Below are positions 1 through 64,000 of a DNA stretch of 64,000 nt, in pieces (positions within the stretch are counted from its first letter, which is position 1; every line of letters starts with the position of its first letter). Location of the stretch: positions 2,304,001 through 2,368,000 of the forward strand of contig CBDFLJ010000002.1 in NCBI GenBank assembly GCA_965248835.1, in the 5' to 3' direction. The position numbers were made by a program, and so were the translations under genes. Below the pieces are notes generated by a model. The model had not been told where the DNA came from. It did not search any database and saw only the letters and a program-made list of their open reading frames with translations. This DNA is from Alphaproteobacteria bacterium (GTDB lineage Bacteria > Pseudomonadota > Alphaproteobacteria > MPNO01).

Positions 1-14
1 AAGTGTTCGTTTAG
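1..14 (+). CDS. 3' end of upstream gene, probably dehydrogenase E1 alpha subunit (partial)
   Basis: Frame reads ...VFV-TAG directly before E1 beta; inferred from operon context only. Confidence 0.3.
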
Positions 15-173
15 TCGGCCTGGCGTCCCGCGCGCGATCACAGAGCGCTGACGACAGGAATATCGGGCCAAACGAACAGACACGGCACAAATTACCCCGA
101 CAGGCGTGCCGCGGAAATCGCGGCCCGTCGGCCGCCACGGGGGCAGGACGGGGATAGAGGGAGGAAATCGATC

Positions 174-1187
<1,014 letters not shown>

Positions 1188-1199
1188 GGCGGGCCGGCG

Positions 1200-1436
1200 A
1201 TGACGGAGGTGCGCGTCCCCGAGGACATGTGGGACGCCACCAAGACGCCCGAGGCGGTGATCGTCAACTGGTACTACCGGGATCGCGCGACGGTCAAGGC
1301 GGGGGTGCCGCTGGTCGAGATCATGGTCGAGAAGACGCAGCTTGAAATCGTTTCGCCGGCAGCCGGCGTGCTGTCCATCCTCGCCCCACCGGAGACGGTG
1401 GTTACGCCGGGAACGGTCATCGCCCAGATCGGCTGA
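1200..1436 (+). CDS. Stand-alone lipoyl-domain (biotin/lipoyl carrier) protein
   Basis: 78 aa, LVEIMVEKTQLEIVSPAAGVL with the acceptor lysine. Confidence 0.85.
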   Translation: MTEVRVPEDMWDATKTPEAVIVNWYYRDRATVKAGVPLVEIMVEKTQLEIVSPAAGVLSILAPPETVVTPGTVIAQIG

Positions 1437-1437
1437 C

Positions 1438-2358
1438 ATGGACGGCGCGGCCACGAGGTTGTCGGCCCGACCGGTTGCGGCGGACGGAGACAGGGTCTTC
1501 TCCGCTTTCCCCCGCTGGCATTTCTGGGACGACCGCGCCGGCGGCGATCCCGAGGCCCGGCTAGGGCGCGACGCGGCGCTTGGCGAGGCAGTGGCACGAG
1601 CCGACTCACTGCCTACCTTCCGCCTTTGGCAGAACCAGCGCGCCCTGGTGGTAAGCCGGCGGGAGAGCCGCCTGCAACGGTTCGAGGCGGCCTCGCTGAG
1701 GCTCGCGCAGGAGGGCTGGCCAGTGCTGGTGCGCGACAGCGGCGGCGGTGCGGTGCCGCATGGCGAAGGAATACTCCACCTTTCGCTTGTGCTCCCCCGA
1801 AGCGACGCCCCGGCGTTCTCGATCGAGGCGCTTTACCGGGCGCTGTGCAAGCCGCTCCGAATTGCCCTGGGCGGCCTGGGTATCGAAACCGACCTCGGCG
1901 CGGTGCCTGGCGCTTTCTGCGATGGCCGCTTCAACCTCATCCATCGGGGCCGCAAGCTGGCCGGCACCGCGCAGCGGTGGCGGGGAGGACCGGCCGGGAC
2001 CGGCGTCATCGGGGGCTATGCCCTGGCTCACGCCCTCCTGGTCGTAGACCATGATCTCTCGGCGGCGAACGCCGCGCTCAACCGTTTCTATGCGCTTGTC
2101 GGGAGCGACCAGCGTGTCGATCCGCGCGCTTCGACCACCGTGCGCGCCTGTTTATGCGCCGGCGGGCGTCCCGTCGACCTGCCCCCCGGGAAGAGACTTA
2201 CCGATACCGTTCGCGCTGGCGTCGCCGCTGCAACAAAATTGATACTGGAGGGGCGGGAAGAAGGGTCCGATCGCGTCGATATGAGGCCGTGTCCCACAGC
2301 GTGGTGTGAGCCCTTAATTCATGATTTTCGGTACTGTGACGGTATCGTAGGATCGTAG
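1438..2358 (+). CDS. Lipoate-protein ligase A family protein (C-terminus runs into the inserted element)
   Basis: VRDSGGGAVPH, FCDGRFNL, RKLAGTAQRW motifs; last ~24 codons lie within the repeat starting at 2285. Confidence 0.85.
   Translation: MDGAATRLSARPVAADGDRVFSAFPRWHFWDDRAGGDPEARLGRDAALGEAVARADSLPTFRLWQNQRALVVSRRESRLQRFEAASLRLAQEGWPVLVRDSGGGAVPHGEGILHLSLVLPRSDAPAFSIEALYRALCKPLRIALGGLGIETDLGAVPGAFCDGRFNLIHRGRKLAGTAQRWRGGPAGTGVIGGYALAHALLVVDHDLSAANAALNRFYALVGSDQRVDPRASTTVRACLCAGGRPVDLPPGKRLTDTVRAGVAAATKLILEGREEGSDRVDMRPCPTAWCEPLIHDFRYCDGIVGS
2285..2307 (+). mobile_element. IS256-family-like terminal inverted repeat (left)
   Basis: ggccgtgtcccacagcgtggtgt matches the IS256 end at 35239-35261 (reverse complement) at 17/23 positions. 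Confidence 0.6.
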
Positions 2359-2661
2359 TGTCTCCCTGTATCACCGTGGTACTACAATGGCTTAGGGTCC
2401 CTGTCAATAGAGGATGGGACCGATTTGAATAACACAGATGTGGATCCTATGTCGCTGCATAGTTGCATTCAGGGAAGTGGGGAATGGAATTCGCCTTGGA
2501 ACATCCGTATGATCCTGATGGGCGAACAGGTGGGCCCTGTGAGCAACACAGAACCGGCACAATAGGTTCGTTTCTGTGAGGATTATCATAGGAATATGGA
2601 TGGCCATGCTTCCGAGATCGGGATCCAGTGTGTCGCAGCCCCTGCAAACCGTTTCGGGCGG

Positions 2662-3033
2662 ATGGCGACGATGAAGGAGGATGCCAGCGGGCGCCGCCAG
2701 CGCGCGGTGATGGCGACCGATGCGGAGTGGGAACGGATCGGCCGGGCGGCCGCGGCGAGCGGCATGGATCTGTCGCGCTTCGTGATCCATCGTGCGCTGG
2801 ATCGGGACCCTCTGCCGCCGGAGGTTCTGCGCCGGGCGGTGCGCGAGATGCTGGTGCTGTCCAGGCTGGAGGAGAGGCGGCTGCGCGAGGCCGGCGCCGG
2901 AGAGGCCTGGGAGGACGCCTGCGACGCGGTGGACGAATGGATCGACCGGGAGGGCATGCTGGACCGGCTGACCGATCCCGGCGCGGCGAACCGCTGGAAG
3001 GCGGCGGGGCCGGATGGGGAAGCCGGGCCGTGA
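2662..3033 (+). CDS. Ribbon-helix-helix / MobC-like protein 1
   Basis: RAVMATDAEWERIGRAAAASGMDLSRFV pattern; first gene of operon ending in relaxase. Confidence 0.7.
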   Translation: MATMKEDASGRRQRAVMATDAEWERIGRAAAASGMDLSRFVIHRALDRDPLPPEVLRRAVREMLVLSRLEERRLREAGAGEAWEDACDAVDEWIDREGMLDRLTDPGAANRWKAAGPDGEAGP

Positions 3034-3341
3034 CGGAGGAGGCGGGACGGCCCGGCAGGCGGCAGCGGAGCCTGCACTGCAACCCGGCGGAGCAAGCGAT
3101 GATCCGGGGGCGTGCGGCGGCGGCGGGGAAGACCGTGTCGCGCCATGTGCTGGCGCTTGCGCTCGCCGACGATCCGGACCGTCATCCCCTGGTGCTGAGG
3201 GAACAGGAACAGGCGGCGTTGCGGGACGGGGTCCGCGAGGTGCAGGCATTCGTGCAGGCTCTCCGGCGCGAGCTTCCGGGCGGCAGCGGGCTGAGCCTGC
3301 TGAGCGCGATCTCGGTCCTTGCACGGGAGCGGGCGGCATGA
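3030..3341 (+). CDS. Ribbon-helix-helix / MobC-like protein 2
   Basis: GTGA overlap with previous gene; RSLHCNPAEQAMIRGRAAAAGKTVSRHV. Confidence 0.7.
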   Translation: MTEEAGRPGRRQRSLHCNPAEQAMIRGRAAAAGKTVSRHVLALALADDPDRHPLVLREQEQAALRDGVREVQAFVQALRRELPGGSGLSLLSAISVLARERAA

Positions 3342-3826
3342 GACGAGCGCGGCGCGGCCGGAAGGCGAGCAAGCACATCTCGATCTCGGCGACGGACGCG
3401 GAATGGGAGACCGTTCGCCGCAACGCGGACCGGCGCGGTCTGTCGATCGCGCGCTACCTGGTGGGACTGGTGGAACGAGACGGTCCGGAAGAGGACGCGG
3501 GTCCAGCGCTGGCGCTCGCTGCGGACGAGCAGCGGGAGCTGCTGGAGGCGGTTCGGGAGGTTCGCGCGCTGATGCTGGAGGGGGAAGAAGCGGTTCCCCT
3601 GGTGCGCGACATGCAGGAGCGGATCGCGGTGCGGTTCGCCGCCTGGGCGTCTGCGATGGCCGGGTCGGGCCGCTCGGAAGAGCTGCGTGCGGCGCTCGCC
3701 TCGGTGCTGGGCGAGGACCGGGCCCGCATCGCCGCGGCCTCGGTCGTGCCCTCGGCCGCGAAGCGGGCGGACGTTCCGCAGGCCGGCGAAGGGAAGATGG
3801 ACACCCGCCAGGAACGGCTGTTGTGA
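3338..3826 (+). CDS. Ribbon-helix-helix / MobC-like protein 3
   Basis: ATGA overlap; HISISATDAEWETVRRNADRRGLSIARYL. Confidence 0.7.
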   Translation: MRRARRGRKASKHISISATDAEWETVRRNADRRGLSIARYLVGLVERDGPEEDAGPALALAADEQRELLEAVREVRALMLEGEEAVPLVRDMQERIAVRFAAWASAMAGSGRSEELRAALASVLGEDRARIAAASVVPSAAKRADVPQAGEGKMDTRQERLL

Positions 3827-3895
3827 GGCGGGCGCCATCTCTGCCGCCGACCTCCATGAATTGCAAGAGGTCGTCCACACGAGGGGAGGGGTAGC

Positions 3896-4585
3896 GTGAC
3901 TGCGGAGCGCGACGGCAAGAGTAGACGGACAGCGCAGCCGGACCTCCTGGCGAGCCTGCCGGAGGAGCGGCCGGCGCCCGGTATCGATCCGGCCGCGTTC
4001 GAGGAACTGCGGACCGCGGTGCAGGACATCGGGGAGCAATTGGCCGGGCTGAGGGAAGCGGCGTCCGCCGAACGGCAGGCGCGGGTGAGGCCGGAGGCGC
4101 TTGAGGCCTGGGGCGACCAACTCGTGACCCGGGTCGTCGAGGCTGGGCGGACAGCGGACGCGCCGGCGGCCGACGCGGCGGCCGCTGTAGCATTCCATAC
4201 CGGAAGGATCGAGGAAGCGGCGGCGAAGGCGGCGGCGGCAGAGCGCATCGATGGGGGGCTGGAAAGCACCGCGGACCGGTTCGCGGCCGCGGTCAAGGGG
4301 ATGGAGGAACGGCTTGCGGCAGACCGTTCGACGATCCGCGCGACCGCGGCGGGGATCGAGAGCGCCGTAACCAGGATCGAGACGGGACTCGGGAAGATGC
4401 GCGACGACACCAGCCGGGCGTCCGGTCGGGCCGATCGGAATCTCGAAGATATCCGGACACGCATGGCCGGGCTGCGGTTCGGCTGGCGGGCGTTTCTTGC
4501 GCCCTGGATCGTCTTCGTATTCATCCTGGGCATGGCGTTCGAGAGCCGTACACTTCTCCTCTACCGATGGCTGTGGGCCAGTTGA
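3896..4585 (+). CDS. Coiled-coil protein with C-terminal transmembrane segment (mobilisation accessory)
   Basis: GAGGGG RBS, Ala/Glu-rich helices, hydrophobic C-terminus; conserved in second copy. Confidence 0.7.
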   Translation: MTAERDGKSRRTAQPDLLASLPEERPAPGIDPAAFEELRTAVQDIGEQLAGLREAASAERQARVRPEALEAWGDQLVTRVVEAGRTADAPAADAAAAVAFHTGRIEEAAAKAAAAERIDGGLESTADRFAAAVKGMEERLAADRSTIRATAAGIESAVTRIETGLGKMRDDTSRASGRADRNLEDIRTRMAGLRFGWRAFLAPWIVFVFILGMAFESRTLLLYRWLWAS

Positions 4586-4651
4586 GCCGGCGGCGTTCCC
4601 CGTCTCGGCCTCTGCGGCGCACCGGCGCGGCCGTCGGCGAGGCCTGACCCG

Positions 4652-5500
4652 ATGGTCGCGACGGTCGTGGAGCTTCGTTCGTCCGCCGTGGCGGTGTTCT
4701 ATTACGAGCGCGACGGCTACTACGCCAGGAACGACCCTGAGCACCGCCAGGCGAGCTTCTGGCACGGTGATGCGGCGAAGGCGCTGGGGCTCAGGGCCCA
4801 TGTGCGTCCATCGCGCTTCGCATCGGTGCTGTCGGGCTACGTGCCCGGGACGGATCTCCGTCTCGGTCGGATGCGCGAGGGGCAGCACGACCACCGGCCC
4901 GGCTGGGACATCACCTTCTCGGCACCGAAGTCGGTGTCGCTGGAGGCGCTGGTGATGGGCGACCGGCGCGTGATCCGGGCTCATGACGAGGCGGTGCGCG
5001 CGACGCTCGACTGGGTGGAGGCGGAGCTTCTGGAGACCCGGGGCTGGGACCCGGCGACCCGCCGCCGTCCCCGGGTGAAGGCGAAGGGCATGGTGGTGGC
5101 GGGGTTCCGACATCTCGCGAGCCGCGACCAGGACCCGCAGCTGCACACCCATTGCGTGCTGGCCAACATGACGCGCACTGCCTCGGGGGGATGGCGGAGC
5201 GTGGAGCCGACGAAGATCCGTCGCCGCGAGAAGCTGATCGGCGCGTATTACCGGAACGAGCTCGCGCGGCGTCTTCAGGCGCTCGGCATGGCTGTCTCGC
5301 CGACCCTTGTGGGCAGGGTCCCGGGGTTCGAGCTTGCGGGCTACGAGCGCTCCTTCCTGGACGCGTTCTCGGGCCGGCGCCGCGAGATCCTCGCGCATCT
5401 GGAGCGTCTGGGGCTGCCCTACACGGCGGCGCATGCGCAGATGGCGGCGCTGCACACGCGCCGGCGCAAGGAGGACAGGACTCTCGCGGACCTCGTGCCG
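4652..5500 (+). pseudogene. MobF (TrwC/TraI-like) relaxase, truncated after the relaxase domain
   Basis: YY..YY tyrosines, DITFSAPKSVS, HUH motif H...DPQLHTH; homology with second copy stops at 5500. Confidence 0.88.
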
Positions 5501-6120
5501 CAACGGCGAGACGATCGCGCGGGCGGAGGCGCTCTCCGGGCAGGCGGAGCTGCCGGCGCGCACGCAGGAGCTTGTCGCTACGTGGCTCGAATATCATGCC
5601 AGGTGCGAACCGATCTGCCAGCAGATCCGGGACTGGCCCGCGCGGGTGGACGCACTGACGGCAGACTACCCCGAACCTCCCGCGAGGCTCGACTCCCTGA
5701 GGCACTGGCGGCAGCGGGCGGAGCCCCTGCTTGCCGAGGCCCGCGCGATGCTGGTGAAGGACGGCCCTCACGCGCGTCATCTGGACGCCATGCCGGGCGA
5801 ACGCGAGGCGCTGGCGGAGGGAACAAGCCGCCTCGACCGGGCGCTGCTTGCGGTCGAGGCGAGGGAGATGATCCTGCTGTCTGCGGTCGTGCAACGGTCG
5901 GCGGAGGAGACGGGTGGGATCGCCTTCGACGCGAGCGGCTATTCCGGGCTGATGGACCGGGCGCGCGCGCTCGATGCCAGGACCCATCTGCCGGAGGGTC
6001 CGCGCAACACGGTCCAGGACATTCTTGCCAGGGACGCACGCTGGGCGCGGGACCGGGACCGGGTCGGCGCATTCCTCGAGCGGGCCGCGGAGGTCGGGCG
6101 TGCGCGGAACGTTCGGACCG
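5501..6120 (+). pseudogene. Internal fragment of a helical protein, probably distal part of a large relaxase
   Basis: Open frame NGETIARAEAL...GAFLERAAEV with protein-like composition, no start, different frame from relaxase. Confidence 0.45.
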
Positions 6121-7701
6121 AGCCTGTATCCTCTGCTCCCCGAGAAGTTCCTTCACCTCGCGCAGCATGGTCGTCTTGCCGCTGCCGGCATGGCCCTGCA
6201 CGCCGATCACGAGGTCGTCCGACAGCAGCACCGTGCGGACCGCCCCCCTCTGGCCCCGGGTGAGACGCGACGCCCCGAGCCGCACCTCGACGGCATCTGC
6301 GCCGGCCAGCGCCAATCCCTTGCCGCGCCCCGCTCGCATCGACGCCAGCACGCTGCGCTCCGCGCGCACCGCCCGGTCGGTGACGAAGGCCCGGTCCATC
6401 CCCCGGCGTTCCGCCTCGATGAGCTCGCCGCCGCGCACAAGCCGTGCGATCGCCGCGTCGACCTCGGCCAGCGTGTAGCGCCCCGGTGCATGGCCCAGCG
6501 CCACCGCCCGGATCTCGGCCTCCGGGATCGCCGTGCGCCTCTCCGCAACATGCGCCACCGCCCGCGCCACCGCCTCAAGAACGCCCAGCTCCGGCTCCGG
6601 CGACAACGCCGCCGGCGCCCGAGAGCGAGAGCGCGTGGGGGGCGTTCCCGCCCATTCGGCAACGCCATCGCGGGGCAGCCTCGGCAGCGCCGGCGCGCGC
6701 TTGAGACCGCGGACCTCGTTGGGCGGCATGTCCGGCGCGGGCACGCGCGGCGATCTCACCCGCTCGCCGGTCAGCGGGTCGAGGGGCCGGGACGGCGTGA
6801 GAACCATTCTCTCCCGGACCGGCCCGAGCGCCCGTGCCCGCGCGCGCCATTCCGGCACGAGGTCCGCGAGAGTCCTGTCCTCCTTGCGCCGGCGCGTGTG
6901 CAGCGCCGCCATCTGCGCATGCGCCGCCGTGTAGGGCAGCCCCAGACGCTCCAGATGCGCGAGGATCTCGCGGCGCCGGCCCGAGAACGCGTCCAGGAAG
7001 GAGCGCTCGTAGCCCGCAAGCTCGAACCCCGGGACCCTGCCCACAAGGGTCGGCGAGACAGCCATGCCGAGCGCCTGAAGACGCCGCGCGAGCTCGTTCC
7101 GGTAATACGCGCCGATCAGCTTCTCGCTGCGACGGATCTTCGTCGGCTCCACGCTCCGCCATCCCCCCGAGGCAGTGCGCGTCATGTTGGCCAGCACGCA
7201 ATGGGTGTGCAGCTGCGGGTCCTGGTCGCGGCTCGCGAGATGTCGGAACCCCGCCACCACCATGCCCTTCGCCTTCACCCGGGGACGGCGGCGGGTCGCC
7301 GGGTCCCAGCCCCGGGTCTCCACAAGCTCCGCCTCCACCCAGTCGAGCGTCGCGCGCACCGCCTCGTCATGAGCCCGGATCACGCGGCGGTCGCCCATCA
7401 CCAGCGCCTCCAGCGACACCGACTTCGGTGCCGAGAAGGTGATGTCCCAGCCGGGCCGGTGGTCGTGCTGCCCCTCGCGCATCCGACCGAGACGGAGATC
7501 CGTCCCGGGCACGTAGCCCGACAGCACCGATGCGAAGCGCGATGGATGCACATGGGCCCTGAGCCCCAGCGCCTTCGCCGCATCACCGTGCCAGAAGCTC
7601 GCCTGGCGGTGCTCAGGGTCGTTCCTGGCGTAGTAGCCGTCGCGCTCGTAATAGAACACCGCCACGGCGGACGAACGAAGCTCCACGACCGTCGCGACCA
7701 T
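6121..7701 (-). pseudogene. MobF relaxase second copy, truncated just after helicase Walker A
   Basis: Same relaxase motifs plus IGVQGHAGSGKTT; sequence then switches to the antisense of the spacer. Confidence 0.88.
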
Positions 7702-7767
7702 CGGGTCAGGCCTCGCCGACGGCCGCGCCGGTGCGCCGCAGAGGCCGAGACGGGGAACGCCGCCGGC

Positions 7768-8442
7768 TCAACTGGCCCACAGCCATCGGTAGAGGAGAAG
7801 TGTACGGCTCTCGAACGCCATGCCCAGGATGAATACGAAGACGATCCAGGGCGCAAGAACCGCCCGCCAGCCGAACCGCAGCCCGGCCATGCGTGTCCGG
7901 ATGTCTTCGAGATACCGATCGGCCCGACCGGACTCCCGGCTGGTGTCGTCGCGCATCGTCCCGAGTCCCGTCTCGATCCTGGTTACGGCGCTCTCGATCC
8001 CCGCCGCGGTCGCGCGGATCGTCGAACGGTCTTCCGCAAGCCGTTCCTCCATCCCCTTGACCTCGGCCGCGAACCGGTCCGCGGTGCTTTCCAGCCCCCC
8101 ATCGATGCGCTCTGCCGCCGCCGCCGCCTTCGCCGCCGCTTCCTCGATCCTTCCGGTATGGAATGCTACAGCGGCCGCCGCGTCGTCCGCCGGCGCGTCC
8201 GCTGTCCGCCCAGCCTCGACGACCCGGGTCACGAGTTGGTCGCCCCAGGCCTCAAGCGCCTGCCGTTCGCCGGACGCCGCTTCCCTCAGCCCGGCCAATC
8301 GCTCCCCGATGTCCTGCACCGCGGTCCGCAGTTCCTCGAACGCGGCCGGATCGATACCGGGCGCCGGCCGCTCCTCCGGCAGGCTCGCCAGGAGGTCCGG
8401 CTGGGCTGTGTGTCTACTCTTGCCGTCGCGCTCCGCAGTCAC
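7768..8442 (-). CDS. Coiled-coil/TM mobilisation accessory protein (copy 2)
   Basis: Near-identical to 3896-4585. Confidence 0.7.
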   Translation of the reverse strand: MTAERDGKSRHTAQPDLLASLPEERPAPGIDPAAFEELRTAVQDIGERLAGLREAASGERQALEAWGDQLVTRVVEAGRTADAPADDAAAAVAFHTGRIEEAAAKAAAAAERIDGGLESTADRFAAEVKGMEERLAEDRSTIRATAAGIESAVTRIETGLGTMRDDTSRESGRADRYLEDIRTRMAGLRFGWRAVLAPWIVFVFILGMAFESRTLLLYRWLWAS

Positions 8443-8511
8443 GCTACCCCTCCCCTCGTGTGGACGACCTCGTGCAATTCATGGAGGTCGGCGGCGGAGA
8501 TGGCGCCCGCC

Positions 8512-9000
8512 TTACAACAGCCGGTCCTGGCGGGTGTCCATCTTCCCCTCGCCGGCCTGCGGAACGTCCGCCCGCTTCGCGGCCGAGGGCACGACCGAGG
8601 CCGCGGCGATGCGGGCCCGGTCCTCGCCCAGCACCGAGGCGAGCGCCGCACGCAGCTCTTCCGAGCGGCCCGACCCGGCCATCGCAGACGCCCAGGCGGC
8701 GAACTGCACCGCGATCCGCTCCTGCATGTCGCGTACCAGGGGAACCGCTTCTTCCCCCTCCAGCATCAGCGCGCGAACCTCCCGAACCGCCTCCAGCAGC
8801 TCCCGCTGCTCGTCCGCAGCGAGCGCCAGCGCTGGACCCGCGTCCTCTTCCGGACCGTCTTGTTCCACCAGCCCCACCAGGTAGCGCGCGATCGACAGAC
8901 CGCGCCGGTCCGCGTTGCGGCGAACGGTCTCCCATTCCGCGTCCGTCGCCGAGATCGAGATGTGCTTGCTCGCCTTCCGGCCGCGCCGCGCTCGTCTCAT
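8512..9000 (-). CDS. RHH/MobC-like protein 3 (copy 2)
   Basis: Near-identical to 3338-3826. Confidence 0.7.
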   Translation of the reverse strand: MRRARRGRKASKHISISATDAEWETVRRNADRRGLSIARYLVGLVEQDGPEEDAGPALALAADEQRELLEAVREVRALMLEGEEAVPLVRDMQERIAVQFAAWASAMAGSGRSEELRAALASVLGEDRARIAAASVVPSAAKRADVPQAGEGKMDTRQDRLL

Positions 9001-9308
9001 GCCGCCCGCTCCCGTGCAAGGACCGAGATCGCGCTCAGCAGGCTCAGCCCGCTGCCGCCCGGAAGCTCGCGCCGGAGAGCCTGCACGAATGCCTGCACCT
9101 CGCGGACCCCGTCCCGCAACGCCGCCTGTTCCTGTTCCCTCAGCACCAGGGGATGACGGTCCGGATCGTCGGCGAGCGCAAGCGCCAGCACATGGCGCGA
9201 CACGGTCTTCCCCGCCGCCGCCGCACGCCCCCGGATCATCGCTTGCTCCGCCGGGTTGCAGTGCAGGCTCCGCTGCCGCCTGCCGGGCCGTCCCGCCTCC
9301 TCCGTCAC
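8997..9308 (-). CDS. RHH/MobC-like protein 2 (copy 2)
   Basis: Same protein as 3030-3341. Confidence 0.7.
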   Translation of the reverse strand: MTEEAGRPGRRQRSLHCNPAEQAMIRGRAAAAGKTVSRHVLALALADDPDRHPLVLREQEQAALRDGVREVQAFVQALRRELPGGSGLSLLSAISVLARERAA

Positions 9309-9676
9309 GGCCCGGCTTCCCCATCCGGCCCCGCCGCCTTCCAGCGGTTCGCCGCGCCGGGATCGGTCAGCCGGTCCAGCATGCCCTCCCGGTCGATCCA
9401 TTCGTCCACCGCGTCGCAGGCGTTCTCCCACGCCTCTCCGGCGCCGGCCTCGCGCAGCCGCCTCTCCTCCAGCCTGGACAGCACCAGCAGCTCGCGCACC
9501 GCCCGGCGCAGAACCTCCGGCGGCAGAGGGTCCCGATCCAGCGCACGATGGATCACGAAGCGCGACAGATCCATGCCGCTCGCCGTTGCCGCCCGGCCGA
9601 TCCGTTCCCACTCCGCATCGGTCGCCATCACCGCGCGCTGGCGGCGCCCGCTGGCATCCTCCTTCATCGTCGCCAT
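9305..9676 (-). CDS. RHH/MobC-like protein 1 (copy 2)
   Basis: Near-identical to 2662-3033. Confidence 0.7.
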   Translation of the reverse strand: MATMKEDASGRRQRAVMATDAEWERIGRAATASGMDLSRFVIHRALDRDPLPPEVLRRAVRELLVLSRLEERRLREAGAGEAWENACDAVDEWIDREGMLDRLTDPGAANRWKAAGPDGEAGP

Positions 9677-10031
9677 CCGCCCGAAACGGATTGCAGCAGT
9701 TGCGACACACCGGATCCCGAGTTCGGAGATATATCCATCGATATTCCTATGATAATCCTCACAGAGACGAACGTATTGTGCCGGTTCTGTGTTGCTCACA
9801 GGGCCAACCTGTTCCTCCATCAGGATCATACGGATGTTCCAGGGAGAATTCCATATCCCACTTCCCCGAATGCAATTCCTTAGCGACACAGGATCCACAT
9901 CTGTGTTATTCAAATCGGCCCCTGTCCTCTATTGACAGGGACCCTAAGCCATTGTAGTACCACAGTGATACAGGGAGACACTACGACCCTACAGCACCAT
10001 CCCAGTACCGAAAATCGTGAATTTAGGGCTC

Positions 10032-10054
10032 ACACCACGCCGGGGAACACAACC
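10032..10054 (-). mobile_element. IS256-family-like terminal inverted repeat (right)
   Basis: acaccacgccggggaacacaacc matches the IS256 end acaccacgtctggggacacaacc (35239-35261) at 20/23 positions. Confidence 0.65.
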
Positions 10055-10134
10055 GGCCGCGTGAGCGCGACCCGGGCATTGCCCCCCCTTCAACACCCTC
10101 GATCTGATGGGTTATTCTTCTTAGCGTTCGCGTT

Positions 10135-10473
10135 ATGGTTGATTTGATGGGAGGATTCGAAGTGGAGACGAGAGCCATCCGGTTTACGCCGGCCTACCGG
10201 CGAGCTTTTTTTGACTCGTGCTGGCGACCCGCGCGTTCGATCGGAGTGACCTGGGGCGGCCTCATTATTGGTATGCTGCGGCAGCGACACAATCGGTACG
10301 GCTGGGAGGCGGACCGGACCCAGCAAGCCAATCTCGACTACGCGACCGGGAACTACTGGGAACGGCTCGAGGACGCCCAAGCAGCTATATTGCGGGCTGC
10401 TGAAGCCTCGGCGCGAGCCCGGACAAACTCCGAAACGCCTGCGAAACGCTCGGCCCTACGCTACGCGGCATAG
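10135..10473 (+). CDS. Hypothetical protein
   Basis: 112 aa ORF with possible GGGAGG RBS before GTG; no recognisable motif. Confidence 0.35.
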   Translation: MVDLMGGFEVETRAIRFTPAYRRAFFDSCWRPARSIGVTWGGLIIGMLRQRHNRYGWEADRTQQANLDYATGNYWERLEDAQAAILRAAEASARARTNSETPAKRSALRYAA

Positions 10474-10607
10474 CGGAACCGCTGTGTTTGGCCCCGAAGA
10501 ACGGGGCCGACACGGTGCGCAAATGGGAAACCGGGCGGCTCGATCCGTCCGGACCCATCCCGCTGATCTACCGCGAGCTTCGCACCGGCTGGCGGCCCAG
10601 CCCATAG
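10414..10607 (+). pseudogene. Degenerate XRE/HTH DNA-binding protein
   Basis: Unlisted frame reads SPDKLRNACETLGPTLRGIAEPLCL..ADTVRKWETGRLDPSGP; no start codon. Confidence 0.5.
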
Positions 10608-10740
10608 AGTCGGGGTTTGAGCGATAATCGCCCCTAGATCCGACGTGCACGACGCAGGAACGCCGAAGGAGCCCTTGTGGGGGTGTGTTGGGGTAGCGAA
10701 GCTCAATGTGGTCTCTCTTGACGCGGCGTGGACGCGCGGA

Positions 10741-11379
10741 TCAGGATACTGACCGAGAGTTGGCCTTTTGGTATTCGACCGGGCGTCGAGCAACCACGTT
10801 TCCTCCCGCATCGTGCACGATGTCGGCGAGCTGGCACTTCACTAGATGGCCAATCTTGACCTTGGCCTTCTCGGATGCGGCGTCTGTCAGTTCAGCGCTG
10901 TGCTGCCGCCTGGGGGGAGTGATGACTCTTACTGGTTTGGACAACTGGCTCTCCAGGACTCGTATCGCCGGCGCCAAATCGGAATCCTGAGAGATCAGCA
11001 GGGCGCGATCGTATTCGGCCTTGATAGCTCGCGAGAGCATCGCGACCGCTATGTTGACGTCAGTCTCCTTTTCCTCGTGCGCTTTCCATTGATGACCGCA
11101 CTTGAGGCACTTGCGGTCCTTCTCCTTGAATTTCCCGAGAATGACGGTGACACCCGCTGCTTGCAGTGCGCGCACATACGTCCGGTGTCTCCTATAGGCG
11201 CCGGGCAGCCAGGTGGCGTAGGCAGAAAAATAGTAGACATCGGTAAGCAACTGCGTGCGCCGGAGCACGAACGCATCGGATAGAGCCCACAGATCAAGCC
11301 ATTTCAGATGTGGTGCTCTGAGATTGAGAATGGCGTGATACAGGTTGAAGCCATCGATGAAGGCAGCTACGCGCTCCAC
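10741..11379 (-). CDS. NYN (LabA/DUF88, PIN-like) domain ribonuclease with CxxC insert
   Basis: AFIDGFNLYH, EEKETDVNIA, LISQDSDLAP motifs; CLKCGH. Confidence 0.9.
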   Translation of the reverse strand: MERVAAFIDGFNLYHAILNLRAPHLKWLDLWALSDAFVLRRTQLLTDVYYFSAYATWLPGAYRRHRTYVRALQAAGVTVILGKFKEKDRKCLKCGHQWKAHEEKETDVNIAVAMLSRAIKAEYDRALLISQDSDLAPAIRVLESQLSKPVRVITPPRRQHSAELTDAASEKAKVKIGHLVKCQLADIVHDAGGNVVARRPVEYQKANSRSVS

Positions 11380-11391
11380 AGCACTACTTCC

Positions 11392-11449
11392 AAAAAAGAG
11401 AAACCCCACGAGCCGGAACCCGTGGGGTCCGCACGGCCGTACCGTGCGG
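11392..11449 (-). promoter_or_regulatory. Structured leader/putative small RNA: two tandem hairpins plus U-tract upstream of the NYN gene
   Basis: Minus strand CCGCACGG-tacgg-CCGTGCGG, then ACCCCACGGG-ttccgg-CTCGTGGGGT, then TTCTCTTTTTT. Confidence 0.7.
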
Positions 11450-11529
11450 GATGACCAGCGTGTTTATCGTATATTTTTCCGATTTGGGCAAGGGGCCCCT
11501 TCAAACCTCCTAGCCTAGCTCTCCCCTAA

Positions 11530-11850
11530 GAGCGGTTCCGGGAAGTTGAGATTCACGAGCAAGGGCTTGGCCGGGTCAAGCGTCGCAGCATGATGCGGAT
11601 CATGGCGAGGTGGATGAAGGCGACGACAGACCGGACGTGGCGTTCGAAGTCGCGCGCCAGCCGGCGGCAGCGGACGATCCAGGCGAAGCTGCGCTCGACG
11701 ATCCAGCGCTTCGGCAGCACCTCGAAGCGCGGCACGTCGTTGCGCTTGACGATCTCCAGCCGCCAGGCGCCGGTCTTCGCCACCACGGCCGCCATCTTCG
11801 GTCCCTGGTAGCCGCCGTCGGCGTAGATCACCTCGATGAATGGAAAGCGG
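11530..11850 (-). mobile_element. IS5-family (IS1031/IS427-like) transposase C-terminal fragment with right end
   Basis: YADGGYQG, LPKRWIVERSFAW..CRRLARDFE. Confidence 0.85.
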
Positions 11851-11856
11851 CCGCGC

Positions 11857-11970
11857 GCAGTGCTCGCAGCCCACCATGAGCCGGCTGGAGAACGCGCCCT
11901 CGCGGATCGAGGTGGCGCGCATGACGGCCGCTCTGGTCGACATCTTCTGCCGCTCCTTCGCCCGCCCCGC
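11857..11970 (+). mobile_element. IS1380-family transposase internal fragment
   Basis: CSQPTMSRLENAP, also present in the IS1380 fragment at 39835-40334. Confidence 0.75.
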
Positions 11971-12027
11971 GAGCGGCCGATCGCCTGGATCTCGGCCCCC
12001 CTTTTCCGCATCCAGGCCGTCACGGCC

Positions 12028-12388
12028 TCACGCGGCGCGCGGCGCGACCTCGCGCTCGATCCTGCGGCGCACGGTGCGTTCGGCCACGTCGAGATCGTAG
12101 CGGGTCTGCAGGTTGATCCAGAAATCCGGCGTCGTGCCGAAGTAGCGCCCGAGCCTGAGCGCGGTATCGGTGGTGACGGCGCGGCGCCCGCGGACGACGT
12201 CGTTCAGCCGCGGCCGCGACACCTTGATCGCCTTGGCGAGGCCGTAGACGCTGATCTCCAGCGGGGCCAGGAACGCGTCGCGCAAGATCTCGCCCGGATG
12301 GACCGGCGGCAGGCGCCGTCCGGTTACGACGTCGGAGAAATCGACGTTGCGGCTGTCGATGTCCTCGCGCTTGATGGTCATGGTCACG
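12028..12388 (-). CDS. higA: HigA-family antitoxin
   Basis: VHPGEIL, DTALRLGRYFGTTPDFWINLQTRYDL. Confidence 0.9.
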
Positions 12389-12392
12389 CTCC

Positions 12393-12674
12393 TCAATGAT
12401 AGTCGACGATCTCGACGTCCCAGGCCTCGCCGTCGCGCCACGTGAAACAGATGCGCCATTGATCGTTGACGCGGATGCCATGCCGGCCTTGGCGGTTGCC
12501 CCGCAGCGCTTCAAGCCGATTGCCTGGCGGCACGCGAAGATCGTCGAGTCGCCCGGCCGCATCGATCATCAGGAGCTTGGCCCTAGCCCGCCGCTGGATC
12601 TGCGCCGCCAAGCCGCGCACGGCGTACCCGGCGAATATGGCAGCGGTACGCTTGTCGGCGAAGCTTTTGATCAC
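12393..12674 (-). CDS. higB: HigB (RelE/ParE superfamily) toxin
   Basis: LRVPPGNRLEALRG..GIRVNDQWRICF..VEIVDYH. Confidence 0.92.
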   Translation of the reverse strand: MIKSFADKRTAAIFAGYAVRGLAAQIQRRARAKLLMIDAAGRLDDLRVPPGNRLEALRGNRQGRHGIRVNDQWRICFTWRDGEAWDVEIVDYH

Positions 12675-12679
12675 GCTTC

Positions 12680-12708
12680 ATCGTAACGCCAACCATTACG
12701 CCGGTCAA
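12680..12708 (-). promoter_or_regulatory. Sigma70 promoter with overlapping operator palindrome for higBA
   Basis: Minus strand TTGACC-17 nt-TACGAT, 5 nt before GTG; CGTAA...TTACG palindrome. Confidence 0.7.
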
Positions 12709-12837
12709 CGTTCTCGTATCGGAAGTCGGTACGTATCGGATATCGGTACGGTAGGAACCCACTTCGACACCGCTCACTGTACGACGGTCCCCTGGTCCAG
12801 AGACGACGAGGACTTCAAGAAAACAGTGATCGCCACA

Positions 12838-13223
12838 GAACTATGCCGAAAGTTGGTGATGGGCCGATCAGGCGGCGCGTTGGATTTGCTTGAGTCCGTC
12901 CTTGAACGTCACTCCCTGGATGAGCTTGGCGCGGTGGTTCGAGCCATCGAGCTTGCACCATTTCCGGCGGGCGCTCGACAGCAGCTTGAAGACCATGGCG
13001 AGCGCCGTTTTGCGCGACAGGCAGCCCTTGATCCCGGTGGTTCTCAGCCGCACCGTGGCGAAGGAACTTTCAATCGGATCATCGAAACCCGGTCTGGATG
13101 CAAAACGAAACAACCCCTTCTTCATACATGGCGTATCCTTCCTTCTTGGATATCGGCGACCTCGACAATCGCCGGGGGCCGCCGCCTTCACATCACGCCG
13201 TCACCAGGATCCAGCCATAGCTC
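12838..13223 (-). mobile_element. Internally deleted IS256-family element retaining both ends
   Basis: Imperfect IRs gaactatgccgaaagttggtga / tcaccaggatccagccatagctc; fused ORF ..FDDP|IESSFATVRLRT..VTFKDG. Confidence 0.75.
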
Positions 13224-13345
13224 CGCGCGTCGCGCTTGCCGGGAGACGGCGGGTCATGGTACGCGGGCCACACGCGCGGACGATCCCGATCCGGCCCTGT
13301 TTCGCACGCTGGATGGACAGCGCGGACGGTGCGAAGGAGGAGGCC

Positions 13346-14704
13346 ATGTCAGCCGAGAAGACCTCGCGCGCCGCGCCGTCGTCTTCGGACGACGGCAACG
13401 GCCGGCCGGCCGACGCGCGCCAGCCCATAGCCGATTACCGCAGCCGGACCATCGGCAATCACACGCTGCATCCCGAGACCCAGATGATGCGCTACGGCTA
13501 CGCCCCGGAGCTTTCCGAGGGCGCGGTCAAGGCGCCGGTGTTTCTCACCTCGACATTCGTGTTCCAGAGCGCCGAGGAAGGCCGTGCGCTGTTCGACCTG
13601 ACCGCCGGGCGGAGCAAGCCCCGGCACAGCGACGAGTCCTCCCTGGTCTATTCCCGCTTCAACAACCCGAACTTCGAGATGCTCGAGGACCGCGTCGCGC
13701 TCTACGAGGGCGCCGAGGCCGCCTGTGCCTTCGCCAGCGGCATGGCGGCGATCTCGACGTTGTTCTGGGCGTTCCTCCGGCCGGGCGATGTCGTCCTCCA
13801 TTCGACACCGCTGTATGGCGGCACCGAAACGCTGATCCTGAACACGCTGACGGAATACGGCATCGTGTCGGTCTCCTGTGCGGACGCGATGGACCGCGCC
13901 GCGGTCATGGCCGCCGCCGACGCCGCGGCGGCCAAGGGTCCGGTTTCGCTGGTCTTCGCCGAAACGCCGGCCAACCCCACCAACAGCCTCGTCGATCTCG
14001 GCCTGTTCACCGAGGCGGTGAAGCGGATCGAGGCCGCACAAGGCAAGCGGCCGGTGTTCGCGGTCGACAACACGCTGCTGGGGCCGCTCTACCAGAAGCC
14101 GCTCGCCCACGGCGCCGATGTGGTCATCTACTCGCTCACCAAGTATGTCGGCGGTCACAGCGATCTGATCGCCGGCGGCGCCGCCGGCTGCCGGCCGATG
14201 ATCGACGCCATGCGCCGCATGCGCGGCGCGCTCGGCACGCAGCTCGATGCCCATAGCTGCTGGATGCTGCTCCGCTCGATCGAGACCCTCTCGCTGAGGA
14301 TGGACAAAGCGAGCCGCAACGCCGATGCCGTGGCACGGTTTCTCCGCGAACATCCCAAGGTCGAGGCGGTGAACCATCTCGGCCTGATCGACGAATCCGA
14401 CCCGCGGCACGCGGTCTACCGACGGCAATGCGAAGGCTCGGGCTCGACCTTCTCCTTCATCGTCACCGGCGGCGAGCGCGCGGCGTTCGACCTGCTCAAC
14501 AAGCTCCGCGTGATCAAGCTTGCCGTGAGCCTCGGCGGCACCGAGAGCCTCGCCTGCCATCCGGCATCGACGACCCATTCCGGCGTCGCCGAGGAGACCC
14601 GCCGCGCCATCGGCATCACGTCGGGCCTGGTCCGCCTGTCCGTCGGCATCGAGCACCCGGACGACCTGATTGCCGATCTCGACCTGGCGCTCGCCGCCCT
14701 CTGA
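13346..14704 (+). CDS. Cystathionine gamma-synthase / methionine gamma-lyase family PLP enzyme
   Basis: YSRFNNPN, FASGMAAI, ETPANPT, SLTKYVGGHSD, VSLGGTESL; GGAGG RBS. Confidence 0.93.
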   Translation: MSAEKTSRAAPSSSDDGNGRPADARQPIADYRSRTIGNHTLHPETQMMRYGYAPELSEGAVKAPVFLTSTFVFQSAEEGRALFDLTAGRSKPRHSDESSLVYSRFNNPNFEMLEDRVALYEGAEAACAFASGMAAISTLFWAFLRPGDVVLHSTPLYGGTETLILNTLTEYGIVSVSCADAMDRAAVMAAADAAAAKGPVSLVFAETPANPTNSLVDLGLFTEAVKRIEAAQGKRPVFAVDNTLLGPLYQKPLAHGADVVIYSLTKYVGGHSDLIAGGAAGCRPMIDAMRRMRGALGTQLDAHSCWMLLRSIETLSLRMDKASRNADAVARFLREHPKVEAVNHLGLIDESDPRHAVYRRQCEGSGSTFSFIVTGGERAAFDLLNKLRVIKLAVSLGGTESLACHPASTTHSGVAEETRRAIGITSGLVRLSVGIEHPDDLIADLDLALAAL

Positions 14705-14766
14705 TCGGCGTCGACGGCGCGCCGCGCCCGGCCATTCCGGCCAGACGATCGCAGACGCCCCCGGCG

Positions 14767-14899
14767 TCGGCCGCCGCCCATCCCGTCCGCGCGATGACCC
14801 TGCGATGGCGACGGGTCGGCGCGCCCCTCACGACGGCGAAGGCCCGCTTCACCGTCCACCGTCTCCGATCGGCACGGCGCGCAACCCGAGCAAGGCGCT
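14767..14899. repeat. ~130 bp dispersed repeat, copy 1
   Basis: Highly similar to 18642-18773, same orientation. Confidence 0.9.
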
Positions 14900-14923
14900 G
14901 ATCTGAGCCGGCGCCCGTCGCGA

Positions 14924-16420
14924 TCAGCCGGCAAGCGGGAACGACCACGGGCTCGCCTCCTCGGCGGTCCGTTCGGCAACGTCCCAGTTCCGCCATCCGC
15001 CCCACAGCCGCTCGGCATCCTCTTGGCCGAACCGGTGGACTGCCGCCATGTCGACACCATCGACCCGGCCGCCCTCGACACGCGTGATCCCGTCGACAAT
15101 GACGGTATCGACGTCGTCGCCAACGCCGACGTCAACCAAGCTCTTGATCGGGTCGCGCACCGGACCGAAGCGCAACGTGCCGCGGCCGGAGATGTCGATA
15201 ATCGCAATATCGGCCTTGGCGCCCTGCGCGAGCCGGCCGAGATCGTCGCGGCCGAGGACGCGGCTGGCGTTGAGAGTGGCGGCCTCGAACACTTCGGCCG
15301 CCGTTGCCTCGAGGAAGCTCCCGCTCATGATTTTGCCGACCAACGAAGCGCACCGCATGTTCATGATCATGTCGCGCGGAAAGGTGTCGCTGCCGAGCGC
15401 GAGGTTGACGCCCGCCTTCTTGTAAGTTGCCCAGCTGTCGAGGCAGCGGCCCCGCCGGGCGAGGTTGATTGGGCAATGCGACACCGTCGCGCCGCCCTTG
15501 GCCATCAGCTCGAGGTCGCGCCCGGCCGGGTAGTTCATGCGCGGATTCTCGGCGACGAAATTGCCGTGCCCGATCAGCACGTCGGATGCGCAGAGCCCGA
15601 CCGAGTCCAGCAGCTCGATCGGTGTCATACCGTGCTCGGTCACGATCTGGAAGAACTCGACCACGTTGTACGCCGCGTGGATCGAAATCGGCACGCCGAG
15701 CGAGTCCGCCGCCTTGCGGGTCTCGCGCAGCAGCTCCAGGGACATCAATTCGGTGGTGAACGGGATCAGAATCCCGCGGATGCGCCCGTTGCCCGCGCCG
15801 GCGTGCTCGCCGATGAAGTCGATCGCTGCCTGCAACCCGCGTCGCCCCTTCTCCTCGTCCCAGGCGCGCACCAGACGGCCGTCTTTCTCGCCCACCCAGT
15901 CGGCGGAGGCGTAGGCCGGCGCCAGATAGGCGCGGATGCCGAGTCGCTCCGATTCGGCGAGCAGCGCCTCCTGCATCGGCAGCTGTGCGCCGAAATCCAT
16001 GAAGGTCGTCGTGCCGTTGCGCAGCAGCTCAGCGATCGTATACGTCGCCGCATCGATACGGCGCCGGCCGGCCACCTCGTCCTCGTCCGCCCGCTTGACC
16101 CAGTCGCCGGCATCGCCACCGTGGGGGCGGCCGCGGCGGGCCGGCAGGGTCTCGAAGAAGGGCTGGCCGAAATACTCGGGCCGCCCGGCATCGGTGATCA
16201 GCCGATGGGCGGCGCGGTGGCCGGAATGGATGTGCGTGTCGATGAAGCCGGGTGAAACCAGCTTGGAAGTCGCATCGATCTCGCGGTCGACGTGGCCGTC
16301 GTAGTCCGCGCCGACATGGACGATCGTTTCGTCCTCGTAGACCACCACCCCGTCACGGATCAGCGTATGTGTGGCACCGGAATGCCCAACCACCCAACCG
16401 CCACGAATGAGCGTCCGCAT
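14924..16420 (-). CDS. Amidohydrolase family protein (chlorohydrolase/AtzA-SsnA-like)
   Basis: PGFIDTHIH, IHAA, HCP, LGSD, GRLAQGAKADIA. Confidence 0.9.
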   Translation of the reverse strand: MRTLIRGGWVVGHSGATHTLIRDGVVVYEDETIVHVGADYDGHVDREIDATSKLVSPGFIDTHIHSGHRAAHRLITDAGRPEYFGQPFFETLPARRGRPHGGDAGDWVKRADEDEVAGRRRIDAATYTIAELLRNGTTTFMDFGAQLPMQEALLAESERLGIRAYLAPAYASADWVGEKDGRLVRAWDEEKGRRGLQAAIDFIGEHAGAGNGRIRGILIPFTTELMSLELLRETRKAADSLGVPISIHAAYNVVEFFQIVTEHGMTPIELLDSVGLCASDVLIGHGNFVAENPRMNYPAGRDLELMAKGGATVSHCPINLARRGRCLDSWATYKKAGVNLALGSDTFPRDMIMNMRCASLVGKIMSGSFLEATAAEVFEAATLNASRVLGRDDLGRLAQGAKADIAIIDISGRGTLRFGPVRDPIKSLVDVGVGDDVDTVIVDGITRVEGGRVDGVDMAAVHRFGQEDAERLWGGWRNWDVAERTAEEASPWSFPLAG

Positions 16421-16837
16421 TTGATTCTCCCTTGGCCGTCGCGTTCGCGTACGAGGCAGCGCCGAGATCGTTTGGTGCAACTCCCCCCGCTATCTCCTGC
16501 CCACGTCGAACTATGAACGCCTCGATCCAAACATGACAAGCCGACAACTGAAATAACTAATGTCAGGTTCGGACATTCCAGCGTCGGCTGTTCATACAAT
16601 TCCAGACGTTGAGCGGATGTCGCCGAACTTCGTTGATCAGGCAGGGTAGTCCCATCCGAGACACTGACGGCTATGACGAGTCCTAAAGGTAAGCCTAAAG
16701 GTTTAGGTGCTGACGATTATCCGTTTGAGAGATCATAGGCTTTGATCTTTTCCTAACGATTTACCAAGTCCGTCATCTGATTTTGCTAATCAGCTCCTTC
16801 TTGGTCTTCTCCAGTTCATCTTGAATGGCACCAACCA

Positions 16838-17980
16838 CTAGTGGATAAAATCTAACAGACGATTCCCTTGTCCGAGCGTATGTGCGAGTCTGCGGGCATG
16901 CGCACAGGGATTACCTTCGAGGTTTGCGTCGCCGACCGTGCTCGTCTGGAAGCGGTCGTGGCGGACAGGAACAGCCCGCAGAAGCATGTCTGGCGGGCCG
17001 GGATCATTTTGGCCACGGCTGCCGGCGCGGGGACGGTCGAGATCATGCGCCGGACCGGGAAGTCGAAGCCTTGCGTCTGGCGGTGGCAGGAACGGTTCAT
17101 GGCCGAGGGCGTCGATGGCCTGCTGCGGGACAAGACCCGGCCTTCGCGCATTCCGCCGCTCGAACCCGGTGTCGCCTTGCGCATCGTCGATCTGACCCTG
17201 ACCGATCCGCCCGCCGAGGCGACCCACTGGACGGCCGCCATGATGGCCGGGAAGCTCGGCGTTTCCGTCTCTTCCGTGCAACGCATTTGGCGCGCCCACG
17301 GGCTCCAGCCTCATCGGGTGCGCCAGTTCAAGCTCTCCAAAGACGCCAACTTCGCCGACAAGCTGCGCGACGTTGTCGGGCTCTATGTCGACCCGCCCGC
17401 CCATGCCATCGTGCTCAGTGTCGACGAAAAGAGCCAGATCCAGGCCCTCGATCGCACGCAGCCCGGCCTGCCGCTAAAGAAGGGCCGCGCCGGAACGATG
17501 ACCCACGATTACAAGCGGCATGGCACGACCACGCTGTTCGCCGCCCTGAACGTCCTCGACGGCACGGTCATCGGCCGCAACATGCAGCGTCATCGCCATC
17601 AAGAATTCATCCGCTTCCTCAACACGGTCGAGGCCGGAACGCCCGCCGGCACGGTCATCCATGCCATTCTCGACAACTACGCCGTCCACAAGCACCCCAA
17701 GGTCCGACGCTGGCTCGACCGTCATCCGCGCTGGACCTTTCACTTCACACCGACTTCCTGTTCCTGGCTCAACGCCGTGGAAGGCTTCTTCGCAAAACTC
17801 GCCAAGCGCCGGCTCAAACGCGGCGTCTTCCACTCCGTCGTTGACCTTCAAGCCGCCATCAACCGTTTCGTCGCCGAGCATAACGCCAGCGAGGCCAAGC
17901 CATTTCGCTGGACCGCGGACCCGGACAAAATCATCTCCGCCGTCAAACGCGGGCATCAAGCGTTAGATTCCATCCACTAG
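16838..17980 (+). mobile_element. Intact IS630-family element
   Basis: Ends ctagtggataaaatctaac / gttagattccatccactag (17/19 inverted match); CTAG/TA at both ends. Confidence 0.93.
16898..17980 (+). CDS. IS630-family transposase
   Basis: VDEKSQIQAL, THDYKRHGTT, ILDNYAVH, SWLNAVEGFF. Confidence 0.95.
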   Translation: MRTGITFEVCVADRARLEAVVADRNSPQKHVWRAGIILATAAGAGTVEIMRRTGKSKPCVWRWQERFMAEGVDGLLRDKTRPSRIPPLEPGVALRIVDLTLTDPPAEATHWTAAMMAGKLGVSVSSVQRIWRAHGLQPHRVRQFKLSKDANFADKLRDVVGLYVDPPAHAIVLSVDEKSQIQALDRTQPGLPLKKGRAGTMTHDYKRHGTTTLFAALNVLDGTVIGRNMQRHRHQEFIRFLNTVEAGTPAGTVIHAILDNYAVHKHPKVRRWLDRHPRWTFHFTPTSCSWLNAVEGFFAKLAKRRLKRGVFHSVVDLQAAINRFVAEHNASEAKPFRWTADPDKIISAVKRGHQALDSIH

Positions 17981-18155
17981 GAGTTTCCTATAAGGGTCTT
18001 TCTCCTTCTCGTATTCTTGTATGAGTGTTTTTACCTTCGTCATATTCGTATTTATGGTTTACTAAAAAGATAAAACTAACCGTTCCTTTCTAAACGCCCC
18101 TCTACTGGTCGCAACAAACATCTGTCCAGCTATTATTATGTAACAGTAATGATGG

Positions 18156-18439
18156 TTGATGATAACGGATGGACTGATGACTCGGTGGATTGAGAAGACA
18201 CACGACTCCCTTACTCCTGATTTGTTGAAGCCTGAATACCGTGCTGCGAATGAAAATAACCCTTTGTTTGGTCATTGTTATGTCGCATCTGAAAACTTGT
18301 TCCACTTGATGGATTCATCAGAGGTGAAGCCTTGTTGTGGTCGAGATGACGATGGAGCCGTTCATTGGTGGTTGGAATATCGGAAGTCTGGAAAACGGAT
18401 TGATGTTACAGCTGATCAGTATGTTTCTGTTGGAAAAAC
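18156..18439 (+). pseudogene. Phage-like protein with Cys-His-Asp papain/transglutaminase-like motifs, truncated by IS66 end
   Basis: AT-rich; NPLFGHCYVASE...HWWL...IDVTADQY; frame cut at GTAAGCG. Confidence 0.55.
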
Positions 18440-18652
18440 GTAAGCGTCCGGCGTGACCGGCCTTGCGTGATCAGGCGTCAGCTTCGGGCTCTGTCGCCGG
18501 CGCGGTGTTCCATGGCAGCAGTTCGTCGATGCGGTTGATCTTGTAATCGGGGATGCGTTCGAGGACCTCGGCGAGCCAGGCCTGGGGGTCGACGTCGTTG
18601 AGCCTGGCGGTCTCGATCAGTGTGTAGGCGATGGCGGCAGCTCGGCCGCCGC
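18440..18652 (-). mobile_element. IS66-family right end with tnpC C-terminus
   Basis: GTAAGCG terminus; [26 protein letters not shown]. Confidence 0.9.
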
Positions 18653-18773
18653 CCATCCCGTCCGCGCGATGACCCTGCGATGGCAACGGGTCGGCGCGCC
18701 CCTCACGGCGGCGAAAACCCGCTTCACCGTCCACCGTCTCCGACCGGCACGGCGTGCAGCCCGGGCAAGGCGC
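18642..18773. repeat. ~130 bp dispersed repeat, copy 2
   Basis: Similar to 14767-14899; joined to the IS66 fragment through tcggccgccgc microhomology. Confidence 0.9.
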
Positions 18774-18850
18774 TTCCGCCTGCCGGGGCGTTGTTATAGG
18801 CTTCCGGAACGGCGGGCAGAGCGTATCCGGGAAAACACGACAGGGAGGGT

Positions 18851-19807
18851 ATGATGGGCAAATTCCTATCGACGGCATTGGCGGCGGCGGCGGTTGCGGC
18901 CGCGGCGCCCGCGCTGGCGGCCAGCATGATCATCGATCTCACGCATCCGATCCCGACCTTCCAGCCGATGGAAGGCGATCCGATGAAGCCGGATTTGAGC
19001 AAGCCGTGGCTCGACAGCAAGCCGATCCCCAGCTTCGGTCAGCAGGCGGTCTTTTCGCTGGGCCGGTTCCCCACCAACCAGGGGCATTTCGATCTTGGCC
19101 GGATCGTCCTGTCGGAGCATCACGGCACCCATCTCGACACGCCGGGTCACTACGTCAACAATGCCGGCTCCATGGAGGCGGCCGGGACGGCACCGGGCGA
19201 TCGCAAGAACGCCCATCAGCTGACCGCCGCCGACCTGGTCGGGCCGGCCGTGGTGATCGACATTAGCGGGCGGGTTCAAGCCGAGCTCGACAAGAACGGC
19301 GGCAAGCCGAGCCCCGACCGCGCGGTGACGGATTTCTCCAACGGCTCGGCCAACGTGGTGACCGCCGGCGACATCGACGCCGTGGCCGATCGTATCGGCG
19401 ATGGCGTCTTTCTCGTCCTCAACCTCGGCTGGTCGGGCTTCTACTTCCAGGGCACCGACTTCGCCAAGGACCCCTATATCAACGGCTGGAACCATCCGGG
19501 CATGAACAAGGAGGCCGTCGATCGCCTGATCGAGATCATGGAGTCCAAGGGCGTCCGCATCGCCGGCGTCATCGCCGACAATATCGGCATCGACAGCGGC
19601 CAGAGCGCCATCGGCGACGACGACAAGTGGACCAATTCCTGGCACGCCCATGTCCGTCTGTTGCAGCGCCGAGTGCTGTTCGTTGAGAACGCGACCAATC
19701 TGGGGCAGGTGGCGATGGCGAAGGACTGCACGATCGTCATCGGCGCACCGAAGCACGTGCGCGGCACCGGCGGGCCATCGCGGGTGATGGCGATCTGCAA
19801 CGGTTGA
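18851..19807 (+). CDS. Exported cyclase-family (kynurenine formamidase-like) metallohydrolase
   Basis: Signal peptide; IDLTHPI, EHHGTHLDTPGH, FVENATNL, GTGGPSRV. Confidence 0.85.
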   Translation: MMGKFLSTALAAAAVAAAAPALAASMIIDLTHPIPTFQPMEGDPMKPDLSKPWLDSKPIPSFGQQAVFSLGRFPTNQGHFDLGRIVLSEHHGTHLDTPGHYVNNAGSMEAAGTAPGDRKNAHQLTAADLVGPAVVIDISGRVQAELDKNGGKPSPDRAVTDFSNGSANVVTAGDIDAVADRIGDGVFLVLNLGWSGFYFQGTDFAKDPYINGWNHPGMNKEAVDRLIEIMESKGVRIAGVIADNIGIDSGQSAIGDDDKWTNSWHAHVRLLQRRVLFVENATNLGQVAMAKDCTIVIGAPKHVRGTGGPSRVMAICNG

Positions 19808-19833
19808 GCGCCTCGGGGCTGAGCGCCGCGGGC

Positions 19834-21396
19834 TCAGTTCTCGCCGGGGAGCAGCGTCAGCGCGTAGGCCGCGGCGTCGCGCACCGCGGCGGCGGGGTCC
19901 TGCCGCGCGAGGGTTCGGAGGTCGGCGCGGGCTGCGGGCGCGCGCAGATAGCCGAGCGCCAAGGCGGCCTCCTTCCGCACCAGGGCGTGGGGATCGTCCA
20001 ACGCCGCCAGCAACGCCGCAGCGCTGCGGTGATCGTGCAGCAGCCCGAGAACCCGTGCCGCCGTCATGCGGACATCGACCGATGGATCGCCGCCGAGCAG
20101 CGGCCTGATGCGGTCCGCCGCGCCCGGCGCGTCCAGCACGCCGAGCGAACGCACGGCGACCGCCCGCAGGCGCGCATCCGCATCGCCGATGCCGCCGGGC
20201 CCGCGCAGCAGAGCCGCGCCAGCCTCGCGATGCGCCCCTTGCGCGTAGCCGAGCCCGTACAAGGCGATCCGTCGGCGTTGATAGACCGCGGCCGCGATCT
20301 CCAACCCGGCGGTCGCGTTGCGCGGAACGGCGAGGGGTCGGGCGGCGTCCAGCACAGCCTCCGCCGCGCTTTCCGGGTCGAGGGCGACGGCGGCACGCAG
20401 GGCGCGGACCTGCAGGCCGAGCGCAGCGAGGGTTCGCCGACGATCCGCGACGAGGTCCGCCGCAGGGCGACCGGCGAGCGTCGCCGCCTCGCGCCCGGCC
20501 AGCGCCGCCAGGGGCAGGGCGGCGCGCCTTATGCCGAGGGCCTGCAGGCCGTCCACCGCAACGAAGCGTACGGCCGGAACCGGATCGTCCAGCAGAGCCA
20601 GCAGCGTATCGGCGGCGTCGCCGTCCCGGCTTGCTCCCAGCGCGGCGGCAATCGCCGCCCGCAGCCGCGGGTCGCCGGCCCGCTCCAGAGCGGCGGACAG
20701 GACCGCGCTCGCCGTCGGTGAGCGCAACGCGGCGAGACCATGGAGCGCGGCGAGGCGCTCCGCGTCGTCGTTCGCGGTCTCGAACGCGCGCAGCAGCGGC
20801 GCCGCTGCTTTCTCCGATCCGGTACGGCCGAGCGCCAGAAGAATGCGATGTCGCAGCGCCGCACCGCCGCCCGCCCGCAACAACTCGGTCAGGGCCGCGA
20901 CCGCCCGGTCATGGTCGAAGGCGCCCAGCGCATCGACGCCATGATCGCGCACCAGCGCGTCCGTCGTGCGGGCGAGCGCGCCCAGGATGACGTCCAATGC
21001 CGGCGCCGAGCCGAGCCCGCCCAGGGCGCCGATGCAACGGGCGCGGATCGTCGTGGTACTCTCTTCCGTCAGGCAGTTTGCAAGGGCGGCCAGGGAATCC
21101 GCCGCACCGAGCTGACCCAGCGCCGTGTAGATCGACTGTCTGACCGTGCCGTCGGGCTCCGGCAGCGCCAGGCGCTCGAGCAGAGGCCCGACGGCTTCCG
21201 CCTGCCCCCGGAAGCCGAGCGAATGGGCGGCCTGTTCGCGGACCGCCGGGCTGTCGAACGACAGCGCCTCGATCAGCACCTCGAAGGGCACGGCGCCGTG
21301 CTCCCAGCCGTTGGCCGGCGCCGGGCGCGGCGTCGCAAGCAGCAGGACAAGGGCGAGAACGAGCACGCCCGCCGCGCGATGGCGTTTTCCGATCAT
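19834..21396 (-). CDS. Exported HEAT/PBS-lyase repeat protein
   Basis: Signal peptide; repeated D..VR..AA.ALG units. Confidence 0.85.
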   Translation of the reverse strand: MIGKRHRAAGVLVLALVLLLATPRPAPANGWEHGAVPFEVLIEALSFDSPAVREQAAHSLGFRGQAEAVGPLLERLALPEPDGTVRQSIYTALGQLGAADSLAALANCLTEESTTTIRARCIGALGGLGSAPALDVILGALARTTDALVRDHGVDALGAFDHDRAVAALTELLRAGGGAALRHRILLALGRTGSEKAAAPLLRAFETANDDAERLAALHGLAALRSPTASAVLSAALERAGDPRLRAAIAAALGASRDGDAADTLLALLDDPVPAVRFVAVDGLQALGIRRAALPLAALAGREAATLAGRPAADLVADRRRTLAALGLQVRALRAAVALDPESAAEAVLDAARPLAVPRNATAGLEIAAAVYQRRRIALYGLGYAQGAHREAGAALLRGPGGIGDADARLRAVAVRSLGVLDAPGAADRIRPLLGGDPSVDVRMTAARVLGLLHDHRSAAALLAALDDPHALVRKEAALALGYLRAPAARADLRTLARQDPAAAVRDAAAYALTLLPGEN

Positions 21397-21520
21397 CCGC
21401 CCAGCATCCCTGAATCGGCGCAATCATGCCAGCATCGGGACCGGCGGGAGGTGTCGGCCCTCCGGCACGCAGGCCAGAGACGCCGCTGCGGCCCTGCGTG
21501 CCGGGAGAGGACCGCAGCGG
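21350..21520. repeat. Direct repeat copy 1 (HEAT gene 5' end plus palindromic upstream region)
   Basis: Matches 30008-30181. Confidence 0.9.
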
Positions 21521-21531
21521 ACGACGTGCGC

Positions 21532-21554
21532 TTGTTTGCACTGCAAGCAAACAA
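21532..21554. promoter_or_regulatory. Operator palindrome upstream of fitAB-like TA
   Basis: ttgtttgcactgcaagcaaacaa inverted repeat. Confidence 0.55.
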
Positions 21555-21593
21555 TAGTTTGGGCGCTGCCCGAACCGTGTAGAGCTACGGCCA

Positions 21594-21839
21594 ATGGCGA
21601 GCATCACGATCCGCAATCTCGATGACGACGTGAGGACGCGCCTGCGCATACGCGCCGCCGAGCACAGCCGCTCGATGGAAGAGGAGGTGCGTATCATCCT
21701 GCGCGCGGCCGTGAGCGACGGCAAGGCCGGCCCCCGGGACCTGGCGAAGTTCACCCGCGAGTGCTTCGCGCCGCTGGGTGGTGTCGAACTCGCGCTCCCG
21801 CCGCGCGGCCCGATGCGCGAACCTCCGGACTTCGCCTGA
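21594..21839 (+). CDS. FitA/Arc-like ribbon-helix-helix antitoxin
   Basis: MASITIRNLDDDVRTRLRIRAAEHSRSMEEEVR. Confidence 0.9.
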   Translation: MASITIRNLDDDVRTRLRIRAAEHSRSMEEEVRIILRAAVSDGKAGPRDLAKFTRECFAPLGGVELALPPRGPMREPPDFA

Positions 21840-21849
21840 GCCGCATCGG

Positions 21850-22272
21850 ATGTTCGTGCCGGACACGAATGTGGCCTGCGAGCTCATGCGCCCGGCACCG
21901 GCGCCGACCGTCGCGGCGTGGATTGCGGAGCGCAATGCGGAGGATCTGTTTCTGACGGCGGTCAGCGAAGCGGAACTGCTCTCCGGTGTGGCGATCGTCC
22001 CGGCCGGCAGACGGCGGGACATGCTGGAGGCCTCCATGACCCGGTGGCTCGACCTGGGCTTCGGCGACCGGATTCTGCCGTTCGACAGCGCCGCTGCCCG
22101 CGCCTATGCGGAAATCGCGTCGGGCCGCCGCCGCGCCGGCCGGCCGATCGGCGAGGCCGATTGCCGGATTGCCGCCATATCCTGCGCGCGCGGCGCCGTC
22201 CTGGTGACGCGGAACGCGCGGGATTTCGAGAGTGCCGGTGTCGATGTCGTCGATCCTTGGACGGCCGCATGA
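21850..22272 (+). CDS. vapC: VapC/FitB PIN-domain toxin
   Basis: DTNVACELM, TAVSEAEL, DCRIAA, LVTRNARDF. Confidence 0.88.
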   Translation: MFVPDTNVACELMRPAPAPTVAAWIAERNAEDLFLTAVSEAELLSGVAIVPAGRRRDMLEASMTRWLDLGFGDRILPFDSAAARAYAEIASGRRRAGRPIGEADCRIAAISCARGAVLVTRNARDFESAGVDVVDPWTAA

Positions 22273-22477
22273 CCGCAACCACCGAAGCATTCGCGCGGCC
22301 GCAGAGCAGCCAGTTCGATTGCATGACCGCCGGCATGATGCGCGCCGAGGGGAGGCCGTCGCCACGACGAATGCCAACGATTTCGTGGGATGAGCGAGGT
22401 CATTGACCCGTGGATGAGAACAGCCAACCTGCCACGCAACAATGGCTGGACAGAGACCAGGAAACGGAAGACTGGCC

Positions 22478-24655
22478 GTGAACATACAGGCACACGACGA
22501 GCTTAAAGCCAAAATCTGGGAAATCGCGAACCGGCTCAGGGGGCCGTACCGGCCTCCTCAATATCGCTTGGTCATGCTTCCCATGGTCGTCTTGCGTCGG
22601 CTCGATTGTGTCCTGGAGCCGACCAAGGATGCCGTTCTGAGGCGGCGCGATCAGCTGGAGGCGCAGGAGATGCCCGAAGCGGCGATGGATAGCCTGCTCG
22701 GCAAGGCCTCTGACCCCCGGCGGAAGCATCCGCTCTACAACACGAGCCCCTACACCTTTGCCCGGTTGCTCGGCGATGCCGAGAACATCGCGCCGAACCT
22801 CGTGTCGTACATCAACGGCTTTTCCCCGACCGCGCGGCGCATCTTCGAGCGCTTTAAGTTTAGCGATCAGATCGAGAAGCTCGACGCCAGCAATCGTCTC
22901 TTCACCATCGTCAAGGCCATGACCGATGTCGATCTTCACCCCGACAGGATCGACAACCTCCAGATGGGCTACCTGTTCGAGCATCTGGTGATGCGCTTCA
23001 ACGAACAGGCCAACGAAGAAGCCGGGGATCACTTCACGCCGCGCGAGGTCATCCGCCTCATGGCGAACCTCATCTATACTGGCGAACAGGATGTCTATAA
23101 GCCCGGCATCTACCGCACGATCTACGATCCGGCGTGCGGAACCGGCGGCATGCTTTCCGAGTCGGAGAAGCTGATCCTCTCCCAGAACGCGCGGGCAAAT
23201 CTCGCCCTATTCGGCCAGGAATACAACGACGAGGCCTGGGCAATCTGCTGCTCCGACATGCTCATCAAGGACGAGGACACGGCCAACATCGTCCTCGGCG
23301 ACACCCTGGGAGACGGCAAGACCAGGGACGGCTTCGAGGGAGTACGCTTCCACTACCTGATGGCGAACCCACCCTTCGGCGTCGAATGGAAGGACCAGAA
23401 GGACACGGTCGAACGCGAGCACAAGACCATGGGCCTATCGGCCCGGTTCGGCGCTGGGCTCCCGGCCATCAACGACGGCTCGTTCCTCTTCCTTCAGCAC
23501 ATGATTTCCAAGATGCATCCCTATGAGGAAGGGGACGAGGACCAGCCCGGTTCCAAGATCGCCATCGTCTTCAACGGCTCGCCGCTCTTTTCCGGAGACG
23601 CCGGATCGGGGCCGTCCAATATCCGCCGCTGGATCGTCGAGAACGACTGGCTCGACGCCATCGTGGCGCTGCCCGACCAGCTTTTCTACAACACCGGCAT
23701 CTTCACCTACGTCTGGCTCGTGACCAACCGCAAGCCACCGGAGCGGCGCGGCAAGGTGCAGCTTATCGACGGCACCCGCTTCTTCCAGAAGATGAAGAAG
23801 AGCCTCAACAACAAGCGCAACGAGATCGCCGAGGACCAAATACGCCATCTTACCCGCGTCTATGGCAACAACCGGGACGGCGAGACGGCCGAGGTGGAGA
23901 TCGACGGCGAGACCGAGACACGCGTCATCTCCCGCATATTCGAGAACCGCGAGTTCGGCTTTCTCAAGGTGACGGTCGAACGACCCTTGCGGATGAACTT
24001 CGAAGCGACGCCCGAGCGCATCGCGAAGCTCGACGAGCAGACCACCTTCGCGAATCTGGCGACATCGAAGAAGCGGAAGGATGCGGCGGCGGTCGAACGC
24101 GAGATCGCGGAGGGGCGGAAGCGGCAGGACGCCATCCGCGCCGCGCTCGCGACGCTCGAAGGCAAGGGACGCTACATGGACCGGGAGGCGTTCGAGGCCG
24201 ATGTGGTGGAGGCCGCGAAGCGCACCGGCATCAAGATTCTCGACCCGATCAGGAAGGCGATCTTCGCGGCCCTCGGTGAACGCGATGCGGACGCCGAGAT
24301 TTGCCGGGACAGCAAGGGGCGGCCGGAGCCGGACAGCGAGCTTCGGGACACCGAGAACATTCCCTTGCCGCCCGGCACGGCGCCGCCCCTGCCCCTGGAC
24401 TTCGGACCGGACAAGCCCAACGACCGGCTGGTCGAAGCCTTCCGCGACGGCATCGACGCGTACATCGCGCGCGAGGTGCTGCCCCATGTGCCCGATGCCT
24501 GGGTGGAGTACGACAAGACCAAGGTCGGCTACGAAATCCCGATCAACCGGCATTTCTACGTCTACAAGCCGCCGCGCCCGCTCGATCAAATCGAGGCGGA
24601 CATCGCCAAGCTCGAAGGGGAGATCGCCGGGCTGCTAAAGGGGCTGGTGGCATGA
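22478..24655 (+). CDS. hsdM: Type I restriction-modification methyltransferase subunit
   Basis: GDHFTPREVI, YDPACGTGGML, NPPF, LPDQLFYNTGI. Confidence 0.96.
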   Translation: MNIQAHDELKAKIWEIANRLRGPYRPPQYRLVMLPMVVLRRLDCVLEPTKDAVLRRRDQLEAQEMPEAAMDSLLGKASDPRRKHPLYNTSPYTFARLLGDAENIAPNLVSYINGFSPTARRIFERFKFSDQIEKLDASNRLFTIVKAMTDVDLHPDRIDNLQMGYLFEHLVMRFNEQANEEAGDHFTPREVIRLMANLIYTGEQDVYKPGIYRTIYDPACGTGGMLSESEKLILSQNARANLALFGQEYNDEAWAICCSDMLIKDEDTANIVLGDTLGDGKTRDGFEGVRFHYLMANPPFGVEWKDQKDTVEREHKTMGLSARFGAGLPAINDGSFLFLQHMISKMHPYEEGDEDQPGSKIAIVFNGSPLFSGDAGSGPSNIRRWIVENDWLDAIVALPDQLFYNTGIFTYVWLVTNRKPPERRGKVQLIDGTRFFQKMKKSLNNKRNEIAEDQIRHLTRVYGNNRDGETAEVEIDGETETRVISRIFENREFGFLKVTVERPLRMNFEATPERIAKLDEQTTFANLATSKKRKDAAAVEREIAEGRKRQDAIRAALATLEGKGRYMDREAFEADVVEAAKRTGIKILDPIRKAIFAALGERDADAEICRDSKGRPEPDSELRDTENIPLPPGTAPPLPLDFGPDKPNDRLVEAFRDGIDAYIAREVLPHVPDAWVEYDKTKVGYEIPINRHFYVYKPPRPLDQIEADIAKLEGEIAGLLKGLVA

Positions 24656-25971
24656 TCGAAGTCCCAGAAAAGGTCCGCGAAGCCTATCGAGAGCCTCCGC
24701 CGGGCTGGAAGCTGGAGAAGCTGAAGTTCTTCGCCGACGTCCGAAACAGCAACGTCGATAAGACCATCTCCGAGGATGAGGAATCGGTTCGGCTCTGCAA
24801 CTACACTGACGTCTATTACAACGACCGCATCACGCCGGATCTGCATTTCATGGAGGGATCGGCGACCGAAGCGGAAATCGAGCGTTTCCAGCTCAGACGC
24901 GGTCAAGTCATTATCACAAAGGACAGCGAAGGGTGGGATGATATCGGCATCCCCGCCTTGGTCACCGAGGACATGCCGGAGGTTCTGTGCGGCTACCACC
25001 TTGCGGTGTTCGAGCCCGGCCCAGAGCTGGACGGAGGCTTCATCGCATGGCTCTGCCGGGCCGAACCGCTCAACGACCAATTCAAGCTCGCAGCGAACGG
25101 CGTCACTCGCTTCGGGCTCGGCCAATACCCGATGAAGAACGCCTTCATCGCGCTTCCCCCGCTCGACACGCAGCGGCGGATTGCGCGGTTTCTGGATGAG
25201 AAGACGGCGCGGATCGACGGACTGATCGAGAAGAAGCGTGCGCTCTTAGACCGGCTGGCCGAGAAGCGCCAGGCCCTCATCACCCGCGCCGTCACCAACG
25301 GCCTCAACGCGCAAACCCCGATGAAACCCTCCGGCATCGATTGGCTCGGCGACATCCCCGCGCATTGGGAGGTGCTTCGTCTGAAGTTCATCGCTTCGGA
25401 ACCGCTTTCCTATGGAGCCAACGCCGCGGCGGAATTTGATGAACCAGAATGGCCACGTTTTGTCCGGATTACCGATGTCGATGAATTTGGTAGACTGCGC
25501 GATGAGACCTTCCGCTCGTTGCCGCCGGAGTTTGCTCAAGGGTTCCTGCTACAGCCTAATGACATTCTTTTGGCGCGAAGCGGTGCGACGGTTGGTAAGA
25601 GTTTTATCTATAATGTTTCTTGGGGCGTGGCTTGTTACGCTGGCTACTTGATTCGAGCACGAATGAAGAAAAAGTACGATGCTCGATACTTCTACTGGTT
25701 CCTAAATTCCACTTTTTACTGGGAGTGGGTGAGATCGACATTCATTCAAAGTACAATCCAGAATATCAGTGCTGACAGGTATGCGAACCTTTGGATACCG
25801 CACCCTTCGGACAATTGTGAGCAGAAAGATATCGTCGATTTCATCGAAGTTTCGTGTGCTGAGATTGATAGCCAATGGGAGCTAATTGCGCGTTCGCTCG
25901 AACGTCTGGATGAGTACCGTTGGGCATTGATCACGGCAGCCGTCACAGGGCAACTCGCGGAGCTGCGATGA
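24652..25971 (+). CDS. hsdS: Type I R-M specificity subunit
   Basis: Two TRDs separated by PPLDTQRRIA..KRQALITRAVT..SGIDWLGDIPAHW; ALITAAVTGQ end; ATGA overlap. Confidence 0.94.
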   Translation: MIEVPEKVREAYREPPPGWKLEKLKFFADVRNSNVDKTISEDEESVRLCNYTDVYYNDRITPDLHFMEGSATEAEIERFQLRRGQVIITKDSEGWDDIGIPALVTEDMPEVLCGYHLAVFEPGPELDGGFIAWLCRAEPLNDQFKLAANGVTRFGLGQYPMKNAFIALPPLDTQRRIARFLDEKTARIDGLIEKKRALLDRLAEKRQALITRAVTNGLNAQTPMKPSGIDWLGDIPAHWEVLRLKFIASEPLSYGANAAAEFDEPEWPRFVRITDVDEFGRLRDETFRSLPPEFAQGFLLQPNDILLARSGATVGKSFIYNVSWGVACYAGYLIRARMKKKYDARYFYWFLNSTFYWEWVRSTFIQSTIQNISADRYANLWIPHPSDNCEQKDIVDFIEVSCAEIDSQWELIARSLERLDEYRWALITAAVTGQLAELR

Positions 25972-26579
25972 CCCTCGATGCATCGACATATTTTGGGCAT
26001 CTCAGGGCCTATGTGAACGACCGCTACGTGATGCACGACGGCACCGGCGGTGAAGTTGTTCTCCGGGAGAAGTACTTCCCAGAGACAGGCACGCGGGCCA
26101 GGACCCGCAAGATACGCCTGCTTTTGCCGGGGCTAGGGCTCGCCTTCAAGCTCGATTATGATCAGGTCGAATTGCAGAGGAAGAAGAGCAAGCCACCGCT
26201 TTTCCATTTCCTCGACGATACCGCGAAGCCGTGGTCGAAGCGCTGCGATTTCGTGATCTTCTACGTCAACGGTCGCGCCTTCCACGCCGATTGCATCGAG
26301 TTCAAGTCGAAGAGCCTGAGTGCTGACAAAATCGTGCCCCAGCTCAATGCCGGGACATGTTGGGTGAACACGCTGAAGCGGACCATCGAGCACTACACCG
26401 GTGACAAGCGCAAGATCCGCGTGCGCAAGTTCGTTTTCGCCGAGAACGAGAATCCCGGTCCGTATATTGACGGGAACCGGCAACTGACTGCCGATCCATC
26501 CATTCGCTACTATCACTTTGGCGAGGTGGATGGGCAGCCCCTGGGGGACCTTCAGAACACCTCGGTGCGGGAAATTTGA
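25968..26579 (+). CDS. Hypothetical protein, putative PD-(D/E)xK-fold nuclease
   Basis: ATGA-coupled to hsdS; KRCDFVIF..CIEFKS motif. Confidence 0.65.
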   Translation: MTLDASTYFGHLRAYVNDRYVMHDGTGGEVVLREKYFPETGTRARTRKIRLLLPGLGLAFKLDYDQVELQRKKSKPPLFHFLDDTAKPWSKRCDFVIFYVNGRAFHADCIEFKSKSLSADKIVPQLNAGTCWVNTLKRTIEHYTGDKRKIRVRKFVFAENENPGPYIDGNRQLTADPSIRYYHFGEVDGQPLGDLQNTSVREI

Positions 26580-26582
26580 ACC

Positions 26583-29500
26583 ATGTCCGGCCATACCGAA
26601 CGCGCTTTCGAGACAGCGATTGAAGCCGGGCTGACAAGCTTCGGTGGATATGAGACGCGGAGCCCAAGCGCCTATGAAGAAGCGCTTGCCCTCTTCCCCG
26701 ACGATGTTTCCGGCTTCCTGAGGGACAGCCAACTGGCCAAGTGGGAGGCGCTTGAGACACTTCTCGGGCCGAAGACCGCCGCAACCGTGCTGGACAGTCT
26801 GTCGAAGGAGCTGGACGTCAAGGGCACGCTCCACGTCCTGCGCCACGGGTTCAAATGCTACGGCAAGACCTTTCGCATGGCCTGGTTCAGGCCGAACACC
26901 AGAATGAACCCCGAGGCGGCGGAGAACTATGCCAAAAACCGGCTGACCACCACGCGCCAGGTCGCGTTTGCCTCGGTCCTGAAGAAGGCGGACGGCAAGA
27001 ACCGCCGCTGCATCATCGACGTGACCCTTGCGGTCAACGGCATTCCCGTCGTTACCGCCGAGCTCAAGAACCCGTTGACCGGGCAGCGGGCCGCCCATGC
27101 GATGCGCCAGTACGAGGACGAGCGCGACGGGCGCGATCTTCTCTTCGCTTTCAAGAAGCGCGCGCTGGTCCATTTCGCTGTGGACACCGACGAGGTGTGG
27201 ATGACGACCCGGCTGAGGGGCAGGGAGACCGACTTCCTACCCTTCAACCGCGGCAACAACTACGGAGCGGGCAACCCGCCGGTCGGGGGGAACTGGAAGA
27301 CCCATTACCTCTGGGACGAGGTGCTGCAAGCCGACAGCCTCCTGGAAATCCTGCAGCGCTTCATGCACCTCGAAGCGACGGAAAAGCAGGTCAAGACCGA
27401 CAAGGGCGCGCGCACCGTGCGGACGGAGACGATGATCTTTCCGCGCTACCACCAGCTCGACGCGGTCCGGAAGCTGGTCGTTCATGCGAAGGCCCATGGC
27501 GCCGGCCGGAACTATCTGATCCAGCACTCGGCCGGCTCCGGCAAATCGAACTCGATCGCATGGCTCGCGCACCGACTGGCCAGCCTGCATGACGAGCAGA
27601 ACGAGAAGGTGTTTCACTCCGTCATCGTGGTGACCGACCGGCGCGTGCTCGATCAGCAGTTGCAGGCGACGATCTACCAGTTCGAGCACAAGACCGGCGT
27701 GGTCGAGAAGATCGACGAGGACACTCGGCAGCTTGCGCGCGCGCTGTCCCAGGGTACACCCATCGTCATCACGACGATCCAGAAATTCCCGTTTATCTCG
27801 CAGGCGCTCTCGACCCTTGAGGAGAAGGGCTCCGGCGTGAAGATCGACACGGCGGGAAAGCGCTTCGCCGTCATCGTCGATGAGGCGCATTCGTCCCAGA
27901 GCGGAGAGACCACGACCGCTCTGAAGGGCATGCTGAACAAGGAAGGGATCGAAGCGGCCATTGCCGCCCAGCTCTCCGACGAGGAGGACCACGATCTCTC
28001 CGACGACGCGAAGGCGGCGGTGCTGCGCGATGCGCTGCAACGCGCCCGCCAGCCGAACCTCAGCTTCTTTGCCTTCACGGCCACGCCGAAATTCAAGACC
28101 AAGGCCTTGTTCGACGAGCCCGGCTCGTCCGGCGCGTCACCGTTCCATGAGTACACCATGCGCCAAGCCATCGAGGAAGGCTTCATCATGGATGTGCTCC
28201 AGAACTACACCACGTACAAACGCTTCTTCGGCCTGATCAAACAGGTCGAGGATGATCCCGACGTGCCGCGCAGGGAGGCCGCGAAGGCGCTTACGCGCTA
28301 CATGGAGCTTCATCCCGTCAATATCGAGCAGGTCGTATCCGTAATCGTCGAGCACTTCCGGCTCAACGTGATGCACGAGCTCGGCGGGCGCGCGAAGGCC
28401 ATGGTCGTCACGGGTTCCCGCCTTGCCGCCGTGAAGTACAAGCTCGCTTTCGATCGCTACATCAAAGAGCAAGGCTACACCGGCATCCGTTCGCTGGTGG
28501 CCTTCTCGGGCACGGTCGAGGATCCCGACCTCCCCGGATCGTCCTACACCGAAGTGGGGATGAACGACGGTCTTGCCGAGAGCGAGCTCCCGGAGACCTT
28601 CGAGCGCGACGATTACCGGGTTCTTCTGGTCGCGGAGAAGTACCAGACCGGTTTCGATCAACCCTTGTTGCAGACGATGTACGTGGTGAAGAGGCTGGCC
28701 GGCGTTCAGGCGGTTCAGACCCTCTCAAGGCTCAACCGCATCGCGCCCGGCAAGTCGCGCACCTTCGTCCTCGACTTCGCCAACGAGGAAGACGACATCT
28801 ATCAGGCTTTCAAACCCTACTATGAGACCACGCCCGTCGGAGAGAACGCCGATCCGCATCGCCTGTCGGAGCTGCAACACCGCCTGCTTGAATGGGCGAT
28901 CTTTACGCCGGCCGATGTGGCCGCCTTTGCCGAAGTCTGGTATCGCGGCAAGCGCGACCACTCGGCGACGGATCATCGCGTGATGAATGCCGTCCTCGAT
29001 GCTGTCGTTCAGCGGTTTCAGGATTGCGAGGAGGATGAGCGAGAGGAGTTTCGCGGCCAGTTGACGGCCTATCGAAATCTCTACGCCTTCCTGTCACAGA
29101 TCATCCCCTATCAGGACATCGATCTTGAACGCCTCTACGCCTTCGTCCGGAATCTTCTGGCGAAACTCCCACCGCCGGGCGATGGCCGAGCCTTTGTTCT
29201 GGACGATGAGGTGGCGCTGCGGTTCTACCGGCTTCAGCAAGTGCACGAGGGCTCGATCGGCCTCTCGGAAGGCGAGCCCGAGCCTTTGAAGGGGCCGACC
29301 GATGTCGGCACGGCCCGCGCCAAGGACGAGGAGGTGACGCTTTCGAGCCTGATCGACCGCCTGAACGAGCGTTTCGGCACCGACTTCAACGAGGCGGATC
29401 AGCTGTTTTTCGACCAGATACGCGCTTCGGCGGCAAAAGACGAGAACATCGCGGAGGCAGCCCGCGCCAACAGCTTCGCGGACTTCGCCGCTTATCTGGA

Positions 29501-29654
29501 TCTCGTTCTGGACGAACTGTTCATCGCGCGAATGGAGGGCAACGAGGGGATCTTCTCCAGGGTGATGACGGACACCGAGTTTCGTTCGGCTGCGCAGGAA
29601 CATCTTGCCCAAGAGATATTCCGTCGCGTTCGCGAGGAGCAAGCTGCTGAGTGA
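26583..29654 (+). CDS. hsdR: Type I restriction endonuclease subunit R
   Basis: AELKNP, QHSAGSGKS, DEAHSSQ, FTATP, KYQTGFDQP. Confidence 0.96.
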   Translation: MSGHTERAFETAIEAGLTSFGGYETRSPSAYEEALALFPDDVSGFLRDSQLAKWEALETLLGPKTAATVLDSLSKELDVKGTLHVLRHGFKCYGKTFRMAWFRPNTRMNPEAAENYAKNRLTTTRQVAFASVLKKADGKNRRCIIDVTLAVNGIPVVTAELKNPLTGQRAAHAMRQYEDERDGRDLLFAFKKRALVHFAVDTDEVWMTTRLRGRETDFLPFNRGNNYGAGNPPVGGNWKTHYLWDEVLQADSLLEILQRFMHLEATEKQVKTDKGARTVRTETMIFPRYHQLDAVRKLVVHAKAHGAGRNYLIQHSAGSGKSNSIAWLAHRLASLHDEQNEKVFHSVIVVTDRRVLDQQLQATIYQFEHKTGVVEKIDEDTRQLARALSQGTPIVITTIQKFPFISQALSTLEEKGSGVKIDTAGKRFAVIVDEAHSSQSGETTTALKGMLNKEGIEAAIAAQLSDEEDHDLSDDAKAAVLRDALQRARQPNLSFFAFTATPKFKTKALFDEPGSSGASPFHEYTMRQAIEEGFIMDVLQNYTTYKRFFGLIKQVEDDPDVPRREAAKALTRYMELHPVNIEQVVSVIVEHFRLNVMHELGGRAKAMVVTGSRLAAVKYKLAFDRYIKEQGYTGIRSLVAFSGTVEDPDLPGSSYTEVGMNDGLAESELPETFERDDYRVLLVAEKYQTGFDQPLLQTMYVVKRLAGVQAVQTLSRLNRIAPGKSRTFVLDFANEEDDIYQAFKPYYETTPVGENADPHRLSELQHRLLEWAIFTPADVAAFAEVWYRGKRDHSATDHRVMNAVLDAVVQRFQDCEEDEREEFRGQLTAYRNLYAFLSQIIPYQDIDLERLYAFVRNLLAKLPPPGDGRAFVLDDEVALRFYRLQQVHEGSIGLSEGEPEPLKGPTDVGTARAKDEEVTLSSLIDRLNERFGTDFNEADQLFFDQIRASAAKDENIAEAARANSFADFAAYLDLVLDELFIARMEGNEGIFSRVMTDTEFRSAAQEHLAQEIFRRVREEQAAE

Positions 29655-29663
29655 TCGAGGCTT

Positions 29664-30010
29664 TAGCCTGACTTATTCATTGGGGGCGGCGTTTATCGGT
29701 TGATTTCATCTGGACGCAGGTTTGCGTTCGGCGCCTTGGGGCGTCGGTATTTGAGGTTGGTGGTGTCGGGGTTTGGGGTTGAAGGCACTCGGGTTCGCGG
29801 GCAGGGCGCCCCGGCGGTCAGGGTCCCGAGGCCGCGAGGCGGCCCGCCAGCATGCGGAACAGGGCGGCGTCCGGACAGGCCGAAGCGAAGTGGATGCGGA
29901 TGCGGGCGGCCCGTTCGACGACGCGGGCGCCGATCTTGAGCAGGCTCTTCCTGAGGGTTGCGAACTCGGCCCGGGCGAGCGGCATCCTGCGAGGCACGGC
30001 ATCGCGCAGG
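29664..30010 (-). mobile_element. IS1380-family right end with transposase C-terminus
   Basis: AEFATLRKSLLKIGARVVE..RIHFASACP; end tagcctgacttattcat resembles the end at 40334. Confidence 0.8.
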
Positions 30011-30181
30011 GCGAGCACGAGCACGCCCGCTGCGCGATACCGTTTTCCGATCATCCGCCCAGCATCCCTGAATCGGCGCAGTCATGCCAGCATCGGGACC
30101 GGCGGGAGGTGTCTGCCCTCCGGCACGCAGGGCAGAGACGCCGCTGCGGTCTTCTCCCGGCACCGGCGAGGGCCGCAGCGG
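30008..30181. repeat. Direct repeat copy 2 (HEAT gene 5' end) fused to IS1380 remnant
   Basis: Matches 21350-21520, with the hairpin loop inverted. Confidence 0.9.
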
Positions 30182-30284
30182 CGCCTCGAGCCCGAGACCG
30201 TGGTGTTCCGGCTCTGGCCCCATAAAAGAGCTTCATGATTCGGGTTGGATCTGATTCGAGCTGCCAGACCATGGGAGCTCGGGG

Positions 30285-30539
30285 ATGTCGGAGAGCTTCT
30301 GGCGGAGCGATGAGCGGTCTGGGCGTCTGGCGCCGTTGCTGCCGTCGGATGCGCGCGGCGTGCCCTCGCCCGAAGACGAATTTCAAGAACGCAAGGTCTC
30401 CAAGGCGGCGGCCATCCGTATGAAGACGCTCATGGACCGCGGCTTGGACCGGTTGCTCCATGTCTACGACGTGGGCGACCGTTGGTGGTACGATGTGGTC
30501 ATCGAAGAGGTCTTCGAAGGCGACGCGGTCATCGCGTAA
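30285..30539 (+). pseudogene. Fragment of plasmid pRiA4b ORF-3-like protein
   Basis: LLHVYDVGDRWWYDVVIEEV resembles the family YxYDFGDxW motif. Confidence 0.5.
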
Positions 30540-30590
30540 GGGGTGCTGCGCCGTGCGGTATCGGCGCGAAACGATTTGTTTCGGAGGTGG

Positions 30591-31076
30591 ATGATGTGGC
30601 GCGCCATTGCGCTATTCATGATCGGCGGCGTTTGCGGTACCGGGCTCGGCGTTGCGCTGGGATTCTTCGCCTTTCCTTACGTGTTCCCCCCGCCCGAAGC
30701 GGCGGAGACGTTGCGTGCCGGCGAGCGGACCGAGGTCGTGGCCAAGGGCATGTTCATCCACGCCAACCCGTCGGACCCGGTCCATTACGGCAAGGGCGGC
30801 GTGACCGTCTACGAGAACACGGTCTTCCTGGAGCAGGATTTCGAGGTCGGGCCGGGGCCGAAATTCCACGTCTACCTGGTGCCCAGGGCCATGGTGCGGG
30901 AATCCGCGCATGTCGCCCAGGCCATGTTCGTCGACCTGGGCCGCCTGCGCGCGTTCAAGGGCAGCCAGAAATACGCCATCCCGGCCGGCATCGACCTGAC
31001 CAGGTTCGACAGCGTCGTCATCTGGTGCGAGCGATTCAAGGTATTGATCTCGCCGGCGGACCTGAAACGCGGCTAG
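30591..31076 (+). CDS. DM13 domain-containing protein
   Basis: N-terminal TM; GPGPKFHVYL, DLGRLRAFKGSQKYAIP, VVIWCERF. Confidence 0.88.
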   Translation: MMWRAIALFMIGGVCGTGLGVALGFFAFPYVFPPPEAAETLRAGERTEVVAKGMFIHANPSDPVHYGKGGVTVYENTVFLEQDFEVGPGPKFHVYLVPRAMVRESAHVAQAMFVDLGRLRAFKGSQKYAIPAGIDLTRFDSVVIWCERFKVLISPADLKRG

Positions 31077-31164
31077 GGTTTTATCCGGCCGCGGCCTTCG
31101 CCATCGCGCGCAGCGCGCGGTCGAGCCGCGCTCCGGCATGGCCGCGCGGCCGGGGACAAGTTCA

Positions 31165-31719
31165 ATGATTGCGCCTGACGCACCCTTCAAGGGCAGCGAC
31201 GGACTGACGGTCGGGGACTTCTGGGCGTGGGCCTTCTCTGATCTGCTCTCGAACGCAACCAGAGGCATCCTCGCCGAGTTCGTAGTGGCCGCCAGATTGG
31301 GCGTTCATCACCAGCCGCGCATTGAATGGGATTCCCATGACCTGACGTACAAAGGTCATGGAATCGAGGTGAAGTCGGCCGGCTACCTGCAATCGTGGCA
31401 ACAGTCGACTCCGTCGAAAATTCGCTTCGATGTACGCACCCGAAACGAAGTTTGGCAGCACGAGACAAACACCTGGGTGAAACCCGGTGGTCGAACTGCG
31501 GCCGTCTATGTTTTCTGCTTATTCGCCGAGGAGAGCGCCGAGCGGGCCAACGTCCTAGACCTCGCCCAATGGGAGTTTTACGTGATCTCGACGGGCGTCT
31601 TGAACGCCGAACTTGGAGATCAGAAATCGGTGGGCCTTACGAAGTTAAGGAAAATGACCCAGCCGATGGCTTATGACGCCATCAAGGCAGCGGTTGATAG
31701 GGCTCTAACACGCAGCTGA
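31165..31719 (+). CDS. Putative PD-(D/E)xK endonuclease
   Basis: DFWAWAFSDLLSNATRGILAEF, WDSHDL..IEVKS. Confidence 0.7.
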   Translation: MIAPDAPFKGSDGLTVGDFWAWAFSDLLSNATRGILAEFVVAARLGVHHQPRIEWDSHDLTYKGHGIEVKSAGYLQSWQQSTPSKIRFDVRTRNEVWQHETNTWVKPGGRTAAVYVFCLFAEESAERANVLDLAQWEFYVISTGVLNAELGDQKSVGLTKLRKMTQPMAYDAIKAAVDRALTRS

Positions 31720-31878
31720 TTGATGTGGTTTTCGCCTATTACAGATATATAAATCAGTGGGTTAGATAAGGTGGAGGCTAGCTCGGATGCGGAACCCGGA
31801 GGGCGGCTCGGATCGCCGACAGCATCGCGGCGGATATTCTGGCGGCCGGCTCTGGGTCGGACGGTGACCAAGTACACG

Positions 31879-31928
31879 CAGGCTCATAACCTGAAGGCCG
31901 CAGGTTCAAATCCTGCCCCCCGCAACCA
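31879..31928 (+). pseudogene. 3' half of initiator tRNA-Met (att-site remnant)
   Basis: caggctcataacctgaagg..gcaggttcaaatcctgcccc..gcaacca (CAT anticodon, T-arm, CCA); no D-arm or 5' acceptor strand. Confidence 0.85.
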
Positions 31929-31931
31929 CTG

Positions 31932-31968
31932 AATCCCCTGAAACCATTGAAGTTTTCGGGGGTTTTTC
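31932..31968 (+). terminator. Putative intrinsic terminator after the tRNA fragment
   Basis: cccctgaaa...tttcggggg followed by ttttt. Confidence 0.55.
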
Positions 31969-32353
31969 GATTCTCGGATTGGGTCTGAGTTTGAGCTGTC
32001 AACACATCGTCAACACGAGAGCATCAGCGCGATATGCGTGTTCCCCGTGACTTCATTGGGGACCGGGCGACCTGGGGCAAGGTCTTGCGCAACGCGCCCT
32101 ACCCCTGCGGATCCGGCGGGAAATACGTGCACCGCCACGGCTGGGTCTGACGCCTGCCGGCCCCATCCTGGGGGAGGGTTCGGTTGGCTGCACGATTTCG
32201 GCTTCGTCCGGAGGGGGGGCTGAGAAGCGGTCTGAAGACCCTGCACCGAGCCCGTCGAAGGGGCCGCGCAAAGAAGCGTCGTCCCCAAGGACGCAGCCGG
32301 GAAAGCGGCCTGCGGGCTTGCCTTGCAGCCGTCGGGAGTGACAGGATTCGGGC

Positions 32354-33217
32354 ATGCCAGCAGGAAGGAGCCCTGCCATAATTTCGCGCCGTCACTTTCT
32401 CGCAGCCTCGGCCGGCGCGGCGCTGCTGCCCTCGGCGGCCCGCGCCGTCGGCGCGCCGTTGCCGATCTTCGACGCCCATATCCATTTCAGCCACGACGCG
32501 GCCGAGCGGTTTTCCGTCGGCGAAGCTGTCGCCATTCTGGAGAAGGCGGGGCTGAAGCGGGCGCTGGTGTCGAGCTCGGACGACGCAGGCACCCGCGCGC
32601 TCTACGCCGCCGCGCCGGGCCTCGTCTTGCCCAGCCTGCGCCCCTACCGCCGGCGCGGCGAGATCAACAGCTGGGTCGACGATCCGTCGGTGATCGACTT
32701 CCTCGAGCACCGTCTGAAGCGCTTCAAGTGGGTCGCGGTCGGCGAATTCCACCTCTTCGCCTCGCAAACCGACAAGGCGGTGCCGCGGCGCATGATCGAG
32801 TTGGCGCGGCAGCACAATCTTCTCCTGCACGCCCATTCGGACGCCGGCGCGGTCGACGGGATCTTCGCCCAATGGCCGGAAGCGCGGGTCCTGTGGGCCC
32901 ATGCCGGCTTCGTCGATCCGGATGTCGTCGGCTCGATGCTCGGAAAGCACACGAACCTGTGGACCGATCTGGCCTTCCGCAGCGAACACGCCCATGGCGG
33001 CCGGGTCGACGACGACTGGCGCAGCCTGTTCGCCGCCTTCCCGGACCGCATCACCGTCGGCACCGACACTTTCACGCCGGAACGCTGGCACTATGTCGTC
33101 GAGCACGCCGACTGGACCCGGCAATGGCTGACCGACCTGCCGCGCGACCTCGCCGAAAAGATCGCCTGGCGCAACGGCGAGGCGATGATCCGGCCGCACC
33201 TGGCGCAACTGCGCTAG
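32354..33217 (+). CDS. Tat-exported amidohydrolase_2 family protein
   Basis: SRRHFL twin-arginine motif; DAHIH, GEFH, HAH, WAHAG, VGTD. Confidence 0.85.
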   Translation: MPAGRSPAIISRRHFLAASAGAALLPSAARAVGAPLPIFDAHIHFSHDAAERFSVGEAVAILEKAGLKRALVSSSDDAGTRALYAAAPGLVLPSLRPYRRRGEINSWVDDPSVIDFLEHRLKRFKWVAVGEFHLFASQTDKAVPRRMIELARQHNLLLHAHSDAGAVDGIFAQWPEARVLWAHAGFVDPDVVGSMLGKHTNLWTDLAFRSEHAHGGRVDDDWRSLFAAFPDRITVGTDTFTPERWHYVVEHADWTRQWLTDLPRDLAEKIAWRNGEAMIRPHLAQLR

Positions 33218-33223
33218 CGCGCG

Positions 33224-33634
33224 ATGGCCCGGTGGCGCCTCGGCGGACCGGCGCTCGCGGCCGCGCTTACCCTCGTTCTCGCGGCCGGCCAGGCGGCGGC
33301 CTGCGCCCGTCCGCAGGGCTGGACCGGCGGCGCGAGAATCGCCGGCGCGCTATGGACGGCATGGTGGCGATCGGAACCCGCCCCGATTCCGGTCGGCGCG
33401 CATTTTTCCGTCCGTTTCCATCTGTGCGGGCCGCCGGTCGGCCGGGTCGGGGTGCGCGGCTGGATGCCGGACCACCGGCACGGAATGAACTACCGGCCCG
33501 CGGTAACCCTGAACGGCTCGTCCGGAACGGCCGAAGGCCTGCTGTTCCACATGCCGGGGCGCTGGCAGCTGATTCTGGATGTCCGCGGCGCGGCGGGCCG
33601 CGAGAAGCTGACCGCCAAAACGGTGCCGGAGTGA
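33224..33634 (+). CDS. Exported FixH/YtkA-like protein
   Basis: Signal peptide; MPDHRHGMNY, LFHMPGRW. Confidence 0.75.
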   Translation: MARWRLGGPALAAALTLVLAAGQAAACARPQGWTGGARIAGALWTAWWRSEPAPIPVGAHFSVRFHLCGPPVGRVGVRGWMPDHRHGMNYRPAVTLNGSSGTAEGLLFHMPGRWQLILDVRGAAGREKLTAKTVPE

Positions 33635-34857
33635 CGCCTTGGCGCTCGGGCGCGTCCGTCGCCGCGCGGCTGGCCGCTGGGCTCACGGGATTTCCGATCG
33701 TATTCTGTATACTTTCCGGCATCGCCGTGCTGGCGTCGGCGCTCGACTTCACCGCCGAGGAAGAACGCCGGATCCTGCGCCACGGGCCGTGGCCGCCAGC
33801 CTCGCGGCCCGATCCGAGCAACCGGGTTTCCGGCAAACCGGCCGCCATCGCCTTCGGCCGAGCGCTGTTCTTCGATCCGCGGCTGTCGCTCTCCGGCGCA
33901 GTCTCGTGCGCAACCTGCCACCCGCCGGACCGGGCCTGGACCGATGGCCTACCGCGAAGCCGTGGGCACCGGATCGTCGACCGCAACGCACCCAGCCTGT
34001 TCAACTTGCGGTTCAACCGGTGGTTCGGCTGGGACGGAGCGCAGGACACGCTGTGGGCGCAAAACCTGCGGCCCCTCCTCGACCGGCGCGAAATGGGTGT
34101 CGGCCCCGGCGGCGCGGCGCGGCTGGTCCGCTCCGACCGGCAGCTTTCCTGCGGCTACCGGAGCGCTTTCGGCGTAGCGCCCGGCGCAGACGACGCACGG
34201 ATTTTCGTCGATCTCGGCAAGACATTGGCGGCGTTCCTGGAAACCCAGGTCACCGGCCGGACGCCGTTCGATGATTTCCGCGACGCCCTGGCCCGCGACG
34301 ATGCGGCCGGTCGGGCCCGCTATCCGGCCGCCGCCGGGCGCGGCCTGCGCCTGTTCGTCGGCCGGGGCAACTGCGCCTTCTGCCATTTCGGCCCGGCGTT
34401 CACCAACGGCGAGTTCGCCGATGCCGGCGTGCCGCATTTCGTCGAACCCGGCCGGGTCGATCCCGGCCGACACGGCGGCATCCGCAAATTGCGCCGGAGC
34501 CCGTACACCCTGCTGGGCCGCTTCAATGACGATGCGCAACGCTCCACCGCCGCCAAGACCCGCTATGTTCGCCCGCGCCAAAGCAACTTCGGCGAGTTCC
34601 GGGTGCCGGGCCTGCGCAACGTGGCGCTCACCGGGCCCTACATGCATGCCGGCAGCCTCGAGACGCTCGCCGACGTCGCCCGCCACTATTCGACGATCGA
34701 CGAGGAACGGCTGCACGCCGGAGGTGAACGGATTCTGCGCCGCCTGGACCTTAGCGCGCGCGAACGGGCCGATCTCGTCGCCTTTCTCGAAACGCTGACG
34801 GAAAAAAAACCGCTTCACGAAATCGTAAAGAAAACCGGAATCGCCGTGTGCCGATAG
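33631..34857 (+). CDS. Di-heme cytochrome c peroxidase (MauG/MbnH-like)
   Basis: GTGA overlap; LFFDPRLS..CATCH, CAFCH, FRVPGLRNV, PYMHAGS. Confidence 0.9.
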   Translation: MTPWRSGASVAARLAAGLTGFPIVFCILSGIAVLASALDFTAEEERRILRHGPWPPASRPDPSNRVSGKPAAIAFGRALFFDPRLSLSGAVSCATCHPPDRAWTDGLPRSRGHRIVDRNAPSLFNLRFNRWFGWDGAQDTLWAQNLRPLLDRREMGVGPGGAARLVRSDRQLSCGYRSAFGVAPGADDARIFVDLGKTLAAFLETQVTGRTPFDDFRDALARDDAAGRARYPAAAGRGLRLFVGRGNCAFCHFGPAFTNGEFADAGVPHFVEPGRVDPGRHGGIRKLRRSPYTLLGRFNDDAQRSTAAKTRYVRPRQSNFGEFRVPGLRNVALTGPYMHAGSLETLADVARHYSTIDEERLHAGGERILRRLDLSARERADLVAFLETLTEKKPLHEIVKKTGIAVCR

Positions 34858-34913
34858 CCAAATTCGCTTTCTGCACGATTGAACTTCCGGCAATAATCGC
34901 GATTCTTCGGTCC

Positions 34914-34995
34914 GTGCCGTCCTCTCTCGATTTCGAAAAACCGATCGCCGAACTCGAAGGCAAGATCGAGAAATTGCGCCATCTGCCGGACGGCC
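34914..34995 (+). pseudogene. accA: N-terminal fragment of acetyl-CoA carboxylase carboxyltransferase alpha
   Basis: LDFEKPIAELEGKIEKLRHL; cut off by IS256 remnant. Confidence 0.75.
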
Positions 34996-35261
34996 GAGAA
35001 GCCGATCATCTCGCGCAAAAGGTCGGCGTCGGAACTCTTTTCCAACAGCGCGCGCAGGGTCATCATGTCGTTGGCGGTCATCGTGGTTCTCCTCCGGTCG
35101 GGTGGACTCTGCAAGCCCAACCCTAAACCGGTACCGCGATGGCCTCCGCTATGGATAACCGGCTCGCCGCCGCCAGACCCTTGGCGGTCGCTGCGGCGAG
35201 CCGCTTACCCACAGCTACCAGAGGCAGCCAGAGCTCCTACACCACGTCTGGGGACACAACC
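34996..35261 (-). mobile_element. IS256-family left end with transposase N-terminus
   Basis: MMTLRALLEKSSDADLLREMIGF; end ggttgtgtccccagacgtggtgtag. Confidence 0.85.
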
Positions 35262-35318
35262 GCCGTTTGCTCGCTTGCATGGAACAGGGACGCTCATGCC
35301 GGCCAAAAGATAGCGACC

Positions 35319-35789
35319 TCAATCCCCCGCGAACGCGATCAATCGCCCACAGACGAGTGCTCCCAGCCAGCAAACCGTCGAGAGGATGGCATGACCGACC
35401 AGGCGGGCGCGCGGGGCGTCCTTGAGCAGGAACCCGTGGGCCCGGCACAGAGCGAGCGTAGACAGGACCCCGACAGCGATGAAGGTTAGCTTGAGCTGCA
35501 GGAATCCGACGCCGCTGTATTCCCGCGCCCGGACCGAGAACAGCAGCGGTCCCGTGAGCAGGGCAAGGGTCAGCCCGCTCGCCGCAACCGGCGCGAGCAC
35601 CCGCACCACCGCTTCGCGAGAGATACCGCGCCACACGCCAAGAAGCCGCAGATTGAGCGGGACGACGGACCCGATCAGCAGGGCGATCGCGAAGATGTGC
35701 GCGGTGTTGACTGCGGCATAGACCCAGCGGGACCCCCGCAGAGCCTGCGCCAGGGCCGTCCCCTCGAGCGCCGCGAACAGGGCCTCCAA
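35319..35789 (-). CDS. DUF6644/DUF2214-like membrane protein
   Basis: Four hydrophobic segments; VNTAHI, GPLLF, GRLIAF. Confidence 0.75.
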   Translation of the reverse strand: MEALFAALEGTALAQALRGSRWVYAAVNTAHIFAIALLIGSVVPLNLRLLGVWRGISREAVVRVLAPVAASGLTLALLTGPLLFSVRAREYSGVGFLQLKLTFIAVGVLSTLALCRAHGFLLKDAPRARLVGHAILSTVCWLGALVCGRLIAFAGD

Positions 35790-35793
35790 GGTC

Positions 35794-36162
35794 TCAGTCG
35801 CGCCCGGGGTAGAGGATGTACGCGCGTTTGCCCAGGAATAGCCGTTCCACCTTGATCCGTTTTTCCGACACATCGTCGGCCGGCTCGCCGATCAACCGGA
35901 TTTCGACCCCTTCGGCCAGATCGCCGTCCTTGAGGCCGGCGCGTTCGTTGCGCCAGGGCTGACCGACCTCGGCCGTCCACTCCTCGCCCTCCACGTCGAT
36001 CTTCAGAATGCCGTGGGGATTGCCCAGCCGGACGGTCTTGACGATGCCGGTCAAATCGATATTGCCGCCGGTCGTCCACGACCAGCCGTGATGGGCCAGA
36101 GTCCCGACCGTCGGAGCCGTGAGTCCCAGGGCCAAGACCGTGATGAACAAGAGCCTCATCAT
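35794..36162 (-). CDS. DUF6152-like exported protein
   Basis: Signal peptide then AHHGWS, NPHG, YPGRD. Confidence 0.8.
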   Translation of the reverse strand: MMRLLFITVLALGLTAPTVGTLAHHGWSWTTGGNIDLTGIVKTVRLGNPHGILKIDVEGEEWTAEVGQPWRNERAGLKDGDLAEGVEIRLIGEPADDVSEKRIKVERLFLGKRAYILYPGRD

Positions 36163-36607
36163 GGTGCTCCTCCGATGCCTCAAGCGTTACCGGGAAGGTT
36201 GCGTCACACGATCGGACATTCAAGCCGACACGTCTCGGACAAGCTGCAAGTCTATCGCGATCATACCCTTGGAGAATAGATGACCGTACGGTTAAGCGAG
36301 GCATTTGCTTGGGTGAGTAGCTGAAGGGGTATCCTGCAAGTAAGGACGCCAAACGCACAGACCCGCATGCAGTCTTTGTGCGATCGGAGGATTGTCCTGA
36401 CTGTAAATAGCATATCTTTGTAATCATTGATGTTTTCGTGGTTGCCTGTCATGCGGATACCTGGCCGTCGCCGCGCCGCGGGAATCGGCGGAGAATCGTC
36501 CTGATTCTGTTGTCCGGCGCCTGGCTTGCGGTGCACGGCGAAATCGGGCTCACGGACCGCCCGACGCGTACGGTTTAGCCGGCCGCCTGGCACCGTCCGG
36601 TGCAGCG

Positions 36608-36838
36608 TCAGGCGAGGCGCCGCGCGACCTGCCAGCGGCGCGCGGCCACCACCGCCCAAATTCCCTCTGCGATCAGGAAGGGATAGGAATCGATCAGGTA
36701 GGCGTAGACCGCGGCGAGCGAGCAGCCGACCGCGAAGGCGGCGATGAAGAACGTGCCGCGTCTCTCGAGAGCGTAGGACGCGACCATCGTCGCGATGGCA
36801 ACGATGCCGAGGATTTCTACCAGGGGCGGGGCCGTCAT
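36608..36838 (-). CDS. Small membrane protein
   Basis: 76 aa, three hydrophobic segments, YPFLIAEGIW. Confidence 0.7.
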   Translation of the reverse strand: MTAPPLVEILGIVAIATMVASYALERRGTFFIAAFAVGCSLAAVYAYLIDSYPFLIAEGIWAVVAARRWQVARRLA

Positions 36839-37074
36839 GACGGGTCGCCCCCGGGCCTGTCACCGTGGGGCGGCTCGGGGAGCGGCGCGTCCCGACCGGC
36901 GCGCTTCGCGCATTCGGTCGCTTGGTTCGCGAACCGCCGGGTGACGAGCGCCCGGTCATGGAACCGCCGGTGGCTGGAGACGCGATGCCGGAGATCCACC
37001 GGGTCCATTTTTTCGCAATAGCGGATAGTCGAGTCTGGCACGCCAAGCCGCGCCGTAACCTCGCCGATCGTCAT
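36835..37074 (-). pseudogene. Degenerate MerR-family regulator
   Basis: MTIGEVTARLGVPDSTIRY followed by decayed sequence. Confidence 0.65.
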
Positions 37075-37451
37075 CGTCGGACTCCCTTCCGCCTTACCCG
37101 TTTGTGGCGCAATTTAGCGCGACGAGCAGGCCGGCACCCATCGCGTCGAGCGCGATCCCGATGGGCTCGATAGTCGACACGGAGCCGAACGCCACTCGGG
37201 AGACAGCCCGGAGAGTTGGCGACCGCATCGGACATGTTGCGTCATCCGAACGGGAGCGAGATGTCTCGCGCACCGGGTCCGCGCGATGGACGGCCCGCTC
37301 AGCGCGGTGCTGTCGCAACACCGTATTTTGGCACCCCGCGCACCGGTTCGCTACACACCGGTTCGCTACAATTGTCATGGTCGGGCCCGCGTCCTGGAAA
37401 CTGCGCATTCTTGCGTGCTACGATGAAACGTCTCTAACCGGAGGGCATGGC

Positions 37452-38729
37452 ATGGACGGGCACGAAGCGATCGAGAACCGCATTGCGCCGGGTGCGGAGA
37501 CGGATTCGTCGGGCTATGTGCCGTCGCTTCAACTCACGAAAGGACAGCCGCCGCCCATCGCGGCGAATGGCGGCTTGTCATACATGTCGTTCGATCGGGA
37601 CGGGGATGCGGGAACGGCCGCGGCGATCCAGGCGGCGCTCGACCAGGTCGCCGAAGGGCGTGTGCAGGCGTTTATCGATCGGATCGAAAGCGCGCCCCCC
37701 GGTCCCATCGAGACCGAGTGGGCCCCCGGGTTCCGCGAATACGAGGAATGCCTGGAGTATATTCGGGCGAACAACATCGAGGCCCCCGAAGGCGGTTTGG
37801 CGCTTCCGCTACGATACACTGCGCACGAGCAACCGTCCTACTCCATCGTTTCGTCCAACGCGCTCTGGCGGGACCCGGCGCGCGCGGCGGAGGCGAAAGA
37901 GTTGCGCAAGGCCGAAGAGAACAACGGGCGGCGCAGCCTCTACTTCCCGCAGGTGATGCGCGACGCACGCCGCATCGGGGAGTACTACCCCGGGCTATCG
38001 GTCGAGAGCCCCGAATGCATGGACAAGCTCGGCGTCTCGCTGGCGCATCTCGAATCCAAATGCGAAAACTTCTACGACTCGGCGGAGGTGGAACGCGTGT
38101 TCTACCCGGAGATCGAGAAGCTCCTGCTGTCGTTCTTCCCGGATGCGACCGATGCGCTCGTCTACAACCACGACATCTTCGACAAGGACTATCAGGGCGA
38201 CCGCACGGAAGACCAGGACGCCAAGAACCCGGGCGTGAACGCCAACTACGTCAACCTCGTGCACAACGACCTGAACGACAACAGCGGCCGGGTACGCTGC
38301 CGCGAGTTGCTGACGAAGAACCTGCGGAACTTCGGGCGCGAGCAGCACTGCACGGAGGCAGAGGCTGACGAGAAGATGTCGCGGCGATTCATGTCGATCA
38401 ATCTCGCCAAGCCGATGGAAACCGTAGGCCAGTTCCCCTTCGTTCTCTGCGCCTGGCCCTCTTTCGCCGACCAGCCCTACATCACGAATTATCGCGTCTA
38501 CGACGACCGCGTCGGCGAGACCACGCGTTTCACCTACCGGCCCGACCACGAGTGGTACTGGTTTCCCCAGCAGAAGCCGACCGAGATCTCGATGCTCAAA
38601 TGCTACGACACCATCGCCGACGGCTCCGTCTCACGCTGGTCTTTCCACACGGCCTGCATCGACCCGACCGAGCCCTCCGACGCGCCCTGTCGTAAGAACG
38701 CCGTGGTCCGCGCCTTTGTCTTCTTCTAA
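37452..38729 (+). CDS. CmcJ/NvfI/AsaB-like oxidoreductase
   Basis: NFYDSAEVERVFYPE, VHND, HEWYWFP, FHTACIDP; GGAGGG RBS. Confidence 0.8.
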   Translation: MDGHEAIENRIAPGAETDSSGYVPSLQLTKGQPPPIAANGGLSYMSFDRDGDAGTAAAIQAALDQVAEGRVQAFIDRIESAPPGPIETEWAPGFREYEECLEYIRANNIEAPEGGLALPLRYTAHEQPSYSIVSSNALWRDPARAAEAKELRKAEENNGRRSLYFPQVMRDARRIGEYYPGLSVESPECMDKLGVSLAHLESKCENFYDSAEVERVFYPEIEKLLLSFFPDATDALVYNHDIFDKDYQGDRTEDQDAKNPGVNANYVNLVHNDLNDNSGRVRCRELLTKNLRNFGREQHCTEAEADEKMSRRFMSINLAKPMETVGQFPFVLCAWPSFADQPYITNYRVYDDRVGETTRFTYRPDHEWYWFPQQKPTEISMLKCYDTIADGSVSRWSFHTACIDPTEPSDAPCRKNAVVRAFVFF

Positions 38730-39009
38730 ATGCTTGAGCGGAACTGCAGATCGCGTTGGCGTTTCGGCAAAAATCCGGCGGTCCAATCGACGTAGGGGTT
38801 TCGACACCAACGCTTGACCCAGCTGCGCGGAAGGCCATGCGGCGCGGATTCTCTCCGCACCGTAAGACGCCAACGCCAACACCACGCGCTTCGCTCGCTG
38901 TCGCAATCTTGCCCTGCCGCGACCGGATCACCCGGCCGCCTTACCCCTGCGCCGTTCACAGACACTTCACAAGGCCAGGAAGGCCAAACGCTTACGAGAG
39001 GCATGAGAG

Positions 39010-39714
39010 ATGGACGGACGGAAAGTAGCGATCGTCACCGCCGGCGGCCGGGGGATGGGCGCCGCGATTGCCCGGGCTCTCGCCGCGCAGGATCACGCGC
39101 TTGTCCTGATGTCGCCCGGCGGGTCCGCAGAGGCGCTGGCCGCAGAGCTCGGTGCGATCGGCGTCAACGGTTCGGTCACCAGGGCCGGGGACCTCGAAAA
39201 GCTGGTCGGCGCCGCGATGGACGCCCATGGCCGGATCGACGCCGTGGCCAACAACACCGGTTTCCCGCCCAAGGGGCCGCTGCTCGAGATCCCCGACGAG
39301 GACTGGCATGACGGCCTCGATATGGTCCTGATGAACGTCATCCGCATGGCCCGGCTGGTGACGCCGATCATGGCCGGGCAGCGCGGCGGTGCGATCGTCA
39401 ACATTTCCACCTACGCCGCCGTCGAGCCCAGCCCGGCCTATCCGGTCTCCGCGACCTTCCGGGCGGGGCTCTCCGCGTTCACCAAGCTCTATGCCGATCG
39501 CTACGCCCCCGACGGCATCCGCATGAACAACATCCTGCCCGGCTTCATCGATACCCACGGCGTCGACGAAGAGGTGGCGGAAGGCATCCCCGCGCGACGC
39601 TACGGAACCCCGGAAGAGGTGGGCGAAACTGCGGCGTTCCTGCTCTCCGAGGGCGCCGGCTACATCACCGGCCAGAACCTCCGCATCGATGGCGGGCTGA
39701 CGCGGTCGGTGTAG
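39010..39714 (+). CDS. SDR family oxidoreductase
   Basis: TAGGRGMG, NNTG, ILPGFIDT, YITGQNLRIDGG. Confidence 0.92.
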   Translation: MDGRKVAIVTAGGRGMGAAIARALAAQDHALVLMSPGGSAEALAAELGAIGVNGSVTRAGDLEKLVGAAMDAHGRIDAVANNTGFPPKGPLLEIPDEDWHDGLDMVLMNVIRMARLVTPIMAGQRGGAIVNISTYAAVEPSPAYPVSATFRAGLSAFTKLYADRYAPDGIRMNNILPGFIDTHGVDEEVAEGIPARRYGTPEEVGETAAFLLSEGAGYITGQNLRIDGGLTRSV

Positions 39715-39834
39715 CCCGCCGCTTTCCTCACGGGTGCAACGAGATACAGATCGCCTCTTCGCCGGGTATCTCGCCGTCGAGCATCCGGACGGCCGGATCG
39801 AGATCGCGTTGTCGAACGGCCACCGGGTGAGCGC

Positions 39835-40334
39835 GGTCGGGGCGTTCTCCAGCCGGCTCATGGTGGGCTGCGAGCACAGCGGGCGGCCGCTCTCCGGCGC
39901 CTGGCCCACGGCCGGCTTGAGCAGGGGATCGGTGCGCAGGGCGTCGCAGTCCTCGGTATCCTCGTATCCGCAGGCGATCGCGAACATGCGGAAGCGCAGC
40001 ATTGCCGACAGCGTGTGCACCACCAGCGCCGGGTCGCGCCAGTCCCGGATGCAGCCCGCCAACGTCTCGGCCAGGCCGAGCCGGCGTTCCGCCTCGCGCA
40101 ACAGAACCAGGCCGCCGTCCGAGGAGATCAGGCCGCCATCGAAATCGGCGGTCACCTTCCTGCGTCGGACGGCTGGAAGATCGAACGGGAGAAGGGTATC
40201 TTCGGTCATGGCGGCGTGGCGCTTTCGTTGCCTGGAAAGAATGACGCTTCGACAACGAATTTCTACCCGACGACAACGACTTACGCCACGTTTGCCACCG
40301 CAACATCAGGCCCGGCATGAATAATGGGGGTTAG
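39835..40334 (-). mobile_element. IS1380-family left end with truncated transposase
   Basis: DFDGGLISSDGGLVLL, IACGYED, CSQPTMSRLENAP. Confidence 0.9.
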
Positions 40335-40885
40335 ACGCCGGCCGTTTTGGTCTGTCTGATCCGGGCAGGGGCGTGCGACGCAATTTGGCGGCGCGTGTCG
40401 GATTGTCTGTCTAGAAGGCATCGTGTGCGTAAGCGATAGAGTGGATGCCTCGTCCCGACGACACCGCCAACCCGGCAGATCACGATGCCGTCGGGAGAGG
40501 GCGTCCACTTCATCATTTTTGTGCCGTCGCGCCGGTATATATTTGCTCCGTCGTTGACAAGAGCCGTCTAGCCCGGCGAGGTGTCCGGTCAAATAAGGGC
40601 TACTCGAGCGTAGGCGTTCGGTGACTTTTTGTGATCGTTCAACCGCCGCTGTATGGCCTTCGCTTTCGATGCATTCGCTCGCGGTCACACCGCCAGGGGC
40701 ACCGGCATCCGGGGGTATTTCCGGCACCGCCGGTTGCAACGGCTGCCGGTAGCGCAGCCGGTGTACCTAGAGGCGGTTCGCGCGGCCTTCGCCAACCACA
40801 CCCATTGACCGGCACCGTTTGACATTGCTGCCGTCTTTATCCACATTAAAAGCCAGAGTCGACAAAAAAATGTCAGGATGGCCAC

Positions 40886-42094
40886 ATGTTGCACTGGATC
40901 AGTGTCAGAAACTGCGAATCCATACGGGATGAAATCGCGCTGGACTTCCGGGTCCCGCGCACGACACCGGAGAGGCCGTGGCTGCGTCGCTCCTCTTCAC
41001 GCTCCGATCTCCGCGTTCCGACGGTCATCGCCTTCATCGGTCCCAACGGGTCCGGCAAGACCACGTGGTTGCGGGCCCTGGCGGACACGATACGCTTCGC
41101 GGCGGATTCCTACGACAATAGGCCGGGCCCCATGATACATTTCCCTGCCTTTGCGTCCGAAGAGGCCCTGAGCAATCCAACGCGTATCGAGGTCGAATTC
41201 GATGCGCCCTGGCTGCTGTCCGCTGAGGAAGAGCCTAACCGCGTGTTCCGCTACACCCTGGAACTGCTGCGCGGGACACGGAATGTTTACCCCGACACAG
41301 TGGGTTACGAGGCGCTTCACGACTTCCCGCGGGGGCGTAGGCGGCGCCTGATGGAACGCCGCGGCGACCGGGCGGTCCACGTGGCCCGGGAGATGTCGAT
41401 CAAGCCGAGCGACGATCGCCTCGCCTCTGTTCCCGTCAACGCCTCCGTGCTGTCGACCTTATCCAGGATGGGCGTCGAGACCTTCTCGGCGATCGTCGAA
41501 AGTCTCGACGAGGTGCAGATGAACGTTACGGCAATCGATCCGATACGCCCCGACACCGAGACGGTGACGCACTACTTCCGCGGCAACCCCCAGGTAAAGG
41601 ACCGGATGGCGGACACGCTCGGGCGCTTCGATCTCAGTATCGAAGGCATGGACGTGCAGCAGTCTGATGACGGAAGGTGGCACCTGGTCTTTTCCCATTC
41701 CGGTCTTGGCTGGGATATCCCCTTTGTGTTCGAGTCCGCCGGGACGCGTCATATCGTGCGTGCTTTCCCGTATCTCAATTTTGCGCTCGAAACCGGAGGC
41801 GTGGCGGTGATGGACGCGCTGGATAACGATCTCCACGCCGATCTGGTGGACGAGATTCTCGGCTGGTTCCGGCGGGAAGACACCAACCCCCGCAACGCGC
41901 AGCTGATCTGTTCCCTGCACAGCCTGTCGGTGCTTGACGATCTCGAGAAGGAGGAGGTGTTCATCGTGGAAAAGGACCGGGCCGGCGTCACCCGGGCATA
42001 CGGGGTGCGGGACGTCCAAGGGATACGGAGGGGCATCGATCTTCGGAAACTCTACCGCGGCGGCGTGCTCGGCGGGCTGCCCAGGTTCGGCTGA
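40886..42094 (+). CDS. AAA_21/ABC-type ATPase (RloA/AbiLi-like)
   Basis: GPNGSGKT, ESAGT, D-A-LDNDLH, QLICSLH, YRGGVLGGLP. Confidence 0.85.
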   Translation: MLHWISVRNCESIRDEIALDFRVPRTTPERPWLRRSSSRSDLRVPTVIAFIGPNGSGKTTWLRALADTIRFAADSYDNRPGPMIHFPAFASEEALSNPTRIEVEFDAPWLLSAEEEPNRVFRYTLELLRGTRNVYPDTVGYEALHDFPRGRRRRLMERRGDRAVHVAREMSIKPSDDRLASVPVNASVLSTLSRMGVETFSAIVESLDEVQMNVTAIDPIRPDTETVTHYFRGNPQVKDRMADTLGRFDLSIEGMDVQQSDDGRWHLVFSHSGLGWDIPFVFESAGTRHIVRAFPYLNFALETGGVAVMDALDNDLHADLVDEILGWFRREDTNPRNAQLICSLHSLSVLDDLEKEEVFIVEKDRAGVTRAYGVRDVQGIRRGIDLRKLYRGGVLGGLPRFG

Positions 42095-42097
42095 ATC

Positions 42098-42646
42098 GTG
42101 CCGCGTCGCCGGCCGGTTCCGAAGCGCAAACGGATTTTCGTCACGGCGGAGGGCGACGGCGACCGAGGCCTTGCGGTGTGGCTGCAGGGGCTGTGCGATG
42201 AACACGGCCTCCATCTCCATCTCGATGTCGTGGTCGCCGGCGGCGGAGACACCCGCCAAATTGTTGAGTTTGCCGTCGATCACCGGCGGCGACGTAACGA
42301 ATCTCGCTCACGGGACGAGGGGGCGCTGGTCTTTCTAGACGCGGACAGGCTCGCGCAGGACAAGGCCAATGGGCGCGATCCGGAGACGGTGGCGGGCCGC
42401 GAGCGTCTGCAGCTGGTTTACCTCAGGGTGAATCTCGAGGGGTTGCTGGTCCGCTTTCATGCCGGCTGCGAAACGCATTACCCGGGGGCGACCGAGGCAA
42501 GGAGTCGCCTGGAACAGCTCTGGCCGAAATACCTCAAGCCGATGTCCGCCGCCGCGCTGGGGCAGCGGTTTGGCCTGGACCATCTTCGCCGCGCCGCGGC
42601 GTACGACCCCGGTCTGCGCGACGCCCTCGCCCTGCTTGGCCTCTAG
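42098..42646 (+). CDS. RloB/AbiLii-like TOPRIM-domain protein
   Basis: RIFVTAEGDGD, VFLDAD, NLEGLLVRFH; immediately after the ATPase. Confidence 0.75.
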   Translation: MPRRRPVPKRKRIFVTAEGDGDRGLAVWLQGLCDEHGLHLHLDVVVAGGGDTRQIVEFAVDHRRRRNESRSRDEGALVFLDADRLAQDKANGRDPETVAGRERLQLVYLRVNLEGLLVRFHAGCETHYPGATEARSRLEQLWPKYLKPMSAAALGQRFGLDHLRRAAAYDPGLRDALALLGL

Positions 42647-42749
42647 CCGAGATGACCGGTCGGGCCGGGCAGCACCCATCTCCTGCACGCCTCTTTCATC
42701 CCTGCACGCTGCCCGCCGACCTTTGGTGCAGGTCAACCGTCGCCAATCG

Positions 42750-43005
42750 GTAAGCGTCCGGCGTGACCGGCCTTGCGTGATCAGGCGTCAGCTTCGGGCT
42801 CTGTTGCCAGCGCGGTGTTCCATGGCAGCAGTTCGTCGATGCGGTTGATCTTGTAATCGGGGATGCGTTCGAGGACCTCGGCGAGCCAGGCCTGGGGGTC
42901 GACGTCGTTGAGCCTGGCGGTCTCGATCAGTGTGTAGGCGATAGCGGCAGCTCGGCCGCCGCTCGCCGAGCCCATGAACAGATAGTTCTTCCGGCCCAGC
43001 GCCAT
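42750..43005 (-). mobile_element. IS66-family right end with tnpC C-terminus (second copy)
   Basis: GTAAGCG end; [12 protein letters not shown]; near-identical to 18440-18652. Confidence 0.9.
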
Positions 43006-43049
43006 CGTGCGTTCATTCTGCCCATATTGGGCAGGATTGCTTCGTCCAT

Positions 43050-43483
43050 TATCGCTGGCACGCGCATTTCGGACGGCGACTACTCCTTGAAGGCATCGAA
43101 CATCGTGCCGGCGGCTCTGTGGCCTCTGTCGTGGTGCAGCCCGGCCTGATCATCAAGATAGCCGCGTGGATGCTCGATCCGGCGGCCTGCGCCGGCATGG
43201 AGATCGGTGCACCTCGGGTGTCCCTGGCGGCGCTTGCCGCTCTCCATGAGCTTCTCGTTGCGCAAGGTTTGAGGCGAACCTTCCCCGGTGATCGGATCGT
43301 CATCGGGGAGAAGCACGATGAAGTCTTTGCCATCACCGCCGAGGTTGCCGAGTGAGTCTTGCCAACTGAGCATGCCCCTGGACGCACCCAAGCTGCGCGG
43401 GTTGAGCCGGAAGGAGCGGAACGCGGTGCTCGGCGCGCTTGCCGGGTTGTTGCTGGAGGCCGCGGAGGTCCCGATAAGGGAGG
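43050..43483 (+). mobile_element. Remnants of small ORFs typical of recombinase-carrying elements
   Basis: IAAWMLDPAACAGM..PRVSLAALAAL and QLSMPLD..LAGLLLEAA; resemblance recalled, not searched. Confidence 0.4.
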
Positions 43484-43670
43484 ATGTCCCGCGACCGCAA
43501 CGGCACCTTCGTGCCTGTGATCGTGCCCAAGGGCGAACGGCGTCTCGACGGCTTCGACCACCGCATCCTGTCGCTCTATGCGCGCGGCATGACGGTACGA
43601 GAGATCCGCGGCCATCTGAAGGAGCTCTACGGCGTCGAGGTTTCGCCGGACCTGATCAGCCGGGTCCCGG
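43484..43670 (+). mobile_element. IS256-family transposase internal fragment
   Basis: RDRNGTF, ILSLYARGMTVREIRGHLKELYGVEVSPDLISRV. Confidence 0.85.
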
Positions 43671-43926
43671 CCGGCAGGCAGACATATTCGGCAAAGCCGC
43701 CGTCGCGGTGGGCGCCGACATAGCCGCCGAATTTCGCGCACAGCGTCTCGCGCTCGCAACATCGCGAAGCCGCCGCCTGAAATTATCAACCAGGTGAGCC
43801 AGAGCCTCCGTTATTTTGGGCCCCACACTGTCTCAAATCATCTGACGACGGACAGTCCGGCGCCCCCGGCATCGCGATGGCGCCGGGGGTAGGTTAGAAT
43901 CGTGGCGGAAGTCGGATTTGGGAGAA

Positions 43927-44561
43927 TGGTCGCCTTGAAAGCCGTCGCCAATCTCACCTTCGTCGCTCTTGCTACGGCCGTGCTCGTGGGGGGGTGTGCA
44001 TCCTCACCCCCGAAGCGGCAGGCGGATTTGTGCGCTGTCTTCGAGCAGTATCCCGACTGGTACGACTACGCCCGCGCCTCGGCGAAGAAATGGGGCACAC
44101 CTGTGCACATCCAGATGGCGTTCGTGCGCCACGAGTCGAGCTACCGGGCCACCGCGCGGCCGCCGCGCAAGTGGTTCCTGTTCATCCCACTGGGGCGTGC
44201 TTCTTCGGCCAAGGGCTATGCCCAGGCCCAGGACCCGGTGTGGGGCGAGTACCAGGAGGAGCGGGGCCGGCTGTTCAGGAGCCGTTCGGACATGGAAGAC
44301 GCGCTCGACTTCATCGGCTGGTACAACCACAAGACTTGGCGCCGGCTGGGCATTCCCCGTACCGACGCGTACCGGCTCTATCTTGCCTATCACGAAGGCC
44401 GGGGCGGCTACAGCCGCGGCAGCTGGAAGAAGAAGCCGAGGGTGCGGCGCTTCGCGGAGCGGGTAAGGGATACCGCCCGCAGCTACAAGTCGCAGCTCGC
44501 GCGCTGCGAGAAGCGCTTCCGTTGCGACTCCTGGTATCAGGTCTGGCCATTCTGCAGCTGA
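43927..44561 (+). CDS. Lytic transglycosylase SLT-domain lipoprotein
   Basis: Lipobox LVGGC; HESS, SSAKGYAQA, YLAYHEG. Confidence 0.85.
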
Positions 44562-45095
44562 CGGTCGAGGCCGGAGGGCTCCCGGGCTGCTTCCGCGCGT
44601 CCGGTTCCCCGGCGAGGAAGGCGCCGCGATCGATCGGTATATCCGTGAGCTCGACCGCCTTGCCGAGGCTCTCGACCCGCTCGACCTGCTCGACCGCGAG
44701 ATCGCCGAGAGTGCGCTGGACGATGCACGATGCAGGTCTGGACCGCGGCTTGTGGGATACGATCCGACAGGGTGGTGCCGCGCGTGCGGAAGCCCACAGG
44801 CTGTGTGACGCGCGACAACGGCTGACCCGTGTGTTGTTCGGCGCGGGGCTTCGATGCCGGCCGGCCTTTCAAGGAATTGATTTCGTTTGGATTGAAGGGG
44901 GCACCCTTCCGCATTTGACAACACTTTCGCAGAGCCGGAGAGGAAAAATCCTTCCATCGGTGGTAATATTTTGCCTATGATTACCTGCGAATTGGAGGCT
45001 ATCTGGGAAATGTCGAATAGAGCAACCAACGCGAGGAGGAATGCATGCTACGTCGCTTGATCGATGGGGCAGTGTTAACAATTCTGGCTTGATTT

Positions 45096-45482
45096 TTGAT
45101 TGTGCGGCTCGACGGCGGTCAGGTGGTGCTCGGGCTGGCTATTGCGGCGGTAATTGTCTTTACTGGCTGGCGCATTCATCGGCTGTGGCGAAAGTACCAG
45201 CGGCTGCTGCATGAGTTGGCGGCAGCGGAAGCGGCGAAACTGTCCGACGATCCGAAAGAGGTCGAACGGGCAGAACGGATCTTGGGTCAGCGCCGCATGA
45301 TGCACGCCGCCGACATGACTCTGATGAGCGGCTTTGTTTTGGGGGCCGCCGCGGCCAACGATTACGCGCCGATGGCGAATGGCGGGGGCGTGGGCGGCAA
45401 CTACGATGGGATTGGCAGCGACGGGGCTGGTGGCTTCGGAGGTGGCGATATGGGCGGTGGCTTTGGAGGTGGCGAGGGCTAA
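45096..45482 (+). CDS. Hypothetical membrane protein with Gly-rich tail
   Basis: N-terminal TM segment; GGFGGGDMGGG tail. Confidence 0.55.
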   Translation: MIVRLDGGQVVLGLAIAAVIVFTGWRIHRLWRKYQRLLHELAAAEAAKLSDDPKEVERAERILGQRRMMHAADMTLMSGFVLGAAAANDYAPMANGGGVGGNYDGIGSDGAGGFGGGDMGGGFGGGEG

Positions 45483-46122
45483 ACAGAAACACACGTTGCG
45501 CGGTCGATATCCTGCTGACCAGCCCCCCACTGACTGGTCCGGTTCGAGTGTTGCTGCAACCGACTTCTGCTGCGAGCCGATGTGCATATCGGGGGTGATC
45601 ATGGCGGCGGGCTCCATATAACGCGCGATGACGCGCGGTCGCCGGACCTGGAGATCGGTCTCGCCCGCCTGCCGCCGGCGAGCCGCCGGCCTCGTCCTCT
45701 CGATGGTGTCAGGGCCATGCCGGTAAAGCCGTCTGACACCATGGCTGATGTGCAGTGGGAAGGTCGCGAGCGAGGTGGCCGCCGCGCTCGAGAGGCGTCA
45801 GCGACCCGATGTCGAGCATGGGATCTGGTGCTAGGGTCGGAGTGAAGATCGCGCTCTCGGTGCGGGGCAATTCGCGTCCTTATTTGAACCATGAAAGGCG
45901 TTTTGGAGGGTGCCGCGACGAAGCCGAAAAATGGCGGCGCCGGAAGAAATCTACGACAAACGCGCACCTGGGTGCGCTGGCGTTGTAACGAATTCGGTTT
46001 CAGAATGATTACGAAAGTTTGAAATCAGATTTTCAGCCACAACCGGGCATAGTATATTTTCATAATATAATCAGAATGATAGAAGATTTTTGAGCCCACC
46101 AAAACCGAATTACATAACACAA

Positions 46123-46255
46123 CTGTGCCGCAGGTCATGGATGCGCACGTCGTCGAACCGAGCGCGCGCCCGGATGCGCCGCCAGGGGTGTTGCAGGTCG
46201 ATCAGATGGCTTCCGGGCTTGCGGCCCGCGATCACCCAGAGGTTGCCGTCAGGGT
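46123..46255 (-). pseudogene. Tyrosine integrase C-terminal fragment (copy 1)
   Basis: WRRIRARARFDDVRIHDLRHS. Confidence 0.8.
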
Positions 46256-46307
46256 CGCCCCTACGACCCCGACCGTCCGGCGCTGTTCCAGCCCCTGAGC
46301 GCGCCGC

Positions 46308-46358
46308 GTATTCACAGGGTGCGTTGAGGATCGGGCGGTCAAAGAAGCTATCCGTCAT
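46308..46358 (-). pseudogene. N-terminal fragment resembling a type III restriction (Res) subunit
   Basis: MTDSFFDRPILNAPCEY resembles FFxxPILNSPYEY N-termini (from memory). Confidence 0.45.
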
Positions 46359-46380
46359 TTCCCAAGTTTCCGGCCCCTCA

Positions 46381-46671
46381 TCACGCCGCCGGCGACAGCC
46401 GCTCGACCTTGATGCGGTTCGCCTTCTTCATCGCCTGGGCCAACTCGTAGGCCGACTGAAGCCGGTACCAGGTCGCCGCGCCGCCGCCGAACGCCTTGTC
46501 GAGGCGGATCGCCATCTCCGGCGAAATGCCGGAGCGGCAGTTCACGATATCCGAAAGCTGCTTGCGGCTGACCCCGAGCTTGCGCGCCGCCTCCGTTACG
46601 CTGAGGCTCAAGGGCTCCAGACAGTCGTGACGCACGGACAGGCCCGGATGGGGTGGGTTCTTCATCGGCAT
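46381..46671 (-). CDS. higA: HigA-family antitoxin
   Basis: [29 protein letters not shown]. Confidence 0.92.
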
Positions 46672-46683
46672 GTCCTGATCCTC

Positions 46684-46962
46684 CTAGTGATCGTCAATCA
46701 GGTCCACATCCCTGACATCGCGACTCTCGAAACGGAAGACGATGCGCCAGTTGCCGGACACCCTGACCGCCCAACAACCCTCCAGATCGCCTTTCAGCGG
46801 GTGCAGTCCGAAGCCCGGCAGGTTCATGTCCGCAGGCTTGGCCGCTTCGTCGAGACGGGCGAGAACGCGTTCGACCTTGGCGACCAGATTAGCCGAGACC
46901 CGCTTGCGGTCTCCCTTCTCGAACAAGCGTTCGAGACCCCGGTGGCGAAAGCCAAGGATCAT
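46684..46962 (-). CDS. higB: HigB-family toxin
   Basis: FRHRGLE, LHPLKGDL..WAVRVSGNWRIVFRF, DVDLIDDH. Confidence 0.92.
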   Translation of the reverse strand: MILGFRHRGLERLFEKGDRKRVSANLVAKVERVLARLDEAAKPADMNLPGFGLHPLKGDLEGCWAVRVSGNWRIVFRFESRDVRDVDLIDDH

Positions 46963-47012
46963 CCACGAATATGTAACCTATCACTGGGCAGCTTACAAAT
47001 AGAGACGGAGGG

Positions 47013-47279
47013 TCACCCCGCGACTTCGGCGATCCGGCTCGCGATGCGATTTGCGGCGGACTTGACGGGGTCGTTGGCGAGGTAGGCGTAGCGGGCCGTC
47101 GTCTGGACCTGGGTGTGTCCGAGCAGCTTCCCGATCATGGTCAGGCTTTCGCCGAGGGCCAGCGCGCGGCTGGCGAAGCTGTGGCGCAGGTCGTGGATGC
47201 GCACGTCGTCGAGCCGAGCGCGCGCCCGGATGCGCCGCCAGGGGTGTTGCAGGTCAGTCAGATGGCTTCCGGGCTTGCG
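47013..47279 (-). pseudogene. Tyrosine integrase C-terminal fragment (copy 2)
   Basis: HDLRHSFAS..IGKLLGH..TTARY. Confidence 0.85.
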
Positions 47280-47300
47280 CGCGGCGCGACCGCCCGGGAC

Positions 47301-47385
47301 ATGAGGAGCCTCTGCGAACGCGACATCTGCACCAAGTTCATTACGCCTGCCCTGCGCGAGGCCGGGCGGGACGAGATTGCGCAAA
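47301..47385 (+). pseudogene. N-terminal fragment resembling EcoAI-type HsdR
   Basis: SLCERDICTKFITPALREAG. Confidence 0.55.
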
Positions 47386-47534
47386 TCCATAGACTCCCGA
47401 TTCGGGCCCGCAATGGCGGGCCGATCTCGGTCCCGACCGGCGCCCGGCGCGGCGGCTTCACCGGCAATTCGAAAATGGTCGGCGCATGGATCATCTGGCA
47501 CATTGCGGCGTCTCGACAGCAGGGGAACCCGATC

Positions 47535-48391
47535 ATGGCCTCGAACGGCACGCGCGACGGCGGCACCGTCAAGGCGCTGTGGCGCTACCCGGTCAAGTCC
47601 ATGGCCGGCGCCAGGCTCGATGAGGCGCTGATCACCGAGGGCGGCATCCAGGGCGACCGCGCCTATGCGGTGATCGACCGGACCAGCGGCAGGGTGGGAA
47701 GCGCCAAGACCCCGAAGAAGTGGGGCGCGCTGATGGCGCTCGCCGCCGATTTCGTCGCGCCGCCGCAGGCCGGCGCGCCGCCCCCGCCGGTGCGCATCGT
47801 CTGGCCCGACGGCAGCGCGGCCTCCAGCGACGGCGCAGACCTGGACGCGCGGCTCTCCGCGACCCTGGGCCGGCCGGTCACGCTGACGGCGGAGCGACCC
47901 GACACCGTCAGCCTCGAACGGCTCGATCCGCTCGCGGAAGACGAGACCATCGTCGATATCGGCGCGCTGATGATGGCAGGCCGGTTCTCCGACTATGCGG
48001 CGCTCCACCTGATGACCACGGCGAGCTTGGCGCGCCTTGCCGCGCTCCGCCCGGAGTCCAGATTTCGACCCGCGCCGCTTCCGAGCCCAACGTGATCATC
48101 GCCACGCCCGAGGGCGCGCGCGGCTTCGTCGAGAACGACTGGGTCGGAAGCGAGATCGCGATCGGTGACGCGGTACGGCTCCGGGTTTCCGACCCGACGC
48201 CGCGCTGCTCGATCCCGACCATCGCCCAGAAAGATCTGGACAAGGACCCGATGGTCTTGCGCACCATCGCCGCGCACAACAGCATTCCCGTCCCCGTGCT
48301 CGACGGCGCGCCGCTGCCGTGCGCCGGCGTCTACGCCTTCGTCGTCCGCGGCGGCACGGTGAGGCGGGGCGACGCGCTGCGGGTGACGTGA
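47535..48391 (+). pseudogene. MOSC-domain protein, frameshifted
   Basis: LWRYPVKSMAG, GDRAYAV, PNVII, PTPRC, CAGVYA; RFRPN motif disrupted near 48060-48090. Confidence 0.85.
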
Positions 48392-48617
48392 GGCCGCGCC
48401 CGCCCAGCCCGCCCGGCCCGCAACGCTCAGCGCGGTCGCGGCCTGTCGTGACTCCGTCGCGGACGTCGTCGAGAAACAGGCCGCAGAGGGACGCGATGCG
48501 ATTCACCCTCCGGGTTCCGCTTCCGACCCGCCCTCCATCCGTCCCAACCCCGTAATACGGAACATGGAATCGCTGTGCAGAAGGTCCGGAGCCGGAGCTC
48601 ACCTGGGAAATGCGGGA

Positions 48618-49055
48618 TTAGATGTTTTCGTATGCCTTTACCGTGCCGCTCCCATAGATGCCCGCCACGAATGGAGCAGGCGTCTCTGCGGCAAAGCGGG
48701 CGATCCGACGTCTTCCGTTCACCAGCAGCTCGGCGATGTCCGGCCCTGTCGCGTTCTTCATCCGAATCACGATGACCCGCGCCGAATGCCGCCTGATGGC
48801 ATCGAGCTCGGCGGCCCGGTAGCGGACGTTCCTGTCCTTGGTGATCGCCACCCAACCCGTCCGTCCGACGAGCGCAACCCATTCCTCGTCCGGCGCATCG
48901 AGCGGAAGGTGGTCGTCATGCACCTCGACCTTCATCCCTTCCGAACGAAGCCGGCCGGCGATGATGTGCCTTCCGAGGTTGCGATCGAGGAAAAGGGTCG
49001 GCCCTTCAGGCTGCGGCCTGGAGCTCGCACCGGATCGCTTCTTCGATTTCCGCAT
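48618..49055 (-). CDS. PIN-like (VapC45-type) toxin
   Basis: FLDRNLG, DEEW, AITKDRNVRY. Confidence 0.8.
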   Translation of the reverse strand: MRKSKKRSGASSRPQPEGPTLFLDRNLGRHIIAGRLRSEGMKVEVHDDHLPLDAPDEEWVALVGRTGWVAITKDRNVRYRAAELDAIRRHSARVIVIRMKNATGPDIAELLVNGRRRIARFAAETPAPFVAGIYGSGTVKAYENI

Positions 49056-49698
49056 TTTTGCGTTCATAGTCCCGCGCCAGGTCGCCGACCGACTCACCGG
49101 CCTTGTAACGCTCGGCGATGAGCTGGGTGGTGAGTCCGGTGCCGGCGATGACAGGCCGTCCGGCGGAGAGCGCCGGGTCGATGACGACCATCGCAGGCGC
49201 ATCGTCTATGGCGGTCCGGGTGAACGGATAGAGCTTGATGGGTATGCCATCGGGGTCGCGGTCGATGCGACGCAGGGCCGCGCTGATGATCTCCCGCATG
49301 GCCGTCTGGCCCGCCCGACTGATATTGATCAGGTTTCCGTATGCCGCGGTGAACAGATCCAGGCCGTCCGTTTCCAGTTCGTGGCTGATCAGCGGATGCC
49401 GCTCGTCGATCGGTCGCCGAGCGTGCTCCGCCAGATACTGGATCGCCCTTCGGACGCTCGGCATCTTGACCTCGTGCTTGCGCCGGATTGCGGCAAGAAC
49501 GTGAAGCTCCGTGAGATTGAGGAACGACAGCAGCGTCGGGGAGTGTTCGGGTACCGTGATCAGCGCCACATAACCTTCCCGGCCCACCGACCAGTAGCGA
49601 ATCGTGGCCGCCGGCACCGTGAGATAGTGCGCCGCCTCCGAGATCGTGTAGGCAGGCAGCTCTCGGGGATCGTCGTTATGCGTTCGGCGGCCGGCCAT
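49006..49698 (-). CDS. DUF433-domain (VapB45-type) antitoxin
   Basis: PAYTISEAAHYL, LSFLNLTE, IDPALSAGRPVI, YKAGES. Confidence 0.85.
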   Translation of the reverse strand: MAGRRTHNDDPRELPAYTISEAAHYLTVPAATIRYWSVGREGYVALITVPEHSPTLLSFLNLTELHVLAAIRRKHEVKMPSVRRAIQYLAEHARRPIDERHPLISHELETDGLDLFTAAYGNLINISRAGQTAMREIISAALRRIDRDPDGIPIKLYPFTRTAIDDAPAMVVIDPALSAGRPVIAGTGLTTQLIAERYKAGESVGDLARDYERKNAEIEEAIRCELQAAA

Positions 49699-50223
49699 GA
49701 GGGTTGCCTCCCAAATGCACGCGATCGTTTTTGAGTCAAAAGGGGTTATACCTCGATTGCCGTCCGCAGTCCATTGCGGCCGGCTGACAGCGAAAGAGAG
49801 AAAGAATTCCGGACTCGTGCATCCTGGCGCGGCGAAGGGCGGTTTTTCGGGTAAGCAGAGCCGAAGTATCGATTGGTCCGCCGGAGGGCTCCGCGGCAAG
49901 GTCTCGCCGGGCCAATCCTCGTGCGGCCCGCGGCGGCCGCCGGGAAGCCTTGATCCGGACTTCGATACTGGAGCCGTAAGAACCCTTATGCGACATCGGT
50001 GGTGGACGGGCGGCTCAGCCGACGCGTTCGTCCTGCACCATCTTGGGACGCTTGTCGATCGGGGCGAGGGGTCCGCCCGCCTGCTCCTATTGGAAAGCGC
50101 TCGCCCGAGCCGCCGCCGGCCGAGGTCTCTCCCTGGTCTGCGACCCGGATGCGGCGTAAGCCCGGGACGTTTGATCATTCCGCCCGACCGGCTGTTTCGA
50201 GAGGGGGATTGTTAACCTTGGAA

Positions 50224-50431
50224 AGCGGATCGCGTTCGGCACCTCGCGCAGGTCGACGCTCGGCTCGCGGCCCCGCTGCGCCGGCTTCGGCGGCTCGACG
50301 AAATCGGTCAGACCGCTCGTTGAGGGCTTCGTCTTCCGCGCGGCGGCCATGCGGCCTCGCGTCTGCCGTGTCCGCATGCACGGGGTGAATCGCCAAACCG
50401 GACCGATCGGAACTCCCTTTCTCAAACGGTC
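50224..50431 (-). mobile_element. Degenerate IS5-family left-end fragment
   Basis: Similar to 52637-52847; VDLREVPNAIRF. Confidence 0.75.
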
Positions 50432-50433
50432 GC

Positions 50434-50829
50434 CTACAGGCCCGGGACGTCGAGCACTAGAACCAGGCCGCGGACCGCGGCGATAACAATTGCCGTCAGT
50501 GTCAACGCCATCCCGCCGGCGCGCCCGACCGGATTACCCTCCGTGAAGGACAGCGCCCAGCCGTGGGCAAGCCGGCCGACCAGCAACAGCCCGCCGATAA
50601 CGTGTAGCGAGGATTTGTCGGCGCCGCTGAGTTCCAGAAGTCCCATGAGGATGAGGGCCAGCGGCGCGTAGTCGACGAAATTTCCGTGGCCGCGGATCCG
50701 CCGTTGCAGCTCCAGGTTACCGCCATCGCCAAGGCTGATCGACGCGGTGCCGCGATAGCGGATCACCCGGATCGACAGGATGACGAACCAGAGCGCCAGC
50801 AGGCTGGTGTAGAGCAAGGTCACGGTCAT
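50434..50829 (-). CDS. MAPEG family protein
   Basis: RIRGHGNFVDYAP, GRLAHG. Confidence 0.9.
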   Translation of the reverse strand: MTVTLLYTSLLALWFVILSIRVIRYRGTASISLGDGGNLELQRRIRGHGNFVDYAPLALILMGLLELSGADKSSLHVIGGLLLVGRLAHGWALSFTEGNPVGRAGGMALTLTAIVIAAVRGLVLVLDVPGL

Positions 50830-50929
50830 TGCAGTCAGTCCTCGAAACGACGTTGCTTTAAGTAGTTGTACTTCCCTTGTCGCGCTTGAATCCGTCAGCC
50901 TTTATCCCTCGACGGAAACCAAGGCCCAA

Positions 50930-52847
50930 GAGACCGTTTGAGAAAGATCTCAATGGCTGGACGCCTCCATTTACCTCGCGAATTTTGCCTGGTTGTGATT
51001 CTCTACGGCGGTTCGGTTCGAGGAGGTATTGATGAGGCAGGCTGGTCTGTTCGGCTTACCGGATCATCTTCGGAAGCTATCGGCGACGGGTGATCCGTTG
51101 GAGGTGCTGGCGAAGGTCGTCGACTTCGAGATTTTCCGCGCGCCGCTTGAGGCGGCGCTGGGCTATTCGGACGGATCGAAAGGCGGCCGCCCGGCCTACG
51201 ATGCGGTGGCGATGTTCAAGGTACTGATCCTGGCCGCGCGGCACACGGTGAGCGACGAGCGGATGGAGTTTCTGATCCGCGACCGCTTGAGCTGGCTTCG
51301 CTTCCTGGGCTTCGATCTCGGAGCGCCGACGCCGGACCGCAACACCATATGGACCTTTCGCGAGCGTCTGGTCCGGGCCGGGGCGATGGATAAGCTGTTT
51401 GCCGCCTTCGATGGCGAACTGCGCCGGTGCGGCTATCTGGCGATGGGCGGGCAGATCGTCGATGCGACGTTGGTATCGGCGCCCAAGCAGCGCAACAGCG
51501 ACGACGAGAAGGCGGCGATCAAGGCAGGCAAGAGGGCATCCGAGATCTGGCCCGATCAGCCGGCCAAGGCGGCGCAGAAGGACACGGATGCGCGGTGGAC
51601 GGTGAAGACCGGGCGGCGCAAGAACCCCGCCGGGGCGCAACGGCGCATGCCCGACATCGCGATCCCGGTGTTCGGCTACAGCGAGCAGGACCGTCGCGCC
51701 AGTGGCGCGGCGTAAGCCCGCGCAGCCCATGTCGTCATCGATCGGGCCTACGGCTTCATCCGCAGCTCGGCAGTGACCGATGCCGCCCGCCATGACGGCA
51801 AGATGTTGCGTCATCTCGTCACCGGCGACAATCTGGCCGCCGGCGTGTGGGCCGACAGCGCCTATCGCTCGAAGGCCAACGAGGCGTGGCTGGCCGGCAA
51901 GGGTCGGGTCTCCCACATCCACCGCAAGAAGCCGCCGGGCCGGGCCATGCCCAAGGCGACCGCCCGGGCCAATGCCCGCAAGTCAGCGGTCCGTGCGCAT
52001 GTCGAGCACGTCTTCGCCCAGCAGAAGGATCGCATGGGCCTGTTCGTCCGTACCATCGGGCTCGAGCGGGCGGCGGCCAAGATCGGCCTCGCCAACCTGG
52101 CTTATAATTTCCAGCGTCTGATCTTCCATGAGCGCAGCGCCGCCATGGCATGAGTCCGCCCGAATAGCGCCAAAACCCTCCGCCGAGAACGAAACGGCGG
52201 ATGATTGCGGACGTCAACACCGCCGATCTCAGCGAAAGTCGGACAGCACACCGAAATCTTCGTCAAATCCCCCGGTTGTTAGAGGTCTCCGGCTGATTCT
52301 GCGGAACAGGAGGCTTCCGGCCGCAGCGATGTCCGCAATCCTGCTCGGCGGGCAACCACCGATATCGAAGATCGGACCACGCCGTAATACGCGGGCCGGG
52401 GCCGCATCGTCGTAGCCCCGCTTCGCCTTGGCCGCTTGCGCCTTGACCGTCTGGCTGTCGATGACCCCGGCGCTCGAGCCGGCCTTGCGGCCGGCGCGCT
52501 CGCGGTCGACCATCACGGTGATGTCACGGAGAGTGCGAAACAGCATCAGCCGCACGAAGCGGCGGAACCACCGGGACACCGTCTGCCAGGGCGGGAAGTC
52601 CTTCGGCAGCATGCGCCAGGCCCGTGCGGGTCATGCAGCGGATCGCGTTCGGCACCTCGCGCAGGTCGACGGTCGGCTTGCGGCCCCGCTGCGCCGGCCT
52701 GCGGCGGCTCGACGAAATCGGTCAGACCGCTCGGATAGCGCTTCGTCTTCCGCGCGGCGGCCATGCGGCCTCGCGTCTGCCGCGTCGACATGCACGGGGG
52801 GAATCACCAGACCGGGCCGAGCGGAACACCCTTTCTCAAACGGTCTC
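50930..52847 (-). mobile_element. Degenerate IS5-family (IS1031-like) outer element with nested IS
   Basis: Perfect 17 bp IR gagaccgtttgagaaag, CAA duplicated on both sides; MLPKDFPPWQTV, VIDSQTVK. Confidence 0.85.
50959..52290 (+). mobile_element. IS5-subgroup element nested in the outer IS; transposase disrupted
   Basis: Ends ggacgcctc / gaggtctcc with GGCT duplication; IVDAT, WADSAY, VRAHVEHVF; ~43 bp insertion with stop at 51681-51723. Confidence 0.88.
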
Positions 52848-52903
52848 CAAGGCGTCGCGGTCGCGCCCGATCCGGTCTGCCGGGCAACTGTGAGCCGACC
52901 GGC

Positions 52904-53923
52904 CTACCGCGTCGCCTCGGCCGCGGCCTTCACCAGGGCGTACATCTCCCGCGTCTTGGGGTTCCCGCTCAGCAGCCGGTCGCCGAGCGGCTTCGCCCGG
53001 CGGAAGAATTCCTGGTGCTCGGCCGCCGACAGCCGATTGACCTCGCCGCCGTTTTCGATCCAGAGCTTCTCCCACTTCGCGGTAATCTCGACCGCGCTCT
53101 TGAGCGAGTCCTCGGTGATCGCCAGCCCGGTGGCATAGACCGCCGCTCTGAGGTCTTCGGGCAGCTTGTTGAGCCACACCTTGCTCGTCCACATCGCGGT
53201 CACGACGTGGCTCGAATGGATCAGAATCAGATGCTTGGCGACGGTGAAGAACTTCGACGGGCCCATGACGATGACCGCGCTGCGGGCGCCGTCGATGGTC
53301 CGCCGCTGGATCGACGGCAGGACCTCCGAATAGGGGATCGGCACACCGGTGACGCCGAACTCCTTCATCAACTCGATCTCCATCTTGGTCGCGAGCACGC
53401 GGATTTTCTTGCCGCGCATGTCGGCCAGCGATCGGATCGGAACGCGCGAGGCGATCGAGGTGTTGGCGACGCCCCAGATATAGGTCCCGACAATCCCGGC
53501 CCGCTCGGCCAGGGTGAGGAATTTTCCGCGCACGCTCGGGTGGTTGATCACCCGATGGACATGCGGGATCGAGTCGAACAGACCCGGCGCGTCCGGCACC
53601 TGGAAGGCCTGGTCGATGCCGACGAAGAACCCCGGCGGCGACAGGAACGCCTCCTGGGTGCCGAGCTGGATCCCCTCGATCTGACGCGGGATCTTGCCGA
53701 GCTGCGCCGCCGGGAAGATCCGCGCGGTGAGCCGGCCGCCGCTGCGTTTCTTGATCTCGGCCGCGAACAGTTTCGCCGAGGCATGCTGGGAATCGTTGAT
53801 CGTAACGAAGCCGATCTTCATATCGTGGCTTTGCGCCGCCGCCGTCCGATCCGCGGCGAGCGACGCGCACACGCCGATGCCCAGCATGGCCGTCAAGGTG
53901 GTCCGTCCAGCTTTCCCGATCAT
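52904..53923 (-). CDS. dctP: TRAP transporter substrate-binding protein
   Basis: Signal peptide; IFPAAQLG, DMRGKKIRV, PIPYSEV, TIDGA. Confidence 0.9.
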   Translation of the reverse strand: MIGKAGRTTLTAMLGIGVCASLAADRTAAAQSHDMKIGFVTINDSQHASAKLFAAEIKKRSGGRLTARIFPAAQLGKIPRQIEGIQLGTQEAFLSPPGFFVGIDQAFQVPDAPGLFDSIPHVHRVINHPSVRGKFLTLAERAGIVGTYIWGVANTSIASRVPIRSLADMRGKKIRVLATKMEIELMKEFGVTGVPIPYSEVLPSIQRRTIDGARSAVIVMGPSKFFTVAKHLILIHSSHVVTAMWTSKVWLNKLPEDLRAAVYATGLAITEDSLKSAVEITAKWEKLWIENGGEVNRLSAAEHQEFFRRAKPLGDRLLSGNPKTREMYALVKAAAEATR

Positions 53924-54063
53924 GGTCTTGCTTCCCCGTAAAATTCGGCTTGTCCGATTGCCGGCATTTTCGATCCCGGCCGGTTTGGCGGGCGGCGGAA
54001 CGCGGCGCCGAACCGCCCAGAACATATGCTCCATCCCAGCACTTAGTAACCGTCCGGTCTCAT

Positions 54064-54114
54064 TTTTCCGGCCCGGATTTTCCGGCCCGGATTTTCCGGC
54101 CGAGATTTCCCGGC
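54064..54114. repeat. 14 bp tandem repeat (ttttccggcccgga) x3-4
   Basis: Directly visible upstream of dctP. Confidence 0.75.
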
Positions 54115-54387
54115 TAAGGGCCGTCCCGGTCACCGAGCTTGACTCGAAACGGCTCGAACCGCAATCGCCATGAGCGTGTTGGGCGGGGCACGCAGATCGT
54201 CGCGCCGCTGAGCCGCAGCGGCGCGGAATACGCCGACCCGCGCGATGAACGGAGCCAGGCGGCCGTCGAGGCGCGCCGGCGGCCGCGACGGTCGACGGTT
54301 GTGGATGCCCATCCTGTGGGCGATCGAAGAGCGGCTGGGGAAGCGTGGCGGCGAGCCGGCGCATTGAGGCCGGTACACCGGGGGTGG

Positions 54388-54426
54388 CCTAGACCGGGGG
54401 TAGACCGGGGGTTGCCTAGACCGGGG
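54388..54426. repeat. Short tandem repeat tagaccgggg x3
   Basis: Directly visible downstream of the cold-shock gene. Confidence 0.7.
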
Positions 54427-54489
54427 AGTTCACGGCAACGGGTTGAATGGGAGAGGGGCGGTCACCGACCGCCTCTCGATCGACGACAT

Positions 54490-54699
54490 TCATTCAATGA
54501 TCGTCAGGTTCTCCGCAGACGACTTTCCATTGCGGCCCTGAACCAGCTCGAAGGAAACTTCCTGCCCTTCGTTGAGGCCGGTAAGGCCCGCGCGCTCAAC
54601 GGCACTGATGTGCACGAACGCGTCCTGTGAACCGTCGTTGGGCGCGATGAAGCCGAAACCCTTGGCCGAATTGAACCACTTGACAGTACCTTTGGTCAT
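54490..54699 (-). CDS. cspA: Cold-shock protein
   Basis: GTVKWFNSAKGFGFI, FVHISA. Confidence 0.95.
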   Translation of the reverse strand: MTKGTVKWFNSAKGFGFIAPNDGSQDAFVHISAVERAGLTGLNEGQEVSFELVQGRNGKSSAENLTIIE

Positions 54700-55116
54700 G
54701 ATTTTGTCCTTTAACGACAGTGTATGTGGGGCGCCGCTCGATGCGGGCGCTCCTGGTTTTGTTCACAATGTCGTGGAAGGTGACTTGGCTAACCGTCGAA
54801 ACAGTCCATCACGAGCGCAACAACGACCTCATAAACTGCCCGTGACTACACTGTCCCGGCGCCGGAGTCAACCGACCAAAGGGTCGGGCGCTGCACAGAG
54901 CGGCGAACGTCCTGCCCCCTCCCCCGGCGCGCCGGCCGGCCGGCGGCCGAGCCTATGGGCAGGAAATCGATCGAAAATGCCCTTATCCACAGCGGATTTT
55001 ATGGGAAAACTCCCTTTGACGCGGGGCATTCGTCTATCATATTGATAGGTTCCTGGCGGGCGGCGGCCAGAATTGCCGGTCCGATCCGTGCGCAACCTGG
55101 CGTCGGAGGACCTGAA

Positions 55117-55662
55117 ATGAGCGAAGGCGCTCAAGCGCTCCGGTTGCGAAACACGGAAGAGGCCGTCCCGGCGCCCTATCACTACACCGCTTGCGGCCTG
55201 GACAACATCTACCTGCTGAGCGGCTACGCGCTGCATCGGACGCCTTACGGGCCGGGCGTGTCCGTCAAGGACGCGGACGGGCTCCACCGAGCCATCGGCC
55301 TCAGCCTGGCCGAACGCAAGAAGGTCCTGCAGCCGAAGGAGCTGAAGTGGCTCCGCAGGCACCTGGATCTGACCCAGTCCGAGCTCGCGCGCCTGTTGGG
55401 CTGCGACTCCCAGACGGTCGCGCGATGGGAGAAGGGCCACAGCAAGGCGCCCGGCTCGGCCGAACGCCTCATCCGCCTGCTATACGTCAACAAAGCCAGG
55501 ACCCGGCCGGACCTCCGCACGCTTCTGGAAGGCCTGGACGCCTCGGACGATGTCGTCGAGGCCGAGCGGCCGTTCGAAGCGGCGCCCGACGGCTGGCGAA
55601 TGGCCCGGGGCGCAAGCACCATGCGGCCCGGTTCCGGGCCAATGGGCGGCTTCCCGGGATGA
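55117..55662 (+). CDS. XRE/HTH regulator (MqsA/HigA2-like antitoxin), apparently orphan
   Basis: YHYTACGLDNIYL, LRRHLDLTQSELARLLG..VARWEKG; GGAGG RBS. Confidence 0.8.
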   Translation: MSEGAQALRLRNTEEAVPAPYHYTACGLDNIYLLSGYALHRTPYGPGVSVKDADGLHRAIGLSLAERKKVLQPKELKWLRRHLDLTQSELARLLGCDSQTVARWEKGHSKAPGSAERLIRLLYVNKARTRPDLRTLLEGLDASDDVVEAERPFEAAPDGWRMARGASTMRPGSGPMGGFPG

Positions 55663-55756
55663 CGCTCGGCCGGCACGCGGTGGCGGCGTCCGAGACCGCG
55701 CGGCGCCGCGCCATGGCACCGATTTCCGAGGCCGAGGGCGGGAGCGATCCAGCCGC

Positions 55757-55847
55757 CCCGCGCGCGGTCCAGATCGTTCCCGACCTGCCGGCCGCCGCGA
55801 CCGGCAAGATCCTGCGCCGCGCGCTTCACACCCTCGAAGCGGGGTGA
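55757..55847 (+). pseudogene. C-terminal fragment of an AMP-dependent acyl-CoA synthetase
   Basis: PRAVQIVPDLPAAATGKILRRAL. Confidence 0.65.
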
Positions 55848-55850
55848 AGG

Positions 55851-56459
55851 GTGGAGCTCTACGTCACCCCGACCTCGCCCTACGCCCGGCTGGCGATGAT
55901 CGCGCGGCTGGAGAAGGGGCTCGATGAGGTCGCGCTCGTTTGGACGCGCACCAGGGTACCCGACCACCCGATGCTCGCGTTCAACCCGTCGGGGCGCGTC
56001 CCGTTCCTCCGCCTCGACGACGGGACCGGCTTCGAGGACACCGACGTCATCGTCGAATATCTCGACGCGCTCGCGCCGCCGCACCGGTTCGCGCCGCCCG
56101 CGGGCGAGGCCTACTGGCCGTTTCGACGGCTTCAGGCAACGGCGCGGAGCATGCTGGACGGTGTCTCGCTGTGGGCGCGCGAGACCCTGCGCCCCGACGG
56201 CGAGCGGTCGGACCCGATCGCCGAACACGAGCGCCGCCGCGCCGCCCGCCTCGCCGATACGTTCGAGGCCGAAATCGGGGCGCCGGCTTTCGGCGGCCCG
56301 CTCAACATGGTCCAGATGCTCCTGTTCTGCACCCTCGATGTGGAACGCCGCCTGCCGGACTTCGATTGGCGCCCCGGCCGCCCCGGCCTCGCCGGATGGC
56401 ACGCGCGCATCGCGGCGATGCCGGCGGTGGCCGGCTCCCTCCCGCCGCCCGGGGTGTGA
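55851..56459 (+). CDS. Glutathione S-transferase family protein
   Basis: TSPYAR, NPSGRVPFL, DTDVIVEYLD. Confidence 0.88.
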   Translation: MELYVTPTSPYARLAMIARLEKGLDEVALVWTRTRVPDHPMLAFNPSGRVPFLRLDDGTGFEDTDVIVEYLDALAPPHRFAPPAGEAYWPFRRLQATARSMLDGVSLWARETLRPDGERSDPIAEHERRRAARLADTFEAEIGAPAFGGPLNMVQMLLFCTLDVERRLPDFDWRPGRPGLAGWHARIAAMPAVAGSLPPPGV

Positions 56460-56804
56460 GGGGTGGACGGGCGCCGCCGCGTATCGAAGCCCCCTGCCCC
56501 ATCCGCCTCCCGGCGGCAGAACGAGGCGCCGCGCTCCCGCTCGAACAAGGCGCGTGATCGCGGCAAAAGCGACCTGGGAAGTCTTGCAAATCATCTATCC
56601 CGTTCATCCGGGCATGGCCCGCGAATTCCGTGAGGGAGGCGCGAACTTCCTCCGGAAGCGGACGATGCCCGGTGATCGGATCATCAATTTCGATGATCGC
56701 CGGCCGGCGGCCGGACCCGTCAGCGGGTCCCGCACCGCCTGCGCATCGTGCGGGCCGATGATTTCGCAACAGCAGGTTTCGCGATACCGGCTCTGGTCGA
56801 TCTC

Positions 56805-59546
56805 TTAATGGCGGGCGGCTGTAGAAAGGCGTCGGAACTCCGGAGAGTCAACAAGAGTCCCTGCAACGGACCGGATTCGATCCAGTGCGTCCGTCAGATC
56901 ATGGGGAATCACCGCTGCCTCCGATGTTCCCACAGTCAAGTCGAGCAGCCGCAAGAGCGCGCTCGCCTTGACCTCATCATCGATGATGGAAAGTTTCGTT
57001 TCCCCATCGTCTTTGCCATAGAGGCCATAGTCGCGCATCGACGGGCAATCGAAAGGCAGGAGGAAGCGCTCGACCGCCCTGACGGCGTCAGCGAAAGCCT
57101 CTCTCGATGTCGCGGGTAACTTCGCGAAGGTACGCCTAACGCCCGGGGTAGCCAAAGAACGCTCCTGAGGCCACACCTGTCGAAGAAAGGGTGCGGCGGC
57201 GGATAGGAACAGCTCTGCCGCCGTCGGCGGCGTTTGGTTGTTGGCCGTCTCTTGCGAATTGTTATGAACGTAGCGTTGGATGGCGCCCGCCGCGGTTGCC
57301 CGATGCTCGTCATCGAGGGACCGCAGCATTTGCTGGATGCGAGGATTGGGCACCGCCGGCTCGCGGGTCTCGCGAAAGGCGCGCAAGGATTCGACAACCA
57401 GGCTGAACACCAGACGCTGCCGCGTTGCTCGCCGTATGCTCTCATCCGTTGCCCTTTTGGCCATCTCATCCCCGATGATCTTCAGGACATCGGTGGATTG
57501 ATTAGGCCGTCGAGCGATGGCGTCCCACAGGTCACGGGATGCGTCGTCGTCTACACGCAGAGGAGCGATCAAATGCTCCTCGGTCCAGTCGCGATCAGAC
57601 CTCCGAAAATACCGCAGGCCTTCGATCATCCGATGCCGCGCAATCAAACCGCTTCTGCCGGTGGCACCGACGACGGCGTCCCGCATTTGGCGCAGGTCGC
57701 TTCCGACGGCAAAGGGCTCAGCTACGTCCTTGAGCGAAGGACAAGAGGACAAGAATACTTCGACAAGTTTTCCCGAGGGATTATTGAGCGTATCGAGAGC
57801 CATGGGTTCCTGACCCTCATCCACGGAGTAGGGAAACTCGATCGATCCGGCATCCTCTTCCGGTTGCCGCCCGGTGTTGGTCGCTTCGACGGCGATCGGC
57901 CAGATCCGTAGCCACACCCCCGAGCCCGAGGGCGATGCAATGACCTGATTACCCCAGCTCCTCAGCCACTGGCTGATCCCTTCGATAGCGGCCGATAATG
58001 TTCCGTCGGACAGTTTTTCCAACAGGCGCAGAACCCGTTCCGCCTCGCCGTGCAAGTCGTGCTGTAGATCGTCCCCCGCCCCCGGCGGTTCGGGCGCATG
58101 CGCCTGACCAAAGAATTTCCATACGCTCGGGAACGTGTCGCCGCCATTCTCGACAGCTTCCAGATCGTCGAGGACGAGGGTCGTGTTCCCCGGTCGTCGG
58201 AGCCATTCGTCCGCGCGTGTTGCGGGGCCGCCGTACCAGATATCCGGATCACTGGACAAATCCGCTTCCAGGGCGCTCAATCGTGCGCTGCCTTGAAGCG
58301 CGTCGTATTGGTCATCGGGTCCGGGAGGGACGTAAGGAACCATGCGTGCTCCGGGAAATCCGTCATCGATCTTCATCTCGGCAAGTTCGCTAAACAGCCC
58401 AATTCTGCTCTCCAGCCATGAGCGCGCATCGGGCGGTAGATCGCCCCCGGCAACCTCGATCCGCTTGAGCTCCCGAGCAGCCCAATAGAGGCGGGCGTTC
58501 TTCACTTGGGCGGCATCCACCTTCCTCGGCCAATGATTACGCGGCGGGAGTTTGCGAAGCCGCGCGGCGATCGCTCTTTGGGTTTCTCTATCGAGCTCGC
58601 CAAAACGTAATGCCCGAAGCTCGGCAATTTCCGGAAATTCACGCAAGCCCCAGAAGTGACAATCATCGAGATCGGTAAGAAACACACCCACAACTTCGGC
58701 TGAAACCAGGCAAGAATTCAATGCGACCGCCGCCCACAGCCGGGTATGGATGGGAGAAGACCGCAAACGCCAGCGTTGAACGACGGGCAGCGCAACCCCG
58801 GGGTCCAACTCGATAATGCGCGCCACAACGGCGTGGAGCAGTTTGACTGCGGGGGCGATGCCGTCATGCCAGGCGTCGACCTCACCCTCTCTATCCGCTC
58901 TTGGGGCGGATTGTGTGTAGGACACCCGGAACAAAGAGCCCAACCGCCCAGGCTGCGATTTCCCATCCCAGCCAACCCGACGGGCGATGTCCAGGCCGTG
59001 ATTAACGGCTGCCTCGAGCGCGTTCGCCAAAGCGGACAGAAAGGGGGTTTCTTTGAGTTGCGCCAGCTCCAGAACATTCGGATCAATGAGATCGCCACTC
59101 GTCAGGCTCGCCAACAACAGCTCATCGAACGTGCTGGGGCGGCGCGGCTTCTTTTGGAGCAGCCATCGGAAGGCACTCATCGGCTCAACTTTCAAACGCG
59201 GCGCCACGAGGTTCGCGATTGCGGACACGATCGCGCCGGAACGGTCTCCGTGACGAAGGCGCTCTTGGATGCGGTAGATCGCCGTTGAGGGGCCTTCCTC
59301 GACGGTGACCTGGAACCAACTCTCTTCGATCAGGCGCCACGCGCTTGCCCAGGGCTCATCGAGCGCCGACCCTTCGGGCCTGTTCAACAACTCGGCGACC
59401 GCCATCCGTTCAATATGCCGATCAGGTTTCAACCCCAGTGCCCACTCGATCGTATCGGACTCGGCCAAGCGTTTTTCCAAGAAAGCGACCGTTGCCCGAA
59501 ACATGGCGCGATCGTTGCCGTCGAGGGTCGCCCAGGGAGGAATCAC
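56805..59546 (-). CDS. Large helical protein resembling the DSR1 C-terminal region
   Basis: 913 aa from a GTG overlapping the SIR2 stop; LNNPSGKL, QVWPQERSLATP motifs recalled from DSR1-like proteins. Confidence 0.7.
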   Translation of the reverse strand: MIPPWATLDGNDRAMFRATVAFLEKRLAESDTIEWALGLKPDRHIERMAVAELLNRPEGSALDEPWASAWRLIEESWFQVTVEEGPSTAIYRIQERLRHGDRSGAIVSAIANLVAPRLKVEPMSAFRWLLQKKPRRPSTFDELLLASLTSGDLIDPNVLELAQLKETPFLSALANALEAAVNHGLDIARRVGWDGKSQPGRLGSLFRVSYTQSAPRADREGEVDAWHDGIAPAVKLLHAVVARIIELDPGVALPVVQRWRLRSSPIHTRLWAAVALNSCLVSAEVVGVFLTDLDDCHFWGLREFPEIAELRALRFGELDRETQRAIAARLRKLPPRNHWPRKVDAAQVKNARLYWAARELKRIEVAGGDLPPDARSWLESRIGLFSELAEMKIDDGFPGARMVPYVPPGPDDQYDALQGSARLSALEADLSSDPDIWYGGPATRADEWLRRPGNTTLVLDDLEAVENGGDTFPSVWKFFGQAHAPEPPGAGDDLQHDLHGEAERVLRLLEKLSDGTLSAAIEGISQWLRSWGNQVIASPSGSGVWLRIWPIAVEATNTGRQPEEDAGSIEFPYSVDEGQEPMALDTLNNPSGKLVEVFLSSCPSLKDVAEPFAVGSDLRQMRDAVVGATGRSGLIARHRMIEGLRYFRRSDRDWTEEHLIAPLRVDDDASRDLWDAIARRPNQSTDVLKIIGDEMAKRATDESIRRATRQRLVFSLVVESLRAFRETREPAVPNPRIQQMLRSLDDEHRATAAGAIQRYVHNNSQETANNQTPPTAAELFLSAAAPFLRQVWPQERSLATPGVRRTFAKLPATSREAFADAVRAVERFLLPFDCPSMRDYGLYGKDDGETKLSIIDDEVKASALLRLLDLTVGTSEAAVIPHDLTDALDRIRSVAGTLVDSPEFRRLSTAARH

Positions 59547-60745
59547 GATTTGCGCCCCCGATCTTTCTCCCTGTATATCCCCACGATGGCGTCGAGCCAC
59601 CCCGGATCGGCTCTTGCGTCGGACGCCAACGCCGACAATCGAACGCGCTCGTTGGCGTTGCTCCTCCTGAGCAGGTGATCGAACAGGTCGCGGTCCGCGT
59701 CGGACGCGGCGGATCTGGCAGTTTTCACGATTCGCTGGATCTCCTTCTCGATCGCTTTCGTTTTTCCGTTAAAGGCCGAAAGCTCAGCCCACCGTTCCAG
59801 CGTCTGGTTTAGTGCGGCGTGATCGTTCCTGGACTCATAGTGGATCGGAGTGATCCCGCGTGATTTCCAATCCTCCAGAGCCACCGGGTCAGGACATTTG
59901 GCGCCGTGGAAGGTGAACCGCTCCTTGAGGTCGTCAAAACGAGATCCGTCCGCCGCAACGGCGTTCAAGAGATATCGCATCGGCGGGTCGTTGGCGCTGT
60001 AGCCGACCAGGACGAGGTGAAACAGGCGCGCGGCGTCATGGATGAAATCCGGGACGACCCGCCGCCGCAGGTAGTATTCGCCGAAATCCTGGTCGGAGAG
60101 AACGAGTTCCGAGAACCGACGCGGGTTTGTGTCCAACGCCCCGTGGATATGGAGCACGCCGGCGAACTCATTCCGTCGCGTCGGGCGCGGGATCGAGCCC
60201 AGCGAATAGGTCTCGACCGGGGGCCGAAGACGTTTCCCGGCGGCTTCGAGCAGGACGTCGAAGTTGGTCGTGACAATCGTCACCGCGCCGCCGCGGTCGG
60301 CGAGGCGCATGAGTGTGCGATGGATGGCCGCCGGCTTGTTTCCTTTGGCTCGCAGGAGTTTAACCACACATTGTCTTACGCTGCTGTCGTCTCGTGTCCG
60401 GTCGTCCAGGCGGCGTTCCAGCATGCCCAGCACGACATCGTAATCGCCAGCAATGAAACGCCTTACCTCCGCCGCTTGGCCATTGGTAAGACCCGAGCAA
60501 TCGGCTTGCCACAGGTTGCGGGCGTCACGCGGCAGACGGGACATGTCTTCGTGAACGGCTGGATCGAGCGCTTGATAAACATCGAGTACCAGTTCACGGA
60601 AAAGCGGCAGACCTGCCGGCTTCGAAATGCCGGCGCCGCAGATGAAGAGCACCTCGCCCCGCGCATGCGCCAGCAACAGGCGTTCCGGGATGGGCGGCAA
60701 GCCGGCGCCGAGCATGACGTGGCGGTCTTCGATGTCCGCTGCCAT
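59543..60745 (-). CDS. SIR2-domain NADase (DSR1 N-terminal-like)
   Basis: IPERLLLAHARGEVLFICGAGIS, VTTNFD, HIHG, LVGYSANDPP. Confidence 0.88.
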   Translation of the reverse strand: MAADIEDRHVMLGAGLPPIPERLLLAHARGEVLFICGAGISKPAGLPLFRELVLDVYQALDPAVHEDMSRLPRDARNLWQADCSGLTNGQAAEVRRFIAGDYDVVLGMLERRLDDRTRDDSSVRQCVVKLLRAKGNKPAAIHRTLMRLADRGGAVTIVTTNFDVLLEAAGKRLRPPVETYSLGSIPRPTRRNEFAGVLHIHGALDTNPRRFSELVLSDQDFGEYYLRRRVVPDFIHDAARLFHLVLVGYSANDPPMRYLLNAVAADGSRFDDLKERFTFHGAKCPDPVALEDWKSRGITPIHYESRNDHAALNQTLERWAELSAFNGKTKAIEKEIQRIVKTARSAASDADRDLFDHLLRRSNANERVRLSALASDARADPGWLDAIVGIYREKDRGRKS

Positions 60746-60750
60746 GCGGC

Positions 60751-62010
60751 TCAACGCCGAACCGTCAGTGCGCACTGCGCGGCGCGGCCGACCACCATCC
60801 GGGCCAGCCGCGAGAGCGTCCGTTCATCGACCCCGGGTTGCATCAGCGCGCCGGCGACGCCTTCTGCCAGGGTTTGCACGCTTGCGCCGATCTCGCCGAT
60901 CCGGCGGCGGACCAACGGCAGGCCGAGGCCCGCATCGGCCGCGAACGCCGCCCAGGCCTCGGCATCCATCTCGGCGAGCGTCGCGCGCTTGCCGATCTTC
61001 ATCGCCAGCCTGGGCGAAAGTTGGGGATAGGCGGGCGTCGCCAGAAGGTCGTAGAGCGGCGCGAGGCGCGGGCCGGCCTCATCGTACAGCAGGGAGAAGT
61101 TCTTGCCGTGCGCATCGGCGTTGCCGGCGATCAGATTGAAGATCACCGCGTCGAGCAGCTTCAGCACATCAACCGCGGGCCGCGACGCGAGGCGGCGAAG
61201 GATCGCGAAGCAATCCTCGAAGGCCGGGCCGCCCTCGCTTGGGTATTTCAACTCCGGGGCGACGCCGAGCGCCTGGCAAAAGTCCTCCTGGTGAACCCGG
61301 CGGGCGATGCCCTCGGCACCGGCCGATCGGTCGTAGCGCTCGACCAGCAGGAACGTGCGATCCCGCACCACGCGCGCCTCCACCGGCGCGACATCGAGAC
61401 CTGCCGCCGCGGCGAGGCGCATCACGAAGGCCTCGTTCTCGGTCGTGCCGAGAAAGCGCGCGATCGGCGGCTTGAGAATGTGGGTCGTCGGAACCGCTTG
61501 TACGGGCAACGCGACCGCGCCGTCGACCACGACCACCGGCAGCTTCGATTGCGCGCCGGCAAGCGAAAGTCTCAGCCCCCCTTCACCGGCCAGCAGCGGA
61601 CGCACCGGCAGCGTATCGAGCACACGGATCAGGCCCGCCTCGTCGAGCGGCTGCGGCCGCAGGCCCGGAGCGGGCGCCGCCGGCGGTGCTCCGGGCGGCA
61701 GAAGCTGAAGCGCGCCGGCGACATCGCCGCCGAGCCGATCGAGAAGGGCGAAATCATTGGCGCTTGAAACGCCGAGAACTTGCGCCGCCGCATCCCGCTG
61801 GCTTTCCTCGGGCAGCAGGCCGCCGAAAAACGGACGGCATTCGCGGCGGGAATAGGGCATTTCGCGCTTGGGCAAGGAGGCCGACAGGGCCGGAGCGTCC
61901 TCCTGGCCAAGCCAACCGGCCGCGTAGACGAAGCCGAGATCGCCGTGCCAGTCCTGTGTCAGCCGGCCGACATGCCGGCCTTCCCACCAGACATCGAGAA
62001 CACGGTTCAT
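60751..62010 (-). CDS. hipA: HipA-family Ser/Thr kinase toxin
   Basis: LSLAGAQSK, HQEDFCQAL, NADAHGKNFS, LAPLYDL. Confidence 0.94.
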   Translation of the reverse strand: MNRVLDVWWEGRHVGRLTQDWHGDLGFVYAAGWLGQEDAPALSASLPKREMPYSRRECRPFFGGLLPEESQRDAAAQVLGVSSANDFALLDRLGGDVAGALQLLPPGAPPAAPAPGLRPQPLDEAGLIRVLDTLPVRPLLAGEGGLRLSLAGAQSKLPVVVVDGAVALPVQAVPTTHILKPPIARFLGTTENEAFVMRLAAAAGLDVAPVEARVVRDRTFLLVERYDRSAGAEGIARRVHQEDFCQALGVAPELKYPSEGGPAFEDCFAILRRLASRPAVDVLKLLDAVIFNLIAGNADAHGKNFSLLYDEAGPRLAPLYDLLATPAYPQLSPRLAMKIGKRATLAEMDAEAWAAFAADAGLGLPLVRRRIGEIGASVQTLAEGVAGALMQPGVDERTLSRLARMVVGRAAQCALTVRR

Positions 62011-62255
62011 CGCTTCGCGTTGCGCACGCCGTCGGCTTCCGGAGGCGGTGCGATGTCAAACGAGCAGCCCAGCGCCTGCAGCACCTGGAGCGCTTTGCCG
62101 AGCTGCACGGTGGGTTTTCCGGCTTCGAGATCGACGATGAAGCGCAGCCCGACGCCCGCCGCCCCGGCGAGCTCATACTGCCGCAGGCCAGCGGCTTTGC
62201 GGGCGGCGCGGACGATACGGCCGATCTCGGCCGGGGTCAGGGTTCGCTGAGACAT
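62007..62255 (-). CDS. hipB: HipB-like HTH antitoxin
   Basis: LRQYELAGAAGVGLRFIVDLEAGKPT; ATGA overlap with hipA. Confidence 0.88.
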   Translation of the reverse strand: MSQRTLTPAEIGRIVRAARKAAGLRQYELAGAAGVGLRFIVDLEAGKPTVQLGKALQVLQALGCSFDIAPPPEADGVRNAKR

Positions 62256-62260
62256 GATAT

Positions 62261-62325
62261 TTACCGATCGGGAATATATTCGGAATCTTCAGGCGTGTCA
62301 ACAAAATTAGCCCGATCGGGAATAT
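62261..62325 (-). promoter_or_regulatory. Sigma70 promoter with two operator palindromes for the hipBA operon
   Basis: Minus strand TTGACA-17 nt-TATATT; ccgatcgggaatat at 62264 and 62312. Confidence 0.8.
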
Positions 62326-62750
62326 TGAGAGCATCCGGCGTTCAAGAATCAGTAAATGCCCCGTCCGGGAATGTCACGCGGTTTCGCGTAACGCGTCCTC
62401 GCCAAATACCCGGCAATCCTGCGTGCAGCCGTATCATCGCCGAGGTGCTGCGATGGCCGACGATCGCCGGGCCTTCCGCCGGGTTCGGCGTCAATCAGGC
62501 GATGGTCCGCCCGGCCAGCGCCTCACGGCCGGCATGCCGGTCCTGGGGCAAACGAGCCGAGATTTTCGCGCTGCCAGTGGTCCAACATCGGGGGCAAGTC
62601 CTTCCTCCTGGCTCCAAGACCCGAGGATGGACCGATTCGATGGGGGAGGATCGGCTGCGCGGCAAGCCGACGAAGCCCGCCGGATGTGCGAGCCGGGTGA
62701 GGTCCGTGTGTTGCCCGCGGCGTCTGGGACCGGGAAAACGCGACGCCCGC

Positions 62751-62880
62751 TCATGGATAGATCAAAGCGCCCCGACCGAGGAGCGTTTCGTTCTCGAGCG
62801 CATCGAAGATGGTTTCCACTTCCGCGAGGGGCACGCGCATACCGACGACGGGCTCCACCAGCCCGCGCGCCCTGATGACG
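62751..62880 (-). pseudogene. C-terminal fragment, possibly of a zinc-binding dehydrogenase
   Basis: EPVVGMRVPLAEVETIFDALE..LLGRGALIY. Confidence 0.4.
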
Positions 62881-62901
62881 GCATGACTCACGGCGGCGGG
62901 C

Positions 62902-63342
62902 TCAGACCCGGCCCGCGGTGGCGGACTGCGCAAGGTTCAGGCTGCGGATGAACTCGATCAGAAAGGCGGTAGTCAGGCCGAACAGGATCAGCCCGTCGGC
63001 GGCCAGCAGGCCGGACATCAGCCGGTACGGCCTGTCGAGGATGATGTCGCCGAACCCGAGCGTCGTGAAGGCGACGAGGGAAAAGTACACCGCAGTCTCC
63101 AGATCGGCCAGCGCACCGGTCCGATAGAAATAAAGCGCCCAGATCCACACGCTCACGCTCATGCCCGCCAGCAGCCACAGCGAGACGCCGCAGAAGGCGC
63201 CGGCGAGCTTGGGAAATTGCGGCCGACGGCCCAGCCAGCCCCCGCACCGCCGGAGCGCCCACACCGCGAAGGCCATGAACCCGGCCTGAATCGCGATGCT
63301 CAGCAGGATCAGCGCCGATCCGGACACGAGCTGAGCGATCAT
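62902..63342 (-). CDS. Ion_trans_2 (potassium-channel pore domain) protein
   Basis: YFSLVAFTTLGFGDI selectivity-filter-like motif. Confidence 0.85.
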   Translation of the reverse strand: MIAQLVSGSALILLSIAIQAGFMAFAVWALRRCGGWLGRRPQFPKLAGAFCGVSLWLLAGMSVSVWIWALYFYRTGALADLETAVYFSLVAFTTLGFGDIILDRPYRLMSGLLAADGLILFGLTTAFLIEFIRSLNLAQSATAGRV

Positions 63343-63720
63343 GGGGTATCCTTCTCCTCGCTTGGCACCGCCGGAGCGCCGGGTTTGCCGGCTTCCGGCC
63401 GGGTCTCCAGGCCGGACCCTTCCTGCGCGACAACACATAGATCGCCGAACCGCGGGGGGAAAGTCCGCGCCCCGCTCCTCGATCCCGTCGACCTCCGCGG
63501 GATTTCCTGCACCAGCCGGGCGGTTCTCACCCTCCTGCCCCGTCGGACGACCCGGGCCACTGGCTCACCAACCTGGAGGCGCTGTCGCCCGCCGCGCCCA
63601 TGGTGCAGGCCGCGCTCTACAAGCTCGTGCTCGACCGCAAGGCCGGCGAATAGGAACCGCACGGAGACGGCTGCGCCGGACAGCTGCGCCGGACGTCCAT
63701 GGACGCCCCCTATTTTCCTT

Positions 63721-64000
63721 TCAACCGCGCTTGGCGCGAATGAACCATGCCGGGATGACCGCTGCGAACCCGACGATGGCCAAAACGAGAAATCCGTCAC
63801 GATAGGCCAGCATCTGGGCCTGGTGGGCCACCGTCTGGAACAGGTAGAACAATGACGATGGTCCTTGGATCATTTCCGGCAGGCCGGCGTTTTCGAGCAA
63901 GCGGCGAAGCGCCTCGAGATGCTCCGTCGCCGCGGCATTACCCTCGGTCAAGGTCGCCGCGAGGTGGTCGCGGTAAAGGACGCTGCGCTGATCGGTCGAG
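63721..64000 (-). CDS. DHA2/EmrB-family MFS transporter, C-terminal part (partial)
   Basis: QAQMLAYRDGF plus final TM helix; runs off the window edge. Confidence 0.7.
   Translation of the reverse strand, partial: STDQRSVLYRDHLAATLTEGNAAATEHLEALRRLLENAGLPEMIQGPSSLFYLFQTVAHQAQMLAYRDGFLVLAIVGFAAVIPAWFIRAKRG

Follow-up and report, generated by a model that had tools for sequence, protein, structure and literature searches.

The window, that is, the whole stretch of 64,000 nucleotides that was analyzed, contains at positions 2289-10050 an inverted repeat of two mobilization modules of the MOBF (TrwC) type. The arms of the repeat (2289-5508 and 6845-10050) are separated by 1336 nt and are complementary over four blocks, at 90% in the outermost 126 nt and at 97%, 99%, and 99% in the other three. 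The region consists of two decayed copies of a module of about 7 kb, which comprises a leader, genes for three RHH accessory proteins and a coiled-coil membrane protein, and a gene for a TrwC/TraI-type relaxase-helicase (about 1600 aa if intact). The left copy is carried by the plus strand and is flanked at 2285-2307 by 23 nt from the outer part of a terminal inverted repeat of the IS256 family, which end in ...GTGGTGT. Its leader (2308-2661; GC content of 0.52-0.54) starts where homology among six genomic copies and relatives starts, and comprises the first module base, the G following GGTGT, and about 350 nt of non-coding DNA that putatively contains the 3' half of an oriT and a promoter. 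The lower GC content attributed to the leader by the first-pass annotation is real (0.51-0.55 versus about 0.70). RHH genes 1 (NikA-like, 123 aa; 2662-3033), 2 (103 aa; 3030-3341), and 3 (162 aa; 3338-3826) follow, with a 4-nt overlap at each of the two gene borders. These genes were assigned from NikA-like Pfam matches of 18.5 to 23.2 bits (23.2 bits for gene 1), all below the cut-off of 27. The next gene encodes a coiled-coil protein of 229 aa with a hydrophobic C-terminus and no Pfam family (3896-4585). All four frames were checked and are open. The left relaxase copy encodes residues 1 to about 292, corresponding to the TrwC domain only (4652-5534), and stops where the alignment to nt 649-876 of the L018 relaxase gene ends. 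Beyond an internal deletion of some 3 kb, the breakpoints of which were defined by the same alignment, it resumes with residues 1302-1509 (5499-6122), which share 96% identity with P0002, a full-length homologue, over its residues 1301-1508.

The right copy is carried by the minus strand. It is flanked by a second outer 23 nt of an IS256-family repeat, with an IRL-like tip, GGTT (10032-10054), and by its leader (9677-10031), the first module base being 10031. RHH genes 1 (9305-9676), 2 (8997-9308), and 3 (8512-9000) and the coiled-coil gene (224 aa, hydrophobic tail, no Pfam family; 7768-8442) have open frames. The relaxase copy (6123-7701) stops at residue 527, so that it includes the TrwC domain but only the beginning of the P-loop helicase. 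The two relaxase copies abut between positions 6122 and 6123 without any spacer. An inverted pair with two ends in inverted orientation had been described as a head-to-head fusion; the pair and the orientation of its ends are real, but the genes converge, the copies being tail-to-tail, and neither relaxase is intact. The two relaxase copies in the window, which lack an intact C-terminal P-loop helicase domain, are pseudogenes of the MOBF family. For the window alone, both module copies are dead relics with no expected function.

The relaxase domain was identified by the Pfam family TrwC (PF08751), with scores of 248.5 bits for the left copy and 258 bits for the right copy (cut-off of 25). HMMER aligned this domain to the TrwC structure 1omh (E value of 4.5e-45) and to F TraI structures (E value of about 1e-38), with both tyrosine pairs (YY...YY) and the HTH histidines (...DPQLHTH) in register with TrwC. 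The gene content given in the first-pass annotation, three RHH genes, a coiled-coil gene, and a MobF relaxase, is correct. In relatives, the relaxases comprise 1590 to 1810 aa and harbor AAA_30 and UvrD_C domains. A search for the module as a circle or on a plasmid, with its native oriT, did not reveal any such form, the best plasmid relative being 36% identical, and the leader DNA of the module was found in 0/40 relatives.

The boundary was compared at 29 module ends. Of these, 21 belong to this family, 6 of them being located in this genome and 15 elsewhere, in genomes or metagenomes, and 8 to a sister family with a relaxase 53-55% identical. The sequence directly outside the module was GTGT at 28/29 ends and GGTGT at 27/29. 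The counts for the 8 sister-family ends are not independent of the motif, since their boundaries were set by seeking GGTGT where similarity fades. The motif was missing from a single sister-family end (L026). Some 6 nt on the flank (5') side of the boundary and 1 nt on its 3' side are conserved, with a T at position -6 in 19/28 and a G at position +1 in 24/28 of the ends. In contrast to this recurrent boundary, the flanks are unrelated. Eight consist of the outer part of IS256-family repeats, three of the outer 38 to 48 nt of IS3-family repeats, for which native copies read ...AAGGTGT/ATTCC (the slash marks the position of the boundary), and the others of diverse genes. A hairpin spanning the boundary was seen by eye in one subgroup only.

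Some of the flanks are truncated host genes, in which GGTGTG, read in frame on the opposite strand, encodes His-Thr. The reverse frame starting with CAC ACC was open over more than 120 codons in 8 of the 10 flanks tested, and Pfam confirmed this frame in 4 of the 5 flanks scanned. The domains found were PhyH (positions 124-212), 2OG-FeII_Oxy (from residue 1, starting with H-T-D), TrwB_AAD_bind (17-387, from residue 1), and UvrD_C_2. By these frames, GGTGTG belongs to the target DNA. In three of the 21 ends of this family, a perfect tandem duplication (15, 20, or 44 nt) begins at the first module base, and a (GT)n run begins there in a fourth. Such duplications would place a DNA end exactly at this base.

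The 23-mer at 35239-35261 (minus strand) is identical at 17/23 positions to 2285-2307 (plus strand) and at 20/23 positions to 10054-10032 (minus strand), in agreement with the first-pass annotation, and no other place in the 64 kb reached 17/23 on either strand (the next best was 16/23, found once). This 23-mer belongs to a truncated IS256-family element (34993-35261, minus strand) that retains about the first 270 nt, comprising the inverted repeat, the leader, and about 30 transposase codons; it is 81% identical to the intact L032 element over nt 1-270 of the latter. As proposed, the motif represents a genuine end of an IS256-family element, since full copies of 1.45 kb with matching inverted repeats and a 398-aa Mutator-type transposase are present in L023 and L032, the intact IS of L032 being flanked by an 8-bp duplication. 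The IS boundary at 35261 also recurs at 5 further places in the genome. The modules of the window are joined to only the outer 23 nt, indicating that the crossover is located inside the repeat, between positions 23 and 24, and not at its tip. Flanks of the type found at 2285-2307 occur at 5 of the 6 module ends of this genome, with o2264 as a variant form. The 5 to 6 nt between GTGTCCC and GTGGTGT vary in every copy and the DNA beyond the IS tip is unrelated, as expected of separate IS copies.

Module copies of the genome have the left end in common and stop after 285, 434, 454, or 1185 nt, and the right ends of full copies differ from one another. The modules are thus sharply delimited on the left and variable on the right. 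The far ends of the full modules of L017, L018, L020, L022, and L023 and of the C1 copy of this genome lack an inverted counterpart of the IS repeat. The missing halves of the interrupted genes were absent from the right flanks, and none of 43 matches in the two genomes searched was the N-terminal fragment of the PhyH gene. The second hybrid junction predicted by a full TrwC-type integration was not found.

The module boundary, ...CGTGGTGT/G, is similar to the nic region of F, which reads ...GCGTGGGGTGT^GGT (^ indicating nic) in an F oriT oligonucleotide, and GGTGT/G matches the nic core published for this plasmid (PMC2504302). The modules start exactly at a sequence resembling a nick site inside the tip of an insertion sequence, which suggests that a nicking enzyme, rather than a transposase, made the joint. 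The wider boundary pattern is of interest, and we infer from it, with a probability of roughly 0.6, that the boundary corresponds to the nick site of oriT and that the joints were produced by relaxase-mediated strand transfer between nic and nic-like sites, the IS ends acting as favored pseudo-sites. Each module would start at the nick position of its own oriT, GGTGT/G, the position at which its DNA adjoins the 23 outermost nt of the IS256-family repeat. The joint would fall in this repeat because it holds a nic-like ...CGTGGTGT/A at positions 16-23. The HUH relaxase may have joined its own nic to the nic-like site either by integrating a transferred strand or, alternatively, by deleting the DNA that separated the true nic from a pseudo-site close by. 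By either route, the 5' junction would be precise and the far side imprecise, with no transposase acting on the IS ends.

The polarity of transfer argues against this reading, as do the absence of a circular or plasmid form and of the second hybrid junction. If the strand nicked at GGTGT/G is the one with the sense of the genes, the mob genes would be the first to enter the recipient. Transfer of the mob genes first is the opposite of the order in F and R388, and the orientation of the module genes relative to the nicked strand appears to be the reverse of that of F. The relaxase-binding side of this putative nic would be provided by flank DNA, which is not conserved past about 6 nt.

Relaxase TrwC of plasmid R388 has been reported to insert the DNA that it transfers at a 17-bp target as well as at similar human sequences, both catalytic tyrosines being needed, with a target core of 6 nt on the 5' side and 2 nt on the 3' side of nic (PMC3264647). 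The stretch conserved at the module boundary is of similar extent. TrwC and the module enzyme are both MOBF HUH relaxases with two catalytic tyrosines, and TrwC joints are located at nic, as proposed for the modules, short nic-like targets being accepted. The systems differ since TrwC, as described in that report, generated in the laboratory a complete cointegrate with two hybrid oriTs, whereas the modules, known here from their sequence, appear as natural chromosomal footprints with one precise junction and an F-like GGTGT/G core. F TraI, in spite of the similarity of its nic region, is stated in the same report to be incapable of oriT-specific recombination (PMC3264647).

The footprint may also be compared to other single-strand systems. 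Agrobacterium T-DNA displays a precise joint at the VirD2-bound 5' end, a variably truncated 3' end, short duplications at the junctions, and loss of target DNA. The modules share the precise 5' joint, the variable 3' truncation, the junction duplications, and the target loss. VirD2, in contrast, is MOBQ-like and acts on a eukaryotic target, whereas the modules would move from bacterium to bacterium with a 5' joint at a nic-like target. Elements of the IS91 and IS200/IS605 types, which have a Y1 or Y2 transposase and two defined subterminal hairpin ends, insert next to a conserved short flank sequence, have asymmetric ends, and do not generate target-site duplications. The modules, like IS91/ISCR and IS200/IS605, show asymmetric ends, no duplication, and a junction directly 3' of a short conserved flank, raising the possibility that they are cargo inserted 3' of GGTGT by another single-strand or rolling-circle system, such as an HUH transposase, IS91-like or of another kind, provided in trans, their own relaxase being uninvolved. 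IS91-like genes were indeed seen by eye near one copy, in the right flank of L038. This explanation is nonetheless unlikely, since the conserved unit contains the mob genes only, with no Y1/Y2 transposase gene, and no such transposase is conserved beside the modules. In addition, the motif at the boundary is identical to the nic core of the F type, the modules have no fixed far end, and the targets are not restored.

The excess of IS-repeat flanks is not explained by the short motif, as 5/6 ends of this genome are located in IS256-type repeats versus 426 GTGGTGT and 8008 GGTGT sites genome-wide. This bias could indicate that the repeat fragment, acquired once, was selected as a functional piece of oriT mimicking a binding site for the relaxase or an accessory protein, rather than being a passive footprint, in which case the similarity between the IS end and oriT would be biologically meaningful. 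The repeat does provide the 8-nt CGTGGTGT, a closer match to the nic region of F than the sequences in most other flanks. A single acquisition is poorly compatible with the copy-specific 5 to 6 nt and the unrelated outer flanks, and two IS families are involved while many intact modules have no IS repeat, leaving this proposal with a small chance of being correct.

The same bias was compatible with the proposal of the first-pass annotation, a non-autonomous IS256-ended mobilizable transposon with the IS repeat as part of the element and moved in trans by an IS256-family transposase. The motif is a genuine repeat that reads inward, as a functional end should, it is present at 8/29 module ends, more than the number of GTGGTGT sites predicts, and the palindrome offers two ends in inverted orientation. 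However, the repeat is limited to 23 nt and broken internally, and a single module has no second repeat. The annotation was right that the palindrome contains no transposase gene and that its flanks, which differ, show no target-site duplication (8-9 bp); none was seen by eye at the truncated copies o1752 and o632. Searching for further copies revealed at least 10 related ends without the IS256 motif, other DNA being joined directly at GGTGT, and three further ends abutting an IS3-family end instead, i.e. at least 13 in total. Copies lacking the motif are the outcome that the annotation itself had named as refuting its proposal. The cognate IS is present in the genome as fragments only, and the four to five intact IS256-family copies detected among 10 PF00872 matches all have different ends. 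The transposon reading is already largely refuted and we consider it very improbable. The accompanying comparison to TnGBS agrees with PMC3942029, which associates Mutator-superfamily DDE transposition with conjugation in TnGBS-type ICEs, although these elements have their own transposase and two ends and the module has neither. Finally, chimeric long reads can yield palindromes and mosaic plasmid backbones have recurrent module limits, but an assembly artefact or a chance limit left by ordinary recombination is scarcely credible for arms diverging by 1-10% plus indels around an asymmetric center, in the interior of a 2.6-Mb contig, and with the same boundary sequence at 28/29 ends.

Relaxase integration at nic-like sequences has been proposed to allow plasmids to colonize hosts that do not permit their replication. 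Our literature search retrieved no natural example of such integration, and we know of none. If GGTGT/G is nic, the modules supply dozens of natural junctions from which the target rules, the polarity, and the role of the IS ends could be read and tested with oligonucleotides, and a partial IS end beside cargo need not be annotated as the mark of a transposon. We tentatively extend strand transfer at nic, as a possibility only, to a widespread family of ~7-kb MOBF modules that multiplies in alphaproteobacterial chromosomes with the conjugative relaxase as the only recombinase, a "relaxase transposon". The 5' end of the transferred strand would be ligated at TGGTGT sites that resemble nic, while resolution of the opposite side would be imprecise, as for T-DNA, with the ends of copy-out/paste-in IS256- and IS3-family elements as hot spots. 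If so, the modules would represent the first trace in nature of the kind of integrase activity that has so far been observed for TrwC in the laboratory only. About 2,500 close homologues of the relaxase are on record, and several genomes harbor two or three modules from both families.

The window covers C2:2304001-2368000 of the host genome (4.89 Mb, two contigs). The module lies in an inverted repeat formed by positions 2289-5508 and 6845-10050 of the window, which match in four blocks and are separated by 1336 nt. Complementarity between the arms is 90% in the outermost 126 nt and 97%, 99%, and 99% in the other blocks. An assembly artefact was rejected because divergence between the arms amounts to 1-10%, with indels in addition, and because the palindrome lies in the interior of a 2.6-Mb contig. 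From each end inward, the arms contain a leader of ca. 350 nt, three RHH genes, a coiled-coil gene, and a relaxase domain, and this content agrees with the first-pass annotation. The leader is lower in GC and non-coding, the RHH genes are small, overlapping, and NikA-like (weak scores of 18.5-23.2 bits for a Pfam cut-off of 27), the coiled-coil gene encodes proteins of 229 and 224 residues in the two arms that end in a hydrophobic tail and match no family, and the TrwC domain scores 248 and 258 bits. The copies, described as fused head to head, are in fact joined tail to tail with convergent genes. Full-length relatives of the relaxase, among roughly 2,500 homologues on record, comprise 1590-1810 residues. 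The left copy is broken, residues 1 to ~292 being followed by residues 1302-1509; the right copy retains residues 1-527 only, and the two adjoin at 6122|6123 without a spacer. The palindrome contains the only two TrwC domains of the genome, in which all that remains of a coupling protein is a 45-residue fragment. Both module copies of the window are relics, and the element is dead. An open reading frame for a lipoate-protein ligase A/B catalytic domain (1342-2358, + strand) extends into the IS-repeat remnant and the module end; its native 3' end may therefore have been replaced.

The module had been proposed to be a non-autonomous mobilisable transposon with IS256-type ends, moved in trans. 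The underlying 23-nt motif matches were reproduced exactly: relative to the 23-mer 35261-35239, identity is 17/23 at 2285-2307 (+) and 20/23 at 10054-10032 (-), and no further place in the 64-kb window reaches 17/23. The reference terminus is a true IS end, since the boundary at 35261 was found again at five other genomic places. The window holds two separate IS256-family fragments. The first, a left end with about 30 codons (34993-35261, -), corresponds to the first ~270 nt of an element found intact at two retrieved loci, L023 and L032. This intact IS is 1.45 kb long, encodes a 398-residue Mutator/IS256-type transposase, carries the motif sequence as its left and right repeats, and is flanked in L032 by an 8-bp duplication. 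The second fragment (43484-43723, +; 79 residues) matches positions 82-141 of Pfam Transposase_mut. Elsewhere in the genome, the cognate IS was detected only as solo ends and MITE-like forms of ~110-140 bp. The intact IS256-family copies resident in this genome (1391 bp) have ends quite different from the motif. A loose motif pattern matched only six places over 4.9 Mb, of which four are module ends and two are IS ends.

The module end is present six times in the genome, with unrelated outer flanks. These copies are truncated distally, after 285, 434, 454, or 1185 nt or inside the palindrome, and one genomic copy (contig C1, ~2264326) retains the far end. No inverted motif was found at the far end of the C1 copy or of the loci L017, L018, L020, L022, and L023. 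Movement in trans is contradicted by these far ends lacking a second repeat and by the genome, searched for an intact cognate IS, yielding fragments only. The absence of a target duplication was confirmed, no 8-9-bp repeat being present around the palindrome. The remainder of the IS was absent beyond the module beside all four truncated genomic copies and in L018. Comparison of the flanks 1-2288 and 10052-13000 with five related genomes, in search of an empty site, returned only scattered pieces of 64-85% identity. The decisive point is that many related modules lack the motif altogether, and the IS256-capped transposon was rejected for this reason. A fixed right end at ...GGGCC, as seen in L017, L018, and the C1 copy, was also discarded since locus L071 runs 122 nt further. 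L018 and L071 share 122 nt past the limit seen in L017; the right end is variable and the left end precise.

The left boundary was analyzed with 29 module ends, 21 from this family (6 from this genome and 15 from other genomes or metagenomes) and 8 from a sister family defined by a relaxase 53-55% identical. A metagenome scan with the first RHH gene as query provided 7 loci only. Directly outside the module, GTGT was present at 28 and GGTGT at 27 of the 29 ends, counts in which the 8 sister-family ends are not independent of the motif because their boundaries were set by seeking the pentamer where similarity fades. T occupied position -6 at 19/28 ends, and the first module base was G (24/28) or A (4/28). 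The sole GTGT exception, L026, has an IS256-like flank ending in ...GAGTGG. Perfect tandem duplications of 15, 20, and 44 nt start at the first module base of three of the 21 ends (L018, 7703-7732; L057; L023), as does a (GT)n run at a fourth (L039). This pattern points to a DNA end exactly at the first module base. By eye, a conserved hairpin beside the boundary was seen in one subgroup only. The sister-family modules (L024-L033, other genomes) are ~8 kb long with RHH genes convergent with the relaxase gene, and inspection by eye revealed the same GGTGT boundary in 7/8 loci. Several genomes hold two or three modules drawn from both families.

The sequences abutting the module ends are the outer part of an IS256-family repeat (8 of 29 ends), the outer 38-48 nt of an IS3-family repeat (3 of 29), or, for the remaining ends, diverse host genes. 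In native copies of the IS3-family element, present both here and in L018, ...AAGGTGT continues into ATTCC. Since the IS-repeat flanks are partial, the crossover is inside the repeats (position 23|24 for the IS256 type) rather than at their tips, and two unrelated IS families play the same part. Of 10 gene flanks examined, 8 have a reverse frame beginning with CAC ACC that is open for more than 120 codons. Pfam backs this frame in four of the five flanks scanned: PhyH (positions 124-212), 2OG-FeII_Oxy (from residue 1, starting H-T-D), TrwB_AAD_bind (positions 17-387, in frame from residue 1), and UvrD_C_2. The GGTGTG at the junction thus derives from the target. The interrupted genes have lost their N-termini; the missing halves were absent from the 6-7 kb that follow the module on its right, and that of PhyH was absent among 43 matches in the two genomes concerned. 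In another genome (L038:5894-7504, -), one module lies within the coupling-protein gene of another conjugative element, cut just before Walker A. The flank is a relaxase-helicase C-terminus in L051 and a DUF2493-like gene, read by eye only, in L052. The flanks of these three loci are conjugation genes, a hint that transfer elements residing in the same genome are often targeted.

The structures of TrwC, F TraI, and pCU1 TraI align with the relaxase domain, the histidine motif and the two pairs of tyrosines falling in register. The F oriT oligonucleotide reported in PMC2504302 reads ...GCGTGGGGTGT^GGT, where ^ is nic, and the module boundary ...CGTGGTGT|G has the same core. According to PMC3264647, TrwC can integrate transferred DNA at a 17-bp target and at human sequences resembling it. 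Both tyrosines are required, and the indispensable core comprises 6 nt on the 5' side of nic and 2 nt on the 3' side; cleavage of the recipient site before strand exchange is ascribed, as a proposal, to the second tyrosine. Conservation at the junctions described here extends over about six flank bases and one module base, as predicted by this scheme, in which the 5' half of the target is joined to the 5' end of the transferred strand.

We propose, on the basis of these sequence comparisons and with a probability of about 0.6, that the left limit of the module is the nic of oriT and that the relaxase joined nic to nic-like sites. The transferred strand could have integrated, its 3' side then being resolved imprecisely. 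Alternatively, a carrier already in the chromosome, having entered in some other way such as IS-mediated fusion, could have lost by deletion the DNA separating the true nic from a nearby pseudo-site. Either route would account for a left end that is precise and a right end that varies, for the loss of target halves, for the missing remainder of the IS, and for the lack of duplications. The palindrome would result from two such copies, each joined to a different IS repeat (with GGTT and GGCC tips), and an illegitimate event at 6122|6123 would later have produced the head-on fusion.

Several points stand against joining by the relaxase. A complete integration should leave a second hybrid junction, which is missing here, and the implied polarity, with the mob genes leading in transfer, is unusual. 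A native circular oriT was not obtained among the plasmid relatives searched: blastn gave short matches only (~70-77%), tblastn identity did not exceed 36% among the best 5000 records, and the leader DNA was present in 0 of 40 relatives. F TraI, in a statement of PMC3264647, is unable to perform oriT recombination. The preference for IS ends also exceeds that expected from site numbers, 5 of the 6 ends in this genome being within IS256-type repeats versus 426 GTGGTGT and 8008 GGTGT sites genome-wide. It is possible that this preference reflects a longer match to CGTGGTGT, proximity after IS-mediated fusion, or single strands exposed at the ends of copy-out/paste-in elements. The MOBF gene set and the IS are both ordinary; the novelty resides in the repeated natural occurrence of one-sided joints at a pentamer resembling nic, no description of which was found in the literature titles and abstracts searched.

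A 2.24-kb repeat encoding two P4-type tyrosine integrases (C2:644775-647015, C2:1725107-1727047, and C1:2213603-2215843; L058, L059) meets, at its upstream end, the inner part of an IS256-family repeat exactly at GTGGTGT in three copies, one copy adjoining a tRNA gene. A group II intron was dismissed, as Rfam detected none. The native half of an oriT was also considered, but an integrase gene adjoined by a variant IS repeat is the simpler reading; the junction may be such a variant or a reciprocal nic-type joint. Two direct repeats of 108 nt (46123-46230 and 47179-47286, +; 93% identity), on whose opposite strand the conserved C-terminal region of a tyrosine recombinase can be recognized by eye, are probably remnants of two integrase genes. 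The window also contains type I restriction-modification genes (HsdM-like methylase, 22442-24655, and HsdR-like helicase/nuclease, 26583-29654, both +) and a HipBA-type toxin-antitoxin pair consisting of a HipA-like kinase and an upstream HTH partner (60751-62255, -). Broken mobile elements are abundant across the whole window, including debris at 10741-12459 (-), 16868-17980 (+), and 51029-51715 (+) that contains an NYN-domain gene, a DDE_Tnp_1 fragment with an HTH gene, a DDE_3/IS630-like transposase, and a DUF772 transposase domain.
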